Source: a bacterium (GTDB taxonomy: Bacteria > Patescibacteriota > Dojkabacteria > JAKAPS01 > JAJZLI01). Taken from it: a DNA stretch of 64,000 nucleotides. A program made the position numbers and the translations under genes. Where the stretch lies: assembly GCA_027459825.1 (NCBI GenBank), contig DAIDGT010000001.1:37884-101883 (forward strand). The letters are read 5' to 3'. Of this stretch, positions 1 through 64,000 are shown in pieces (the first letter of the stretch is position 1; every line of letters starts with the position of its first letter). The notes below the pieces were generated by a model. That model had not been told where the DNA came from. It made no database searches and worked only from the letters and a program-made list of their open reading frames with translations.

Positions 1-182
1 CTCTATTTTCACAAAGAATTGTTCAACTATCTGAACATCTTAAGAAAAATAGGAAGGATAACCACTCAAGGAGAGGACTCTTTCAGATTATAGGGAAGAG
101 AAGAAGACTTCTCCAATTTATCGAAAATAAAGATAAATCAAGATATCAAACATTAATCAAAAAGTTAGGATTGAAGAAATAA
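1..182 (+). CDS. rpsO: 30S ribosomal protein S15, 3' partial (continues upstream of window)
   Basis: Frame starting at nt 3 translates to ...LSEHLKKNRKDNHSRRGLFQIIGKRRRLLQFIENKDKSRYQTLIKKLGLKK*, which matches the conserved S15 C-terminus. The stop TAA at 180-182 overlaps the pnp ATG (TAATG). rpsO-pnp is the canonical gene order. Confidence 0.75.
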   Translation, partial: LFSQRIVQLSEHLKKNRKDNHSRRGLFQIIGKRRRLLQFIENKDKSRYQTLIKKLGLKK

Positions 183-2239
183 TGAATATTGTCAAAAAGG
201 AATCTCAAATAGGAAATCACACAATATCCTTTGAAACTGGAAGACTTGCTCAAAAAGCAACTTCATCTATATTAGCTCAAATGGGAGAAACTGTAGTGCT
301 TGCAACCGTCGTTGTTGGCGAAGCAAAGGAGGGCGTAGATTTTTTTCCATTAACAGTTGAATATATTGAAAAACTTTATGCAGGAGGAATGATCTCATCT
401 TCAAGATTTATAAAAAGAGAAGGGAGACCATCTCCAAATGAGATATTAAAAGCAAGAATAATAGACAGATCTATTAGACCAATATTTAAGGATGATTTCT
501 TAAATGAAGTACAAATTGCAGTAACGGTGCTTTCATATGATAAACTAAATGACCCCTCAATACTAGCAGTAAATGCTGTATCGCTTGCACTACTTGCTGC
601 AGGATTACCATTTGAAGGTCCAGTTGCAAGTGTAAAGGTTGGAGAGGTTGAAGGTAACTTTGTCTTAAATCCCACAAATTTAGAAATTGATAATTCTTCT
701 CTAAATTTAATTGTATCAGCAACAGAAAATTCCATATCAATGATAGAGGCAGGGGCTGATAGTATAAAAGAAGATAGAATGGTAGAAGCCATTGAATTCG
801 CTCAAAAAAGTGCTCAAAAAATATTAGAGTTACAGGAGGTGTTTTTGAAAGAAATAGAACCTAAGGAATTTGAATATACACCTCATATCATAGACAAAGA
901 ATTGTGTGATCTCATACAAAAGAAATACTATGGAAGAATTGAAAAGTCCATATGGGAAGAGAAAGATAAGAATCTATTTAAAGATATTATAGAAGATTTA
1001 AAAGATAAATATGAAGTTGGGGCAATAAGTGAGGTTATAACAAAATTGGAAAAACAGACTACTAGGGAAGGAATATTAAATAAGCAGGTAAGACCAGACA
1101 AAAGAAAGCTTAATGAGATCAGACCTTTATACATAGATATTGATATACTTCCAAGGACTCATGGATCAGCACTTTTCCAAAGAGGAGAAACACAAGTGTT
1201 ATCTATAGTAACTTTAGCTGCAGGAAAACAAGGTCAACTTATAGAAAGCATATATGGAGAAGAAATAAAGAGGTATATGCACCACTATAACTTTCCAGGC
1301 TGGTCAGTAGGAGAGATAAGTAAGAACCTATACTACCCTTCAAGAAGAGACATTGGACACGGAGCATTAGCTGAAAGAGCATTAGAAAGGCAAATTCCAC
1401 CTTTATCTGAATTTCCTTATGCAATACGGGTTGTCTCAGAAACACTAGCTTCAAATGGTTCATCTTCAATGGCATCAGTATGTGGATCAACTCTATCTCT
1501 TATGGCAGCGGGAGTACCTATAAAATCACCAATATCAGGTGTTGCTATGGGACTTGTTGCTGATGAAGAAAAGGGTGAGTATGTAGTATTAACAGACATA
1601 CAGGGACCAGAAGACCACTTTGGAGATATGGATTTTAAAGTTGCAGGTTCAAGAGAAGGTATTACTGCTCTTCAAATGGATAACAAGCTCAAAGGTATCC
1701 CTGTAGAGGTATTAAAAAAAGCTTTAATACAGGCTAAGGAAGGTAGAGAGTTCATCTTAAATAAAATGCTTGAAGTAATATCACAATCAAGAACTGATAT
1801 TTCACAATATGCACCTGTTATAGAAACTATACAAATAGAAGTAAGTAAAATTGGAGATATAATCGGATCAGGAGGAAAAACTATTAAAGGTATAATAGAA
1901 AAATCTGGAGCTGATGTAAGCGTAGAAGAAGATGGGACGGTATCTGTATCTGCTCAAAATAAAGAACAAAGAGAGATAGCTGTTAAAATGATAAAAGACA
2001 TTACACAGGAGGCAGAAACAGGAAAGGTATATGATGGAAAGGTTGTAAAGATTACTACATTTGGAGCATTTGTTGATGTAAGTCCAAATATATCAGGGCT
2101 TGTACATGTATCTGAGATGAAGGACGGATTTGTAAAAAGTCCAGAAACAGTTGTAAAAATTGGACAGATGGTAAAAGTCAAGGTACTTGGGAGAGATGAT
2201 CAAGGAAGACTCAAATTATCAATGAAGGGAATATCTTAA
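182..2239 (+). CDS. pnp: polynucleotide phosphorylase (PNPase)
   Basis: The 685-aa ORF has two RNase PH-like domains followed by KH and S1 domains (KIGDIIGSGGKTIK ... GKVVKITTFGAFV). It lies downstream of rpsO. Confidence 0.95.
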   Translation: MNIVKKESQIGNHTISFETGRLAQKATSSILAQMGETVVLATVVVGEAKEGVDFFPLTVEYIEKLYAGGMISSSRFIKREGRPSPNEILKARIIDRSIRPIFKDDFLNEVQIAVTVLSYDKLNDPSILAVNAVSLALLAAGLPFEGPVASVKVGEVEGNFVLNPTNLEIDNSSLNLIVSATENSISMIEAGADSIKEDRMVEAIEFAQKSAQKILELQEVFLKEIEPKEFEYTPHIIDKELCDLIQKKYYGRIEKSIWEEKDKNLFKDIIEDLKDKYEVGAISEVITKLEKQTTREGILNKQVRPDKRKLNEIRPLYIDIDILPRTHGSALFQRGETQVLSIVTLAAGKQGQLIESIYGEEIKRYMHHYNFPGWSVGEISKNLYYPSRRDIGHGALAERALERQIPPLSEFPYAIRVVSETLASNGSSSMASVCGSTLSLMAAGVPIKSPISGVAMGLVADEEKGEYVVLTDIQGPEDHFGDMDFKVAGSREGITALQMDNKLKGIPVEVLKKALIQAKEGREFILNKMLEVISQSRTDISQYAPVIETIQIEVSKIGDIIGSGGKTIKGIIEKSGADVSVEEDGTVSVSAQNKEQREIAVKMIKDITQEAETGKVYDGKVVKITTFGAFVDVSPNISGLVHVSEMKDGFVKSPETVVKIGQMVKVKVLGRDDQGRLKLSMKGIS

Positions 2240-3339
2240 TTCATCAGGGAACTCAGTATTTTAGAAACATCCTCAGGTGACTTATTGGTATTAAAAGTAT
2301 ATACACTTCCCTCAAACTTAACCTCATCAAAATTTGAAGATAAATTACTAACCCCAGGATCATAAGTAAAGAATTTAGCATATACTTTTACCTTTTTATC
2401 AATAATGGAAAGTATAAAAGCAAAGCTGATATCACGAATATATAATGTTTCTAATAATCCATATGGATTAACTAGTATACCATCAACGGAAGATCTCACA
2501 TATTTTATATCACCAATATTTCCCTCCTGAGCATTCCTAATTACGGATTCCTTAACCTTTAGGTCTTGAAGATCAAAACTACCAGAAATACACCTTATGG
2601 CATAAGACATATCAGCTCCAAGGCTTACAAGAGAAGAAATATCCTTAAATACATCGAAAGGAATATTAGAAGCTCGTAATAGATCAGATTTATACAATAT
2701 CCCAATAAGTATAAGCTCTAAATATTCTTTATCAAAATTAAATTTCAAATCATTGGATAATTCAAGTAATACCTGAGACGTACTTAATTTATCTCTCGTG
2801 ATATTACAATCTCCATAATGAGAATTATCTGCGTGAGAATCTATATTCATAATAGAAAGTGAAGATCTAACAGGCATAATTACCTTTGAAAGCTGTCCAG
2901 TAAATTTCAAATACGGAGTATCAACTAATATCACAAGGTCATATGTAAACCCAATTCTACTGACTTTCACTGAATCAGTATCAAGATCACCTTTTAATAA
3001 CTTTACATTCAAAGTAAAGTTATCCTCATCAGGTATATAATTAACAGTATCTATCTGAGCTATCTTCTTAGGAATAGAGATAGTATATTTAGATTCTTCC
3101 AATACTTTAATTACAGGAATATTATCATCAGAAACAACCTTCATTAAAAACCCTAAACGCTCTGGTAAATTAGGAAGATAAATGGTTGTTTTTTTATCTT
3201 TATATAGTAAGCTTAGAAGTTTATATAAAAGAATAATAGAAGATATGCTATCTATTGTTGGCCTTGTATGGGAAGCAATAAGGATATTAGACTTAGTTTT
3301 TAATAAATTTTGTAATTCCAATAAATCTTTATTATTCAT
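2236..3339 (-). CDS. DHH-family phosphoesterase (NrnA-like nanoRNase/pAp phosphatase)
   Basis: N-terminal ILIASHTRPTIDSISS resembles the DHH motif I region. It sits downstream of infB, where rbfA/nrnA-type genes usually lie. Confidence 0.55.
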   Translation of the reverse strand: MNNKDLLELQNLLKTKSNILIASHTRPTIDSISSIILLYKLLSLLYKDKKTTIYLPNLPERLGFLMKVVSDDNIPVIKVLEESKYTISIPKKIAQIDTVNYIPDEDNFTLNVKLLKGDLDTDSVKVSRIGFTYDLVILVDTPYLKFTGQLSKVIMPVRSSLSIMNIDSHADNSHYGDCNITRDKLSTSQVLLELSNDLKFNFDKEYLELILIGILYKSDLLRASNIPFDVFKDISSLVSLGADMSYAIRCISGSFDLQDLKVKESVIRNAQEGNIGDIKYVRSSVDGILVNPYGLLETLYIRDISFAFILSIIDKKVKVYAKFFTYDPGVSNLSSNFDEVKFEGSVYTFNTNKSPEDVSKILSSLMN

Positions 3340-3363
3340 AACACTCAGATATTATTGGGCAGA

Positions 3364-4896
3364 TCAATTTTTTTCAACCTTAAAACATGTAATTACATCT
3401 CCTACCTCAGCAGTAAAAACAGGATTCAGAATGATACCACATTCACTTCCAGCTGCAACCTCTTTCACAGAATCCTTTAAATGTTTTAGAGAAGAAATTT
3501 TACCAGAGTAAATCACTTCTCCCGCTCTTTCAATCTTACACCTATAGTTTATCATAATTTTACCTGAATCTACTAAGCTTCCTGCTACAGAAGATTTGTT
3601 AGAGAGAGTAAAAACATTAATAACATTAGCTTTGCCAACCTCAACTTCATATTCTTCAGGAGGAATTAATGCCTCAATAGCACCAATAACATCATCTACA
3701 AGCTGATATATAACATCATAACTTAAAACGATAATCCTTTGGGCTTCTGCAACATGTTTTAATCTTGGCGGAATTTTTATTTTAAAACCCAATATAATAG
3801 ATCTGGTATTCTTAGCTAAAGTAAGGTCTTCATCAGAAACATCACCACTCTCAGCTTTCACTACAGAAACCTTTACTTCACCACTATCAATCTTACCTAA
3901 GGCATTCTTCAGTGCATCAATAGAGCCTGTACTATCAGCTTTTAGAATAATGGATATTTTTTTCTCATCAGGATTTCCTTGATTTTGAAATATATCTTCA
4001 ATGCTACCACCAGTATTATCTTCCATACTCTCAAGAAGATCATTTTCACTTTTTGACATAGAAGATAAAAGTACATCTTTATCTTTTGAAAAATAAATTC
4101 TTTCACCTATAGGAATAAGTGAATTTGCGCCAGCAATATATACGGGTAACCCAGCAGAAACCTCTTTTACTGAATTGAAATTACCGTCTTTTAACATTCT
4201 AATTTTTCCTAGAAATTCACTACCACTTCTTATGTAATACCCAGGAAACATGTTTCCATCTTCAACCAAACATAAACTAACATTTCCTATATGATTATCC
4301 TTATATGACTCAAGCACTACCAGAGAGTCTTTATAATCACTTTCTTTAACATCCATAGTATCATACAGAAGGAATATCATATCTAAAAGATCGTTAATTC
4401 CTTTTTTATTTTTTGCACTAATCTGAACAAAAGGAATATCTCCACCATATCCTTCAAGAAGAATTCCTCTATTTGCAAGATCAGTTTTAATTTTATCTAT
4501 ATTTGCATTAGGAAGATCAACTTTATTAAAGACAACAATTGTTTTTAGATTTGACTTTTTTATAAGATCAATAACTTCAAGCGTTTGTGGCATTACACCA
4601 TCATCAACAGCAATCACAAGTAATACAATATCAGCAATTAACACACCTCTCTCCCTCATTCCATTAAATAATTCATGACCTGGAGTATCAACAAATGTAA
4701 TGTCTCTATTATCAAACTTTACACTAAAAGCAGATATATTCTGCGTTATACCTCCAGATTCTTGAGATACAACATTAGCACCTCTTATCGCATCCAAAAT
4801 TGAAGTTTTTCCATGATCAACATGCCCCATTAAAGTAACTATTGGAGGTCGTCTTACAATAATAGTATTTTGTTTTTTTTCTTTAGATTGAGCCAT
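3364..4896 (-). CDS. infB: translation initiation factor IF-2 (short form lacking long N-terminal region)
   Basis: The GTPase G-domain is present: GHVDHGKTS, DTPGHE, NKVD. It lies downstream of nusA on the same strand. Confidence 0.95.
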   Translation of the reverse strand: MAQSKEKKQNTIIVRRPPIVTLMGHVDHGKTSILDAIRGANVVSQESGGITQNISAFSVKFDNRDITFVDTPGHELFNGMRERGVLIADIVLLVIAVDDGVMPQTLEVIDLIKKSNLKTIVVFNKVDLPNANIDKIKTDLANRGILLEGYGGDIPFVQISAKNKKGINDLLDMIFLLYDTMDVKESDYKDSLVVLESYKDNHIGNVSLCLVEDGNMFPGYYIRSGSEFLGKIRMLKDGNFNSVKEVSAGLPVYIAGANSLIPIGERIYFSKDKDVLLSSMSKSENDLLESMEDNTGGSIEDIFQNQGNPDEKKISIILKADSTGSIDALKNALGKIDSGEVKVSVVKAESGDVSDEDLTLAKNTRSIILGFKIKIPPRLKHVAEAQRIIVLSYDVIYQLVDDVIGAIEALIPPEEYEVEVGKANVINVFTLSNKSSVAGSLVDSGKIMINYRCKIERAGEVIYSGKISSLKHLKDSVKEVAAGSECGIILNPVFTAEVGDVITCFKVEKN

Positions 4897-4934
4897 TTAA
4901 TAAGAGTATATCATAAAAAAAAGCACTAAAACAA

Positions 4935-4962
4935 AAAATTTGTTATTTAGACAACAAATTTT
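4935..4962 (-). other. AU-rich hairpin in the nusA-infB intergenic region (possible attenuator or processing structure)
   Basis: The 10-bp arms AAAATTTGTT and AACAAATTTT (4935-4944, 4953-4962) flank an 8-nt loop. On the minus-strand transcript it is followed by TTGTTTTAGTGCTTTTTTTT, just upstream of the infB ATG. Confidence 0.25.
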
Positions 4963-5013
4963 AACAATCAACTATAAGTAAAAAGGAAATTGTATAAAGA
5001 GTACAATACAAAA

Positions 5014-6060
5014 TTATTCTTCCTCTGAGGAATTGCTTGCCTCTGAGGACACACTATCAGATACAGGTTCTTCCTGACTTTCAACTTCTACATTATCTTC
5101 ATTATTACCTTCAGGAGAATCACCTTCTATATCAATCTTCCACCCTGTAAGTTTCGCTGCAAGCCTAACATTCTGACCATCCTTGCCTATAGCAAGAGAT
5201 AACTGATCAGAAGCAACTATAACTTTTGCAGTTTTCTCATCCTCATCTAATGTAATCTCTAAAGGTTTTGCAGGAGATAAAGCATTACGAATATACTTCT
5301 GAATATCTTCATCATACTGAATAATATCAATTTTTTCAGACCCAAGTTCATTGGTCATTGCAACTATCCTCATACCTCTTTGACCTACACATGCACCGAT
5401 AGGGTCAATGCCAGCAACATCAGATGTTACAGAAACCTTAGTTCTAGCTCCTGCCTCACGAGCAATATCTTTTATAACGACAGTACCATTTGCTACCTCA
5501 GGAATTTCATTTTCAAATAGAGCTTTAATAACCAAATCTGAAGATCTAGACACAACAATCCTTTTCTGACCAAAAGGAGTCTCTGTAAATTCTTTTAAAT
5601 AAACTTTAATTTTCATTCCAGGCCTATACATTTCTCCATATATCTGTTCTGATGGAGGAAGGATTGCTGCAAGTTTACCTATCTCAACAATAACATTCTG
5701 GCCATCAAACCTTTGAACAACACCCATCTCTAAAGTTCCCATCTTCTTTTCAAATTGAGCCATAACAGAATCCCTTTCAGCCTCAGTAACCTTTTGTAAA
5801 ATTACTTGCTTTGCTGTTTGAGATGCAATTCTACCAAATTCCCTAGGGGTCTTCTCCTCCTTTCCATCAATAAAAATAGAAAATGAACCATTATCATCGT
5901 TAATCTTTGCAGTAATTTCTGCATCTTTATCTGGATCAAAATCCCTCCTGTATGCAGCAACAATTGCCTCAGAAACAGCACCTAATACTTCTTCAGCATC
6001 AATACCTCTCTCGGAAGCAATTTGTCTTATAGCAAGCAAAAAATCTGATTGAACAGCCAT
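5014..6060 (-). CDS. nusA: transcription termination/antitermination factor NusA
   Basis: NusA N-terminal domain, S1 and tandem KH domains, with an acidic C-terminal tail. The nusA-infB arrangement is conserved. Confidence 0.9.
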   Translation of the reverse strand: MAVQSDFLLAIRQIASERGIDAEEVLGAVSEAIVAAYRRDFDPDKDAEITAKINDDNGSFSIFIDGKEEKTPREFGRIASQTAKQVILQKVTEAERDSVMAQFEKKMGTLEMGVVQRFDGQNVIVEIGKLAAILPPSEQIYGEMYRPGMKIKVYLKEFTETPFGQKRIVVSRSSDLVIKALFENEIPEVANGTVVIKDIAREAGARTKVSVTSDVAGIDPIGACVGQRGMRIVAMTNELGSEKIDIIQYDEDIQKYIRNALSPAKPLEITLDEDEKTAKVIVASDQLSLAIGKDGQNVRLAAKLTGWKIDIEGDSPEGNNEDNVEVESQEEPVSDSVSSEASNSSEEE

Positions 6061-6165
6061 AGTTTTAGTATATTAATTAATGCAAGAAGTATATCATATA
6101 AAGAAAGAAATTAGAAATTGGAATACTCCTTGAAAAGTAGTGTTAATAAAATATAATAAAGAGAT

Positions 6166-6804
6166 ATGAGAAAAAATAAATTTCTATCCCAGACAAGACA
6201 AATCATTTTTGGAATGCAGGATGGACTTATATCTATTTTGGTATTAACAACAACTCTATCATCTGTAGCAGAAAGTAATTATTTAATAATAGTTGCGGCA
6301 ATTTCTGCCGCATTAGGAGGGGCAGTATCTATGGCAGCGGGAATGTATCTTGGATCAAAATCTCAAAAAGAGATAAATGTAAAGCAGGAAAGAGAAATAC
6401 AAAATCAAAAGGATGTAGAAAAAATACTAGAAAATGAAGGTGTCTCTTATAAGGATGCAAATTTAATCTCAAAAGAAATGAAACATTACGATAATAATTC
6501 TAAAAAATTTTTACTTTCAAGACTAACTGGAGAGAATATAACAATATCCTCTCCTATTGAAGACAGTATTTTCATAGGAATTTCATTTATACTTGGTGCA
6601 ATAATTCCGGTAATTCCATATTTTATTTTTATAAAAGGAGAAGATGTTATATTCTCAATACTACTAACAGCAATAACCTTAATTTTTATAGGCATAACAA
6701 AAGCAAACTTTGCAGGAAAGTCTAAAACACAGAGCGCATTTGAAATGCTAGTTATAGGGGCTATTGCAGGAATTTTAGGATTTATATTAGGAAAGATAGT
6801 ATGA
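6166..6804 (+). CDS. VIT1/CCC1-family membrane protein (putative Fe/Mn transporter)
   Basis: An FGMQDGLISIL motif resembling the VIT-family GxxDGxxS signature, plus multiple hydrophobic helices. Confidence 0.5.
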   Translation: MRKNKFLSQTRQIIFGMQDGLISILVLTTTLSSVAESNYLIIVAAISAALGGAVSMAAGMYLGSKSQKEINVKQEREIQNQKDVEKILENEGVSYKDANLISKEMKHYDNNSKKFLLSRLTGENITISSPIEDSIFIGISFILGAIIPVIPYFIFIKGEDVIFSILLTAITLIFIGITKANFAGKSKTQSAFEMLVIGAIAGILGFILGKIV

Positions 6805-7829
6805 CAGAAGATATACAAAAATTACAAGATAAATTAAAAGATTTAGATATTCCTGAAGATTTAAAAGAAAAACTGGATCTTTTAGTTGCAAGACTAGAAA
6901 GGATGTCTAAATTTGAAAATTATTCATCAGAATACGAAACTTTGTCAAGATACATTAATGTTATATCAACATATCCATGGAACAAATATTCTGAAGATAA
7001 TCTAGACTTGGAACACGCAAAATCAGTTTTGGATAAAAACCACTTCGGGATCAATAACGTAAAAGAAAGAGTATTAGAATATCTAGCAATAATGAATTTA
7101 AACATAGATCAGGCTGCGCCAATAATATGTTTTGTAGGTCTTCAAGGAATAGGAAAAACAACAATGTCAAAATCTATAGCTGAGGCTCTAGGTAGAAAAT
7201 TTGTAAGAATATCTCTAGGTGGAATGGCATCAGTGCTAGAGATTCGAGGACAATCAAAAGTAAACCCTGACGCAGAAGAAGGATATATCATAAAATCAAT
7301 AACAAGAGCAGGAACATCCAATCCTGTTATACTACTAGATGAAGTTGATAAAATTTCAGATGAAGCAAATTTAAGATCGGGTATTTTCGCGGCATTACTT
7401 GAAATATTGGATCCTGAACAAAATACTTCTTTCCTTGACCATTACCTTGATTTCCCTGTAAATTTATCAAAAGCCATGTTCATCCTCACTGCAAATAATC
7501 TTGGTACTATCTCGTCAGCATTGCTTGACAGATTAGAAATAATAAGGTTCAGCTCTTATACAGATGAAGAAAAAATGACAATTGCAAAAGAATATTTACT
7601 TCCTAAGGTATATAAAGAAACAGGGTTAACAGAGAATACATTTAAAATTAATGTAGATGTATGGAATAATATAATAAGACCACTAGGTTATGAAGCAGGA
7701 ATCAGGGAACTAGAAAGAACAATAATGGCAATTGCAAGAAAGGTTGCAAAACAAATACTATTAAAGGAAACCTCCCAGGTGATCATAACAAATGAAAATC
7801 TAAAAATATATCTACCAGAAAGATATTAA
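6801..7829 (+). CDS. Lon-like AAA+ ATPase module without a protease domain
   Basis: Collinear with the LonA pre-AAA and AAA+ region: VKERVLEYLA, Walker A GLQGIGKTT, Walker B ILLDEVDK, LEILDPEQN...DHYLD, LLDRLEII. The ORF ends after the AAA+ lid. Flanking genes overlap or abut it, so no Lon N-domain or S16 protease domain is present. Confidence 0.7.
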   Translation: MTEDIQKLQDKLKDLDIPEDLKEKLDLLVARLERMSKFENYSSEYETLSRYINVISTYPWNKYSEDNLDLEHAKSVLDKNHFGINNVKERVLEYLAIMNLNIDQAAPIICFVGLQGIGKTTMSKSIAEALGRKFVRISLGGMASVLEIRGQSKVNPDAEEGYIIKSITRAGTSNPVILLDEVDKISDEANLRSGIFAALLEILDPEQNTSFLDHYLDFPVNLSKAMFILTANNLGTISSALLDRLEIIRFSSYTDEEKMTIAKEYLLPKVYKETGLTENTFKINVDVWNNIIRPLGYEAGIRELERTIMAIARKVAKQILLKETSQVIITNENLKIYLPERY

Positions 7830-7835
7830 TATATT

Positions 7836-8444
7836 ATGGACAATTTAGCGCAAGAGGTAATATCATGCACCAAGTGCAAATTATGTAAATCAAGAACCCA
7901 TGCAGTTCCAGGGGAAGGAAATGTACATACAGATATAATATTTGTAGGAGAGGCTCCAGGTGAAAATGAAGATAAAAAAGGAATTCCTTTCTGTGGAGCA
8001 TCAGGAAACTTTTTAGAAAAAATGCTTGAAAGCATAAATATGAAAAGGGGTGAGGTATACATAACAAATATAGTAAAATGCAGACCTCCAGGAAATAGAG
8101 ACCCTGAAGAGGAAGAGATAGAATCATGTAAGGAATATCTTGAAAGACAAATAGACTTCATTAAACCAAAGGTTATATGTACTCTTGGGAGATACTCATT
8201 ACACTATTTTTATCCTGAATTTATTATATCTAAAGTACATGGAAAGATTTATAACTACAAGGATACAATAAAGCTAATTCCCTTATACCATCCAGCAGTA
8301 GGACTATATAGGGATAGTATGAAAAAAGTACTTTTAGATGATTTTAAAATAATAAAAGAAGTAATATCCCAAAATTCCACTACACAACAAGAGAAAAAAA
8401 TACCCTCATCATCTAAACAAGAAGAGTTTGATCTATCTTCTTAA
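7836..8444 (+). CDS. uracil-DNA glycosylase, family 4 (Fe-S type)
   Basis: CxxC...[17 protein letters not shown]...[13 protein letters not shown] motifs typical of family-4 UDGs. Confidence 0.8.
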
Positions 8445-9524
8445 AAGGTTATAAATTCGTTTTTCCTCAGCAGATAGTTTTTTAGGTGTAACTATAGTTA
8501 CCTTAACATACAAATTACCAATAGACCTACCATGCATAGCTGGGAGTCCCATAGATTTTATAACAAATCTATCCCCATATGATGTACCCTCAGGAATTTT
8601 TAAATTAACATTTCCATATAAAGTTTTTATAGGAATAATACCCCCTAGAACAGCAGTAGGAATATCAATAGATACTGAAGTTTCCAGGTCATTACCGTCT
8701 CTTTTATAATTAGTATTATTTCTAACACGAACAGTAATAAATAGATCTCCAGAAGAAGTATTATTTTCACCAATAGAACCTTCTCCACGAAAACGCAGAG
8801 TTGTATTATCTTCAACCCCACGAGGGATCTTTATGTCCATTTTCTTCAATATACGAACTCTTCCTGCTCCAGAACAACCATTACATTTATCAGTAATAAT
8901 ACGACCCTTACCTTTACAATTAGAACAAATACTATCAATAGCTATATTCCCAATAAAACTTTGCGTTACTTTCCTTACATGACCAGATCCTTTACATACA
9001 GAACATACTTGAGATTTTCCACTACGGGAGCCAGAACCTGAGCAAACCTTACATTTTGACATAACATAAAATGATACTTCTGTTTCAATATCATTTATAA
9101 TTTTACTCATATCAACCTCTATTCCTAACCTAATATCTAAATCTTCTACTGCAGTTTCTCTTTGACTTTGTCCTGTAAAATTTCCAAAACCCGAAGAGAA
9201 TAGATCTGAAAAAATATCTTCAAATCCACCAAAGTTAGACCCAAAACCTGAAGAGAAATCTCCTCCTCCAGAAAATCCTGAAGAAGAACCTCCACCAGGA
9301 GAAAATCCTTGAAAATCAGCATTTCCATATCTATCATAATTCTGTCTTTTTTGAGAATCAGAAAGTACAGAATATGCCTCATTTATCTCTTTAAATTTTT
9401 CCGCCGCATTGGCAGATTTGTTTTTATCTGGGTGATATTCTCCAGCAAGTTTTCGGAAAGCACGTTTTATCTCCTGATCACTTGCATCCTTAGAAACACC
9501 AAGAACACTATAATAATCCTTCAT
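8433..9524 (-). CDS. dnaJ: molecular chaperone DnaJ
   Basis: J-domain (YYSVLGV...HPDKN), Gly/Phe-rich linker, four CxxCxGxG zinc-finger repeats and a C-terminal domain. Confidence 0.9.
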
Positions 9525-9552
9525 AATTTATGAAAATATTTTAACATATAAA

Positions 9553-11103
9553 TCAAATATATGGTGTTATATTTTTATTCCAAATAAGAATAGTATCTTC
9601 TCCGAAATGATAAATTTGAGCAGGTTTCCCAATAGAATCAACTGCAAAAATCCTAAAATCACTACTATTTTTATCATAAACAATAAAATTTGCATAATGC
9701 GTACCATACCAGGTACGAGAAGATATCCATAGGTAGGGTACAAGAATTTTATTATTTAAAGAAGGAACAACTGCTCTAACCTTAATAGAGGAGTTAGTCT
9801 CAACTGTAATAATAGAAGAATTCCAATAGTAACCATAACCATAGTTTAAATGATGATTTAAAAGAAAATCAGCAACTTTAATATTTGATTCATTCAATAA
9901 ATTTTTTTGACTCAAAGATGAATCGTGGTAAAAGATAGCTAAAAAGATAAAAAATACTGAAAATAGAATAACATAAATATAACCTTTTAAATGTTTAATA
10001 TTTCCTATTGACCTTGCAACAACAATAGATCCAAATATGATTACGGGAAATAAGTATCTTGCAGAAGAAGTATTACTGACTGCAAAATTACTAAAAATAA
10101 ATGCAAGTATATCAATACCTATACCAATAGAGAGAATATAGTTTATACCATCAGTGCTACTCTTATATTTCTTTAAAGATACATATGAAAAAAACAATAC
10201 AAGGAAAAGTACACCTAAATGTAAAATAGCTTCCCATGCCTGATGAGAAAAAAGTCCCTGGCCCATAAAATTAGCTCCAAAGATATATAATAAATTAAGA
10301 ATTAATGTCTGCACATGGGACAATATTTCAGAAAAAGTTGCAAACTGATAAACCAAGGAAGATATAGTATATCCACCAATCATAGGGATTGAATACCTTA
10401 GGAGTTCAGCCACAGCAAATGTTATTAATATAAATACCAAAGACAATACATATACACTACGAGTCTCTGCGCTATAAAGAGTATCCCTAATTTTTAAAAT
10501 AAGAAAAATGAAATAGGGTATCGAAAATATCCAGATTATAAAGGGGTCAGAGAATAATGCAAGAAATAAAAATAGACAAGAAATAAGTAAATATTTTCTT
10601 TTTTTATCATCAATGTATTTAATCAAAAAGTATAGAGACAATAGTCCTTCTAAAATAGATCCTATATGTACAAAACCTTGAAGAAAAGACGTTAAGGTAA
10701 ATAAAGGTAGCATACCTATTATTATAAAAACAGAAAAAAGAGAGATAACCTTATGCAATGTCTTGCGTAATGCAAGCAAGATACAAGTAAAAATAATTAA
10801 TAGATAAATAATGATTGGAACTAAGTGAGAGAGTAATACCTGGTTTTTCAAAAAAGAACCAATAAATAAATAAAGAGGTAAATCTGATAATACAAAATTA
10901 TCAGGAGAAAGTGTCCATCCATGTAATAGAATATTACCATGAAGTATGGAAGTAACTTCTACTACACCTTGAACAACATCAGAATTTAGACTTACATGAA
11001 AGGAGTACCTTATATATAAAAATATAAAAAATGCAGAAACAACAAAAGATAGAACAATTAATAAAATTTTATGTTTTCGACCTGCAATGAAGTTAGAGCT
11101 CAT
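9553..11103 (-). CDS. polytopic membrane protein, possibly a GT-C-fold glycosyltransferase (ArnT/PMT-like)
   Basis: The 516-aa ORF has at least 10 predicted hydrophobic helices and a C-terminal soluble domain. The architecture resembles GT-C enzymes, but no definitive motif was seen. Confidence 0.35.
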   Translation of the reverse strand: MSSNFIAGRKHKILLIVLSFVVSAFFIFLYIRYSFHVSLNSDVVQGVVEVTSILHGNILLHGWTLSPDNFVLSDLPLYLFIGSFLKNQVLLSHLVPIIIYLLIIFTCILLALRKTLHKVISLFSVFIIIGMLPLFTLTSFLQGFVHIGSILEGLLSLYFLIKYIDDKKRKYLLISCLFLFLALFSDPFIIWIFSIPYFIFLILKIRDTLYSAETRSVYVLSLVFILITFAVAELLRYSIPMIGGYTISSLVYQFATFSEILSHVQTLILNLLYIFGANFMGQGLFSHQAWEAILHLGVLFLVLFFSYVSLKKYKSSTDGINYILSIGIGIDILAFIFSNFAVSNTSSARYLFPVIIFGSIVVARSIGNIKHLKGYIYVILFSVFFIFLAIFYHDSSLSQKNLLNESNIKVADFLLNHHLNYGYGYYWNSSIITVETNSSIKVRAVVPSLNNKILVPYLWISSRTWYGTHYANFIVYDKNSSDFRIFAVDSIGKPAQIYHFGEDTILIWNKNITPYI

Positions 11104-11151
11104 AATTTGATTGCATGATTATAACATATATGAATGCTATAATAATTTATC

Positions 11152-11901
11152 ATGGCACGATACATGTATGTCAAAAAAGGTATCAGTATAAATAAAAAAA
11201 TACCTATTAAGTTAAAAGAAACTCAAAGGGTGAATTACAAAAAAATTAAATTCCATCCTAATTATGGATCAATATTTTTAGTAGTTGTAGGAATTATTAC
11301 CATAACAATAGCATTATCTCCAGAAATCAAATATGTTATAAATAATGTTGTTTTCCATAAATATAAAAATGTAATAGTCAAAGCAGATCCTTCTGCCTCA
11401 TATTTTGAAAAAATTATTAATGCACAACATTCTCAAAATGCAGCAGAGTATAATGGAACTTTTCAAATATCAATTCCTGCAATATCACTGTCCAATATTC
11501 CTGTTAAAGCAAATGTAGATGGGTTTAATACACAGGCTTACGAGACAGTGCTAACTAGTTCACTAGCCCAAATGAAAGGAACAGCACTACCTGGAGAAGT
11601 AGGTAATGTGTACATATATGGACATAGTGCCCCACAATGGTTTGCAGATTTGTACCCAAGTTCCTTCCTTGGAATATTTACAAATATATTAAAACTACAA
11701 AATGGACAATTAATATATATAAAATATAAAGGCATAGTATATAAATATTCAATAGTACAAGAAAGTGTTATTTCACCTACTGATATATCAGTACTTGAGT
11801 CTCCTCCAGGTAAAAAGTATTTGACACTTATGACATGCATACCTCCAGGAATAGGAACACAAAGGTATATAATAAAAGCTATACAAATTTCAGCATCTTA
11901 A
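11152..11901 (+). CDS. sortase-family transpeptidase
   Basis: N-terminal membrane anchor, catalytic His in IYGHSAP, the TLXTC motif (YLTLMTCIPPG) and a conserved Arg in RYIIKA. Confidence 0.75.
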   Translation: MARYMYVKKGISINKKIPIKLKETQRVNYKKIKFHPNYGSIFLVVVGIITITIALSPEIKYVINNVVFHKYKNVIVKADPSASYFEKIINAQHSQNAAEYNGTFQISIPAISLSNIPVKANVDGFNTQAYETVLTSSLAQMKGTALPGEVGNVYIYGHSAPQWFADLYPSSFLGIFTNILKLQNGQLIYIKYKGIVYKYSIVQESVISPTDISVLESPPGKKYLTLMTCIPPGIGTQRYIIKAIQISAS

Positions 11902-13520
11902 ATAAATAATTTTTTCTCAAATTCAAAGGCAAAATGCTTAATACGGGTATGTATGTCGTTATACAACATCAGTGATGAACCTATAGGCAAATTAGTTAAA
12001 ATTCTTAATTCTTCAGATGAAAGTGATAATGCATGAGATAGTTTTTCAAAATTTATCTTATCCTGTTTTAATAAAATTTTTAGAGAGGTATTAGCAATAA
12101 TAGATCTACCTTTATCAGTATCAATAACATCACCAATATCTTGAGTAATATAACAAAACCCCATACTGTACTTCCTTGCTCTTTTCGTTAGAGACTTCAA
12201 ATTGTTTAAAAGTTCAGAATTATCAAATAACCTATGAGCCTCATCTATAAAGACCTGTCTTTTCACAGAAAAGTCCTTTAACTTCCAAAGATAATTTAAA
12301 ATTACATACATCATTAATGGAATATTATCATCAGTTAAATCAGAAATATCAAAGACAATTAAATTATCTCTTTTATTTATATCAATATTAGTTTTCTTAG
12401 AATACAAATGTGACAGAGAACCCTTAGCAATTGGGAAAATTTCATCAGCCATAATGCTTTTAAAATCTTTTAAAATGTTGTATAAGTCAAAAAAAGTGGG
12501 AAAATTTACTTCTCTGAAAAGTTTCAATAAGGCTTTATCTAAGATATTTTTATCAAACCTAGTGCAATACTTTTTTAAAAAACCTTCTATAAAAGATATT
12601 TTATCTTCAATACTTTCATCTTGGGATAAGTCCAATGGATTAATGGTATAGTTATTATTACCTTTAAATTTGCTAGAAAACTTTACTAACTTTCCATCCA
12701 AAGACTTACAAAGCTTCACATATTCACCTTCAGGATCAATAACAATTACCTTGATACCTTTTGATATCATTCTCACAATAGTAGCTTTTGCAAGAAAACT
12801 CTTACCAGCCCCAGATTTTGCAAAAATTACACTATTATAATTTTCAAGCTTAAAAATATCTAAAATACATAAAGCCTTCGACAAAACATTTTCTCCATAT
12901 AATATTCCATCATAGTCACATCGATTACCTACAGACAAAAAATTTAAAGCCGACAGTGATTGAGATTCATATACCATACCAGGATATTTAGAATATGTAG
13001 CAAGGGGAAGAGAATAAAGAAAACCTTCTACATGGTTTAGATCCAATTGATGTACAGTAAATCCTTTTGACTCTGCAAGCATTTGAATATTATTAGATAG
13101 TACATTTAATTTACTTAAATTACGATTAAATAAGGTTATGTATGATGCCATTAAAAAACCTTTAGAATTTCCAGAAATCAATGAATATGAAAAATCTTCT
13201 AATTTTGCAATTTCCATATCCAAAGAGGAATCCCTCAATCTTCCCTTTGAAAAGTCAGAGTGACGCTTAGCACTCAACGCAGCAATTCTATTTTTAATAG
13301 CAATTAGAACAGAAGGCTTCTCCAAAGGCGTAATCATTTGAGAGCATAATACATTACCACCTGAAAATACAAAATCCAAAAGACAAAACGGAATTACTTC
13401 TGATGGAAAATCATAAAATATAAGAGTTATGTAATATACGTCATTTATTTTTACAAACTTATATTTTTCTATAATACTTAATGGGAATATTTTAGTAATA
13501 TTTTGTTTAATATTTATCAT
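11898..13520 (-). CDS. VirB4/TraC-like type IV secretion ATPase, ATPase half (copy A)
   Basis: Walker A FAKSGAGKSFLAK, VIVIDPEGEY, Walker B VFIDEAHRLF, ARKYSMGFCYITQD. It is a paralog of 17389..19401, and its start overlaps the upstream ORF by ATGA. Confidence 0.7.
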   Translation of the reverse strand: MINIKQNITKIFPLSIIEKYKFVKINDVYYITLIFYDFPSEVIPFCLLDFVFSGGNVLCSQMITPLEKPSVLIAIKNRIAALSAKRHSDFSKGRLRDSSLDMEIAKLEDFSYSLISGNSKGFLMASYITLFNRNLSKLNVLSNNIQMLAESKGFTVHQLDLNHVEGFLYSLPLATYSKYPGMVYESQSLSALNFLSVGNRCDYDGILYGENVLSKALCILDIFKLENYNSVIFAKSGAGKSFLAKATIVRMISKGIKVIVIDPEGEYVKLCKSLDGKLVKFSSKFKGNNNYTINPLDLSQDESIEDKISFIEGFLKKYCTRFDKNILDKALLKLFREVNFPTFFDLYNILKDFKSIMADEIFPIAKGSLSHLYSKKTNIDINKRDNLIVFDISDLTDDNIPLMMYVILNYLWKLKDFSVKRQVFIDEAHRLFDNSELLNNLKSLTKRARKYSMGFCYITQDIGDVIDTDKGRSIIANTSLKILLKQDKINFEKLSHALSLSSEELRILTNLPIGSSLMLYNDIHTRIKHFAFEFEKKLFI

Positions 13521-14092
13521 ATATTTAAATAAATGGATGAAAAAACCATTTCTATTTCATCATAGTTATTAATAAATTTATGATCAAATCCAAAGTGAAT
13601 AAAAAGATATTCCAACTGAGTGTCATAACTTGTAACTAATTTTTTAATACCTAAAAATTCATTAGAAAAAATTAAGGATTTTCTTTTACTCTCAAATATA
13701 TAACTTACAAAGTACCTTTGTTCATAAATTTCTGAAAATAATGAAGTTGCCTTTATTTCACTTTCATACAGTAATTTCAGTTTTTCATTTTCTATATTTC
13801 TAACATATTTAAGAACACTATCTTTAGAGGTTATTAAATTACAAACAGATAATTTTATTTGCAAATTAAGACCTAAAAGGAACTCTTCATACTTTTTTAT
13901 GAAATTTTCTTTCAGTGAATCTTCTAAAAACGATACATCTGTAGGAAATACTTCCACTAATCTTGCATAAAAAGAATTTTTTAAAATTACAATACCATCT
14001 TTAATTCCAATAATAGGAAGAAAGCTACTTGTACTCTTCATAAGGGATACTAATGTAATACAATATAAATGAAAATTTTCTTTCTCTAACAA
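13517..14092 (-). CDS. VirB4 N-terminal-domain-like protein (split from ATPase half, copy A)
   Basis: PIIGIKDGIVILKNSFYARLVEVFPTDVSFLEDSLKE matches the CagE/TrbE/VirB4 N-terminal pattern. It is a paralog of 19398..20084 and translationally coupled to the ATPase ORF. Confidence 0.5.
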   Translation of the reverse strand: MLEKENFHLYCITLVSLMKSTSSFLPIIGIKDGIVILKNSFYARLVEVFPTDVSFLEDSLKENFIKKYEEFLLGLNLQIKLSVCNLITSKDSVLKYVRNIENEKLKLLYESEIKATSLFSEIYEQRYFVSYIFESKRKSLIFSNEFLGIKKLVTSYDTQLEYLFIHFGFDHKFINNYDEIEMVFSSIYLNI

Positions 14093-14336
14093 AGAATTTC
14101 ACAAAATCAAAAAACCAAATAATAATAATTCTCCCCTTAACTTGTTGCTTAAATAAAAAATACAGGGAGACAAGAGTGAGTGAAAGTAAAAATACCTTGA
14201 CTTTTAGATTTATATGAATAAAGAGAATCAAAATGATATTAAACACGATAGATAAAACAATCCAGTAAAAATCATATGATAAGATAACATAATTATTCTT
14301 CAAACTCTTAAATTTTAATACTTTAACTTTTTTCAT
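14025..14336 (-). CDS. small two-helix membrane protein, VirB3/PrgI-like by position
   Basis: 103 aa with two hydrophobic segments, immediately upstream of the VirB4 module. Confidence 0.3.
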   Translation of the reverse strand: MKKVKVLKFKSLKNNYVILSYDFYWIVLSIVFNIILILFIHINLKVKVFLLSLTLVSLYFLFKQQVKGRIIIIWFFDFVKFFVRERKFSFILYYISIPYEEYK

Positions 14337-15336
14337 TATGCTCTAAAAATTTTTGTATTGTACTATATATGTTCCATCTTAAACGATCAGATAAATTTTG
14401 TACTGGAGTATGTAGACTTCCACTAAAAATAAAAGGTATCAAAGATAAGGCATATAAAGTTATGATACCTAATAGAAACTGGGGAATTCCTGTTATAGAG
14501 GTACTATTTACAATCAAAACAAATATGGAAATTCCTATAAGAAATGCAGGTTGGATAAATAAAAGTTCTATGATTTTTAATGTTATAGATCTAAACATTC
14601 CCTGAAAGATAGGAAATAAAGAAAAGATTATAAATATTGGAAATAATAATATTAAAATCCAAAGCAATATAAATCTCACAATAAATTCTAAGGAAAAAAT
14701 AAATAATGCCAAAATTAAGGCAATATATAAAATAACCTTTATAACATTTTCAAATAAACCAAATATAGAAAATTGGGTAAAGTGACCTAATATAAGAGTA
14801 AACAAATTTCCAGAAGATACACCTATTAAATTTGTGATGATAAATTTATCTAAAACATTAACAAAGGTTATTAGGTAAGATAGAATATATGGAGAAAGTA
14901 AAATTAAAAAAATAGCAAAAATAGTGTTAACTAATAAATCATGCATAGATACACCACTCCGACCAACAGATGCTTCACCAATGTACAGCATAATACATAT
15001 AAAAAGAAATACAGGTACTAATGAGATAGCAATATATTCTGTACCATCCTTATACTCCTTATATGCAATACCACCAAATTTTGTATTTGGATCTGACCTA
15101 CTATTCAAGATATTGGGAGTAAATTCTACAAACTGATTTATAGTAAATCCAAATGAACAGAGTATGTTTTGAATTGAATAAAGTATATTATTTTGATTGC
15201 AATTTGTACTAAAATTAGTACCATTGCTTTCCTTAGCATAAACAGGAGAAGATACAAAGTACAATATTGCAAAAATTGTAATAATACTAACTAGGAATAA
15301 GCGCATGCAAAAAATGACTAAAATTTTGAGCACCAA
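14323..15336 (-). CDS. polytopic membrane protein, VirB6/TrbL-like
   Basis: Signal peptide, an extracytoplasmic segment, then about 5-6 TM helices. Positioned between the VirB2-like and VirB4 genes. Confidence 0.4.
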   Translation of the reverse strand: MVLKILVIFCMRLFLVSIITIFAILYFVSSPVYAKESNGTNFSTNCNQNNILYSIQNILCSFGFTINQFVEFTPNILNSRSDPNTKFGGIAYKEYKDGTEYIAISLVPVFLFICIMLYIGEASVGRSGVSMHDLLVNTIFAIFLILLSPYILSYLITFVNVLDKFIITNLIGVSSGNLFTLILGHFTQFSIFGLFENVIKVILYIALILALFIFSLEFIVRFILLWILILLFPIFIIFSLFPIFQGMFRSITLKIIELLFIQPAFLIGISIFVLIVNSTSITGIPQFLLGIITLYALSLIPFIFSGSLHTPVQNLSDRLRWNIYSTIQKFLEHNEKS

Positions 15337-15550
15337 ATATTATAAAAAGTCCCACTAATACCCATATGATTTTAGTTCCAAGCCTAGATCTTTCCTGAGG
15401 GTTATTAGAATACATAATAAATTGTATCCCAAGAAATATAACAATAAGTACTAGGACTGATTGAACAATAGTTATAATTACAGAAGTAATATTACCAACA
15501 AATTGTGACAAATTTGGTACTTGCTCCATACTGGGTACAATATTAAACAA
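15287..15550 (-). CDS. VirB2/TrbC-like pilin (small protein with two hydrophobic helices)
   Basis: 87 aa. Hydrophobic helix 1 (VIITIVQSVLVLIVIFLGIQFIM), a short polar loop, then helix 2 (IIWVLVGLFIIFGAQNF). It is the first gene of the minus-strand operon. Confidence 0.4.
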   Translation of the reverse strand: MFNIVPSMEQVPNLSQFVGNITSVIITIVQSVLVLIVIFLGIQFIMYSNNPQERSRLGTKIIWVLVGLFIIFGAQNFSHFLHALIPS

Positions 15551-15567
15551 GTATCAAAAGTAATGCA

Positions 15568-15583
15568 TTGCCATGCATGGCAA
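15568..15583. promoter_or_regulatory. perfect 16-bp palindrome TTGCCATGCATGGCAA in the divergent promoter region
   Basis: Read directly from the sequence. It lies between the divergently transcribed VirB2-like gene (minus) and the AbiEi gene (plus). Confidence 0.4.
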
Positions 15584-15600
15584 ATTTATTTATAAAATAC

Positions 15601-15629
15601 TTGACAAAAACATAATTTTATTCTAGAAT
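15601..15629 (+). promoter_or_regulatory. sigma70-like promoter TTGACA-N17-TAGAAT upstream of the AbiEi gene
   Basis: Consensus -35 hexamer at 15601-15606 and -10 TAGAAT at 15624-15629 with a 17-nt spacer. The ATG is at 15639. Confidence 0.45.
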
Positions 15630-15648
15630 TACCAATATATGATTGGTA
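15630..15648 (+). promoter_or_regulatory. inverted repeat TACCAATATATGATTGGTA overlapping the AbiEi start codon (candidate autoregulatory operator)
   Basis: A 7-bp arm TACCAAT and its reverse complement ATTGGTA, separated by 5 nt, immediately after the -10 element. Confidence 0.4.
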
Positions 15649-16286
15649 TATGTGGAATAAAATCAATGGAAAAACTGGAGAATCTACCATATTTCAACAA
15701 GCATTCCTCTAAGGAGTTAATCGGGAAAACTGGCAGGAACCTTGATGCAAAGATACTTCAACTTACAAAAAAAGGATATTTCGTTCCACTAAAAAATGGG
15801 GTATATACATCTTCTGTATTTTATAATTTACAAGATAACAAGGGAGGGTATCTGGAATTCCTATCAAACGTATTAAGATACCCCTCATATATTTCATTGG
15901 AATACGTATTATATCTAAACGGAGCAATACCGGATGCAGTTCAGTCAATTACTGCAGTATCAATAAAAACTCCACGGGTATACAAGAATAAATTAGGGAT
16001 CTTTATATATAGAAATATAAAAGAAGACCTTTTTACAGGATTTACAATCAATAAAACAGGGACATTCAATATAAAGACAGCAACAAAAAGCAAAGCATTA
16101 TTTGATTATCTATACCTAAAAAGAGATATTTCACAAAATTTGAAATATGAAATAGAAGAAGGAATGCGAATAAATTGGGATATATTCTCAAAAAAGGACT
16201 TAATAGAATTTTATACTTATTGCAAAATTGCAAATTCAAACAAGATGAATAAAATTTATAAGATAATGCAAAGCATCATCATATGA
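15639..16286 (+). CDS. AbiEi-like antitoxin / transcriptional regulator (type IV TA)
   Basis: 215-aa ORF translationally coupled (ATGA overlap) to a clear AbiEii toxin gene. Size and position match AbiEi, but no direct motif was recognised. Confidence 0.5.
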   Translation: MIGICGIKSMEKLENLPYFNKHSSKELIGKTGRNLDAKILQLTKKGYFVPLKNGVYTSSVFYNLQDNKGGYLEFLSNVLRYPSYISLEYVLYLNGAIPDAVQSITAVSIKTPRVYKNKLGIFIYRNIKEDLFTGFTINKTGTFNIKTATKSKALFDYLYLKRDISQNLKYEIEEGMRINWDIFSKKDLIEFYTYCKIANSNKMNKIYKIMQSIII

Positions 16287-17329
16287 TATTGGAAAACTTG
16301 AAACAAATAGTAGACAAAAATAAAAATATAGAATCTCCCTTATATCTTAGAAATTTATTAAAAGAAAGTTTACAGTTGTATGTACTTAACTACATTTACA
16401 CTTCAAAATATGGAAGTAATTTTCTATTTACAGGAGGAACCTGCTTGAGAATATGCTTTGATCTTCCCAGATTATCAGAAGACTTAGACTTTGATTTAAT
16501 AGACATAACACAATTCAATGTGTATGAATTTGAAAAAGATATACAAGATTACTTTAGAAAGACTCTTCAATATAAAGATATTACAACCAAGATTTCTAAG
16601 GGGGAGAGAACAATGTTCCTAAAATTCCCTATATTAGAAAAATTAGGAGTAAACAATAATCCTGCAGAGACTAATATTTTATTCCTGAGAATAGATATTA
16701 CTCCTATGGCTTCAACGGTATACACAAAAGAATTGTCTATAAAGAGCACCCATGATTTTAGTTTTCTAATAAATAGATACTCTCTAAAAGATTTATTCGC
16801 TTCAAAAATTGCAGCAATTATAAGAAGAGTGTTTGTAAAAGGAAAAAGAGATACTCCTTTTAAGGCAAGAGATTACTTTGACCTCATATGGTTTATGGAA
16901 AAGAGGATATACCCAGACTACCAAAGAATAGGGGATCTTCTTAAAATATATTCAAAAGATGAAATTCTACAATTATTAAATAATAAAGTTGAAAATATAA
17001 ATATATCCCACTTAAAGGAGGATTTATCTCCATTTATAAAAGACCAGGAATTTGCATCAAATTTTGCAGAAAAATATAAAGCGCTTTACTCAACCCTAAC
17101 CACTACAAGGATAGATTATTCCAAAGTGGATGCACTTAGCCACACCCCTGTATACCTAGAACTTGAGGATTTAAGTAGAAAATATCCGCAATATGAAAAA
17201 ATATTTTCCAAAGCTTTGCATGAAGAAGCTGTCCCTAATATAAAAGTAATGATGCAGATATTATTAAAAAATGCTAAGGGGCTTGGAGATAAAGAATTAT
17301 TAAATGACCTCCAGGAAATTAGAATGTAG
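16283..17329 (+). CDS. AbiEii/AbiGii-family nucleotidyltransferase toxin (DUF1814)
   Basis: FLFTGGTCLRICFDLPRLSEDLDFDL matches the hallmark GGTAL...RxSEDxDF motif of AbiEii nucleotidyltransferases. Confidence 0.8.
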   Translation: MILENLKQIVDKNKNIESPLYLRNLLKESLQLYVLNYIYTSKYGSNFLFTGGTCLRICFDLPRLSEDLDFDLIDITQFNVYEFEKDIQDYFRKTLQYKDITTKISKGERTMFLKFPILEKLGVNNNPAETNILFLRIDITPMASTVYTKELSIKSTHDFSFLINRYSLKDLFASKIAAIIRRVFVKGKRDTPFKARDYFDLIWFMEKRIYPDYQRIGDLLKIYSKDEILQLLNNKVENINISHLKEDLSPFIKDQEFASNFAEKYKALYSTLTTTRIDYSKVDALSHTPVYLELEDLSRKYPQYEKIFSKALHEEAVPNIKVMMQILLKNAKGLGDKELLNDLQEIRM

Positions 17330-17388
17330 ATAAATCCATTTCACAATATACCCATTACATGGGGTGTTTAGGAAATAGACTCAATAAT

Positions 17389-19401
17389 TCAAGAAACTAT
17401 GTCTTGAGAATTAGATTGTACATTATTATTATCTTCTGGATTAGTCTGAGTATCATTATTACCAATTACTCCCTCAGTAGAATTGCCATTTGTAACAGTA
17501 TTAGGAACAATACGATCTAAAGATGATGCTTCAGGATTTTCTCTCATTTTTAAAATTTCTTCAGGATTTGTTGTTATTAGTTTATGTTCATATTCACTAG
17601 ATAAGACCTGTATAGCGACATGATTTGCTCCAACAAAGAATATTCCTTCTCCAATCTCAGCAGAGAGTAGTAAACTCTTTTCTCCTTCTGATAAGAAAAA
17701 GACTTCAGATAGACGATCTATTGCAGAAGGAGATTGCCTTAACAGAATTTGTATAGAAGAGTTTGTTACTACAGCTTTTCCATAATCATTTGAAAGAAAG
17801 TCATCTACATCTTGAGACACAGTAGTAAGACCTAAGTAATATTTTCTTGCTCTTTTTGCAACGGCATACACAAACTGAGCACTATCAGGATATTGCATCA
17901 GAATCCATGCTTCATCAATGATAAAAATTCTCTTTCTAAGATCTTTTTTTACTCTAGTCCAGATAAAATCGAGCATTAAAAACATAGCAATTGGCCTTAG
18001 TTCATCTGAAAGATCCCTTATACTAAAAACAGTAAAATCATTATCAAGATTTACTGTTGTATGGGTATCAAATATACCAGAAGCAGAACCTTTAATATAT
18101 TTTTCAAGCCTTGTAGCCAATTCATGAGCTTCGGGCTCCTCCATGGATTGTAAAACTTTGTACAAATCCTCCATTAGAGGAGGATCCTTTACCTGGGTAT
18201 CAGGATCAAAAGTAATCCCTTTATCTCTATAAGTTAATATCAAAGCTTTATCTAGAATAGCATCCTCTATACTAGAAAGCCCACCTTCATTTCCAAGCAT
18301 TACCTTAAAGAGACCATGTAAGGAAAGTATCTTAAACCTAAGTTCATCTTCTCCTTCCTCATAAACTCCAGATAAGTCAAAAGGATTTATTTTATCCCTA
18401 CCATCCTGTGTAAATGAAATATATAGTCCATTTAAAGCCTTACATAAAGTTTCATATTCATTTTCAGGATCAATAATTATAATCTGAGTACCAAGCATCA
18501 AAGATCTCAAAGCTTCTAGCTTTACAAGATAACTTTTACCTGAACCAGATTTAGCGAAAACAACCGAGTTTGCATTCTCTAGATCAAATCTGTCAAACAC
18601 TACTAAACTCTTATTAGCTTTATTAATACCATAAAGCACGCCTCTATCAGAAGTAAGCTCAGAGGAAACAAAAGGGAATGTAGTTGCTATGGAAGTAGTA
18701 TCCATGTTATGGGTATAGTAAAGTTTATCATACCCTTCGGGGAGAGTTGATTGAAAACCACCTTCCATCTGTAAAGTTGTTGGCTTAATTATAAGGGACA
18801 TTGCACCTAAAGTTGATTCTAGATTTTTTGATATGTCATCCAACTCTTCTAATGTATCTGCCCTAACAGTTACATATAATGCAAAATGGAAGTATCGCTC
18901 AGCTCCTTTAGCTAGATTATCCTGTAAATTTTTAGCATCTTCTAAAGTAACTTTAATTGTAGGATCCAATACCCTGCCAGACTCAATCATAGTATTAGTT
19001 GTAGCTTCAAGCTCTGCAATCTTTTTTCTAAGTTGTCCTAATACCTCTTTAGCATCAATAGGATAATAAAACATACTAATATCGATAGAATGCTCAAACG
19101 TAATTAATGGAGATAACCAATTTGGAGTTACATACCGAGGATATGCGAGAGCAAAATATGTTCTAAAAAATTTATCTCCAATTTTAATGTTAGAAAAATC
19201 GACTTCGATAGAAGGAGGAGCAATAATATCCTTTATTGAATTTATTCCCATTCCAAACACTTCAAAAGCAGAATTAGTATTAGAAGTTGTTCCCTGTTCT
19301 GATCCCGTAGACTTAGAAGGTACTGAATTAGAATTTTCAACACCACTATCACTTGAGCTAACATTTTTATTAGATTGTCTAGAAAAAAACGGGATCTTCA
19401 T
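17389..19401 (-). CDS. VirB4/TraC-like type IV secretion ATPase, ATPase half (copy B)
   Basis: Walker A FAKSGSGKSYLVK, IIIIDPENEY, Walker B IFIIDEAWILM, ARKYYLGLTTVSQD. It has an S/N/T-rich low-complexity N-terminal insertion and overlaps the upstream ORF by ATGA. Confidence 0.75.
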   Translation of the reverse strand: MKIPFFSRQSNKNVSSSDSGVENSNSVPSKSTGSEQGTTSNTNSAFEVFGMGINSIKDIIAPPSIEVDFSNIKIGDKFFRTYFALAYPRYVTPNWLSPLITFEHSIDISMFYYPIDAKEVLGQLRKKIAELEATTNTMIESGRVLDPTIKVTLEDAKNLQDNLAKGAERYFHFALYVTVRADTLEELDDISKNLESTLGAMSLIIKPTTLQMEGGFQSTLPEGYDKLYYTHNMDTTSIATTFPFVSSELTSDRGVLYGINKANKSLVVFDRFDLENANSVVFAKSGSGKSYLVKLEALRSLMLGTQIIIIDPENEYETLCKALNGLYISFTQDGRDKINPFDLSGVYEEGEDELRFKILSLHGLFKVMLGNEGGLSSIEDAILDKALILTYRDKGITFDPDTQVKDPPLMEDLYKVLQSMEEPEAHELATRLEKYIKGSASGIFDTHTTVNLDNDFTVFSIRDLSDELRPIAMFLMLDFIWTRVKKDLRKRIFIIDEAWILMQYPDSAQFVYAVAKRARKYYLGLTTVSQDVDDFLSNDYGKAVVTNSSIQILLRQSPSAIDRLSEVFFLSEGEKSLLLSAEIGEGIFFVGANHVAIQVLSSEYEHKLITTNPEEILKMRENPEASSLDRIVPNTVTNGNSTEGVIGNNDTQTNPEDNNNVQSNSQDIVS

Positions 19402-20084
19402 ATAGGTTTCATCTGCATAGTAGAAGATACTAAAGGAGCAGTATACTGATTAAAATCTCCCCTTAGTTTATCATTCATAGGATTATATATATTATAAAAC
19501 AATTTAATTAAATCTGCAGTAGTAAGTTGTTTTGACTTTAACCCCATCCTTGATAGCTGCCTTATAATGTGATCTCTACGGGGAAAGAGTTTTGACTTAG
19601 ACTGCTCAATAATTTTGTCAATGTTAGTTAACTTTACTTCTTTTCCAAACATTTGTTTTGTAAAAGAAGGTTTTTGGGTAGACCATGAAAAAGAGGGGAC
19701 AACTATATAAAAATGTTTATCAAGAACATTGTTCTTCACAATTAAATCTTTAACAAACTTTCTGTATATGTCTATTTGATACTTCACCTTTGGATCTTTT
19801 TGTTTTTCCCTAAAGTCATCCAAATACTTAAGATATTTAGAAATATCAATGTTCTCAGTATGAACTAAAACTTGTATATAAAAACCCAAAGAATTCAAAA
19901 GTCCCGCAAATGCATAAATTTTAGATTCTTGCTCAATCTCAGATAAAAGATAGAAGTTAACTGCAGACGTCTCAACCACAAGACAAACATTTCCATTTTT
20001 TAAAACAAGTAAATCATCTTTTATTTCCTCTATATCTAAATGAGCCTGAGTTGTTGCAATAATTGGTGTTTTTTTACTATCCAT
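19398..20084 (-). CDS. VirB4 N-terminal-domain-like protein (copy B)
   Basis: LDIEEIKDDLLVLKNGNVCLVVETSAVNFYLLSEIEQE matches the VirB4/TraC N-terminal pattern. Paralog of 13517..14092. Confidence 0.5.
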   Translation of the reverse strand: MDSKKTPIIATTQAHLDIEEIKDDLLVLKNGNVCLVVETSAVNFYLLSEIEQESKIYAFAGLLNSLGFYIQVLVHTENIDISKYLKYLDDFREKQKDPKVKYQIDIYRKFVKDLIVKNNVLDKHFYIVVPSFSWSTQKPSFTKQMFGKEVKLTNIDKIIEQSKSKLFPRRDHIIRQLSRMGLKSKQLTTADLIKLFYNIYNPMNDKLRGDFNQYTAPLVSSTMQMKPI

Positions 20085-20095
20085 AAAATATTATA

Positions 20096-21601
20096 TTACA
20101 AATTATTATTCTCCTGCATAACAGGGATAAATATAAAAGGTATAACAAGAGACCCTGTCAACTCTATACCCACAGAGTTAAACTTATATCCCTGAGCATT
20201 AATTTCTATATTATACCTACCATTCAAAAGTGCTGTTCTCGTATAAAACTGCCCCAATTGATTAGATTTTACAGCTCTTATAGGTTTTTGATTTGAATCT
20301 TTTATTATCACAACGGCATCAGAAATCAAAGTACCATCAGAATTTACAATAACTCCCGAAATAACATTAGGGGTCTTTACAAAATCTGGAAGTTTAGAAA
20401 TTAATGCTTGCTGATCAAATGTACCCTGCTGAGAAGAAACTCGTGTCTTAACTTTTTCAATATTACTCTGCAAAGTATCTTCAGGTATTTTTTTTGCACT
20501 TATCTCATTTTTTAATTCAGAATTTTCCATCTCAAGCTGTTTAATTCTTTCCATTATTTTAGAAAGTTCACTATCTCTCGAGGACGGAGTATTCCCTAAG
20601 GAAGATTGATTAGAATTACTATCTTGCTCATTAATAGTATTATTAGAGGAATTAACCACAGAATCATTACTAACACTATTATTATTTTCAATAATATCAC
20701 TATCAACTTTAATATCAGAAATATTACTTTGTGGAATAGTAGATTGAGAAGACACATTAGAACTATCAGTATGATTAACATTTTCTTCAGCAGGATAAGT
20801 AGAAATATTACCTACATCATCAGATTTACTCGCATCATATACAACATTACTATCACTATTTACGTTATTGTAAGGTATAGATTCCTGCAGATTAGCATCA
20901 GGATTCTTATCATTAGTATGATTTTCTCCAATTTCTCTTTTTTCATCAACAGAACCATCATCACTATTATTACTACCAACTAAATTTTGGGGAGTACTCG
21001 GTCTCGGGACAGAAGAAATATAAGGTGAAGAGTTATTGTTTGATACTGGGGAGGAAGGAGAAGTTGACAATATTGAATTAGTATCAATTTTTTCATTTGT
21101 AAGCAATTTATTAATTTTATCTATATTTGCATTGAGCATATTTTCTTTTAATTCTAATGCGCTATCAACGTTAGATGCATTATTTTTTATAGTAGTATCA
21201 AAAGGATTTTGGTAAAAAAATGTTGCAATTTCCTTATTAGAAGGAGAAACTGTAGGGGACTTAGGAATATCAAGTACAGAAGGAATGGTTGATGATTCCC
21301 TCATCCATATCCTTTGAGTGGGTTTCTTAATAGTAATTAAAAAATTGGTAATCCATTCATCAAGAGGCCTATCATCAATTGGGATAAAAGCAATCAGTAC
21401 ACCCAAAAGTAAAAAAATACCTGTAAGGGGAATTGTAATATAATTACTAACATGGGCAATAAACATTATAAATCCTATACAAGCAGGAATAGCAATAAAG
21501 GCAAATTGCTTCATAGACATATCCCCAATTATCTTGAATTCAACACTCATTATATTTTGAGGAACTGAATGCTGCTTTTCTTTCATAATCAATATAAACA
21601 T
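20096..21601 (-). CDS. PrgI/VirB3-like membrane protein with Ser/Asn-rich low-complexity linker, coiled coil and C-terminal beta-sandwich-like domain
   Basis: Two N-terminal TM helices, then about 200 aa of S/N/D-rich low complexity, a coiled coil (LEMENSELKNE) and a C-terminal region resembling a carboxypeptidase-regulatory-like fold (SGVIVNSDGTLISDAVVIIKD...GRYNIEINAQGY). Confidence 0.35.
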   Translation of the reverse strand: MFILIMKEKQHSVPQNIMSVEFKIIGDMSMKQFAFIAIPACIGFIMFIAHVSNYITIPLTGIFLLLGVLIAFIPIDDRPLDEWITNFLITIKKPTQRIWMRESSTIPSVLDIPKSPTVSPSNKEIATFFYQNPFDTTIKNNASNVDSALELKENMLNANIDKINKLLTNEKIDTNSILSTSPSSPVSNNNSSPYISSVPRPSTPQNLVGSNNSDDGSVDEKREIGENHTNDKNPDANLQESIPYNNVNSDSNVVYDASKSDDVGNISTYPAEENVNHTDSSNVSSQSTIPQSNISDIKVDSDIIENNNSVSNDSVVNSSNNTINEQDSNSNQSSLGNTPSSRDSELSKIMERIKQLEMENSELKNEISAKKIPEDTLQSNIEKVKTRVSSQQGTFDQQALISKLPDFVKTPNVISGVIVNSDGTLISDAVVIIKDSNQKPIRAVKSNQLGQFYTRTALLNGRYNIEINAQGYKFNSVGIELTGSLVIPFIFIPVMQENNNL

Positions 21602-21669
21602 AACATAAAAAATAGATTTTTAAAAGGTGAAATAGGCTATATTTAGAAATAAAAAAAACACAAATAATA

Positions 21670-21696
21670 TTGCATTTCTAATAAAATTAGTATAAT
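21670..21696 (+). promoter_or_regulatory. possible promoter TTGCAT-N15-TATAAT upstream of galU
   Basis: Hexamers read from the sequence. The spacer is short, so this is weak. Confidence 0.2.
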
Positions 21697-21719
21697 ATCC
21701 TCCCCAATAGGCTAAAATT

Positions 21720-22604
21720 ATGGAAGATAATAAAAGAATCACAAAAGCAGTTATAGCCCTTGCAGGATACGGAACAAGATTTTTACCAGCAACAAAAGAA
21801 CAACCAAAAGAGATGCTCCCTATAATTGATAAACCTATTGTTCAGTATTTGGTTGAAGAGTTAGTAGAGTCAGGAATACAAGATATTATAATGGTAACAA
21901 GACTTGGGCAAAGAGCATTAGAAGACCATTTTGATAACAACATTGCACTTGAATATCACTTAGAAAAAAACGGAAAAGATAAAATATTAAAGGAAGTTCA
22001 AGAACTCCCTAAGAAAGCCAACTACATATATGTAAGACAGAAGCGTTTCCTTCCATATGGAAATGGAACCCCACTTCTTGTAGTAAAAAATTTAATAAAG
22101 AAAAATGAAAATTTCGTATACATGTTTGGCGATGATCTTGTAAAAGCAGACATTCCCGCAACAAAACAGTTAATAGAAGAAGCAAATAAAAACCCAGGAA
22201 AGATTGTAATCGCAGCACAAGATGTTAAACCAGATGAAGTAGAAAAGTATGGAGTTATTAAATTCGGGCCAGATAATAAAACGGTAGAAACAATTGTAGA
22301 AAAACCAAAAAAAGAAGAAGCACCATCAAATACAATAACATTTGGAAGGTTTATACTAAATAACGAGGTATTAGAAGAGATTGCAAAAAGGCAACTAGGA
22401 AAAGATAACGAGTTATGGTTATCTGACGCAATAGCAAACCTGGCAAAACAAGGCAAAGTTGTTGCTGTTAAGATACAAGGGAGATGGATGACAACAGGAG
22501 ATCCATTAAATTTCCTAAAAACTACTATAGAATATGCCAAGGACAGAGAAGATCTCTGGAGAGAACTTAAAATATATATAGAAAATAGCATCAAAGAAAG
22601 TTAA
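21720..22604 (+). CDS. galU: UTP--glucose-1-phosphate uridylyltransferase
   Basis: AVIALAGYGTRFLPATKEQPKEMLPIIDKP is the canonical GalU N-terminal nucleotide-binding motif. Confidence 0.85.
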   Translation: MEDNKRITKAVIALAGYGTRFLPATKEQPKEMLPIIDKPIVQYLVEELVESGIQDIIMVTRLGQRALEDHFDNNIALEYHLEKNGKDKILKEVQELPKKANYIYVRQKRFLPYGNGTPLLVVKNLIKKNENFVYMFGDDLVKADIPATKQLIEEANKNPGKIVIAAQDVKPDEVEKYGVIKFGPDNKTVETIVEKPKKEEAPSNTITFGRFILNNEVLEEIAKRQLGKDNELWLSDAIANLAKQGKVVAVKIQGRWMTTGDPLNFLKTTIEYAKDREDLWRELKIYIENSIKES

Positions 22605-22659
22605 TTAAATACAACTCCTTGCAATAAGAAAGTACGTGTATATATAATAAGCTATATAC

Positions 22660-24024
22660 ATGGATAATTTAGGAACAGAAAATAAAGTAAGCATATCTAG
22701 TCAAGAAGTATACAAGTCCCCACCATCAGAAGGTCAGAATAGGAAAGTTATTTATTTATTAGTTGCAATAGTAATAATCATATTTGCAATAATTATATTA
22801 ATTTCAACACTGGGCAAGGCAATATTCTCAAACAAAACAGTAAATAACAAAATTACACTTACAATGTGGGAGGTAGGAGAAAATCAAAGTATATACCAAT
22901 CCCTTATAAATGAATATGAAAAACAAAACCCGAACATTACTATTAATTATGTGGAAGTTCCTTCAACATACTATGCAAGCACATTATACAGTAAAATAAA
23001 GAGCGGAAAAGAAGTTCCTGATATTGTTAGCATTCCAAACTCCTTTGTTCCTTACTTCTCATCAATTCTATATAATGCTCCTACTTCAATATTTCCAGTA
23101 TCTCTCCTTGAAAGTAAATACTATCCAATATTTCAGGAAGACCTAACAGTAAACAACAAAGTCTATGCTATACCAACATACTATGATGGACTGGCTTTGT
23201 TATACAATAAATCAGAATATTCTAGCGCAAACTTACAAGGACCTTCATCTAATTTATATACATTTGAAAGTGAAATACCGCAGCTTGTAAATAAAGATAG
23301 CAATCAAACAGTTACTCAAGCAGCAATAGATATTGGAGGAACAGGAAATACATATGATGCAGGACAAATACTCAATTTATTAATGCAAATAAACAAAACG
23401 GTAATGACATCAAATGGGAATGTAACATTCGCAAATCAAAATGGACAGGAGGCACTAAGCCTGTATCAAAGCATTCAAAGTCAAGATGGATGGAATTCTA
23501 CATTTCCATCTGCCATTCCCGCATTTGCAAATGGAACAGTAGCCTCAATATTTGCAACAGCATCAGACATAAAACAAATCATGCAAATCAATCCAAACTT
23601 AAATTTAGGAGTATCACAACCCCCACAGATCCCTGGAGGAACAATAAACATACCTATATATAATGCACAGGCAGTTCCAATAAATTCCAAGAACCCTGAA
23701 CAAGCTTGGCAATTCTTAAGTTTTCTATCACAACCACAAAATCTACTTACAATATTTAAAAATAGACAATCCCAAGGAGAAATTGTAGGTACACTACCAA
23801 GGCTAGATATGTCCCAGTATAACTCTCAATTTTCATTTGCTTCAACATTTACCCAAATGGCAAGTACCTCAACTTCCTGGTACGAAGGAGACCCAGAGGC
23901 AGTAAATTCAATATTTAATAATGTAATTGATGGAAATATAACACTTGCAGAAGCACAACAAAAAGTGCAAGATATCTACTATAAAATTGCTAATGGAATA
24001 TATTCAATTCCAACAAATGAATAA
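22660..24024 (+). CDS. membrane-anchored extracellular solute-binding protein (SBP family 1-like), orphan
   Basis: N-terminal TM anchor, then KITLTMWEVGENQ...YEKQNPNITINYVEVP, typical of sugar-type ABC substrate-binding proteins. No permease or ATPase partner is adjacent. Confidence 0.5.
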   Translation: MDNLGTENKVSISSQEVYKSPPSEGQNRKVIYLLVAIVIIIFAIIILISTLGKAIFSNKTVNNKITLTMWEVGENQSIYQSLINEYEKQNPNITINYVEVPSTYYASTLYSKIKSGKEVPDIVSIPNSFVPYFSSILYNAPTSIFPVSLLESKYYPIFQEDLTVNNKVYAIPTYYDGLALLYNKSEYSSANLQGPSSNLYTFESEIPQLVNKDSNQTVTQAAIDIGGTGNTYDAGQILNLLMQINKTVMTSNGNVTFANQNGQEALSLYQSIQSQDGWNSTFPSAIPAFANGTVASIFATASDIKQIMQINPNLNLGVSQPPQIPGGTINIPIYNAQAVPINSKNPEQAWQFLSFLSQPQNLLTIFKNRQSQGEIVGTLPRLDMSQYNSQFSFASTFTQMASTSTSWYEGDPEAVNSIFNNVIDGNITLAEAQQKVQDIYYKIANGIYSIPTNE

Positions 24025-24033
24025 TACAAATAT

Positions 24034-25698
24034 ATGGATTTAAAAGAATTATTAATAAAAAATAGCGTACTTACCGAAAGTGAGTATGAAGAACTACAAG
24101 AAAAGGCAAGACAACTAAACAGCTCTATTGAAGAAATGATTATTGCAAGGAATGTGATTAGTGAGGATGATCTTGGGAAACTTATAGAGAAACAATACGG
24201 AATACCTCATATTTCCCTAATACATAAAACAATAGATCCAGACATTGTCAAAGTAATACCTGAAAAAACAGCAATAGAAAGAAAGGTTATTGCATTTGAT
24301 AAAACAGCGTCAAACCTAAAGATTGGAATGACCAACCCTAGAGATATAAATACTATAGAGTTTATAAAAAAAGGAACAGGATTTAATGTCGATGCTTATT
24401 ACATCACTGAAAATTCCTTTTATGAAGGATTAAAACTATATAAGACATCCATAAAAGAAGAATTGAAAGACATTATAGATAAAAATGCAAAAGACGCAAA
24501 GGTAAAAGGAGAAGAATCAAATGCGCTTCCTATAATCAATATAGTAGATAAAATACTTGAGTATGCAAATTCTATGGGAGCGTCAGATATACATATTGAG
24601 CCTATGGAGAAAGAAGCGCTAGTAAGATATAGGGTAGATGGAATACTTCATGATCAAGCAACATACCCAATAAAAATACACTTAGCAATATCATCAAGAA
24701 TAAAAATTCTTTCAAATTTAAAAATAGATGAACACAGACTTCCACAAGATGGAAGATTTAAAACAACGATTAATGATCAAGAAGTGTCATTTAGAGTATC
24801 TACAATGCCCGCATATTTCGGAGAAACTGTAGTACTAAGGTTATTAAAAGAAAATGCAAAAGAATATAATTTAGAAACTCTTGGAGTACAAGGAAGAGAT
24901 TATGAAATATTAAAAAGTAGTATTAAAAAGACAGTAGGAATGATATTAGTAACGGGACCAACGGGATCAGGAAAAAGTACTACTTTATATACGATTCTAT
25001 CACTACTAAATACACCAGAGGTAAATATAAGTACAGCAGAAGATCCAATTGAATACAGTATGCCAAGAGTAAATCAAACTCAAGTTAACCCTAAAATAGG
25101 ACTGACATTTGCAGAAGCGCTCAGGTCATTTCTAAGACAAGACCCTGATATCATGATGATAGGAGAAATAAGAGACAATGAGACCGCAGATATTGCAATA
25201 AATGCAGCTATTACAGGACATTTAGTATTATCTACACTACATACAAATGACGCAGCAAGCGCAATACCAAGACTTATAGATATGCACATAGAATCATTTC
25301 TTGTATCATCAACACTCAATACAATAATAGCGCAAAGATTAGTAAGAAAGTTATGCAATAACTGTAAAACAGAACAAAAACTTGACCAGAAGATGATATC
25401 TATACTACAAGAACAATATGATAAGAAAGGTATAGATAAGAAAATAAATGGAAATGCATTTTATAAACCAGTAGGTTGTGAATACTGTAGCAACGGATAT
25501 AATGGAAGAGTTGGAATATATGAGATACTAGAAGTTACAGATACAATAAAAGAATTAATAATTAAAAAAGATAATGCTAGTAATATACAAAAAAAGGCAC
25601 AAGAAGAAGGAATGACCTTGATGGTAGAAGATGGAATTCAAAAAGCTCAACAAGGAATAACATCAATAGAAGAAGTTCTTAGAGTAATTAAAGAATAA
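24034..25698 (+). CDS. pilB: type IV pilus assembly ATPase PilB (GspE family)
   Basis: T2SSE N-terminal domain, Walker A GPTGSGKSTTLY, Asp/His boxes and a tetracysteine motif (CNNC...CEYC). Confidence 0.9.
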   Translation: MDLKELLIKNSVLTESEYEELQEKARQLNSSIEEMIIARNVISEDDLGKLIEKQYGIPHISLIHKTIDPDIVKVIPEKTAIERKVIAFDKTASNLKIGMTNPRDINTIEFIKKGTGFNVDAYYITENSFYEGLKLYKTSIKEELKDIIDKNAKDAKVKGEESNALPIINIVDKILEYANSMGASDIHIEPMEKEALVRYRVDGILHDQATYPIKIHLAISSRIKILSNLKIDEHRLPQDGRFKTTINDQEVSFRVSTMPAYFGETVVLRLLKENAKEYNLETLGVQGRDYEILKSSIKKTVGMILVTGPTGSGKSTTLYTILSLLNTPEVNISTAEDPIEYSMPRVNQTQVNPKIGLTFAEALRSFLRQDPDIMMIGEIRDNETADIAINAAITGHLVLSTLHTNDAASAIPRLIDMHIESFLVSSTLNTIIAQRLVRKLCNNCKTEQKLDQKMISILQEQYDKKGIDKKINGNAFYKPVGCEYCSNGYNGRVGIYEILEVTDTIKELIIKKDNASNIQKKAQEEGMTLMVEDGIQKAQQGITSIEEVLRVIKE

Positions 25699-25893
25699 AT
25701 GGAAAGAAAAACAGGTCATCATTATATAAAGTATAGTGTTGCATGGTTTGTCGCATGGATTATTGTCTTTGGAATAGAAATATTATTCCATATAAAAAGA
25801 CCAAGTCATTATGTCTTTTTTATATTTTTAGGATGGCTAATAGGATGGATATCCGTAACCATCTTTATAAAGGTAAACAAAAATAAAATTTGA
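25699..25893 (+). CDS. small two-helix membrane protein
   Basis: 64 aa. Its start overlaps the pilB stop (TAAATG). Hydrophobic. Confidence 0.3.
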   Translation: MERKTGHHYIKYSVAWFVAWIIVFGIEILFHIKRPSHYVFFIFLGWLIGWISVTIFIKVNKNKI

Positions 25894-25933
25894 AACCTAC
25901 AAAAATCACCAGATAATATCACGCAATATAAGG

Positions 25934-26182
25934 TTAGTCTTTCTCTCCTCCAGAATTTTCTTTATTTCCAATGTCCACGGAAGAGCTAGTTCTATTAACA
26001 ATAATTCTTCCAAAAATAATAGCTATTGCTGCAAGTACAAAGAACAGAATAGCATGCTTTACTTGCGCAGTTTTTGGATGATTATTGTAAGTTAAAATAT
26101 GACTAAACCCAGGAATTAAATAATAAATACCAACAATGATAAATAAAATACTAACAATAACAACTATAGTTTTTTTATTCAT
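25934..26182 (-). CDS. small membrane protein
   Basis: 82 aa with two hydrophobic helices. Confidence 0.3.
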   Translation of the reverse strand: MNKKTIVVIVSILFIIVGIYYLIPGFSHILTYNNHPKTAQVKHAILFFVLAAIAIIFGRIIVNRTSSSVDIGNKENSGGEKD

Positions 26183-26247
26183 AGGTATATGCTATATAAA
26201 TTAAATACTGAAAAAAGTTTATCAATTTCATTTAACAATATCAAATT

Positions 26248-27078
26248 ATGAACATAATAAATGATATCATACTCAGTTTAACTCAAGGAATATCTGAGCT
26301 TTTCCCAATTAGTAGCTTGGGGCACAGTATCATTATTCAATCATTCCTAAATATACATGTTACAAAAAACTCAGCATTTTTCCTTCCATTTATAGTTTCA
26401 CTACACGTAGGTACAGCATTGGCATTAATAATCTATTTTTTTAAAGAATGGAAAAATATAGTTATATCACTAGTAAAAACTGCGATATCAGGAAAATTAT
26501 CTAATGATAAAACAGAAAATTTTGCATGGAAACTAGTAATAGCAACAGTTCCTGTTGGTGTAGTTGGTTTACTATTTAAAAATTTTGTTGCACAAATTTT
26601 TAAATCACCACAAATTGCGGCAATATTTATAATAATCAATGGATTCATACTATATATTGGTGAAATTCTAATAAGGAGAAAAAATATCACGAAAAGAAAA
26701 TTAGAAGATATATCATTTTTTGACGCCATCATCATAGGGGCATCGCAAATACTAGCATTAATACCAGGAATATCTAGATCAGGAGCAAGTATGGTAGCAG
26801 GGCTTTTATATAAATTAGACCATGAAGATGCGGCATATTTTTCATTCATGCTAGCAACCCCAGTAATTCTTGCGGCAGGAGTACTCGAGATACCTACCCT
26901 TTTTACAATACATTATGCGCAAGCATTCATGTATGCAACAATCGGAGCAGTTATATCTGGTATTGCTGCATATTTTGCAGTAAAGTTTTTAATGAAATAC
27001 TTCAAAACAGGAACACTAAAACCATATGCTTACTACTGCATTGCCGCAGGAGTACTAGCACTTATAATATTAAGATAA
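26248..27078 (+). CDS. uppP: undecaprenyl-diphosphatase
   Basis: GISELFPISSLGH and ISRSGASM motifs of the BacA/UppP family. Confidence 0.9.
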   Translation: MNIINDIILSLTQGISELFPISSLGHSIIIQSFLNIHVTKNSAFFLPFIVSLHVGTALALIIYFFKEWKNIVISLVKTAISGKLSNDKTENFAWKLVIATVPVGVVGLLFKNFVAQIFKSPQIAAIFIIINGFILYIGEILIRRKNITKRKLEDISFFDAIIIGASQILALIPGISRSGASMVAGLLYKLDHEDAAYFSFMLATPVILAAGVLEIPTLFTIHYAQAFMYATIGAVISGIAAYFAVKFLMKYFKTGTLKPYAYYCIAAGVLALIILR

Positions 27079-28503
27079 AAGAAATATTATATATGGGACC
27101 TTTAATAAACCATTATCATAACTTATATTAAAATCTTTAGTAATTAATATTTTATTTTCAATTTTTAATTTACCTGACAAACCTTGAAAAAATTTTCTTC
27201 CTTTTATGTCAATACAGACACTGATACCACTAGTAGACTTAAAAATAAAATCAATGTCTTTATCTCTATTTCTATAATACTTACAATCTACAATATTATC
27301 TTTCTGTTTCAAAAAAACATAGAAAAGATTCATTATATATTTATTAAAAAGTTCAGGAGAAGAAAGTATATCTTCTTCCCTAATTTTTAGTATACTATTC
27401 CTCACACCATGATCAATTAAAAAAATTTTAATATTGGAAGCCTTATTTATATTTGAATGATATTTTTCTAACCTTAAAATTAAATTGGAATCTTCTAAAA
27501 CCTTTAGATATTTTTCAATAGTTTCTCTATGTACTTTTAATTTCTCTGCTAAAGAAAGAATACTAAACTCATCAGTAAAGTTAATAGCAAGATAAAAGAA
27601 AAGACTAGAAAGAGCATCTGTGTTTTTTATATCTTCAATAAGGTAAATGTCTTCCAACAAAATTTTTTCTATTTGAGTTTGATACAAATATTCATACTGT
27701 AATTTTTCATTTGGCATCATCCATCCTTCAATAAATCCTCCATACAGTAAATATTTATTAAAATACTTAAAAAGCTCATCTTCAAACATTGAAAGTTTTT
27801 TTAAAGTGGACAGAATTGCAGGAATAGAGGTTTCAAATTTAAAATCTCCAAAGATAGATGGTGTTACCATGTGCAAATCAGAAATAGATTTAAGAATACT
27901 CTCCTTCATTCGGATATCAGCACGATCATCAGAAAGCAAGGTAAACGTTAAATATTCTTCGAAACTAAAGGGAAATAATTTAAAATTTTTTATTCTTCCT
28001 GCCAAAGATTCTTTACTTTTTATATTAATAAAAGAAGAATATGATCCAGAAATAATAAATTTGAAATTCATTTTGGAATCATAATATTTTTTGAGAAAAA
28101 GCTCCCAACCATCAAACCTCTGTATTTCGTCAATGAAAATATATTTTTTACCATCACTACCAAAATCTTTTGTGTAATCTATAAAGTTGGAAATTATATC
28201 GTCAAATATAGCAGGTGAGTGTCGTATAGAATATATAAAAGGATCATCCATTGAAATATACATAATATCAAATGGATTAATACCTTCCAGATTTATAAGG
28301 TCTGATACTACCTGCTTAAGTATAGTAGTCTTTCCTACTCTTCTTGGACCAGTTACAGAAATTATCTGATCAATGCTTAGTACAGAGTTAAAAATATCAT
28401 CATAAGAAGATCTCCTGTACACAGGAATTCCTAGAAGAGAATTATTTTTTTTCCACCATGGATTATAAAATTCAATACACTTTCTAAATAAATTGATATC
28501 CAT
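27070..28503 (-). CDS. AAA+ ATPase with DUF4143 domain
   Basis: The N-terminal FYNPWW motif and P-loop GPRRVGKTT are typical of the PF13173/PF13635 family. Confidence 0.7.
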   Translation of the reverse strand: MDINLFRKCIEFYNPWWKKNNSLLGIPVYRRSSYDDIFNSVLSIDQIISVTGPRRVGKTTILKQVVSDLINLEGINPFDIMYISMDDPFIYSIRHSPAIFDDIISNFIDYTKDFGSDGKKYIFIDEIQRFDGWELFLKKYYDSKMNFKFIISGSYSSFINIKSKESLAGRIKNFKLFPFSFEEYLTFTLLSDDRADIRMKESILKSISDLHMVTPSIFGDFKFETSIPAILSTLKKLSMFEDELFKYFNKYLLYGGFIEGWMMPNEKLQYEYLYQTQIEKILLEDIYLIEDIKNTDALSSLFFYLAINFTDEFSILSLAEKLKVHRETIEKYLKVLEDSNLILRLEKYHSNINKASNIKIFLIDHGVRNSILKIREEDILSSPELFNKYIMNLFYVFLKQKDNIVDCKYYRNRDKDIDFIFKSTSGISVCIDIKGRKFFQGLSGKLKIENKILITKDFNISYDNGLLKVPYIIFLLS

Positions 28504-28569
28504 ACCAATTTATACTATCACACCACAAAATAATGTCAACAATATTGTCCACAACGACATAACAAATGG

Positions 28570-29826
28570 TCACCTTTTGTTTTTATCAATCTTTAAAAGA
28601 TCTCTACTTTCAAAAGCATCAAAGAACCAATCGAATAAAATTTTAATTTTTGATCCTTTCCCAAACATCATTGAAAGATAAAAAAACTTCCATAATACCC
28701 AAGCGGTAAACCCCAAAAACAGCATACTCCCAACTTCCGAAGCAGCATTAAATCTTCCAAGTGATAATAGAAAACCTTTTAGACTATTCCTATATTTCAC
28801 AAGAGGTTTTCCTTCTATACTTTGTAATATATTGTAAGCACATACCTTAGCCTCATCAATTGCAACCTGAGCAAGCTGAGGAACTGGATGATCTTTTATG
28901 TCAGAAACATCTCCAATTGCAAAGATATGCGCATATCCTTCCAAATTCAAATAATCAGTAACAGTGATACGTTTAGTGATATCAAAACTAGGTAAATTCA
29001 TCTCTGGAGTATTCGGTAAAACGCCTCCCGCCCAGATCAATAGATCAAAATGTGCACTCTCACCACTCTTTAAAACTAAGGTTGCCTCCTCAACTTTTTG
29101 CACAGCAGCATCTAACCTTAGAGATATCCTTCCTTTTTTAAAAGCATTCTTTACTGATTTCTTGAGAACATCAGGAAATCCATTAAGAAAGTTCTCAGTT
29201 GCATTAAAAATTGAAATTTTTATATTTTCTTTTTTTATACTTTTATATAAAGGGGCTAAATTGTCAGTTAAATCAGATAATTCAGTTGCAATCTCTATTC
29301 CTGTTGGACCACCACCAACAACAATAATTGAAATTTCACTATCAGATGAGCTTTCCTCCCTACCTTCAAATAAAGCAATAACCTTATTTTTCAATTCTGC
29401 GGCATCGTCTATTGTTTTTAAAGGATATGAGTATTCTTTTGCTCCCTCTATACCTCTATAGTTAGTCGATGCCCCAGTTGCAATTACAAGGTAATCAAAA
29501 TTTATACTCGTATGTTCTAATTTTACTATTCTGGCATTTACATCAATAGATACAACTTTATCAAGTATAAAATCACCCACACAACAGTTTATATTTTCTC
29601 TAATTGGAGAAATAATATCCTCAGGCCTTAGTAAACCTGATGCAACTTCATGTAACAATGGTGTAAATTGGAAGTAATTCACATCAGATACCATATAAAA
29701 AGATACTCCAAAGCCATGAACAAGCTTATGTAAATACTGATAGACATTAACTCCAGCAAAGCCAGACCCCAGTATAACTACTTTAATATTAGAATCTTTG
29801 TGCACCTTTTGATTTTTTTTCTTCAT
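28570..29826 (-). CDS. type II NADH:quinone oxidoreductase-like FAD/NAD(P)-binding protein
   Basis: Two Rossmann dinucleotide motifs, VVILGSGFAGV and IVVGGGPTGIE. Confidence 0.7.
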   Translation of the reverse strand: MKKKNQKVHKDSNIKVVILGSGFAGVNVYQYLHKLVHGFGVSFYMVSDVNYFQFTPLLHEVASGLLRPEDIISPIRENINCCVGDFILDKVVSIDVNARIVKLEHTSINFDYLVIATGASTNYRGIEGAKEYSYPLKTIDDAAELKNKVIALFEGREESSSDSEISIIVVGGGPTGIEIATELSDLTDNLAPLYKSIKKENIKISIFNATENFLNGFPDVLKKSVKNAFKKGRISLRLDAAVQKVEEATLVLKSGESAHFDLLIWAGGVLPNTPEMNLPSFDITKRITVTDYLNLEGYAHIFAIGDVSDIKDHPVPQLAQVAIDEAKVCAYNILQSIEGKPLVKYRNSLKGFLLSLGRFNAASEVGSMLFLGFTAWVLWKFFYLSMMFGKGSKIKILFDWFFDAFESRDLLKIDKNKR

Positions 29827-30568
29827 ATGCTTTAATATCTGCAGCCTTTAAAGTTTCATCTAAACTATGATTATGAACAGATGAGAGGGCATACCCCCTT
29901 GAAAAACTAACAGGAGTATTCATGTGTACTAAATTTTTATTAATTGCTTCATTGATTCTTTCTGCTATACCTGCAAGTCCATGTTCTCCATCCTCAGTAA
30001 AATCTCCTCCATCATCTCTAACCAAATCCCTTACAATTACACAAAATTCATCTCCACCCATTCTAACACAATAGTCATATGGACGAGTTTGCTCTTTGAT
30101 AACTTTAATAGCATCAGAAAACGCTTTTATATATGCATCACCCTCTGCATGTCCTAAAGTATCATTAACCTTTTTGAGTCCATCTAAATCAAAGAACATA
30201 ACACCAAAAGGAAACCCCACACGAGAAAGATTCTCCAGTAAACCTTTTTGAGCTTTAAGATATCCCCTATTATATGCTCCTGTCAGTTCATCAAGTCTAG
30301 ATTTTTCAATTTCTTCACTCTGCTTCGCAATCTCATCCTCCTGCATTGCAATTCTATGGTCTTTAGAAGCCAACTCTTCCTCCTGAAGAGCAATAATTGC
30401 ATCTTTTTTTGCAATTAGTGAAGTTAACTCATCAAGTCTTGCCTGCATAGACTCAACTAAACCAATTTCACCCCCAGACTGAGTTAGCCTCCTCAAATCA
30501 CTTCTAGTAACATTTAACTCTTGAAAAATATTTGCCTCACCCTTGGTATCCTCTGTTTCAGAAAACAT
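29789..30568 (-). CDS. GGDEF-domain diguanylate cyclase with N-terminal coiled coil
   Basis: The RMGGDEFCV active-site motif is present. Confidence 0.85.
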   Translation of the reverse strand: MFSETEDTKGEANIFQELNVTRSDLRRLTQSGGEIGLVESMQARLDELTSLIAKKDAIIALQEEELASKDHRIAMQEDEIAKQSEEIEKSRLDELTGAYNRGYLKAQKGLLENLSRVGFPFGVMFFDLDGLKKVNDTLGHAEGDAYIKAFSDAIKVIKEQTRPYDYCVRMGGDEFCVIVRDLVRDDGGDFTEDGEHGLAGIAERINEAINKNLVHMNTPVSFSRGYALSSVHNHSLDETLKAADIKAYEEKKSKGAQRF

Positions 30569-30621
30569 AAAAATATTATAACATCCTAATTTTCATAAAT
30601 AAATTCAACATAAGAAACACC

Positions 30622-31890
30622 TTGTTTTTGAAAGATATTAACTATAATATGTATATTATGGAGCAGTATAATTACGAAATAACCAACCCAAACGGAAAGA
30701 TAGAAAAAGGTACAATATCCGCATCAACAAGAGAGGAAGCATACAAAATACTTCATGACCAAGGAAATACTGTTTTAAATATAGAAGTTACAAAAGGAAC
30801 AAAAACTGCGTCCAAAGGCACAAAAGTAAATACACTAGAATTAATAATATTTTTCGACCACATGCAAAAAATGATAGACGCAGGGTTATCTCTTTCAGAT
30901 ACCCTAACTGCATTAGTTGATGATGCACAGACCCCATCATTTAAGAATGTAATAATGGAGTTAAAACATGAAGTTGAAACAGGGAACAAACTATCTATAG
31001 GACTTCAAAAGTATCCTAAAACATTTTCACATGTAGTTACAAAAATGATAGAAGTTGGAGAGACAAGCGGAACATTATCAGAAAGTGCAAAAATGGTAAA
31101 AGATGACCTACAAAAAAGTTATGATTTAAAGAAAAAAGTTAGAGGAGCGATGCTTTACCCATTAATCATTGGATCAGTCATGCTTATTGTAGGCATTGGC
31201 CTTGTTATATTTGTATTTCCTCAACTAGGAACTATATTTGCAACATCAGGACTCAAACTCCCCCTACCAACTCGTATAATGCTTGGAATATCAAAATTAC
31301 TTACCACAAAAGCATACATAGGTGTACCATCACTTATAGCAATTATTATAATAGTCAAGTTATTAATAGCAAAACCATATTTCAAGCTTTTATGGAACAG
31401 AATGTCAATTAGATTACCCATACTTGGGCCAATTATAAGAAATATAAGTATTGCAACATTTTCAAGAACTTTTGGACATCTAATACAAAGCGGAATACAA
31501 ATTAATCAAGCAGTAGAAATTACAAAAGATTCAATGACAAATGAAGAATACAAAATGGTAATTGAAGAATTATCAAAAGAAATTCAAAAGGGAGCACCTA
31601 TATCATCAACACTAGAAAAGTATCCGAAGCTTTTCCCTCCCATCTCTGTACGTATGATAGCCGTAGGAGACAAGACAGGAAACACTGCAGAAATGCTAAA
31701 TTCAGTTGCGGTTTTTTACCAGACACAAGTAGACGATACTTTAGATAACCTTTCTACCATAATTGAACCAATAATGCTTTTCATAATGGGTGGAGGAGTA
31801 TTGCTGATTGCTCTATCCGTAATAATGCCAATTTATCAAATGACTGGATCTATAAATGCAAACACTGGATCGACACAAACTGGGGGATAA
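30622..31890 (+). CDS. pilC: type IV pilus inner-membrane platform protein PilC (GspF family)
   Basis: Two repeated T2SSF domains separated by TM helices. Confidence 0.9.
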   Translation: MFLKDINYNMYIMEQYNYEITNPNGKIEKGTISASTREEAYKILHDQGNTVLNIEVTKGTKTASKGTKVNTLELIIFFDHMQKMIDAGLSLSDTLTALVDDAQTPSFKNVIMELKHEVETGNKLSIGLQKYPKTFSHVVTKMIEVGETSGTLSESAKMVKDDLQKSYDLKKKVRGAMLYPLIIGSVMLIVGIGLVIFVFPQLGTIFATSGLKLPLPTRIMLGISKLLTTKAYIGVPSLIAIIIIVKLLIAKPYFKLLWNRMSIRLPILGPIIRNISIATFSRTFGHLIQSGIQINQAVEITKDSMTNEEYKMVIEELSKEIQKGAPISSTLEKYPKLFPPISVRMIAVGDKTGNTAEMLNSVAVFYQTQVDDTLDNLSTIIEPIMLFIMGGGVLLIALSVIMPIYQMTGSINANTGSTQTGG

Positions 31891-31894
31891 AAAT

Positions 31895-32341
31895 ATGAAA
31901 GAAGGATTTACTCTTATAGAAATAATACTTGCAATAACTATAGTTGCAATATTAATGCTAGGAGCATTTTTTTCCTATGTGACATTATATTCTCATTCAA
32001 ATGTAGCCAGCGGAATACAAATAGTTGAATATGCGGTAAAACAAGCACAAGATGATGCAATTGATGAATATAAAGGATACTCTGAATATGGAGTATACTT
32101 TGATAACAATACTGTGACAATATTTCCCGGAACAACATACACTCAAGGATCTTCAACAAATGTAGTATATGCATTACCTTTTGCAATAGAAATTACAAAT
32201 ATAAATCCCACAGACCATAATCCAATAATATTTGACGGGGTTAATGGTCAATTAGGAAATGATGGATTATCAGTAACAATAGGAAATTCAAACTTTGTAA
32301 ATACTATAAGTATAAACCAAAATGGAGCAATCTCTCAATAA
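31895..32341 (+). CDS. type IV prepilin (class III signal peptide MKEG|FTLIEI)
   Basis: GGGGGA Shine-Dalgarno-like element 7 nt upstream of the ATG at 31895. Canonical G-1, F+1, E+5 and a hydrophobic helix. The six-frame ORF starts earlier, at 31856. Confidence 0.75.
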   Translation: MKEGFTLIEIILAITIVAILMLGAFFSYVTLYSHSNVASGIQIVEYAVKQAQDDAIDEYKGYSEYGVYFDNNTVTIFPGTTYTQGSSTNVVYALPFAIEITNINPTDHNPIIFDGVNGQLGNDGLSVTIGNSNFVNTISINQNGAISQ

Positions 32342-32819
32342 CAATAAAGGACAAGTCCTTATAGACTTGATACTAGCAGTCATGGTACTAGGTATTATAA
32401 GCGTAATAGCATTAAACTTATTATCTTCCCTATCAAAGTCAATAGAGATAGCAAAACAAAAGCTTGAGGCCAAATACTTACTACAACAAGAAATGGAGAG
32501 CTTATATGCTATAGAATACCAATCTTGGTCATACTTACAAAATGGAGAATACTATTTATCATATAATTCAGTAAATAATCCCCCATCACAAATCCAAGGA
32601 TGGTATTTAACCTTGGGGTCTCAAACATATAATGAATATACAGAATATATAACAATCTCCCCTGCCTATAGACAAGATGCAAATACACTAACAACAGATT
32701 CTTCCTACCCCAATGATACAAATACAAAAGAGGTAACAGCAACAGTATCATTTAAATCATTTGGAAAAACATATACATACAATGACAGTGAATACTTTAC
32801 TAATTGGCAACAATTTTAA
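32322..32819 (+). CDS. pilin-like protein (degenerate prepilin N-terminus KG|QVLIDLILAV)
   Basis: Hydrophobic N-terminal helix with D at +5, inside a tandem pilin gene array. Confidence 0.4.
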   Translation: MEQSLNNNKGQVLIDLILAVMVLGIISVIALNLLSSLSKSIEIAKQKLEAKYLLQQEMESLYAIEYQSWSYLQNGEYYLSYNSVNNPPSQIQGWYLTLGSQTYNEYTEYITISPAYRQDANTLTTDSSYPNDTNTKEVTATVSFKSFGKTYTYNDSEYFTNWQQF

Positions 32820-33313
32820 TGAGAAATATTGAAGGATATACATTAATAGAAATTATAATTTACATAGCAATACTTTCTGTTGTTCTTGTTATTATAACAA
32901 TAATTATTATAATGATACTCCAAACACAAAATAAAATTATCACAATAGCAAATGCAAATGAAACAACAAGAATAGCCCTTAAAGAGATAACTCAAAATAT
33001 TGAAGATGGATATCAGGTAGAATCTCCAAACCCAGGGTCAACACAATCAGATAAATTAACGGTAGAAACTGACTCCACTGGAGATACCATAAGTTTCTAC
33101 ACTCAAAATGGAATTATTTACTCAAAATACAATGACAATACCCCAATACAAGTATCTTCTTCAAATATTTTTACGTATAATCTGTCCTTTCAGGAAGAAG
33201 CAAACACGGGGATGTCTCCTACTATATTTATAACACTTACAGAGAAAAATGTAGGTTCTACGGGACAACAAACATCAAAAACATATGAAACTACTGCAAC
33301 ACAAAGGAGATAA
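32819..33313 (+). CDS. type IV prepilin (MRNIEG|YTLIEI)
   Basis: ATG at 32819 overlaps the upstream stop (TAATG). G-1, E+5 and a hydrophobic helix. Confidence 0.7.
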   Translation: MRNIEGYTLIEIIIYIAILSVVLVIITIIIIMILQTQNKIITIANANETTRIALKEITQNIEDGYQVESPNPGSTQSDKLTVETDSTGDTISFYTQNGIIYSKYNDNTPIQVSSSNIFTYNLSFQEEANTGMSPTIFITLTEKNVGSTGQQTSKTYETTATQRR

Positions 33314-34703
33314 CAACAAAGGTCAAACAGCTATAATTGCAGCTGTAATAATTATGGCAATAATGCTTACTGCCATAACAACAATAGGTTATGTAGTATT
33401 AGGAGAATATAAACTATCTCAAAATGACGTTCTTGCATCTCAAACAAGATATTTTGCAGAATCTGGAATAGAAAATGCTCTCTTACAAATAGGTCAAAAT
33501 TCTTCCTACACTGGAGGATCATTTGTATCTCCAATTAATTCTCAAATAAACGGAACAGACAGTGTAACAGTCTCATATAATACTACAGACAATCCAGAAC
33601 AGGCTACAATTACCTCAGATGCAACAGTATATCAACAAGGAACATCAAATGTATTGTACACAAAGACAATACAAGTTGTTGCATCTTTGGGAACAATTCC
33701 ACAAATAGATAATTATGCTATTTTTGCAAACAACTATATATATGGAACACAATTTACAATAAACGGAGATGTGCAATCAAACAATTTACTTTATCTCCAA
33801 AACGGAACAATAAATGCACAAAATATCAATGCAGTAGGTCAAGGAGGAGGAGCATTTAATAATATTGATGGTATGACAATAAATAATAATGGAGGAGTGG
33901 TAAATCTTAATGGAAATTATATATTATCTTTCATCAATGATACTAATATAACAGGAGAATTAGGATGTGGAACAGCATTTTGGGGAGGATCATCTTGCAT
34001 AGTCACAAACAGCACAATAGGAAGCCAATCACAAGTTAGCGCACCACCACCAATTACACTACCAACTTTTGATACATCAACATGGGAAACATATGCACAA
34101 AACCATGGCACATTCTTTAGTAGTACACCCTCATTTTATGCATACCTTGAAAATTATTCATCCATATCAGATGGAATTGATACACTATCACCCCCAGCAG
34201 GGGTATATTACATAGATGCAAATATAAATGAACAGACACTTCCTTCACAGGACAGTCAAGGGAACTATATAACATATAATTTTACGGGATCCACAATAAT
34301 AACTAAGGTCGCTTTCGGAATAACTGCAGGATATATACAAACCTCTCCATTCTTAGATAGTAGTACAGGAAAATACCTACCCGCAATAGTTACAGGAAAA
34401 CAAGGAATAGACATGGATCAACCAGGAGGAAACACAAATACACAAATCAACATTACAGGAATAATCTACTCTTTAGGACAGATATCAATTGGAGGGGTAG
34501 ATAATTATGTACAAAATTTTACAGGCACAGTAACCATAAATGGAGCCTTATGGTCAGGAAATGCAGTAACAATTAATGAAGCTGACGATGCACAATCAGC
34601 CCAACAAACAATATCTCTTGATTCAAATATAGTTAACAATACTGAAGGCTTTAACACAACACAAACGTCAACCCAAATAATATCCTGGAATGAAATTAAC
34701 TAA
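33285..34703 (+). CDS. large minor-pilin-like protein (N-terminal pilin-like helix, about 470 aa)
   Basis: N-terminal KG|QTAIIAAVIIMAI hydrophobic helix with no E+5, followed by a large Asn/Thr-rich extracellular region. Position suggests a tip or minor pilin. Confidence 0.4.
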   Translation: MKLLQHKGDNNKGQTAIIAAVIIMAIMLTAITTIGYVVLGEYKLSQNDVLASQTRYFAESGIENALLQIGQNSSYTGGSFVSPINSQINGTDSVTVSYNTTDNPEQATITSDATVYQQGTSNVLYTKTIQVVASLGTIPQIDNYAIFANNYIYGTQFTINGDVQSNNLLYLQNGTINAQNINAVGQGGGAFNNIDGMTINNNGGVVNLNGNYILSFINDTNITGELGCGTAFWGGSSCIVTNSTIGSQSQVSAPPPITLPTFDTSTWETYAQNHGTFFSSTPSFYAYLENYSSISDGIDTLSPPAGVYYIDANINEQTLPSQDSQGNYITYNFTGSTIITKVAFGITAGYIQTSPFLDSSTGKYLPAIVTGKQGIDMDQPGGNTNTQINITGIIYSLGQISIGGVDNYVQNFTGTVTINGALWSGNAVTINEADDAQSAQQTISLDSNIVNNTEGFNTTQTSTQIISWNEIN

Positions 34704-34734
34704 CAACTTTACTTGAAATTATTTTAAGTATAAT

Positions 34735-37700
34735 ATGTATTACATGTTACGCAAGAGTAGGATCAGTTTTGATATTTTAAAAAAATTTTTCATTTCAAAA
34801 GTCAAAATATCGAGAAATAAGCTTAATAAATTTATAGTAATAGCTATACTTATCGGTGTATTAATAGGCATATATACTATTGCAAGTGGTATATTTACAA
34901 AAATATTCGCAACCTCACAGGGATCAATCACATACAATAGTGCATCACAATTTAGTAATGGAACTCTTACATCTACCCAGATTAATGGATCTTCTGTTGA
35001 ATTAGGACCAGGAAATGGAGGTTATGACAATACAAGTTACTTCTCCCAAATCACTTTAGATAACACAACTCCATATGCAACAATGTCTGATTATATAATC
35101 TCACTAAGTGTAAATACTCAAAGTCTAATATCTAACGGATACATGCAATCTACCTGTAACGATATAAGATTCCTTGATTCTGATAATAGTACACCTCTTA
35201 ACTACAACATAATATCAGGATGTAACAGTACAAACACAATAATATATGTAGAAATTCCTGAGTCAATAGCATCAAGTTCGTCAAAAACTATATATATGTA
35301 CTATGGAAATTCATCTCTCGCATCTGGAGCAGATATATCTCTACCGCCAGGGGATCCAACATTAGAAGCAGACTCTTTACATGAAATAGATCAACCCCAA
35401 GTACTACCTTATGCCTTTTATGACCCATCTACGAGTATATATACATATTTTGTAGTAGCAAATGGGACACCAACATATACAGGAGGAACAAGCGTATCTA
35501 TAACAGCAGTACATCCAGGATCTGCAGCATATGATTATTACTATGTAACATCTTCTTCAGAGCTAACAACCCTTAATGGAGTCAGTAGTTTTGTATATAG
35601 AGAAGCCACAGTATTTCAAGCAAACACATGGTGGTCTTCTCAAACAGTATTATCAATTCCAACAGGATACAGTCAAGTTATGGCTATGGGAGTAACTGAA
35701 GATTTGGGAATTTCTTTATGGGAGACAATAGTCGATAGTAACACTTATGGATATTCTGCAAATGTTTCTATGCATGAAACACTTACGGATATAAGTCCAA
35801 CAACTACTCACTCAGTTAAAGTTACATATTCATCAGGTTGCTGCGGAATTGAATTTGCATTTGCAGCAGCATATTATGAACCAACAATAACTATAGGAGC
35901 ACAACAAAATGCCTTTGCCACGACAGGAACATGGATATCACCTGCAATAAATACAATATGGAATGGTGGTTGGGGCGATGGGTCTACTACCACAAGCACT
36001 GCTTTTACTGCTACTGTTGCCAACACATCTTCTTCTCAAACTGTAGACGTGAAGATTAGATCAGCTTCTTCTTCCTCTGCCCTCTCCTCTGCTACATACT
36101 ATGATCTAGGTACCATATCTTCTGGAACTTCATTCTCTGTTGACCAATCTACATTCACGTCTCTTGGTGTTCCCGCCGATCAATATATTCAAATAGAATT
36201 GACTCTTAGTCAATCTGACTATGCTACTCCTTCTTTGAGTAGCTTCACAATATACTACGCTCAGGACAATACTCCTCCTGAGACAAACGCATCTAACATT
36301 GCTATGCAAACTCAAGCTTCTGGGGGACTAAACATTCCTGCTTCGGGATGGGACAACTCTTCTACTCCATACTTCTCATGGAATGCAGGATATGATTCTC
36401 AATCTGGTATCAAGGGATACTGCCTATACATAGGAACAAGTTCTTCTGGAAACCCTGCAACTTCTGAAGGATTACTAGGAACTTCCCCTGTTACAATACA
36501 AAATGGAGTTTGTCAGTTTGTAGTATCTACAAATTATGTTGATTTATCAAATCTATCTTACCAAGGATCTACATGGTTAACTTCATCTACTTCACCTTAC
36601 TACCTTAATGTATCTGCTATTGATAATATGAACAATGTTGATACATCTCCTGTTTCTTTTGAATTCTACTTTGACAATACTCCTCCTTTAAATGTCGCAT
36701 ACATATCATGTCCTAATGAAAACTTCTCCAATGTGTCTGACATGTCTTTTGCTTGGCCATCATCTGGAACAGACTCTTCATCTGATGCTATCTCTGGTGT
36801 ACTAGGGTGGCAATATCAAATTAACTCTACATCTGGTACATGGAAGGGTACTAATACTGATTCAACTCTTGGGATAACATACATTCCATACACATCATCA
36901 TCATACAAACTAACAGACGCTCAGGATGGATCATCAATATCTCCAGGACAGAATATTGTGTACTTCAGAACTGTTAATAACTCAGGAGTTGCATCCATAT
37001 CTTCTACATACAGAACATGTAACCTTGATTATCAGGGAGCTGCCCCTGTCTTTGCTTCAGGATCTAGTGTAACAGTATTACCTTCTACATCTACAACTAA
37101 CAGTTTTGCTATCTCATGGCCTACTGCTACTGCAACATCTGGACAAAGTGTAGCTCACTACTACTACATGATTAATACTCCTCCACCTTCTCTGTTATCT
37201 ACCTTGCAAGATAACCCTGGAACATATATTGACAACGGAGATAGCACTTCTATCCCTACAACAGCACTCGCTAACGTTGGAAAGGGTGTTAATACAATAT
37301 ATGTGGTTGCTATTGATAACAGTAATCCTCCAAATTACTCTCCTTCAAACGACATTACAGGATCATTTACTCTAAACTCAACAAACCCTGATCCTGTTGG
37401 GAATTTGATTGCTACAGACTCATCTATTAAAGCACAACAAAAGTGGAATGTTACTCTAACATGGACAGCTCCTGCTTATCAAGGTGCAGGAAATCTACAA
37501 TACCTGATATACAGATCTTCAAACAATGTGAACTTTTCTAATGTTGGTTCAACTACAGGATTATCATACGTTGATAATACTCCACTGTCTGCTCTGTACT
37601 ACTACTATGTTGTTGCAGAGGATGGTGCTAGAGCTATGAGTTCTAACTCCCTTACCGTATCAATTACCCCTACAGGAAGGTACACCACTCCCGCAAATTT

Positions 37701-38925
37701 GGAGACTGGACCTACCGTCACTGCAATATCAGATAACTCTGCCACAATATCGTGGTCTACTGACAGAAACTCTGATTCAAAGATCGAATATGGAACATCT
37801 TCTGGAACATATTACACTACAGAACCTTATGTACCTGCGCAGGTAACAGCTCATGTGATAGTGCTAACTAACCTGTCACCTTCAACAACCTACTATTACA
37901 AGGCATTATGGACAGATACTGATGGTAATACAGGATCATCAACAGAGAGTACATTCACTACAAATCCTCCGCCTGAGGTTAGTAATGTATCGGTTAACAA
38001 TGTAGGATTACATAGCGCATACATTTCATTCGCAATTTCAAATGCTGTACAGGCTCAGATTCAATATGGAACTACTAACTCTTTCGGCGGAAATGTTATA
38101 GTTGATACTTCACCAAATGAAAGTCCATATTCAGTACCTCTCACAAACCTTGCTTCAGGTACTAGGTACTACTACAGGGTAGTTATGTCAGATCCTAGTG
38201 GAGAAAGTTTTAATAGTGATACATATGATAATCTGATAACTCTACCACAACCAACAATTTCCAATATAGAAATTGATGCTATAGCAAACTCACCAGAACC
38301 AGGAGTCCTAATACAATGGAATACAAATACAGCAATGTCATCTGTAATATCGTATTGGCAAGGAAACAATACTGGCAATCCAACAGTAATTGCAAATACA
38401 AAATTAACCACAGGCAAACACCAAGTAGCAATAACACCACTTAATGCAAAAACAGTCTATAGCTTAATAATAAAAGGAGATGATGCTTATGGAAACCAGG
38501 CAGTATCGGATACACAAACCTTTACATCTGCTACAGATACAGTTCCTCCAACCATAACCAATATAACTGTACAAAGTCAAATTATGTCAGGGGCATCCGG
38601 AAACAAATCACAAATTATCGTGTCATGGACTACTGATAAACCTGCTACTTCTCAAGTTGAATTTAATCAGGGAGCTGGAGGAACATATTCACAGAAAAGT
38701 TCTGAAGATAGTCACTATGTACTAAATCACATCGTAGTCATATCAAACCTACCTACTTCTACTGTATATCACCTTAAAGCTATATCTAATGACGAAAGTG
38801 GAAATACTGGATACTCCTCTGATAATATTACTATTACTCCTCAGGCTACCGAAAGTGCTCTAAACCTGGTACTTGGTAATCTTGAGCAAGTTTTTGGATT
38901 TTTAGGGAATTTAAATGTGCCATAA
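34735..38925 (+). CDS. giant surface protein A (signal anchor, DUF2341-like domain, unique beta-rich module, Fn3-like repeats, conserved C-terminal tag)
   Basis: 1396 aa. N-terminal TM, then DIRFLDSDNSTPLNY...IYMYYGN (DUF2341-like), multiple WSTDRNSDSKIEYG...TTYYYKA repeats (Fn3/purple-acid-phosphatase-N-like), and the C-terminus ITITPQATESALNLVLGNLEQVFGFLGNLNV. Confidence 0.7.
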   Translation: MYYMLRKSRISFDILKKFFISKVKISRNKLNKFIVIAILIGVLIGIYTIASGIFTKIFATSQGSITYNSASQFSNGTLTSTQINGSSVELGPGNGGYDNTSYFSQITLDNTTPYATMSDYIISLSVNTQSLISNGYMQSTCNDIRFLDSDNSTPLNYNIISGCNSTNTIIYVEIPESIASSSSKTIYMYYGNSSLASGADISLPPGDPTLEADSLHEIDQPQVLPYAFYDPSTSIYTYFVVANGTPTYTGGTSVSITAVHPGSAAYDYYYVTSSSELTTLNGVSSFVYREATVFQANTWWSSQTVLSIPTGYSQVMAMGVTEDLGISLWETIVDSNTYGYSANVSMHETLTDISPTTTHSVKVTYSSGCCGIEFAFAAAYYEPTITIGAQQNAFATTGTWISPAINTIWNGGWGDGSTTTSTAFTATVANTSSSQTVDVKIRSASSSSALSSATYYDLGTISSGTSFSVDQSTFTSLGVPADQYIQIELTLSQSDYATPSLSSFTIYYAQDNTPPETNASNIAMQTQASGGLNIPASGWDNSSTPYFSWNAGYDSQSGIKGYCLYIGTSSSGNPATSEGLLGTSPVTIQNGVCQFVVSTNYVDLSNLSYQGSTWLTSSTSPYYLNVSAIDNMNNVDTSPVSFEFYFDNTPPLNVAYISCPNENFSNVSDMSFAWPSSGTDSSSDAISGVLGWQYQINSTSGTWKGTNTDSTLGITYIPYTSSSYKLTDAQDGSSISPGQNIVYFRTVNNSGVASISSTYRTCNLDYQGAAPVFASGSSVTVLPSTSTTNSFAISWPTATATSGQSVAHYYYMINTPPPSLLSTLQDNPGTYIDNGDSTSIPTTALANVGKGVNTIYVVAIDNSNPPNYSPSNDITGSFTLNSTNPDPVGNLIATDSSIKAQQKWNVTLTWTAPAYQGAGNLQYLIYRSSNNVNFSNVGSTTGLSYVDNTPLSALYYYYVVAEDGARAMSSNSLTVSITPTGRYTTPANLETGPTVTAISDNSATISWSTDRNSDSKIEYGTSSGTYYTTEPYVPAQVTAHVIVLTNLSPSTTYYYKALWTDTDGNTGSSTESTFTTNPPPEVSNVSVNNVGLHSAYISFAISNAVQAQIQYGTTNSFGGNVIVDTSPNESPYSVPLTNLASGTRYYYRVVMSDPSGESFNSDTYDNLITLPQPTISNIEIDAIANSPEPGVLIQWNTNTAMSSVISYWQGNNTGNPTVIANTKLTTGKHQVAITPLNAKTVYSLIIKGDDAYGNQAVSDTQTFTSATDTVPPTITNITVQSQIMSGASGNKSQIIVSWTTDKPATSQVEFNQGAGGTYSQKSSEDSHYVLNHIVVISNLPTSTVYHLKAISNDESGNTGYSSDNITITPQATESALNLVLGNLEQVFGFLGNLNVP

Positions 38926-38934
38926 TTAGAGGAA

Positions 38935-41900
38935 ATGCATAAATCTTATTTCTATCAAAAATTAAATCGTATTAGATTTAATATAATTGCAATATTGATA
39001 TTCGTGATAGGAATAATAATAGGTTCATATTTAACAATATCAAAAATTATTCCAACGATATTTGCTACGTCACAAACATCAATAAGCTACAGTACTGATA
39101 CTCAGTTTAATACAGGAACTATGTCTTCAACACAAGTATCAGGAAGTGGTAGCTCTGCAGTAGTAGAACTTAATGGGGGGTCTACAACTCCAGCCTGGTA
39201 TAATATAAATTGGAATTATAGACAAGAAATTACAATTAATTACACTCAAGTAACTTCTAGCCAAACAAATTTTCCAGTTCTAATAAGTATAAACTCAGAT
39301 ACAAGCCTTGCGACATATGCCCAATCAAACGGTAATGATATATTATTTACTTCAGATGACGGAATAACTAAGTTAAATCATGAAATCGAACAATACAACA
39401 CATCCACTGGGCAACTAATTGCATGGGTAAATGTTCCTTCATTGTCCTCGTCAACAAATACTATTTTATATATGTATTATGGTAACTCAAATGCTTCAAA
39501 CCAACAAAATACAGCAGGGGTGTGGGACAGTAATTACTCTGGAATATGGCATTTACCAAATGGAACTAACCTTAGCGCAAATGATTCTACAAGTAATGCC
39601 AATAATGGAACAATTTATGGAGTAACACCGACAACAGGAAAAATTGGAGGTGCAGGATATTTTAATGGATCAAGTTACATAGAAGTCCCTAATTCCTCAA
39701 GCCTGCAAGTAGGAAAACCAGGATTTACTTTTGAAGCTTGGGTGAATCCAAATAATATATCCAATTGTGGTAGTTTTAATTGCATAATCTTTAATGAAGA
39801 AAATAGCTATGAATGGGCAATATCAAATAATGGACTCTTAGGTATTGCTATTGCAAATACTACTCCAGGGTGGAATTGGGTAAGTACAAGCCAAATTATA
39901 CCTACAAATCAATGGACAAACTTGGTAATAACATATGATGGGTCGTATATAAAAACATATATTAATGGGACTCTACAAAATACAATAACTGGAAGTGGAA
40001 ATTTAACAAGTGTAACAACTGCGTTAAGAATTGGGGCCAGAGGAGCACCAAGTAGTGCATTTGCTTTCTGGTATGGTTCACTTGATGAAATCCGTATATC
40101 TAGTATAGCTCGCTCTTCTTCTTGGATATCAACAGCATATAATAACGAGAATTCCCCTTCAAGTTTTTTTACCCTAGGGTCCCAAGAGACTTCAATTGCC
40201 ACATCAGGATATTGGGAATCTCCTTCTAACTCAAATACCATAGACCTTATTTGGAATGGTGGTTGGGGAGACGGCAGTAATGATACCTCAACTGCTTTTT
40301 CTGCAACAGTAGCATCAGTAAATACAAACCAAACAATAACATTTGAAATGAAGACAGCAACAAGCGAAGCAAATTTAAGCACATCTCCATATATTACTTT
40401 AGGAACAGTAAATTCGGGAACAACATTTACAACAACTGCAGCACAAATGAATTCCTTAGGATTATCTGCAGGAGACTACCGGTACCTACAAGTTGAGGCT
40501 ATATTCTCACAATCAACAGGAACATCTCCCCAACTTGATAATTTTACAATTTACTATACAAAAGATAATACTCCCCCAGAAACTAACGCATCTTCTATAC
40601 TAATGTATACTTCGAATGGAGGACGTAGCATTTCTCAATATGGATGGGATAATAGCTCTACACCATATTTTAGCTGGACAGCAGGAAGTGATTCTCAATC
40701 AGGAATGAAAGGATATTGTCTTTACTTAGGAACAAGTAACAGCACCATACCTTCTACTTCTTCTTCAGGAAACTTAAATCCAAATAATTCCCCTATTTCT
40801 GCCAGTGGCACCGGATGTGAAGGAGGAAATGGATTTATAACATCATCTACATCAATAGACCTCTCTACTTCTGGGTACCTACAAACCCAACTCACAACAT
40901 CAACTTCTCCATACTATCTAGGTGTAGCAGCAGTAGATAATGAAGGAAATATAGATTCAAATTTTGTATACTTTACATTCTATTTTGACAATACAATCCC
41001 AAATAACGTATCCTATATATCATGCCCTGGAGGAAACTTTTCCAATGTCACTAATATGAGTTTTTCATGGCCGACAAGTGGAAGTAATGCATCATCCTCA
41101 ATAGCAGCTCCTATACTTGGGTGGCAATACCAAATTAACTCTACTTCAGGGACATGGAATGGACCTAATTACAATTCAAGCCTTAGTGTGAACTATATAC
41201 CATCAACGAATTCATCATATACACTAACATCATCGGACAGCTCATCTATAATAGTAGGTGATAATATAATCTACTTTAGAACCATAGATGAAGCAGGAAA
41301 TATATCCTCTTACAGAACATGCTCAATTGCATATGGAGGACAGGCACCTATATTTCCAATAGGTGGACAAGTACTGGTAACACCCAACACCTCAAACACC
41401 AATACATTCTCTCTATCATGGCCATCAGCAACAGCAACAACGGGACAAACTGTCGCTGATTACTATTATATGGTTAATAATACACCACCATCGTCCCTTG
41501 CAACCCTTCAGGAAAATGGAGGAAAGTATATAAATAATGGAACTTCAACTGAGGTATCTGCAACTGTTCTTTCAAATGCAGTTAAAGGAACAAATACAGT
41601 ATATGTTGTGGCAATAGATAATTCTGCTACCCCAAACTACTCCCCATCTAATTATATATCAGGAACATTTACTCTAAATTCCAATAACCCAGATCCTGTA
41701 TCAAATTTAGTAGCAACAGATTCCTCCATTAAGGTAAAATCTCAATGGAATGTAACACTTACATGGTCTGCTCCTTCATATCAGGGAGCAGGAAATCTCA
41801 CTTACCTGATTTATAGATCAACCAATGATATCAATTTTACAGAAGTAGGAACAACTATAGGGCTCTCATATGTAGACAACACTCCAGAATCAACTCTGTA

Positions 41901-43206
41901 TTATTACTACATAATAACCCAAGATGGAGCAAGTGAGTTAAGTGATCAATCAACAACAGTATCAATTACTCCAACAGGAAGATATACAAGTCCAGCAAGT
42001 ATAGAAACTACCCCCACAGTAACCAACATAACGGATAATTCAGCAACCATATCATGGTCTACTGATAGAAACTCTGATTCTAAAATTGAGTATGGGAAAT
42101 CTTCAGGAAACTACTATACAACAGAGCCATACGTTCCTACTCAAGTTACAGAGCATGTAGTCACACTAACTAATCTATCTCCATCCACAACATATTACTA
42201 TAAAGCTATATGGACAGATTCAGATGGTAATACAGGAACATCAACAGAAAGTACATTCACCACTAATCCACCTCCTGAGGTTAGTGATGTTTCTGTGAGT
42301 AATATAACATTGAATAGTGCATATATTTCATTTAGTATTTCTAATGCTGTTGTTGCACAAATCCAGTATGGACCAACAACATCGTTTGGAGGAAGTATTC
42401 CATTAACTACATCTCCAAATAAAAGTCCATATACCGAACCAATAACAGGATTATCTTCAGGAACCCAGTATTATTATAGAATAGCAATGACAGACCCTAC
42501 AGGAAATATATACTATTCTGATACATATAATAATCTAATAACCCCGCCTACCCCAGAAATTTCAAAAATAGAAATATCTGCTGTATCAAATTCTCCAGAA
42601 ATAGACGTATTTGTACAATGGAGTACTAATACAGCAACTTCATCTGTCATCTCCTATGGAGGAAAAACTCAAGTAGATGAAAATTTCATATCAGGAGAGC
42701 ATCAAGCAATTATTACAAATCTTTCATCTAATACAAAATATAGTTTAACAATAAAAGTAATAGATAAATATGGAAACCAAGTTACATCTTCTCCTCAAAT
42801 ATTCACAACAGGAATAAATAAAGTTCCCCCTAAAATAGTCAGTTTAAATATACAAACACAATTGATGAAATCATCTTCAGGAAATACACAAATTATAATA
42901 TCATGGACAACTGACAAACCATCTACATCTCAAGTTGAGTACGGGGAGGGAACAGGAACAACATATTCTCAAAAAAGTACAGAGGACAATCATTATGTAA
43001 TTAATCATGTAGTGGTAATCTCTAACCTTCCAACAGCAAGAATATATCATATAAAAGCTATATCAGTTGATAGTAATGGAAATGTAGGTTATTCTTCTGA
43101 TAATATTACTATTACTCCACAGGCTACCGAGAGTGCTCTAAACCTTGTGCTCGGTAATCTTGAGCAAGTTTTTGGATTTTTAGGAAATTTAAATGTATCA
43201 TATTAG
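38935..43206 (+). CDS. giant surface protein B (signal anchor, DUF2341-like, LamG_3 lectin-like domain, Fn3-like repeats, same C-terminal tag)
   Basis: 1423 aa, paralog of protein A. It contains a concanavalin-like LamG_3 region ending in the typical GSLDEIRIS motif that protein A lacks. The C-terminal 30 aa are identical to A. Confidence 0.7.
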   Translation: MHKSYFYQKLNRIRFNIIAILIFVIGIIIGSYLTISKIIPTIFATSQTSISYSTDTQFNTGTMSSTQVSGSGSSAVVELNGGSTTPAWYNINWNYRQEITINYTQVTSSQTNFPVLISINSDTSLATYAQSNGNDILFTSDDGITKLNHEIEQYNTSTGQLIAWVNVPSLSSSTNTILYMYYGNSNASNQQNTAGVWDSNYSGIWHLPNGTNLSANDSTSNANNGTIYGVTPTTGKIGGAGYFNGSSYIEVPNSSSLQVGKPGFTFEAWVNPNNISNCGSFNCIIFNEENSYEWAISNNGLLGIAIANTTPGWNWVSTSQIIPTNQWTNLVITYDGSYIKTYINGTLQNTITGSGNLTSVTTALRIGARGAPSSAFAFWYGSLDEIRISSIARSSSWISTAYNNENSPSSFFTLGSQETSIATSGYWESPSNSNTIDLIWNGGWGDGSNDTSTAFSATVASVNTNQTITFEMKTATSEANLSTSPYITLGTVNSGTTFTTTAAQMNSLGLSAGDYRYLQVEAIFSQSTGTSPQLDNFTIYYTKDNTPPETNASSILMYTSNGGRSISQYGWDNSSTPYFSWTAGSDSQSGMKGYCLYLGTSNSTIPSTSSSGNLNPNNSPISASGTGCEGGNGFITSSTSIDLSTSGYLQTQLTTSTSPYYLGVAAVDNEGNIDSNFVYFTFYFDNTIPNNVSYISCPGGNFSNVTNMSFSWPTSGSNASSSIAAPILGWQYQINSTSGTWNGPNYNSSLSVNYIPSTNSSYTLTSSDSSSIIVGDNIIYFRTIDEAGNISSYRTCSIAYGGQAPIFPIGGQVLVTPNTSNTNTFSLSWPSATATTGQTVADYYYMVNNTPPSSLATLQENGGKYINNGTSTEVSATVLSNAVKGTNTVYVVAIDNSATPNYSPSNYISGTFTLNSNNPDPVSNLVATDSSIKVKSQWNVTLTWSAPSYQGAGNLTYLIYRSTNDINFTEVGTTIGLSYVDNTPESTLYYYYIITQDGASELSDQSTTVSITPTGRYTSPASIETTPTVTNITDNSATISWSTDRNSDSKIEYGKSSGNYYTTEPYVPTQVTEHVVTLTNLSPSTTYYYKAIWTDSDGNTGTSTESTFTTNPPPEVSDVSVSNITLNSAYISFSISNAVVAQIQYGPTTSFGGSIPLTTSPNKSPYTEPITGLSSGTQYYYRIAMTDPTGNIYYSDTYNNLITPPTPEISKIEISAVSNSPEIDVFVQWSTNTATSSVISYGGKTQVDENFISGEHQAIITNLSSNTKYSLTIKVIDKYGNQVTSSPQIFTTGINKVPPKIVSLNIQTQLMKSSSGNTQIIISWTTDKPSTSQVEYGEGTGTTYSQKSTEDNHYVINHVVVISNLPTARIYHIKAISVDSNGNVGYSSDNITITPQATESALNLVLGNLEQVFGFLGNLNVSY

Positions 43207-43215
43207 TACGCAAAT

Positions 43216-45780
43216 ATGGGAGATCAAGTAATTATAAATTTAGAACATGTTTCAAAATCTTTTGATAGTGCAGAAAGACAAATACCTGTATTGAAAGATA
43301 TGTCACTATCAATATACAAAGGGGATTTTGCCATCATACTAGGACCTTCAGGGTCAGGAAAATCTACTCTACTTCATACTCTGTTAGGACTAGAGGCACC
43401 AACAACAGGAAAAGTGGAACTATTAAACCAAAACATATATGAAAACTGGGATGAAGATAAAAGATCAGAGTTTAGGAAAAGATATATTGGAATGGTATAC
43501 CAACAATCAAATTGGATACAATCATTATCTGTAATTGACAATATAACCTTCCCGCTATTACTACTTGGAGTGGATAAGGATACAGCAAGACAAAGAGGGA
43601 TGGAACTTCTACAAAACATATCAATGGAAAAATGGGCAGATTTCTCTCCATCAGAACTTTCATCAGGAGAACAACAAAAAATTGCACTTATGAGAGCAAT
43701 AATTACTGATCCCGATATAATAGTTGCAGATGAGCCAACAGGAAATCTTGACTATCAATCAGGAGAAGAATTAATGGAGCTTCTCCAAATGTTCAATAGT
43801 AAAGGAAAAACAGTAATTATGGTTACTCACGACTTAGCATATATAAAATATGCTAAGAGAACAATAAAGATATTTGATGGTGTAATTATGGGTATGTTCC
43901 AAAGGAATATAGCGCAAGAAGAAGAGGCTATGAGAGAGTCTAAAAGAAAAGGGAGTGAAGAATCACAACAACTGGAACAGGGAAGTAGACATATAAAGGT
44001 ACAAGACTTTAAAGAGGAACATATTCCTGAAAAGTACGCGTCACTAGAAGAGCCTACACCAAACTTATTAAAAAGGATATTTCAATTTATACTAACAATT
44101 GTTGTGTGTATATTTGTAGTAGTGATAAATATACTTATATATATTCTAAACTTGCCATTGAGATTATTTCGCTCACATAAACTGATAAAGTCCATAAAAG
44201 TAGACATGAAGTACATAACAGATGGAATACTACAAGGAGCATCATTCTTAATTATGCTATTCTTCTCAATAATTAATATTACTATAAGAGCTATACTATC
44301 TATAAAAATACTAAAGTATATAGGAGCAAACCAAATACAATACATCAGAAAGCAAATATCTAACGGAATAAAATTTATATTTGACAGAAAAGTATCGGGA
44401 AAGATAGGGAGAGAGACAGTAATAAACCTTTCTTACAGTAATTTACATGCAAAAAAATCAAGAACATTTGTAACAATCGGAGGCATAATGATAGGTGTAG
44501 GAATGATTGTTTTCTTAGTATCACTAGGATATGGACTGCAATCTCTGGTTATTTCAAGAGTTGCAAAACTGGGAGCAATTAAAGAAGCAAGTGTTTCAAT
44601 ACAAACAGGAAGTAAATTACAAATTAATGACAATACCTTGTATAAATTAAAATCCATCCCAAATGTTACTGAAGTCTACCCTATTATATCTGTCGTTGGA
44701 AAAGTTATTTACAATAATTCAAATTCTGATATGGCAGTATATGGAGTAACAACAGGATACTTACAATCTCTGAGTATTAATCCTATCAAGGGAAATTTCT
44801 TTAATAATAATAATCTAACAAATAAGCTTCCAATAGAAACCCAGCAACAATCAAACCAACAAGGAAGCAGTACTACATCAAATAGCACTTCTGGAAACCA
44901 AACAGGAAACGGATCTCTTCCTTTTATAAATGTACCTTCTCTTTCTACTCCAGTACAAACACCAAAAACAACACTGGTGTCTTTACTATCATCATCAAAT
45001 GATACAGTAGTAAATCAGGCAATGTTAACTGAACTTGGGATACCAGAGCAGCAAGCAATAGGAAAAACATTCCAATCATCCTTCATAGTAACATCTAACC
45101 TTTTAAACAATACAAATCAGTCAATACAAACAAAGCCTATTACATTTAAAATAGTAGGAATACTACCAGGGACATCCACTCCTGATATATATGTACCGTT
45201 TATAGATTTAAGGTCAATTGGTATAACAAATTATTCTCAACTTGAAGTTGTTGTAAATCAGGCAAATCAACTTGCATTAGTAAGGAAACAAATAGAATCA
45301 TACGGATATGCGACAACATCGGTTGCAGATACTGTGTCACAAATTAATGGAGTATTTAATACATTAAGAATAATATTGGCACTATTTGGATTTATTGCTT
45401 TAATTGTTGCAGCCTTAGGTATGCTTAATACATTAACAATATCACTTCTTGAGAGAACAAGAGAAGTTGGTTTAATGAAAGCTCTTGGAATGCAATCAAA
45501 TGAAGTAATGGAATTATTCTTAACAGAATCAATGGTTATGTCTGTATTGGGAGGAATTCTAGGTATAGTATTTGGTTATGTTATAGGTAAAATATTAAGT
45601 ATATTGCTATCAATAATATCTATATCAAAAGGAGGGGGATATATAAATATATCTACAATTCCATGGAGCATGATTATTGTAGTCATAATTCTATCAGTAA
45701 TAGTGGGAGGAATAACAGGAATATACCCTGCAGCAAGAACACGAAGAATATCTGCATTGAATGCATTAAGATATGAATAA
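43216..45780 (+). CDS. MacB-type fused ABC transporter (N-terminal ATPase plus C-terminal FtsX-like permease)
   Basis: Walker A GPSGSGKSTLL, ABC signature LSSGEQQ, Walker B IIVADEPTGNLD, then TM helices, a large extracytoplasmic region and an FtsX-like 4-TM C-terminus. Confidence 0.8.
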   Translation: MGDQVIINLEHVSKSFDSAERQIPVLKDMSLSIYKGDFAIILGPSGSGKSTLLHTLLGLEAPTTGKVELLNQNIYENWDEDKRSEFRKRYIGMVYQQSNWIQSLSVIDNITFPLLLLGVDKDTARQRGMELLQNISMEKWADFSPSELSSGEQQKIALMRAIITDPDIIVADEPTGNLDYQSGEELMELLQMFNSKGKTVIMVTHDLAYIKYAKRTIKIFDGVIMGMFQRNIAQEEEAMRESKRKGSEESQQLEQGSRHIKVQDFKEEHIPEKYASLEEPTPNLLKRIFQFILTIVVCIFVVVINILIYILNLPLRLFRSHKLIKSIKVDMKYITDGILQGASFLIMLFFSIINITIRAILSIKILKYIGANQIQYIRKQISNGIKFIFDRKVSGKIGRETVINLSYSNLHAKKSRTFVTIGGIMIGVGMIVFLVSLGYGLQSLVISRVAKLGAIKEASVSIQTGSKLQINDNTLYKLKSIPNVTEVYPIISVVGKVIYNNSNSDMAVYGVTTGYLQSLSINPIKGNFFNNNNLTNKLPIETQQQSNQQGSSTTSNSTSGNQTGNGSLPFINVPSLSTPVQTPKTTLVSLLSSSNDTVVNQAMLTELGIPEQQAIGKTFQSSFIVTSNLLNNTNQSIQTKPITFKIVGILPGTSTPDIYVPFIDLRSIGITNYSQLEVVVNQANQLALVRKQIESYGYATTSVADTVSQINGVFNTLRIILALFGFIALIVAALGMLNTLTISLLERTREVGLMKALGMQSNEVMELFLTESMVMSVLGGILGIVFGYVIGKILSILLSIISISKGGGYINISTIPWSMIIVVIILSVIVGGITGIYPAARTRRISALNALRYE

Positions 45781-45924
45781 ACATCAGGTTAATGACAATC
45801 TCTGATTTACCCATAAACATCCCTACACAGTCATCGGATGACCAATTTATGGAAGAATATTCATATAACTTCACCTATGTAATTTAAATTTATAATTTTT
45901 CAAAAATAATGTAATATTAATAAC

Positions 45925-47544
45925 ATGGATAATCTGCTTCGAAATATTATCTCAAGAGAAAAAGTATTTGGGATAGACATTACAAACTCATCCATTCGTA
46001 TAATACAATTTGAAACAAAAAAGGACTATTTTGTACTAAAAAGTATAGCAGAAGAAGAAATACCTATTACCTCATTTGTAGCAGGAGTAATAAGACAAAA
46101 AGACATTGTTGCGCAAAAATTAATAGATTCAATAGAAAAAGCATATCCTAAAAGAATTACAACGAAATTTGCAGTAGTGCTATTACCAGATGATCAAATA
46201 TATACCCAGATAATAAAACTACCAAAGGTAGAGAAAAATAAAATAGAAAAAGCAATAGCCTTTCAGCTCTCTTCTTTCATACCGATGAAAGAAGATGAAG
46301 TTTACTGGGATTTTGCAATACTATCAGAAGATACAAATAACTATGAAATCATTATAAATGCAGTAGGAAAAGAAAGCGCAGATTCATTTATAGAAACATT
46401 AAATATTGCAGGTATCACCCCGCTTGTATTTGAAAGTAGATCACAAGCAGCATTAAGAGCAATCAAGGGGCATAATAAAACAGAAGAAGAGTATATGTTA
46501 ATAGACATTGGGAAGAGTATTACTAATATTGCCATCACAAAGAAGGATGCTATACAATTTTCATCCTCAGTTTTCTTTGGTGTAAATCAAATTATAAAAG
46601 TAATAGGAGAATACAATAAAATTAATGATGACAAAATAAAAGAGATACTAGAGAAAAATGGAGTGGCATCTGAAGATACTGAATTACAAAAACATATTGA
46701 TACTCTATTTATACAACCTATGCAGGAAATGCAAAAAGCAATTAACTATTATGGAGAAGAAAAGATATCAAAAGTATATCTGTATGGCGATGGAGCTCAA
46801 TTAAAAGGAGTGCTTGATAAATTCCAATCACAAACTAGTGTAAAAACAGAAATTGCGGGTATTGATATAAAAATATATCCGATACTACAGTGGGAAAAAC
46901 ATGAAAAAATTTCTCCATATATTTCAATTATAGGAATTGAAATGATAAATAAGATAAAAAATCTTATTTATATAAATATTCTACCTAAAAAACAAAAAAG
47001 CATCGGAGTAAGTAAATATATAAAGAAACAAACATTAGGACTATTAAAATTTATTTTAATAGATCTTGTTATACTTTCTGTAGGGATGCTTTATCTAAGT
47101 TATCAAAATACACAATCTATGCAGAATATACAAAATGCAATACAAACCTATATACAGGCAAACAATAACCCTAGATACAAAGGACTGAATACAAAAATAA
47201 ATACACTGAATACAGAACTTTCAAATTTATCTAACGCATACAAGACACAATACATGTGGTCAAAAACAATAGAAGAGATTTCAAATCTAATACCTTCAGG
47301 AGTAACATTAAACCAATTTAAAGTACAAAATACTGCAAAAACACAAAGTAGCTCAACAGTATCAGTAAACCCTGTATGGCAGATTACACTTGGAGGAATA
47401 GCGCAAACAGGATCACTAGTAGTCAATCTTGCAAATACACTTGAAAAAGAAAAAGGGATATCAAATGTAGAAATGCCTATTTCTAATTTTCAATCTAGCC
47501 AGAATACAAACTTTACTATAACATTTAATATTACCCCACAATGA
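45925..47544 (+). CDS. PilM-PilN fusion protein (actin-like ATPase fold plus inner-membrane PilN segment)
   Basis: N-terminus VFGIDITNSSIRIIQFE is the PilM actin-like start. After about 340 aa there is an INILPKKQK motif (the PilN INLLP-type motif), followed by a TM helix and a periplasmic domain. Confidence 0.6.
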   Translation: MDNLLRNIISREKVFGIDITNSSIRIIQFETKKDYFVLKSIAEEEIPITSFVAGVIRQKDIVAQKLIDSIEKAYPKRITTKFAVVLLPDDQIYTQIIKLPKVEKNKIEKAIAFQLSSFIPMKEDEVYWDFAILSEDTNNYEIIINAVGKESADSFIETLNIAGITPLVFESRSQAALRAIKGHNKTEEEYMLIDIGKSITNIAITKKDAIQFSSSVFFGVNQIIKVIGEYNKINDDKIKEILEKNGVASEDTELQKHIDTLFIQPMQEMQKAINYYGEEKISKVYLYGDGAQLKGVLDKFQSQTSVKTEIAGIDIKIYPILQWEKHEKISPYISIIGIEMINKIKNLIYINILPKKQKSIGVSKYIKKQTLGLLKFILIDLVILSVGMLYLSYQNTQSMQNIQNAIQTYIQANNNPRYKGLNTKINTLNTELSNLSNAYKTQYMWSKTIEEISNLIPSGVTLNQFKVQNTAKTQSSSTVSVNPVWQITLGGIAQTGSLVVNLANTLEKEKGISNVEMPISNFQSSQNTNFTITFNITPQ

Positions 47545-48083
47545 AAAGAAAAAATATAAAAACATATATAATCTTTACTGTATTTATAATATCTATTATA
47601 TATTTGACCTATTTTTCTTACTCAAAATACACAAAATCCACAAAACAGAAAGTAGAATTACAAAATACTCTCACTATTTTACAAGCTAAACAAGTACAGG
47701 ATATACAGGTATTAAAAGAGTATAATACATACTTTCCAGGTATTAGTGATATACAAAATACAATAGTAACAAACAACTCCCTACTTAACTGGGTAAATCA
47801 AGAAAACTTAGTTGCATCAATTACAGGGAATGCAAACACAATAGAATTTCAAAATGCCACAGTTACTCAAAATAATATACAAATAAACGGGAATACATCA
47901 ACCGCTCCAATTCAAGACCTAATTGTTAATATTAACCTTCAAGGAAATTTTCAACAGTTAGTAAACTTTCTTGCAATGATGGAAAATTCATATTATTTCA
48001 CAAATGTAACATCAATTGCCTCCCAAACTGAAAATTCAGGAGCTCTTAATACATCAATAACATTAGAACTACACATATCATGA
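47541..48083 (+). CDS. PilO-like protein
   Basis: N-terminal TM helix, coiled coil, then a periplasmic domain. Translationally coupled (ATGA) to pilMN. Confidence 0.4.
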   Translation: MKRKNIKTYIIFTVFIISIIYLTYFSYSKYTKSTKQKVELQNTLTILQAKQVQDIQVLKEYNTYFPGISDIQNTIVTNNSLLNWVNQENLVASITGNANTIEFQNATVTQNNIQINGNTSTAPIQDLIVNINLQGNFQQLVNFLAMMENSYYFTNVTSIASQTENSGALNTSITLELHIS

Positions 48084-48334
48084 ATGACAAGTCTTTTCTC
48101 ACAACACATCAAATAGAATTAGTAAAACTAATAATTGCAATCATAGTGATATTGGCAAATATCTATGTTGCATATAAATTATTAAATTTAGGAAAGAGTA
48201 TTCCTACTCCACAACCAACAACTCCAACTATAAATGTCTCTGAATATAAAACTCTAGAAAAGACAGTATCGACAAAACAGATATACTCATCATCATCTGC
48301 CTCCCCTAATATATCTGTGCCAAATATATTCTAA
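48080..48334 (+). CDS. small single-TM protein (possible PilP-like lipoprotein or periplasmic component)
   Basis: 84 aa with one TM and a Pro/Thr-rich tail. Coupled to the pilO-like gene. Confidence 0.25.
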   Translation: MNDKSFLTTHQIELVKLIIAIIVILANIYVAYKLLNLGKSIPTPQPTTPTINVSEYKTLEKTVSTKQIYSSSSASPNISVPNIF

Positions 48335-48348
48335 AAATAAGACAGAAA

Positions 48349-49086
48349 ATGATAGACATAAAACCTAAAAAGTCACTAGGACAAAACTTCCTTAAGGATA
48401 AAAATGTTATAAAAAAAATTGTATCTAACTTAAAAGAGAATGATTATGTACTTGAAGTTGGACCAGGAACAGGACAGATTACAAATGAGATATTAAAGAA
48501 AACAAAAAATTTATCTGTAGTAGAAATTGATAAAGAATTATCTCAATTTATACAAAATAAATATCCATCGATAACTGTATACACTGAAAACATATTAAAT
48601 TTCAAAATAGACACATATTTAGACCAATTTCATACAAAAAATTACAAGGTAATTGGAGCATTGCCATATCATATTTCCAAAGATATAATTTCCAAGTTTA
48701 TAAAAACAGATCCAAGACCAACAGATATGACATTTATAGTGCAAAAAGAAGTTGCAGATAAGTACTTATATGAAGGAAACCTACTGCATAATACACTCAA
48801 GATATATGCAAATGAAATTAAATCTTTAGGATTGGTACAAAAAACAAAATTCTACCCAATACCAAAAGTTGAAAGTAAAATTATATACATATGTAACCTA
48901 AAAAAGATTAATACTGAATCATATGAATTTGAAAACTTTTTAAAGAAGGCATATATGTTCCCAAGAAAAACACTGAAGAACAATAAAAATATAGCTTCAT
49001 TTGAATTTTATCAGAAAAGACCTGAAGAACTCTCCTATACAGATTGGCAAAATTTATTCTTAAAAAACAAATCAATTTCCCTTTAA
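48349..49086 (+). CDS. rsmA: 16S rRNA (adenine1518/1519-N6)-dimethyltransferase
   Basis: KKSLGQNFLKD start and the SAM-binding motif LEVGPGTGQIT. Confidence 0.85.
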   Translation: MIDIKPKKSLGQNFLKDKNVIKKIVSNLKENDYVLEVGPGTGQITNEILKKTKNLSVVEIDKELSQFIQNKYPSITVYTENILNFKIDTYLDQFHTKNYKVIGALPYHISKDIISKFIKTDPRPTDMTFIVQKEVADKYLYEGNLLHNTLKIYANEIKSLGLVQKTKFYPIPKVESKIIYICNLKKINTESYEFENFLKKAYMFPRKTLKNNKNIASFEFYQKRPEELSYTDWQNLFLKNKSISL

Positions 49087-49926
49087 TAAAACCAAAGATT
49101 GTATATATATAAACATTGACTGCACAAACCAATAAATAGATAGTGCAGCAGGAATAGGGCTGAGTACCCCAAGAGAAATTATAACTATAAATATAGGCAT
49201 AATATAGAGCATTTGTTTTGAAATAGCATTTCCCATTGCCATTGGATCCGCTTCCAAAGCATTCTTGTTTCCCCCTTTACTTTCCTGGAGTTCTAAAGAA
49301 AGATCTTCCTTTGCAACTTCATTCGAAGTATTAGGTAAAGACACTTTTGTGACAAGATATTGAGAGATACCTACTAAAATAGCAAGGATAATGTATGGAA
49401 TAATATGATAATCCCCTATTTTAAAATTAAAAGCATCTTTCCCAACATTAATAAAAAACATGTTTAAATTATAGTGATATGAGGTAGGATATTTAAGAAA
49501 AGGAAGGTACAACAGCTTATTAACTGCAATTGCTCCATTTTTTGACATCATTATGATAGCGGCATAAATTGCATATAAAAAAGGAATTTGCACTATTAAG
49601 GATAAACAGTTTCCTGTAGGATTAACACCTTCTTCTTTAAAAAGCTTCATCTGTTCTTCCCTAAGCTTAGTGAGGTCTCCTTTATATTTTTCCTGAATTT
49701 CTTTAAGTTTAGGCTGAACTTTTGCCATATTCCTTGAAGCTTTTATTTGACCTGCCTGCATTGGCCACAAAGCGAGTCTAAATAGTACAGTAATAAGAAT
49801 AACGGCAATTCCAAAATTTCCACCAGAAACTTTATATAAAAGAACTAATATATTTAAAATAGGATGAAAGAAAATATCATTCCAGATAAATCCAAATATA
49901 AAACCAAAAAAATGAAAAAAACTCAT
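49072..49926 (-). CDS. yidC: membrane protein insertase YidC (short form)
   Basis: Conserved YidC/Oxa1 core. The rnpA-yidC arrangement is conserved. Confidence 0.8.
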   Translation of the reverse strand: MSFFHFFGFIFGFIWNDIFFHPILNILVLLYKVSGGNFGIAVILITVLFRLALWPMQAGQIKASRNMAKVQPKLKEIQEKYKGDLTKLREEQMKLFKEEGVNPTGNCLSLIVQIPFLYAIYAAIIMMSKNGAIAVNKLLYLPFLKYPTSYHYNLNMFFINVGKDAFNFKIGDYHIIPYIILAILVGISQYLVTKVSLPNTSNEVAKEDLSLELQESKGGNKNALEADPMAMGNAISKQMLYIMPIFIVIISLGVLSPIPAALSIYWFVQSMFIYIQSLVLLKGN

Positions 49927-50261
49927 AATAATTTTGCCTTATCAAGCATCAATTTAATACTATTATTAATATCTTTATATTCCACACCCTTCCAATTACT
50001 ATAATTAGGATTTAAAACAAAAATTATATCATACCCAACTTTTATATCTCCAATAATTTCTCGTATTACAAATCGAAACCTTCTCTTTAGCTTATTTCTA
50101 AAATAGGCTTTCCCTACTTTTTTCTTTACAACAAAACCAAATCTAGAATAAATTTTTTCATTAGGAGAAAAAAACATTAAAAAGTATTCACATGATACTC
50201 TATCTTTCCCCTTATAGACCCTTTCAAAGTCTCTTCTTAATCTATTTATTCTTGGAAGCAT
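49923..50261 (-). CDS. rnpA: ribonuclease P protein component
   Basis: Basic 112-aa protein with the RLRRDFERVYKG motif, between rpmH and yidC. Confidence 0.8.
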   Translation of the reverse strand: MLPRINRLRRDFERVYKGKDRVSCEYFLMFFSPNEKIYSRFGFVVKKKVGKAYFRNKLKRRFRFVIREIIGDIKVGYDIIFVLNPNYSNWKGVEYKDINNSIKLMLDKAKLL

Positions 50262-50273
50262 TACTCCTCGTAA

Positions 50274-50459
50274 TTATCTTATCTTATTCCTAGGTTTTTT
50301 CCCAATCTTTCGAAATATATCAGAAACAGACAAAGAAGATCTACCTTTACTACGCCTTCTTGATATAGTTGCCCTTCCAGAATGAGAAGACATTCTAGAT
50401 CTGAAACCAAATTTTCTCAAAGTTTTTAATTTTTTAGGCTGATATGTTCTTTTAGTCAT
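50274..50459 (-). CDS. rpmH: 50S ribosomal protein L34 (with C-terminal basic extension)
   Basis: [23 protein letters not shown]...RRRSKGR matches the L34 core. The ATG at 50459 was chosen over the longer six-frame ORF (50525). Confidence 0.8.
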
Positions 50460-50569
50460 AATTATTCCTGTTATTATACACAAGATAAGCCATATCTTCA
50501 ATAGAAGATATTCAAAAATTGACAAGTATTTTTAATAGAGGTATAACATTGAGGATAGTTTCAAATTTA

Positions 50570-52654
50570 ATGGATACTCTATTTAACCCTTCATCGGTTG
50601 CAGTAATTGGTGCAAGTTTAAATCCCAATAAGTTAGGATATAGCATATTAAAAAATATATTGGATTACGGTTTTGAAGGAAAAATATTCCCAGTAAATAT
50701 AAAATACGACAATATATTAGGTCATAAAGTATATAGATCCATATTAGATATAGAGGAAATTATTGATGACGCTATAATTGTAATTCCGGCAAATATAGTC
50801 AATAAAGTTGTAAGGGAATGCGCCCAGGCACATGTAAAAAATGCTATTATCATATCCTCTGGTTTTAAAGAATCAGGAGAAGGGGGAAGAATTAGAGAAG
50901 AAGAACTCATTAATATAGCAAAGGAAGGAAATTTAAGGATAGTTGGACCCAATTCTCTAGGGATAATATCTAGTAAAAATAAACTAAACGCAACATTTGC
51001 ATCAGAGCAATCAGCTCCACTACTAGGGAATATATATTTACTGTCACAATCAGGGGCAGTTGCGACATCAATGCTTGATTGGGCAAGAGAAAATAATATT
51101 GGATTCTCAAGATTTGTATCAATTGGAAATAAAGCAGATTTTAGTGAGAACGATTTTATAGAAGATACAAAGGAAGGAGAAATCGTTGCTATCTATTTAG
51201 AAAGTTTAAAGGATGGAAAAATATTAAGAAAAATCGCAGAAAAGATTACTCAAAAAAATCCTATAGTTGTCTTGATGCCAGGAAAATCAAAAAAAATAGG
51301 GAGTATCATGATGTCACATTCAGGATCAATGGCTACAGACCACATACTTCTATCAACATTATTTAAACAAACAGGAATGATTGAAGTCGATAGCCTAGAA
51401 AAAATGTTTAATGTAATAAAAACATTATCATTCTCTAATACATTACCTAAAGGTAACAAAACTGCAATTATTACAAATGCAGGCGGACCAGCCGTAATTA
51501 CAACAGATACACTAATGCAGGAGAACATGGAACTTGCTTCTTTAGAAGATGAAACACAGAACAATCTAAAAAAGATTCTTCCTGAACAATCAAATGTTCA
51601 TAATCCAATAGATTTAATAGGAGATGCGCAGGAAGATAGATACTCTAATGCGATAAAAATTATAGGGAAAGATAAGAATGTAGACAATATTATTGTAATC
51701 CTGACACCCCAGATTACGACACAAGTAGAGAAAACTGCGGAGAGCATATCTAAATTGTCAAAAGAAATAAATAAGAATATATTCGTATCCTTCATAGGTG
51801 GATATTCTGTACAGAAAGGAATTCAAATACTGGACCAGGCCAGAATCCCTAATTTTCCATTTCCAGAACAGGCAGTATATACAATACATAAACTATATAA
51901 ATATACACAGTATAAAGAAAATGCTAAAGAGGAAAATATTGAGCAACCTCAAGATACAACAAGGTCTAACACCATATTAGAAATATTCCAACATTTTAAA
52001 GATACCAAGGTACTTGATCCATATAGTGCAGATAGCATTTTAAAAAATGTAGGAATACCTACTCCACAAGTAATACAAATAAAGAGTCTTGAAGAAGCTA
52101 ATAATGCATCACAAAAGATAGGATACCCAGTGGTAATGAAATTATCATCAGAAAAGATATTACATAAATCAGATGTTAATGCAGTAATTACAGATATAAA
52201 TAACTATAATGAGTTAGAATATGCCTATAAGATAATATATAGTTCTCTACAAAAAATAAATGATAATAATGCTTCTATAATAATACAAAAGCAGATACTA
52301 GGAGGAGTAAATGTAATAGTTGGGATGGTAAAACATGCAAATATAGGAAACCTAATATTATTTGGAATGGGAGGTGTATATACTCAACTTTTTAAAGACA
52401 TATCTACAAGACTATCCCCTATATCAAAAAGAAATGTATTGCAAATGATTAATGAAACTAAAGCGTCTTACCTACTGCGAGGGTATAGAGGAGATAAACC
52501 AAAGGATATTGATAAACTTGTGGATTTAATAATTACAGTTTCAAATATCTCACAAGAATACCCTGAAATATCTCAAATAGATATAAACCCGGCAATAATA
52601 CTAAATAAGGGTAGTGGGATATACTGTGTTGACAGTAAAATTATTTTGGAATAA
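50570..52654 (+). CDS. ADP-forming acetyl-CoA (acyl-CoA) synthetase, fused CoA-binding/ligase-CoA and ATP-grasp domains
   Basis: N-terminal CoA-binding domain LFNPSSVAVIGAS, succinyl-CoA-synthetase-like flavodoxin domain and C-terminal ATP-grasp. The six-frame ORF begins at a TTG (50519), so the ATG at 50570 is the more likely start. Confidence 0.75.
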   Translation: MDTLFNPSSVAVIGASLNPNKLGYSILKNILDYGFEGKIFPVNIKYDNILGHKVYRSILDIEEIIDDAIIVIPANIVNKVVRECAQAHVKNAIIISSGFKESGEGGRIREEELINIAKEGNLRIVGPNSLGIISSKNKLNATFASEQSAPLLGNIYLLSQSGAVATSMLDWARENNIGFSRFVSIGNKADFSENDFIEDTKEGEIVAIYLESLKDGKILRKIAEKITQKNPIVVLMPGKSKKIGSIMMSHSGSMATDHILLSTLFKQTGMIEVDSLEKMFNVIKTLSFSNTLPKGNKTAIITNAGGPAVITTDTLMQENMELASLEDETQNNLKKILPEQSNVHNPIDLIGDAQEDRYSNAIKIIGKDKNVDNIIVILTPQITTQVEKTAESISKLSKEINKNIFVSFIGGYSVQKGIQILDQARIPNFPFPEQAVYTIHKLYKYTQYKENAKEENIEQPQDTTRSNTILEIFQHFKDTKVLDPYSADSILKNVGIPTPQVIQIKSLEEANNASQKIGYPVVMKLSSEKILHKSDVNAVITDINNYNELEYAYKIIYSSLQKINDNNASIIIQKQILGGVNVIVGMVKHANIGNLILFGMGGVYTQLFKDISTRLSPISKRNVLQMINETKASYLLRGYRGDKPKDIDKLVDLIITVSNISQEYPEISQIDINPAIILNKGSGIYCVDSKIILE

Positions 52655-52668
52655 CCTAAAAGTGAAAA

Positions 52669-55074
52669 ATGAAAAGTTTTACAAATGTAACCAAAAGACC
52701 TGAAAGCGTTAGAGATACAAGAAGAGAGTATGGAGAAAAACTAAATTCCATATCAAAATATAGAAGAATAGTAGATTACCTCGCAGCAGCCCAATTATAT
52801 TTAAAAGACAATTTTTTATTAGAAAAACCTCTTGAGCCATCACACATAAAAGATAGGCTATTAGGGCATTGGGGAACTTGCCCGGGCATTAATTTAATTT
52901 ATGCTCACCTTAATAGAATTATTAATGAATTTAATGCAAATATATTGCTTATTACAGGACCAGGTCATGGATCACCTGCAAATAGGGCAAATTTATATAT
53001 AGAAGGAACTTTAAGCGAATATTTTGACAAATTAACAATGGATTATAATGGGATATCATGGTTAATTAAAGGTTTTAGTTGGCCAGGAGGTTTTCCAAGT
53101 CACCTTGACCCTGCCCTACCAAGCGTAATTAATGAAGGAGGAGAATTAGGGTACTCGCTTGCAATTGCATATGGAGCAGCCTTAGATAATCCTGACCTTA
53201 TCGTAGCGTGCATTATTGGAGATGGAGAAGCAGAAACAGGACCTTTGTCAGCCTCATGGCAAGGGAATAAGTTTATAAACCCGATATCTTCAGGTGCAGT
53301 TTTACCAATATTACATCTCAATGGATACAAAATATCAACACCAACAATATTGGGAACAATGGGGAATTCAGAATTAACAAACTACTTTAATGGTCTTGGT
53401 TATGACGTACACATAGCAGATGACACAGACATAGATGCAGACATTTATTCTGCAATGGACTGGGCGTACCAAAGAATAAAACTTATCCAAGAAACAGCAA
53501 GGTCATCAAAATCAAATGTACTACTAAGATGGCCAATGATTATTATGAAAACTCCAAAAGGAATGGGAGGAATAAAAGACCTTGATGGAAAAAGAATAGA
53601 AGGGTCGTTTAGATCTCACCAGGTACCAGTTATGGATCCTAAAACGAATCCTATGCATTTAAAAAATGTAGAAAATTGGCTCAAATCATACAATATACAT
53701 GAGCTAATAAACCAAAATGGCAAGATAATAGAAGAGGTATTAGACATTTGTCCAAAGGGAGATAAAAGGCTTGGTAAAAATATCCATGCATTTGCAGGAG
53801 ATATTCGAAAAGAGTTAATATTACCCGATATATCTAATTATTATTTTAAATTTGAACAAAGAGGAGAACTCCATACCAGTGGGTTGGAAAGGTCAGGAGA
53901 ATACCTACGAGATACCATAGAACAAAATGAGAACACCAAGAATATCAGAATCTTTTCTCCAGATGAACTATTATCGAATAAACTAGGAAGTATATTTGAA
54001 GTCACAGATAGATGCTATATGTATCCAACTAAATCTTATGATGACTTTATCTCGCCAGATGGGAGAGTTATAGAAATATTATCAGAACATGTATGCCAAG
54101 GTTTACTACAAGGATATATCCTTACAGGAAGACATGGGATATTTCCAAGCTATGAAGCATTTATGCCAATTATAGATAGCATGGTTAATCAGTATGCAAA
54201 ATTTTTAAAAATATCATTGGAAATTCCATGGAGAAAGCCAGTCTCATCTATGAATTATTTTTTAACATCTCTAAGCTGGCGACAAGAGCATAACGGATAC
54301 TCTCACCAATCTCCAGGATTTGTAAACAATTTACTAAACAAAAAAAATAAAATAGTAAATATATTTTTACCTCCTGACCCTAATTTTACACTATACACAC
54401 TGGATCAATGTTTAAAAGTCAAAAATAAAATAAATATTATTGTTGCGGGAAAGGATGAAAGACCAAACCTACTTACAGGGAAAGAAATAGAGGAACAATT
54501 TGAAAAAGGAATGGCTATATGGAAATGGGCAGGAAATGAAGATGAAGGAAACGCAGATATTGTACTTACAGGAATTGGGGATTACACAACTGAGGAGATA
54601 CTTGCCTCCGTGGAAATATTGAAGCAAGATGCTCCATTCATAAAGGTTAGAGTAGTAAATGTATCAAGTCTTCTTGTACTTGAACCGCCATCAATATACT
54701 CAAATGGAGCAACAGAAGAAGAATTCGAAGAAATATTTACAAAGGATAAGCCAGTCATAATGAATTTTATTGGATATGTTTCTGCGATAAAACAACTACT
54801 ATTTGATAGGCGCAATAATTCTAGATTTAATATAAATGGATACATGGAAGAAGGAACAACTACTACTCCATTTGATATGCATGTAAGAAATCATACAAGT
54901 AGATACCAGATAGCAATACAAGTAATTGATATATTAGAAAAACAAAACCCTAAAGTAAAAGAAATTGGAAACAGATTAAAAAGTAAATACGAAAAAATAC
55001 TTGAAGAGTTCGAAAAATATATTGACCAATACGGAGAAGATCCAAAGTCCATAACAAATTGGAGAATTATTTAG
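52669..55074 (+). CDS. xfp: xylulose-5-phosphate/fructose-6-phosphate phosphoketolase
   Basis: About 800 aa with a TPP-binding N-terminus (LLGHWGTCPG...), the typical XFP family length and motifs. Confidence 0.9.
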   Translation: MKSFTNVTKRPESVRDTRREYGEKLNSISKYRRIVDYLAAAQLYLKDNFLLEKPLEPSHIKDRLLGHWGTCPGINLIYAHLNRIINEFNANILLITGPGHGSPANRANLYIEGTLSEYFDKLTMDYNGISWLIKGFSWPGGFPSHLDPALPSVINEGGELGYSLAIAYGAALDNPDLIVACIIGDGEAETGPLSASWQGNKFINPISSGAVLPILHLNGYKISTPTILGTMGNSELTNYFNGLGYDVHIADDTDIDADIYSAMDWAYQRIKLIQETARSSKSNVLLRWPMIIMKTPKGMGGIKDLDGKRIEGSFRSHQVPVMDPKTNPMHLKNVENWLKSYNIHELINQNGKIIEEVLDICPKGDKRLGKNIHAFAGDIRKELILPDISNYYFKFEQRGELHTSGLERSGEYLRDTIEQNENTKNIRIFSPDELLSNKLGSIFEVTDRCYMYPTKSYDDFISPDGRVIEILSEHVCQGLLQGYILTGRHGIFPSYEAFMPIIDSMVNQYAKFLKISLEIPWRKPVSSMNYFLTSLSWRQEHNGYSHQSPGFVNNLLNKKNKIVNIFLPPDPNFTLYTLDQCLKVKNKINIIVAGKDERPNLLTGKEIEEQFEKGMAIWKWAGNEDEGNADIVLTGIGDYTTEEILASVEILKQDAPFIKVRVVNVSSLLVLEPPSIYSNGATEEEFEEIFTKDKPVIMNFIGYVSAIKQLLFDRRNNSRFNINGYMEEGTTTTPFDMHVRNHTSRYQIAIQVIDILEKQNPKVKEIGNRLKSKYEKILEEFEKYIDQYGEDPKSITNWRII

Positions 55075-55429
55075 GAGGATGTTTTATTCTGAAAAATATC
55101 ATTCTATTAAGAGACCCACCATAAGCTTCGATTCTATGATAAGTATTAGGGGGAATCACAATAACATCTCCACTCTTGTACACTTCTTTTTCTCCACTAT
55201 CTCCATACAAAACCTCCCCTTCTCCTTCTAGTACCAATGCAAACTCATCCATATCTATATGCTCATGCCAATCAAAGTATTTGCCTGGTTCTAAATAATC
55301 AATTGCAAAAATATCAAGGTTCAAGTTATTCAAAGTCATGCCATCAAGAAGTTTTCTTCTTAAACCAGCATTATCATGTGTACCTTCCTCTTTAATAGTA
55401 TTAACTTTAAAAATTTTTACTTTATGCAT
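55067..55429 (-). CDS. cupin-domain protein
   Basis: Short beta-barrel protein with the WHEH...H motif characteristic of cupins. Confidence 0.55.
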   Translation of the reverse strand: MHKVKIFKVNTIKEEGTHDNAGLRRKLLDGMTLNNLNLDIFAIDYLEPGKYFDWHEHIDMDEFALVLEGEGEVLYGDSGEKEVYKSGDVIVIPPNTYHRIEAYGGSLNRMIFFRIKHPPK

Positions 55430-55527
55430 ATTAAACTGTATTTATTATATTTCCAAATGTATAAACATTCAATATATAAAACATTTACTGTATTTATAAA
55501 TAATCATATGCTATCCTACTAGATAAT

Positions 55528-55968
55528 ATGATATATATAGCATCTGACCATGCAGGGTTTGAATTAAAAAATAAGATTACAAAGTTCCTTGACGAAGCAC
55601 AAAAAGAATATGAAGACTTAGGTCCCCACACATTCGACCCCGCTGACGATTATCCAAATTTTGCAAAATTAGTTGCAGAAAGGGTACTTCAAAATAACAG
55701 CAACACAGGGGTATTGATATGTGATACAGGCATAGGGATGGATATAACAGCAAATAAATTTAAAGGCATTCGTGCAGCACTTTGTCATGACACATTTCAA
55801 GCCATGAGAGCAAAAATGCACAATGATGCAAATATATTAGTTATGGCAGCGGAATACGAAGGAAAGAGCGATATATATAAGGATATAATTACAACATTTT
55901 TAAATACTCCATTCTCTGATGAAGAAAGGCATACCAGAAGAATTAAAGAAATAGATAATATATGTTAA
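55528..55968 (+). CDS. rpiB: ribose-5-phosphate isomerase B
   Basis: IYIASDHAGFELK start and the catalytic GVLICDTGIGM region. Confidence 0.85.
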   Translation: MIYIASDHAGFELKNKITKFLDEAQKEYEDLGPHTFDPADDYPNFAKLVAERVLQNNSNTGVLICDTGIGMDITANKFKGIRAALCHDTFQAMRAKMHNDANILVMAAEYEGKSDIYKDIITTFLNTPFSDEERHTRRIKEIDNIC

Positions 55969-56582
55969 TAATTCCCGCAATATTAGAAACTACACTTGAT
56001 GAAGTAAAAAGTAAAATAGATCTACTAAAAAATGATTCTAAAAAATTTCATATTGATATCATGGATAGTACCATTACCCCTGAAAGATCAATACCAATAC
56101 ATGAGATTCCAATGATACCCGAAGTGAAATATGAACTACACCTCATGGTGAAAAAACCTTCTGAATATATAGTGGAAGTAAGAAAGATTAAACCATACAA
56201 AATAATTATACACTCAGAAATACCCAGCATAAACTCAGAAATTGAAAAAGTAAGAGGCTTGTGGGATGTATATGTAGCAATTGATATTACAACCTCTGCA
56301 GAACAGGTAATCCCAATGTTAAAAAAGGTCAACGGGGTATTGGTTATGTCTGTTCCTATAGGGAAAACTGGACAAAAATTTCATAAAGAAGCATTGAATA
56401 AAATAAAATATTTATCAAAATATACTAAAAATATAGAAATTGATGGAGGAGTGAATCTTCGAAATATATCACAATGCGCAAAATTAAATGTATCTGAATT
56501 TGCAATATCAAGCGGAATATATAAAGGACATAATCCAAAGAGTAACCTTACACAATTAAAAAAAATAGTAAGAAGGGTGTAA
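55962..56582 (+). CDS. rpe: ribulose-phosphate 3-epimerase-like TIM-barrel protein (divergent)
   Basis: IIPAILETTLDEV ... HIDIMDSTITPE resembles the RPE N-terminal metal-binding region. Divergent. Confidence 0.5.
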   Translation: MLIIPAILETTLDEVKSKIDLLKNDSKKFHIDIMDSTITPERSIPIHEIPMIPEVKYELHLMVKKPSEYIVEVRKIKPYKIIIHSEIPSINSEIEKVRGLWDVYVAIDITTSAEQVIPMLKKVNGVLVMSVPIGKTGQKFHKEALNKIKYLSKYTKNIEIDGGVNLRNISQCAKLNVSEFAISSGIYKGHNPKSNLTQLKKIVRRV

Positions 56583-56600
56583 TACTATATTACAAATAAT

Positions 56601-56629
56601 AAAGGCTGTGAATTTTTCACAGCCTTTTT
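56601..56629. terminator. bidirectional rho-independent terminator between rpe-like (+) and dnaK (-)
   Basis: Perfect 12-bp stem AAAGGCTGTGAA/TTCACAGCCTTT with a 3-nt loop, followed by a T-run on the plus strand and an A-run-derived U-run on the minus strand. Confidence 0.6.
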
Positions 56630-56650
56630 CTTTATATACCCAGATATAAT

Positions 56651-58591
56651 TTAGTTAACGACTTCTCCTTCCTTAACTCCATCACCAGAGCCTGGGTTTG
56701 TCTCATCTCCTCCAGGATTTTGGGATCCATTATCTTGATTTCCACCTTCATTTGGATTTACACCATCTGTTGGATTTGTATCTCCTCCTTGAGGAATTGA
56801 ACTTATAACATCCTGCATAACATTGTCCATATCTGATAAAGCACTCTTAAGGGCACTTTCATCAAAATCCTCTTGAGATATTATATCCTTAATTGATTGC
56901 AATTTTTGAGAGAGAGCATCCTGTTTATCCTGTGGAATTTTCTCCTTATTTTCTTCAAGGAATTTTTCAGCAGAAAAGACAGCAGTATCAGCAGTATTTT
57001 TCATATCAATCTTCTCTTTTTTCTTTTTATCTTCAGCCTCATGCTCCTTAGCCTCATTAACCATCCTTTCTATTTCATCTTCTGACAAAGAAGTGTTTGC
57101 TGTAATAGTTATATGCTGTTGCTTACCAGAAGTCTTATCTTGTGCACTAACTTTCAGTATCCCATTTGCATCAATATCAAAAGCAACTTCTATCTGAGGT
57201 ATTCCTCTTCTCTGTGGTGGAATACCATCCAGAATAAATCTTCCTAAAGTTTTATTATCTGCCGCCATTTCTCTCTCCCCCTGTAAAATATGAATTTCAA
57301 CAGAAGTTTGATTATCAGCTGCAGTTGTAAATGTTTGCTTCTTTTGAATAGGAATAGTAGAATTCCTTTCAACAAGCTTTGTGCAAACACCACCAAGAGT
57401 TTCAATCCCTAAAGATAAAGGAGTAACATCAAGTAGAGTTACATCTCTTACATCACCTGCTAAAACTCCTCCCTGAACAGCTGCGCCAACGGCAACAACT
57501 TCATCTGGATTTACACTCTTATTTGGTTCCTTTCCAAAAAATTTCTTTACAGCTTCAACAACAGCAGGCATTCTTGTCATACCACCAACAAGTATTACCT
57601 CATGAATATCAGATACTTGTTTCTTTGCATCTGCCAAAGCTTTTTTCAGAGGCTCAATCGTGTTATCAATCAAATCTTTAACCAATTTTTCAAGTTGAGC
57701 CTTAGTCATTGTCATGTTTAAATGCTTAGGGCCAGAAGAATCTGCTGTAATAAACGGAAGATTTATTTGTGTCTGAGCGGTAGAAGATAATTCTATCTTA
57801 GCTTTCTCTGCAGCTTCTTTCAATCTTTGCAAAGCAGCAGAGTCAGATCTGAGATCTACTCCATTTGTTTTTTTAAACTCATCTGCGATATAGTCAATAA
57901 TTCGCCTATCAAAATCATCTCCTCCAAGATGAGTATCTCCATTTGTTGCAATAACTTCAAAAATTCCATCCCCAAGCTCAAGAACAGAAACATCAAAAGT
58001 CCCTCCACCAAGATCATAAACAACAACTGTCTGCTCACCTTTCTTATCAAAACCATAAGCTAGAGCAGCTGCAGTTGGCTCATTAATTATCCTTTTAACA
58101 TCCAAACCTGCAATTTTTCCTGCATTCTTGGTTGCCTGTCTCTGAGAATCATCAAAATACGCAGGAACTGTAATAACAGCTTCAGTAACTTTCTCCCCAA
58201 GGAAACTCTCTGCATCAGTTTTTAGTTTAGAAAGAACCATAGCAGAAATAGCCTCAGGAGCTAACCATTCATCACCAAAATGAACTTCAACTCCACCTGA
58301 AGAAGATTTCCTAATTTCAAAAGGAAAAACTTTTAAATCTCTTTGCACTTCAGGATCACTAAAATTCCTACCAATCAGCCTTTTAATTGAATAAAAAGTC
58401 TCTTTTGGATTTAAAACCATTTGATTTTTTGCGCTAATACCCACTGCCCTAGATTTATCTGGAAGTATTGCTACCACAGAAGGGGTTGTTCTTGCTCCTT
58501 CGCTATTTGGGATAACAGAAGGAGAACCTCCCTCCATAAAAGCGACCGCGCTATTTGTTGTTCCTAAATCAATTCCTATTATTTTTGACAT
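56651..58591 (-). CDS. dnaK: molecular chaperone DnaK (Hsp70)
   Basis: [18 protein letters not shown] and other Hsp70 signatures, with an acidic or Gly-rich C-terminus. Confidence 0.95.
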
Positions 58592-58615
58592 AAATTTATA
58601 ATAACTAAAATAAAA

Positions 58616-59221
58616 TTAAATTTGTTTCTTCGATACAATAACCCTTACAGGTCTTATAACTTTACCATTTTTTAAATAACCAACCCTTACAATTTCAGTA
58701 ACTTTATTATCTTCATCTCCAACGACAGTACCGACAACTTCACTATCTAAAGGAGAATAATTATCTCCAACTTTAACATTTTGAACTTCTAAACCTTGAG
58801 ATTTAACAATATCCATACATTTTGAATAAATGTTTCTTATTCCTTCCATAAAAGGAGAAGATTCTCCATTTTTCTCCATATGAGCAACATATAGGTTAAT
58901 ATCGTCAACTATATCTAAAAATTGCCTTAATATAATACTGTCAGACATGCTTTGAGCATTTGACTTATCAACTTCTACTCGCTTTTTAAGATTTTGGTAA
59001 TCTGAAAGAGCATTCTTAAGAGAAGATAATGCGTTCTGATAGGAAGTATTTAAATCATCCTTTTCTTTATCCTTATCCTCAATAATTTTCTTTAGATCCG
59101 CAATCTCCTTTTCCTTATCATCTAGAGTTTTAACCATTTCTTCTTTTATAAAAGAAACATCTGAACTCTCTTTTTTTAACTCATTATTATTCTTTTTTTT
59201 ATGTTTTTTTTGTGTTTCCAT
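58616..59221 (-). CDS. grpE: nucleotide exchange factor GrpE
   Basis: Coiled-coil N-terminus and the GrpE C-terminal beta-domain, sitting between hrcA and dnaK. Confidence 0.8.
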   Translation of the reverse strand: METQKKHKKKNNNELKKESSDVSFIKEEMVKTLDDKEKEIADLKKIIEDKDKEKDDLNTSYQNALSSLKNALSDYQNLKKRVEVDKSNAQSMSDSIILRQFLDIVDDINLYVAHMEKNGESSPFMEGIRNIYSKCMDIVKSQGLEVQNVKVGDNYSPLDSEVVGTVVGDEDNKVTEIVRVGYLKNGKVIRPVRVIVSKKQI

Positions 59222-59248
59222 AATATATCCTATAAATAAACTATAAAA

Positions 59249-59971
59249 TTACCACCCAGCAACTGCTTCTTCTATAGTATTTCTAACATACCTTACAAGA
59301 GGAAGGACTTTTTCGTAATGCATTCTAAATGGACCAATAACAGCAATATATCCTTGTTCTCCTCTATGTAGCCTAAACCCTGAAAATACTATTGAGCTTT
59401 TTGCGAAACTAGAAAAACCAGATTCCTCTCCTATAAGAATTTTTACATCTCCATCCGCAACAGACCCTTTATCAAAAATACTTTCAAGAATACTATAATT
59501 TTCAATTACAGAAAGAAGATTTTTTAAAATAGAAAGATCTTCAAATTCCACATAATCTAAAATTTCAGAAATTCCAGCGTAATAAATAGAATCTGAAGCA
59601 ATTGCAACTGCAATATATTTCAGTTTTGAAGCTAGAAGCTCTACACACCTTCTGAGCAATCTATCTCTCTGAAATTTTTCCCTATTAAGCTCCTCTCTTA
59701 TAAGCATCTCCTCCGTATAGTTCAAGTCATGTTCTAAAAGTATATTCTCGAGAAAATACCTAAGACCAACTACAGTAGGAACTCTACCTGATGAAAAATT
59801 TTCTTTTTCCAAAAAGCCTAATTTTATGAGATCAGACATATCATTCCTTATCGTTGCAGGAGATGCCTTTATCTTATATCTCTCCCCAACAACAAGAGAA
59901 CCAACAGGCTGAGCTGTTTTCATAAATTCAAGTATTATAGATTTTAAAATTTTTTCCTGCCTTGGAGTCAT
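59249..59971 (-). CDS. hrcA: heat-inducible transcription repressor HrcA
   Basis: MTPRQEKILKSIILEF...QPVGS is a winged-helix start typical of HrcA. The hrcA-grpE-dnaK order is conserved. The ATG at 59971 is preferred over the six-frame start (60043) because a CIRCE-like repeat would otherwise lie inside the coding sequence. Confidence 0.75.
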   Translation of the reverse strand: MTPRQEKILKSIILEFMKTAQPVGSLVVGERYKIKASPATIRNDMSDLIKLGFLEKENFSSGRVPTVVGLRYFLENILLEHDLNYTEEMLIREELNREKFQRDRLLRRCVELLASKLKYIAVAIASDSIYYAGISEILDYVEFEDLSILKNLLSVIENYSILESIFDKGSVADGDVKILIGEESGFSSFAKSSIVFSGFRLHRGEQGYIAVIGPFRMHYEKVLPLVRYVRNTIEEAVAGW

Positions 59972-59976
59972 GAAAA

Positions 59977-60003
59977 CTAGCAGAGCATAATATAATTTGC
60001 TAA
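59977..60003. promoter_or_regulatory. degenerate CIRCE-like inverted repeat (9-N9-9 geometry) upstream of hrcA
   Basis: Plus-strand CTAGCAGAG-CATAATATA-ATTTGCTAA compared with CIRCE TTAGCACTC-N9-GAGTGCTAA. The TAGCA/TGCTA core and the 9-9-9 spacing are conserved; the outer positions diverge. Confidence 0.35.
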
Positions 60004-60055
60004 CAATATTATCATCCCATATTTTTCTTGTCAAGATGTGCATGTAAAAATAAAC

Positions 60056-60084
60056 TTGTCAATGAATCTTATCCTCTGTATAAT
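60056..60084 (+). promoter_or_regulatory. sigma70-like promoter TTGTCA-N17-TATAAT for the downstream + strand gene (near-leaderless)
   Basis: -35 at 60056-60061 and a perfect -10 at 60079-60084 with a 17-nt spacer. The ATG is at 60093, about 8 nt downstream of the -10 hexamer. Confidence 0.4.
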
Positions 60085-60092
60085 CTATTAAA

Positions 60093-60653
60093 ATGAATGC
60101 CTCCCTGCCTAAAATAACCATAGCAATTTTATTTTCAGTTTTAATAACTATATTTGAACCATTTATTCTTGAAAAATTTTATACTCCACAAAAATTTAAC
60201 TCTAATATAGAGATAAAAACTAACTTACCAATGACAGTCTACATTAATGGAATAAATAAAGGGAATTCTCCTGAGGAGGTAAATAATATTGCACCAGGAA
60301 ATAATCAAATATCCCTTTATTATTCAGGAGAAAGAGTTTTCAATAAAGATATCCTCACAGAAGTTTCCTCCCCTAAAACATTTATCCAATGGACAACTTC
60401 TACAAACAAAAAATCGTATGGATATATTATCTATTATAAAAAGAGTGCTACTTCACAAGAGATAGTTAATCTTTCATCAGATATAAATTCTTCTTTTGTA
60501 TTAGATAATACAAATACATTTTATGGGGAATCTCTACTAAAAATATTACAACCAGGATTACATAAAGTCAGTATTAATAGCAACTCTATTAATATTGCAT
60601 ATATAAACTTCCAAATAGTAAAAGGATACAATACATATATACAGATAATATAA
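60093..60653 (+). CDS. secreted or membrane-anchored protein with a PEGA-like beta domain
   Basis: Signal or TM N-terminus, then VYINGINKGNSPEEVNNIAPGNNQISL, which resembles PEGA-domain spacing. Low certainty. Confidence 0.3.
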   Translation: MNASLPKITIAILFSVLITIFEPFILEKFYTPQKFNSNIEIKTNLPMTVYINGINKGNSPEEVNNIAPGNNQISLYYSGERVFNKDILTEVSSPKTFIQWTTSTNKKSYGYIIYYKKSATSQEIVNLSSDINSSFVLDNTNTFYGESLLKILQPGLHKVSINSNSINIAYINFQIVKGYNTYIQII

Positions 60654-60659
60654 ATAATA

Positions 60660-62630
60660 ATGGAAAAACAAAGAATAGTAACATTTAAAAAGATATTACC
60701 AACAACCTTAATATATTGGGGGGCAAATTTCTTTGGAGAGAGAATTGCAAAAAACATAATATCAAATGGAGGTAATGTAATAATAATAGACTCTTTTTCA
60801 AAAAATAAAATATCTGTAATAAGAAGGTTAAAAGAAGAATCTCAATTTCAAAAAGGTGAAATAAAAATGATAGATGTTGATTCTGTAAATAATTTTGAAG
60901 AGAGTCTACCTAAAATAAATTTTTCTATTTTCTTAGGAAATTTCTTTATCCCTGAGGATGACAACCTGAAAAAACGACTCAACTCTATAGAAAATTTTAT
61001 AAAAATTTCAAGAGATAGAAATGCAAAGATATGCGTAGCAATAAATATAAATAAAAATGGAAATGAAGATTTTTCAGAATTATCCAATCATATATACAAT
61101 TTTGCAATAACAAATATAAAAAGCTTTGGGGGTGTACTTGTAAAAGTAGGGGAGATATATGGAGAAGACATGAATGATTTCATAGAAAACCCAATCAATC
61201 AAATTGTGAATTCAATAAAAAAAGAGAGCATAATAAAAATAGATAAAGAACATGAATTCTTCCATTATATATATATCGATGATGCAGTGTCAGGAATAAT
61301 TCCTCTACTGTTTACAAATAATAACGGAGAGTATTATTTATCTGACAAAGAAGATATTTCAAATATATCACTATGTTTTAGGGTATCTGACATCACGGGA
61401 ATAAAAGTTGAAAAGCATGAAGGACAAGAGAATAATTCACCTACTAGAGAAGATCGAATAAAAACAATATCTAACCTCCCCCCTGAATGGGTACCAAAAA
61501 CAAGATTTGAAAATGGACTTGATAGGACGATCCAGGAAAAATTAGAATCTCTTAATAAAAAAACTATAGATGTCTCTCCTGTTTTAACAAAAAATGTGAA
61601 AAAAGAATTGTCTCCTCTAAACAAAAATCTAAACTTATCAGATTTTGATAAAATCAAAAAAACTTATCTAAAAAATGAGTACTTGAATAAAGAACTTTTT
61701 GGAAAGGATACACAAAAATCCCGAGTAAGAATTCGCAGAAAAAAATTATTAATAAGATTTATCTTATTTTTTATTATATACATAGTAATAATTACTCCTT
61801 TATTTGTATTCTATATAAATTCATACTTGATAGGAAATGGTATTACAAAACAACAGTATTTTATAAGTAAAGGAAACATATCAAACGCTATTTCAGAAAA
61901 CAGTCAAACCCAAAAAGAAATAAATACGGAAATCAGTTATATGGGTATACTAAATTTTTTAAATAAATACATACCTCAAATAAGAAATACTCCAAATCTG
62001 CTCTATGAGACAGAAAACCTAAACCTGTCACTATTAAGGACAGAAAGTGTAAAACAAAAATTAAATTCTCTTTATGCTATCAATTTAAGCCAAAATAATA
62101 CAAATATATTAACAAAGATAAAAGAAGTTACTTCTGAAGACTTATCTAGGAATTTAAATGGGGCAATATTTTTGAAAAGTCATGTCAAAATACTAAGAGG
62201 ACTTTCAAGCATAGATAGTGAGGCAATATTCACTATAAAAAATGATATTACCGCTATAAAAAATAATGGGAACTTAGTCTATACATACTTAAGTGGAGAG
62301 AAAAAATATGCAATAATATATATATCAAATAATAATAAACCTACAATATCAGGAACAGTTACAAAAATATCCCTAGTAGAAGTTTACAATGGGAGCATAG
62401 TAAAAAAGAACGACTACACAACAAATTTAACAATAAAAGATATTCCTAATGGAAGTATCTCTACACTATCACAAAATATCCTCCAGACACTTGATTCCAC
62501 ACAAAATACACAATTTACAGGAGTGGTATACATAAATGACATTATTTCCAATATAAATATTACACAAATAAATATATCAAACTTTTACCAGTATATTACC
62601 AATAAAGAAATATTTCTTTATTTAAAATAA
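60660..62630 (+). CDS. membrane protein with a degenerate N-terminal Rossmann (epimerase/dehydratase-like) domain and a large C-terminal extracytoplasmic region
   Basis: IYWGANFFGERIAKNII resembles GxxGxxG but with Gly replaced by Asn. No clear YxxxK. A TM helix sits around residue 365-390 (FILFFIIYIVIITPLFVFYI). Confidence 0.3.
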   Translation: MEKQRIVTFKKILPTTLIYWGANFFGERIAKNIISNGGNVIIIDSFSKNKISVIRRLKEESQFQKGEIKMIDVDSVNNFEESLPKINFSIFLGNFFIPEDDNLKKRLNSIENFIKISRDRNAKICVAININKNGNEDFSELSNHIYNFAITNIKSFGGVLVKVGEIYGEDMNDFIENPINQIVNSIKKESIIKIDKEHEFFHYIYIDDAVSGIIPLLFTNNNGEYYLSDKEDISNISLCFRVSDITGIKVEKHEGQENNSPTREDRIKTISNLPPEWVPKTRFENGLDRTIQEKLESLNKKTIDVSPVLTKNVKKELSPLNKNLNLSDFDKIKKTYLKNEYLNKELFGKDTQKSRVRIRRKKLLIRFILFFIIYIVIITPLFVFYINSYLIGNGITKQQYFISKGNISNAISENSQTQKEINTEISYMGILNFLNKYIPQIRNTPNLLYETENLNLSLLRTESVKQKLNSLYAINLSQNNTNILTKIKEVTSEDLSRNLNGAIFLKSHVKILRGLSSIDSEAIFTIKNDITAIKNNGNLVYTYLSGEKKYAIIYISNNNKPTISGTVTKISLVEVYNGSIVKKNDYTTNLTIKDIPNGSISTLSQNILQTLDSTQNTQFTGVVYINDIISNINITQINISNFYQYITNKEIFLYLK

Positions 62631-62677
62631 AGAAAATCAAATATATATATATTAGTGAACTATATATTTAGAGGATA

Positions 62678-64000
62678 TTAAATATATATCCAAGATCTAC
62701 CATCAGATTTAATGATAGTTTCTGCCTCAGTAGGACCTGTAGATCCTTGTGGATATATAATAGGTGTAATATTTTTTATTTTATCCTTAATAGTATCGGT
62801 AATCTTCCATGAAGCATTAATTTCATCAGTTCTTGCAAAATTCATTTGATTGCCTAATATACAATCAATCAGAAGTTTTTCATACTCACTTTTTAGTTCA
62901 CCATAGTAATTGTCATAAGAGTAGTTCATTTTCATATTAGTTATTGTATAGTCAAAACCAGGAACCTTACCTGCAAAATTAAGACCAATATTAAATGAAG
63001 GATGTATTTGAAAAGACAACATATTAGAAGAAAAATCACCTTCAAAAATAGATCTTATAGTAGGCTTAAATATAACTACAATTTGAGTCTTTTTCTCAGA
63101 TAACATCTTACCTGCTTTTACATATATGGGAACCCCTTTAAATTTAGGTGACTGTAGAACTAATTTTGCGGCAATAAAAGTATCAATAATTGAATCTGGC
63201 GCAACATTAGGCTCATCATGATAACCGGCATACTGACCTTTCACAACAGAAGAAACTGTAAGCTGTTTTATTAAATTAGTTTTATTTGTCCTAATAAAAG
63301 ATTCTTGAAACCGTGTAGGTTTCTCCATTGTAAGAATAGAGATCATCTGAATAATATGATTTTGAAAAACATCAATTAGGGTACCTGTTGAATCATAAAA
63401 AGCTCCTCTTTTTTCAATACCAATATCTTCTGTTGCAATAACCTGAATACTATCAATGAATTTATTATTCCAAATATTTTCAAAAATATTATTAGAAAAT
63501 CTAAATGCAAAAATATTCTCCACTGGCTCCTTCCCTAAATAGTGATCGATTCTATAAACTTGATCTTCATGAAATACAGAAAGAATAGTTTTATTTAATT
63601 CAAGAGAACTTTTAAGATCAATACCAAAAGGTTTTTCTATAACAATCCTAGAGAATGCATTATGTTTAGAACATCCATAATTTAATTTAACCTTTCCTAG
63701 ATTTTCAGCAATAATAGAATAAAATGCAGGAGGCACTGCTAAATAAAAAATTCTAGAATTACAATTTTTACCAAGGTAATCAGCTAATAATTTCATCTCG
63801 TCTAAATTGGAAAAATCAGCTTTAAAATATTCTATTCTTGAGAAAAAGGAGATCCTATCTTCCTCTGGAATAAATTCATTAAAAGTAGAAAGAAATTCAT
63901 CCTTAGTGAAATCTTTTCTACCAACAGCAATTATCCTTATTCTCTCAGAAAATTTTGCATCCTTTGCAAGATTATATAGATCAGGAAATAATTTTTTATG
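62678..64000 (-). CDS. zwf: glucose-6-phosphate dehydrogenase (5' end beyond window)
   Basis: RIDHYLGKE is the G6PD active-site signature. The reading frame stays open upstream of the six-frame Met to the window edge (...HKKLFPDLYNLAKDAKFSERIRIIAVGR... = the N-terminal NADP-binding region). Confidence 0.8.
   Translation of the reverse strand, partial: HKKLFPDLYNLAKDAKFSERIRIIAVGRKDFTKDEFLSTFNEFIPEEDRISFFSRIEYFKADFSNLDEMKLLADYLGKNCNSRIFYLAVPPAFYSIIAENLGKVKLNYGCSKHNAFSRIVIEKPFGIDLKSSLELNKTILSVFHEDQVYRIDHYLGKEPVENIFAFRFSNNIFENIWNNKFIDSIQVIATEDIGIEKRGAFYDSTGTLIDVFQNHIIQMISILTMEKPTRFQESFIRTNKTNLIKQLTVSSVVKGQYAGYHDEPNVAPDSIIDTFIAAKLVLQSPKFKGVPIYVKAGKMLSEKKTQIVVIFKPTIRSIFEGDFSSNMLSFQIHPSFNIGLNFAGKVPGFDYTITNMKMNYSYDNYYGELKSEYEKLLIDCILGNQMNFARTDEINASWKITDTIKDKIKNITPIIYPQGSTGPTEAETIIKSDGRSWIYI

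Follow-up and report, generated by a model that had tools for sequence, protein, structure and literature searches.

It was found that two giant tandem genes of a Dojkabacteria genome (GenBank assembly GCA_027459825.1, contig DAIDGT010000001.1), here called gene A and gene B, end in one and the same peptide. The window, which is the whole stretch of 64,000 nucleotides analysed, carries the pair directly upstream of a gene for a MacB-type ABC transporter (Table 1). Judging from sequence comparison, the shared tail is a previously unannotated C-terminal module that ends giant Sec-exported FN3 "stalk" proteins of Patescibacteria. I infer, with confidence that stands about midway between belief and disbelief, that the tail is a new C-terminal helix through which the protein would dock on, or be recognised by, its cognate MacB-type transporter.

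The protein of gene A starts with an N-terminal signal or anchor and DUF2341; an unassigned variable region comes next, and an FN3-type stalk (Pur_ac_phosph_N) leads to the C-terminal tail. That of gene B likewise has an N-terminal signal or anchor and DUF2341, then a LamG domain (aa 244-399), an FN3-type stalk, and the same tail. A TM scan detected one hydrophobic segment per protein, at aa 33-51 in gene A and aa 17-35 in gene B. Signal-peptidase I cleavage is predicted after Ala59 in gene A, and cleavage after Ala44 is predicted in gene B. The sequence [IV]FA[TAS] follows the hydrophobic segment in many family members, often with a Pro two residues upstream, as in gene B. The hydrophobic segment is also long enough for a stable anchor; the tail would then be the distal end of the protein, which would speak against docking. 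At the other end, both genes encode ITITPQATESALNLVLGNLEQVFGFLGNLNV, followed by P and the stop codon in gene A or by SY and the stop codon in gene B. An amphipathic helix is predicted after a conserved TP linker, at about 38857-38910 in gene A and about 43135-43188 in gene B.

Table 1. Features of the gene A/gene B locus and its surroundings, in positions of the window; a slash marks a predicted cleavage site
Feature	Position	Strand	Evidence or remark
Sortase	11152-11901		23 kb away; unrelated
Type IV pilus genes upstream of gene A, local context only	30622-34703	+	Pfam T2SSF and N_methyl; NCBIfam ComGE-like and archaellin/pilin N-terminal domain; N-termini
PilC/T2SSF	30622-31890	+	Pfam T2SSF 2.7e-52
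Three pilin-like genes	31856-33313	+	See the type IV pilus row above
472-aa pilin-like protein	33285-34703	+	See the type IV pilus row above
Gene A, 1396-aa giant secreted protein	34735-38925	+	ORF list, translation, Pfam
Hydrophobic segment and K-I-F-A/T motif of gene A	34831-34911	+	Sequence, family comparison
Tract of raised synonymous identity, gene A against gene B 43096-43197 (offset +4278)	38818-38919	+	7/102 differences
Tail of gene A, peptide ITITPQATESALNLVLGNLEQVFGFLGNLNVP	38827-38922	+	Tail HMM 54.4 bits
Gene B, 1423-aa tandem paralog of gene A	38935-43206	+	ORF list, translation, Pfam, A/B alignment
Hydrophobic segment and P-T-I-F-A/T motif of gene B	38977-39066	+	Sequence, family comparison
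Tail of gene B, same peptide ending NVSY	43105-43203	+	Tail HMM 54.5 bits; register from the 32-mer anchor
Fused MacB-type ABC transporter, 854 aa, starting 10 nt past the gene B stop	43216-45780	+	Pfam, TM scan, orthologues
PilM-PilN fusion directly after the MacB-type gene, local context	45925-47544	+	Pfam PilM_2 2.8e-26, PilN 1.9e-7

Is this ending limited to the two genes? In the window, the tail HMM (31 positions) matches the ORFs of gene A and gene B only, at 54 bits each, and the next best score is 9.5 bits. In related genomes, for which the earlier note had asked whether other proteins carry the motif, the HMM matches 79 of the 80 species-level MAG loci that were fetched, always 0-6 residues before the stop codon. 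The tail-bearing ORFs encode large secreted FN3 proteins, typically of 1000-2700 aa where the contig holds the ORF whole. By tblastn, 172 loci were confirmed among species-representative genomes. All eight matches of a query-module search end in the tail, seven of them at 49-62% identity to the query. Among 157 proteins, 102 have the tail, which comes in two flavours. The type-1 motif is ITP[KQ]AT[DE][NS]AL[ND]LV-x-x-NL-x3-FGFLG, while the second, more distant flavour (type 2) ends in FG[FW], and many type-2 tails have aromatic and basic residues after the helix (FGWxKKxxR). In a metagenome scan run with the closer-subset alignment A4, 53 of 53 type-2 loci carry the tail C-terminally.

The tail is built of a T-P-[KQR] linker, an amphipathic helix of about 18 residues, and 0-8 more residues before the stop codon. 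An Asn and the Phe-Gly-[Phe/Trp] sequence are invariant in the helix region, and the conservation of the I-T-P-K-A-T linker equals that of the helix (Pro in 79 and Lys in 77 of 79 tails). Asn16, Gly22, N/S8, N/D11, and the TP[KQR] linker are near-invariant between lineages in which FN3 domain identity is only about 50%. In an AlphaFold2 model of a 127-aa part of gene A, the helix spans residues 106-123 with a pLDDT of 57-68, against mostly >90 in the FN3 part; thus, the helix is not confidently packed on the last FN3 domain. The gene A tail has a hydrophobic moment of 0.34-0.36 and a mean Kyte-Doolittle hydropathy of 1.05, and this hydropathy indicates that the tail is no TM segment. Full-text searches of the literature gave no account of the tail or of a giant-protein/MacB pairing in Patescibacteria; giant FN3/DUF2341 surface proteins are the subject of general remarks only (PMC11809585, PMC13059738).

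The tail was compared with the known C-terminal signals. Sequence searches of Pfam, NCBIfam, and PDB with the tail gave no match; the best PDB E-value was 0.055, for a viral fusion protein that matched by chance. At E<=1, neither the two proteins nor the tail taken by itself hit any sorting-signal model of NCBIfam; the sole "CTERM" entry, MXAN_2561, lies in the FN3 region and is sub-threshold (27.9 bits against a cutoff of 150). An LPXTG/sortase signal was rejected, as there is no LPXTG, the only TM-grade segment is N-terminal, and the proteins end in NLNVP or NLNVSY without basic residues. The exosortase, archaeosortase, and rhombosortase signals (PEP-CTERM, PGF-CTERM, GlyGly-CTERM, and MYXO-CTERM) were rejected for want of a curated-model match and of a TM helix. 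The view of the earlier note that the peptide is not an LPXTG, PEP-CTERM, or TM-anchor signal thus agrees with the lack of a C-terminal TM segment and of NCBIfam and Pfam matches. A type I secretion substrate was also rejected: the adjacent ABC protein is MacB-type, an HlyD-like conserved neighbour is absent, and each N-terminus combines a hydrophobic segment with an AxA-like site. The C-terminal domain (CTD) of type IX secretion substrates is a beta-sandwich of 70-100 aa, while only about 30 residues (a predicted linker and one helix) follow the last FN3 domain here, and no CTD model of Pfam or NCBIfam matched.

The giant gene and the MacB gene are the sole neighbours conserved across the 80 species-level loci. 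A MacB ATPase and permease are encoded directly downstream of the tail gene in 63 of these loci. Among the others, a gap of about 0.5 kb was found in four, an inserted histidine kinase with response regulators in six, and a divergent upstream position in one. MacB is missing within 8 kb at only one of the 80 loci (L005), and the gap between the tail gene and MacB is <=100 nt in 62 of 79 measured loci and also in L052. At type-2 loci, MacB lies downstream in about 22 and immediately upstream in five; about half show no MacB in the available sequence, though most of these lack an observable upstream side. All three genes occur as diverged copies (44-62% identity) where a genome has two loci, and as read from these copies the giant gene and the transporter duplicate together. 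The linkage is conserved as in an FtsEX-like pair, by adjacency and by paralogous modules within one genome. Adjacency and co-duplication show a functional link between the genes, without telling which part of the giant protein matters. The motif is phylum-wide and always C-terminal, and an undescribed C-terminal tag that is linked to a MacB-type transporter, as the earlier note had suspected, agrees with these results. The tail may itself contact the transporter, which the adjacency, the co-duplication, and the exposed helix support indirectly. The same note had also considered a pilus component as the recognition partner, and this does not hold as a general context. A phmmer search with the PilC, PilMN, and pilins of the window and a class-III signal regex gave no pilus genes beside any of the 80 genome loci; a PilM relative follows MacB in L095, the only such case. 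Likewise, no protease or transpeptidase, no MacA/HlyD-type adaptor, and no outer-membrane partner is a conserved neighbour at the 80 loci.

The transporter of the window (Pfam ABC_tran 9.1e-31, MacB_PCD 8.3e-18, and FtsX 3.5e-19) begins with an ATPase, followed by two extra TM helices (aa 292-310 and 345-363) and TM1; an extracytoplasmic domain of about 280 aa then separates TM1 from the FtsX-type TM2-4. It has the features of the MacB/FtsX (type VII) group, in the form of a fusion with the two extra TM helices. The length of the extracytoplasmic domain varies from about 225 to about 425 aa in the family, which is not obviously expected if the domain is a docking receptor for a near-invariant peptide.

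How might the tail and the transporter work together? The giant protein would first be exported by Sec and probably be cleaved by signal peptidase at [IV]FA/[TAS], and would then be without a membrane segment. The free C-terminal helix would next dock on the extracytoplasmic domain of the cognate MacB-type transporter. Docking would hold the cell-proximal end of the stalk, so that the variable N-proximal head, which may be LamG here and a DGR-diversified lectin-like domain in other species, points outward. Finally, ATP-driven mechanotransmission could load, move, or release the giant protein. Under this proposal, A and B both carry the tail, as would every member of such a tandem array, since all of them are clients of one transporter.

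Two other roles for the tail seem unlikely to a similar degree. In one, the tail would be a membrane anchor independent of the transporter: like that of the DD-carboxypeptidases PBP5 and PBP6, its amphipathic helix would lie in the outer leaflet of the cytoplasmic membrane and so tie the secreted stalk to the cell. The hydrophobic moment of the tails (0.34-0.57) is close to that of the PBP5 C-terminus (0.43-0.50) scored alike, aromatic and basic residues follow the helix in many type-2 tails, and the helix is not packed on FN3 in the AlphaFold2 model. However, generic membrane-binding helices keep hydrophobicity and not residue identity, while the polar and small residues and the linker are near-invariant here; the strict MacB adjacency and the co-duplication would also be left unexplained. 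In the other, the tail would be an oligomerisation or nucleation element, a coiled-coil-like helix that joins two or three stalks into a fibre, while MacB would serve another step such as partner export or envelope remodelling. The hydrophobic residues have a heptad-like a/d/e spacing (L-x2-V-I-x2-L-x2-A/V-F-x2-L), an Asn lies beside the hydrophobic face, as is typical of register-setting residues of coiled coils, and long FN3 fibres often oligomerise via terminal elements. However, 18 residues are short for a stable coiled coil, the structure models are monomeric only, and the conserved TP[KQR]xT linker and the terminal FG[FW] resemble a recognition peptide more; the MacB synteny would again have no explanation.

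Still less probable is a cleaved sorting signal, cut at or near T-P-[KQR] by an enzyme encoded elsewhere, after which the protein would be transferred or released as sortase or exosortase substrates are. A linker conserved like the helix is unusual for a spacer, and a sortase is encoded in the window. However, the tripartite architecture of all known sortase, exosortase, archaeosortase, and rhombosortase signals is missing, as the tail lacks a TM helix and, in type 1, also a basic cluster; no sorting-signal model matches, the conserved neighbours include no protease or transpeptidase, and the sortase is 23 kb away. Docking on the MacB-type transporter is the role preferred here.

The last reading, for which I see hardly any room, places an RNA or DNA element over the coding end, be it an mRNA structure, a regulatory site, or a DGR variable region: the nucleotide identity is locally in excess and DGRs accompany this gene family in other species, but the folding z-scores of the two 123-nt gene ends are -0.04 and +0.22, Rfam at E<=1 is empty, and synonymous codons vary freely at the invariant residues across species. 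Codon tables built from 79 tails show that no synonymous codon is missing at these residues. This, together with folding z-scores of about zero, indicates that selection acts on the protein. A structured RNA at the gene ends, and with it the nucleotide-level constraint raised in the earlier note, is effectively refuted by the same results. A DGR variable region at the tail was rejected as well, since adenines are not specifically affected in the A/B differences and a scan of the window ORFs (most of those from 182 to 55074, outside 24034-28503 and 55067-63796) gave no reverse transcriptase. In orthologues with a DGR, the variable region belongs to the N-proximal domain, at about 380-460 aa from the N-terminus and away from the tail.

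Why, then, is the DNA of the two tails so similar? As had been noted before, both genes contain the 32-mer GGTAATCTTGAGCAAGTTTTTGGATTTTTAGG; the window has exactly two copies of it, at 38875 (38875-38906) and at 43153. The count of about seven differences in the last 110 nt or so was likewise confirmed, as 7 in 102 nt, with the start of the gene B segment at 43096 rather than at 43098, which is 2 nt off register. All 34 codons of the tract encode identical amino acids, and all seven nucleotide differences (T/A, A/G, G/T, A/G, T/C, G/A, and G/A) are synonymous. The same codon is used at 27 of the 34 identical residues, against 16.1 expected if codons were re-used at the residue-specific rates seen elsewhere in the C-terminal 60% of the A/B alignment (P of about 8.5e-5 by simulation, uncorrected and for 34 codons only). 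The conservation exceeds the background, and the tail is the maximum among all sliding windows of the same size for codon identity. Over the last 30 codons, identity is 97% for amino acids and 88% for nucleotides, while the values elsewhere in the 3′ half are 39-87% and 54-86%, and exact A/B runs of 32 and 23 nt are confined to the tail. The extensive synonymous divergence claimed for the upstream part is real as a contrast but less stark than described: same-codon fractions in the upstream windows are 0.43-0.73, that is, not uniformly saturated.

A metagenome contig of 1.4 kb (L081) is A-like at 274 of 280 positions and then B-like at 75 of 75 and 84 of 86 positions into MacB. The change from A-type to B-type informative sites falls inside the tail DNA, between 38841 and 38853 of the window. 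L081 is a single short metagenome contig, and an assembly chimera at the shared stretch is possible. If the switch is taken as it stands, recombination at the tail explains the local DNA identity. I infer that 38818-38919 is a gene-conversion or recombination tract between A and B, as the local excess of synonymous identity with diverged flanks and the mosaic breakpoint in this one contig suggest; gene conversion or recombination at the gene ends had also been put forward earlier. The strongly constrained tail may be a homology patch where paralogs or alleles recombine, by gene conversion or unequal crossover, and so stay homogenised, and the high DNA identity of both tails would be a secondary effect of this. 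There is a smaller chance that no recombination is needed and that strong purifying selection on the peptide and biased codon usage in a genome of 31.5% GC suffice. The peptide is invariant with every difference synonymous, and other windows reach same-codon fractions of 0.68-0.73 while the sample is 34 codons only. However, the expected 16.1 already allows for how often this gene pair re-uses codons, no other window of the scan reaches the value of the tail, and the switch in L081 falls within the tract.

Patescibacteria are tiny and mostly uncultured bacteria without an outer membrane that make up a large share of bacterial diversity, and most of them are thought to live attached to host cells. 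To my knowledge, their giant surface proteins carry no recognised anchor. A tail co-inherited with a MacB-type transporter is a concrete candidate for the display or anchoring step of these proteins, and the tail HMM picks out client proteins in any CPR genome. Several client proteins are DGR-diversified and are thus likely host-recognition molecules. The recombination finding suggests that adhesin repertoires reshuffle while the anchoring end stays constant. If docking is true, giant adhesins join small molecules, lipoproteins, and hydrolase regulators as objects of MacB/FtsEX mechanotransmission, and the tag would be useful for engineered surface display in the few culturable CPR strains. 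A wider and more doubtful proposal is that the tail and its MacB partner form an unrecognised surface-protein display or secretion system. In such a system, giant Sec-exported adhesins, of which some are DGR-diversified, would be recognised by a type VII ABC protein through TP[KQR]-x3-[SN]-hhxhhh-x-N-h-x3-FG[FW], and this protein would anchor, extend, or release them by ATP-driven mechanotransmission. It would thus present the host-binding proteins of ultrasmall episymbionts, while the tail DNA would double as a recombination joint for adhesin cassettes.

Several known systems share some of these traits. The signals of sortases, exosortases, archaeosortases, and rhombosortases are likewise short conserved motifs at the extreme C-terminus of many surface proteins, but they consist of a motif, a TM helix, and a basic tail and are cleaved by a dedicated transpeptidase, while the present tail has no TM helix, matches no sorting-signal model, and has no such enzyme among its conserved neighbours. 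The anchors of PBP5 and PBP6 are C-terminal amphipathic helices of similar hydrophobic moment on Sec-exported proteins. However, they are weakly conserved and have no dedicated partner gene, in contrast to the invariant polar and Gly residues and the co-inherited transporter found here. Type I RTX adhesins such as LapA and SiiE are giant repeat-rich surface proteins with an uncleaved C-terminal signal and an adjoining gene for a dedicated ABC protein, as in the present case. Their secretion system consists of an HlyB-type ABC protein, an MFP, and an OMP, and its substrates have no Sec signal and a poorly conserved C-terminal signal; here, the ABC protein is MacB-type, the N-termini are Sec-like, and the tail is almost invariant.

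Further likenesses are within the MacB superfamily. MacAB-TolC and LolCDE, which export or extract from the outer face of the membrane, act from the periplasmic side on substrates that Sec has already taken across, and the giant proteins here also have Sec-type N-termini. Unlike in those systems, no MacA/HlyD-type adaptor or outer-membrane partner is conserved beside the giant genes, and the would-be substrates are giant proteins with a C-terminal peptide as the would-be recognition element, instead of small toxins, lipoproteins, or drugs. FtsEX, of the type VII/MacB superfamily, transmits ATP hydrolysis outward and moves no substrate across the membrane; the extracytoplasmic domain of its permease holds a helical element of a secreted partner (EnvC, PcsB, CwlO, or RipC). 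These partners are peptidoglycan-hydrolase regulators that bind via long coiled-coil hairpins, while the candidates here are FN3 proteins of 1000-2700 aa with a single 18-residue C-terminal helix, some of them encoded in arrays of several clients. As in FtsEX, however, the transporter combines ABC_tran, MacB_PCD, and FtsX, and the candidate partner ends in a helix that the structure model suggests to be exposed.

The tandem giant genes A and B encode surface proteins with the same order of parts: a single N-terminal hydrophobic segment, DUF2341, a divergent region of about 200 residues (LamG in B, no assigned domain in A), a long run of FN3-type domains resembling Pur_ac_phosph_N, and a C-terminal module of about 30 residues, the tail. 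The two proteins are almost unrelated over roughly residues 200-380 (7-28% identity; window 35300-35900 versus 39500-40130), whereas their stalks are 50-87% identical. Thus, the paralogs have a common stalk and tail and different heads. As the table shows, both genes are located within a type IV pilus cluster; the GC content of the window is 31.5%. The two small membrane proteins that follow the PilM-PilN fusion are possibly PilO-like. The ORF adjoining the sortase gene may encode a sortase substrate, and this pair has no relation to the tail.

Features of the window and of three homologous loci that carry a DGR (L001, L014, L044)
Feature	Location	Strand	Remark
ORF adjoining sortase	window 9553-11103	-	516 aa; no Pfam match
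Sortase	window 11152-11901	+	23 kb from tail-bearing genes
Conjugation/type IV secretion-like gene set	window 11898-21601		
Two VirB4/TraG-type P-loop ATPases	window 11898-13520 and 17389-19401	-	both on this strand
AbiEii toxin gene	window 16283-17329		
PrgI-family protein	window 20096-21601	-	
PilC	window 30622-31890		upstream of gene A
Pilin-like genes	window 31856-34703		upstream of gene A
Gene A	window 34735-38925	+	1396 aa; tandem paralog of B
N-terminal segment and motif, A	window 34831-34911		by family comparison with the homologous proteins P0011-P0156
Gene B	window 38935-43206	+	1423 aa; tandem paralog of A
N-terminal segment and motif, B	window 38977-39066		by the same comparison
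Fused MacB-type ABC transporter	window 43216-45780		starts 10 nt past gene B stop
PilM-PilN fusion	window 45925-47544		one 539-aa protein
Two small membrane proteins	window 47541-48334		180 and 84 aa; no family match
DGR regions	L001 1446-4644; L014 1693-4775; L044 1140-4665		
Template/variable repeats	L001 1867-1985/4524-4644; L014 2083-2201/4657-4775; L044 1589-1704/4550-4665		85-87% identical

An earlier note had described nearly identical ends of A and B with a common 32-mer, and this observation holds. The 32-mer occurs exactly twice in the window (at 38875 and 43153), positions 38818-38919 differ from the gene B copy at 7 of 102 nucleotides with all 34 codons synonymous, and the same codon is used at 27 of 34 identical residues, against 16.1 expected from the residue-specific same-codon rates elsewhere in the A/B pair (P about 8.5e-5, uncorrected). 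When the whole pair is aligned by codon, amino-acid (97%) and nucleotide (88%) identity both peak in the last 30-codon window; the tail is the maximum of the codon-identity scan and holds the only exact runs above 17 nt (32 and 23 nt). The contrast with the upstream sequence is moderate, the same-codon fraction there being 0.43-0.73.

Is the DNA itself under constraint, as the note had also considered? Across species, 79 tails use all synonymous codons at invariant residues (six for Leu12, four each for Ala9 and Pro3). The 123-nt ends of A and B fold no better than shuffled sequences (z = -0.04 and +0.22), and an Rfam search of the gene ends gave no match. These results rule out an RNA element in the conserved gene end; judging from codon usage, the constraint acts at the protein level, not at the nucleotide level.

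The tail was found to be a C-terminal motif far beyond the window. With the last FN3 domain plus tail as the query, all eight matched fragments end in the tail (49-62% identity for seven, 96% for the protein P0001). A scan of one genome per species confirmed 172 loci; 80 of them were fetched, and an HMM of the tail (31 positions) matches 79 of the 80, in every case 0-6 residues before the stop of a large ORF, typically of 1000-2700 aa where the contig contains it whole. An exhaustive profile search across 1.84 billion representatives yielded 1193 proteins at E<=1e-10, FN3-only matches included, and the tail is at the extreme C-terminus in 102 of the 157 proteins collected. There are two types of motif, TITPKAT[DE][NS]AL[ND]LV[IV]xNLxxxFGFLGG (type 1) and T[IL]LTP[QRK]xxx[SN][VI][LI][QD][LI]I[IVM]xN[FL]ExxFG[WF]x[KR] (type 2, C-terminal in 53 of 53 type-2 metagenome loci). 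The linker Pro, the Asn preceding the third hydrophobic pair, and Phe-Gly are near-invariant in both. The tail has no match in Pfam, NCBIfam, or PDB sequences, a full-text literature search found no description of it, and the source annotations read only 'hypothetical' or 'fibronectin type III domain-containing'. The note's suggestion of an undescribed C-terminal tag is supported.

All informative titles of these loci name Patescibacteria/CPR lineages (Microgenomates, WWE3, WS6, Shapiro-, Woese-, Collier-, Davies-, Roizman-, Beckwith-, Pace-, Nomura-, and Saccharibacteria). Of the species-representative records with the module, about half bear the automated title 'uncultured Gammaproteobacteria/Pseudomonadales/Bdellovibrionales' (L010, L011, L015, L017, L018, and others). 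These titles look unreliable, like taxonomy-mapping errors for Patescibacteria MAGs; L018 ('Pseudomonadales', isolate HK-STAS-PATE-16) and L022 ('Woesebacteria') have identical ORF coordinates and tails. L006, a 4.4-kb contig, is titled Omnitrophota.

The only families widely shared among the 80 genome loci are the giant gene (78 loci) and a MacB-type ATPase and permease (74 loci). The MacB start lies within 100 nt of the tail-gene stop, often overlapping it, in 62 of the 79 loci measured, plus L052. It follows a gap of about 0.4-0.5 kb in four loci and 2.5-3 kb of sensor kinase and response regulator genes in six, and is divergent and upstream in L065. Five contigs end too early for MacB, three of them with the same kinase next, and MacB is absent within 8 kb only in L005. 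The inserted genes encode a PAS/HisKA sensor histidine kinase and one or two response regulators (L045, L047, L066, L069, L074, L078; also L032, L036, L075), and their position suggests that the module may be under regulation. L008, L064, and L102 resemble the window in having arrays of two or three tail genes ahead of one transporter. In genomes with two loci, the giant gene, ATPase, and permease are all present together as diverged copies (52-62% identity for L028/L044 on one contig, 44-55% for L058/L065). In type-2 loci, the ATPase carries a soluble C-terminal extension (about 200 aa) and the permease is 410 aa long. This pair lies downstream of the tail gene in about 22 loci and just upstream of it in 5; for most of the others, the region upstream cannot be seen. 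In the window, ATPase and permease are joined in one chain, and two additional TM helices (aa 292-310 and 345-363) separate the ATPase from TM1; L003, L011, L013, L020, and L034 have the same fusion, and most species have separate genes. VirB4/VirB6-like genes similar to the window set come after MacB in L011, L020, L034, and L044.

The earlier note had proposed the adjacent transporter or a pilus component as the partner of the tail. Adjacency and co-duplication bear out the gene linkage with the transporter, from which I infer recognition of the tail. For the pilus, genes flank the pair in the window and a PilM relative follows MacB in L095, but a search of the 80 genome loci turned up no type IV pilus genes in their flanks.

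The other end of the protein is variable. In 17 of the 80 genome loci, the giant gene with the tail is immediately preceded by a DGR, made up of bAvd (PF22296) and a reverse transcriptase (RVT_1); in the window, no reverse transcriptase was seen beside A and B. At every displayed difference between the two repeats of L001, the template has an adenine. The variable repeat falls within the giant gene, about 380-460 aa after its start, where an FGE-sulfatase/C-type-lectin-like domain ends. Thus, the N-proximal part of the protein forms a hypervariable binding head, with the tail at the far end of the stalk. The N-termini resemble Sec signal peptides with long n-regions. The hydrophobic segment is followed by [IV]FA|[TAS] in type 1, where a Pro often stands two residues upstream, and by A-A/S-A and the conserved mature start T[FY]TWTQxxWSGG in type 2. 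These motifs look like signal-peptidase I sites, as predicted from sequence; their conservation is stronger than is usual for such sites.

In the AlphaFold2 model (70-sequence alignment), residues 1-98 form an FN3 sandwich (pLDDT mostly >90), and a linker leads to a helix (106-123, pLDDT 57-68) that is not confidently positioned against the FN3 domain. The helix is amphipathic (moment 0.34-0.57), with hydropathy well below the TM level. I infer that the giant protein would be exported by Sec with predicted cleavage of the signal, and that the tail helix would dock on the extracytoplasmic domain of the cognate transporter, anchoring the stalk and exposing the variable head. By analogy with FtsEX-type mechanotransmission, the ATPase might power loading, movement, or release, and the members of an array might all use one transporter via the common tail. 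One of the main weaknesses of docking is that the extracytoplasmic domain is not constant in size, ranging between about 225 aa in type-2 loci and about 425 aa in L014. The helix physics also agree with an amphipathic membrane anchor independent of the transporter; the invariant polar and Gly residues and the MacB synteny disagree with it. An oligomerisation helix would account for the heptad-like spacing; against it stand the short length of the helix and the synteny, which it would not explain. A cleaved sorting signal fits the conserved TPK linker and lacks both a tripartite architecture and an enzyme neighbour.

Since the tail cannot change, it may also serve as a homology patch for recombination between paralogs. 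The locus L081 (JGI sample 3300033990), which encodes P0001, is one short metagenome contig, possibly an assembly chimera, whose informative sites fall into three blocks in an alignment with A and B. The first is mixed (about 61% identity to each; alignment columns 1-170, window about 38420-38580), the second is A-type for about 280 nt from about 38580 (274/280, about 98%), and the third, starting between 38841 and 38853, is B-type (75/75) and extends into the MacB gene (84/86). The A-to-B switch falls within the conserved tail DNA, as would be expected if the A and B tails had crossed over or if a conversion tract ended at this point. The switch and the codon-identity excess together favour recombination at the tail, one of the options in the earlier note; both also speak against codon bias alone as the source of the DNA identity. 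The second breakpoint, at about 38580, makes the last FN3 domain itself a mosaic block, and suggests that domain-level shuffling may be frequent in these giant genes.

The tail does not have the defining features of sortase and exosortase signals, type I secretion signals, or type IX C-terminal domains. In my assessment, the transporter class is a known one and the C-terminal tag is new; the chance that the tag marks a distinct surface-display system of Patescibacteria is substantial. Giant adhesins encoded with their own ABC transporter have a similar gene organisation. Closest in working, if the tail contacts the transporter as proposed, would be the FtsEX/MacB mechanotransmission pair with its extracytoplasmic helical partner.
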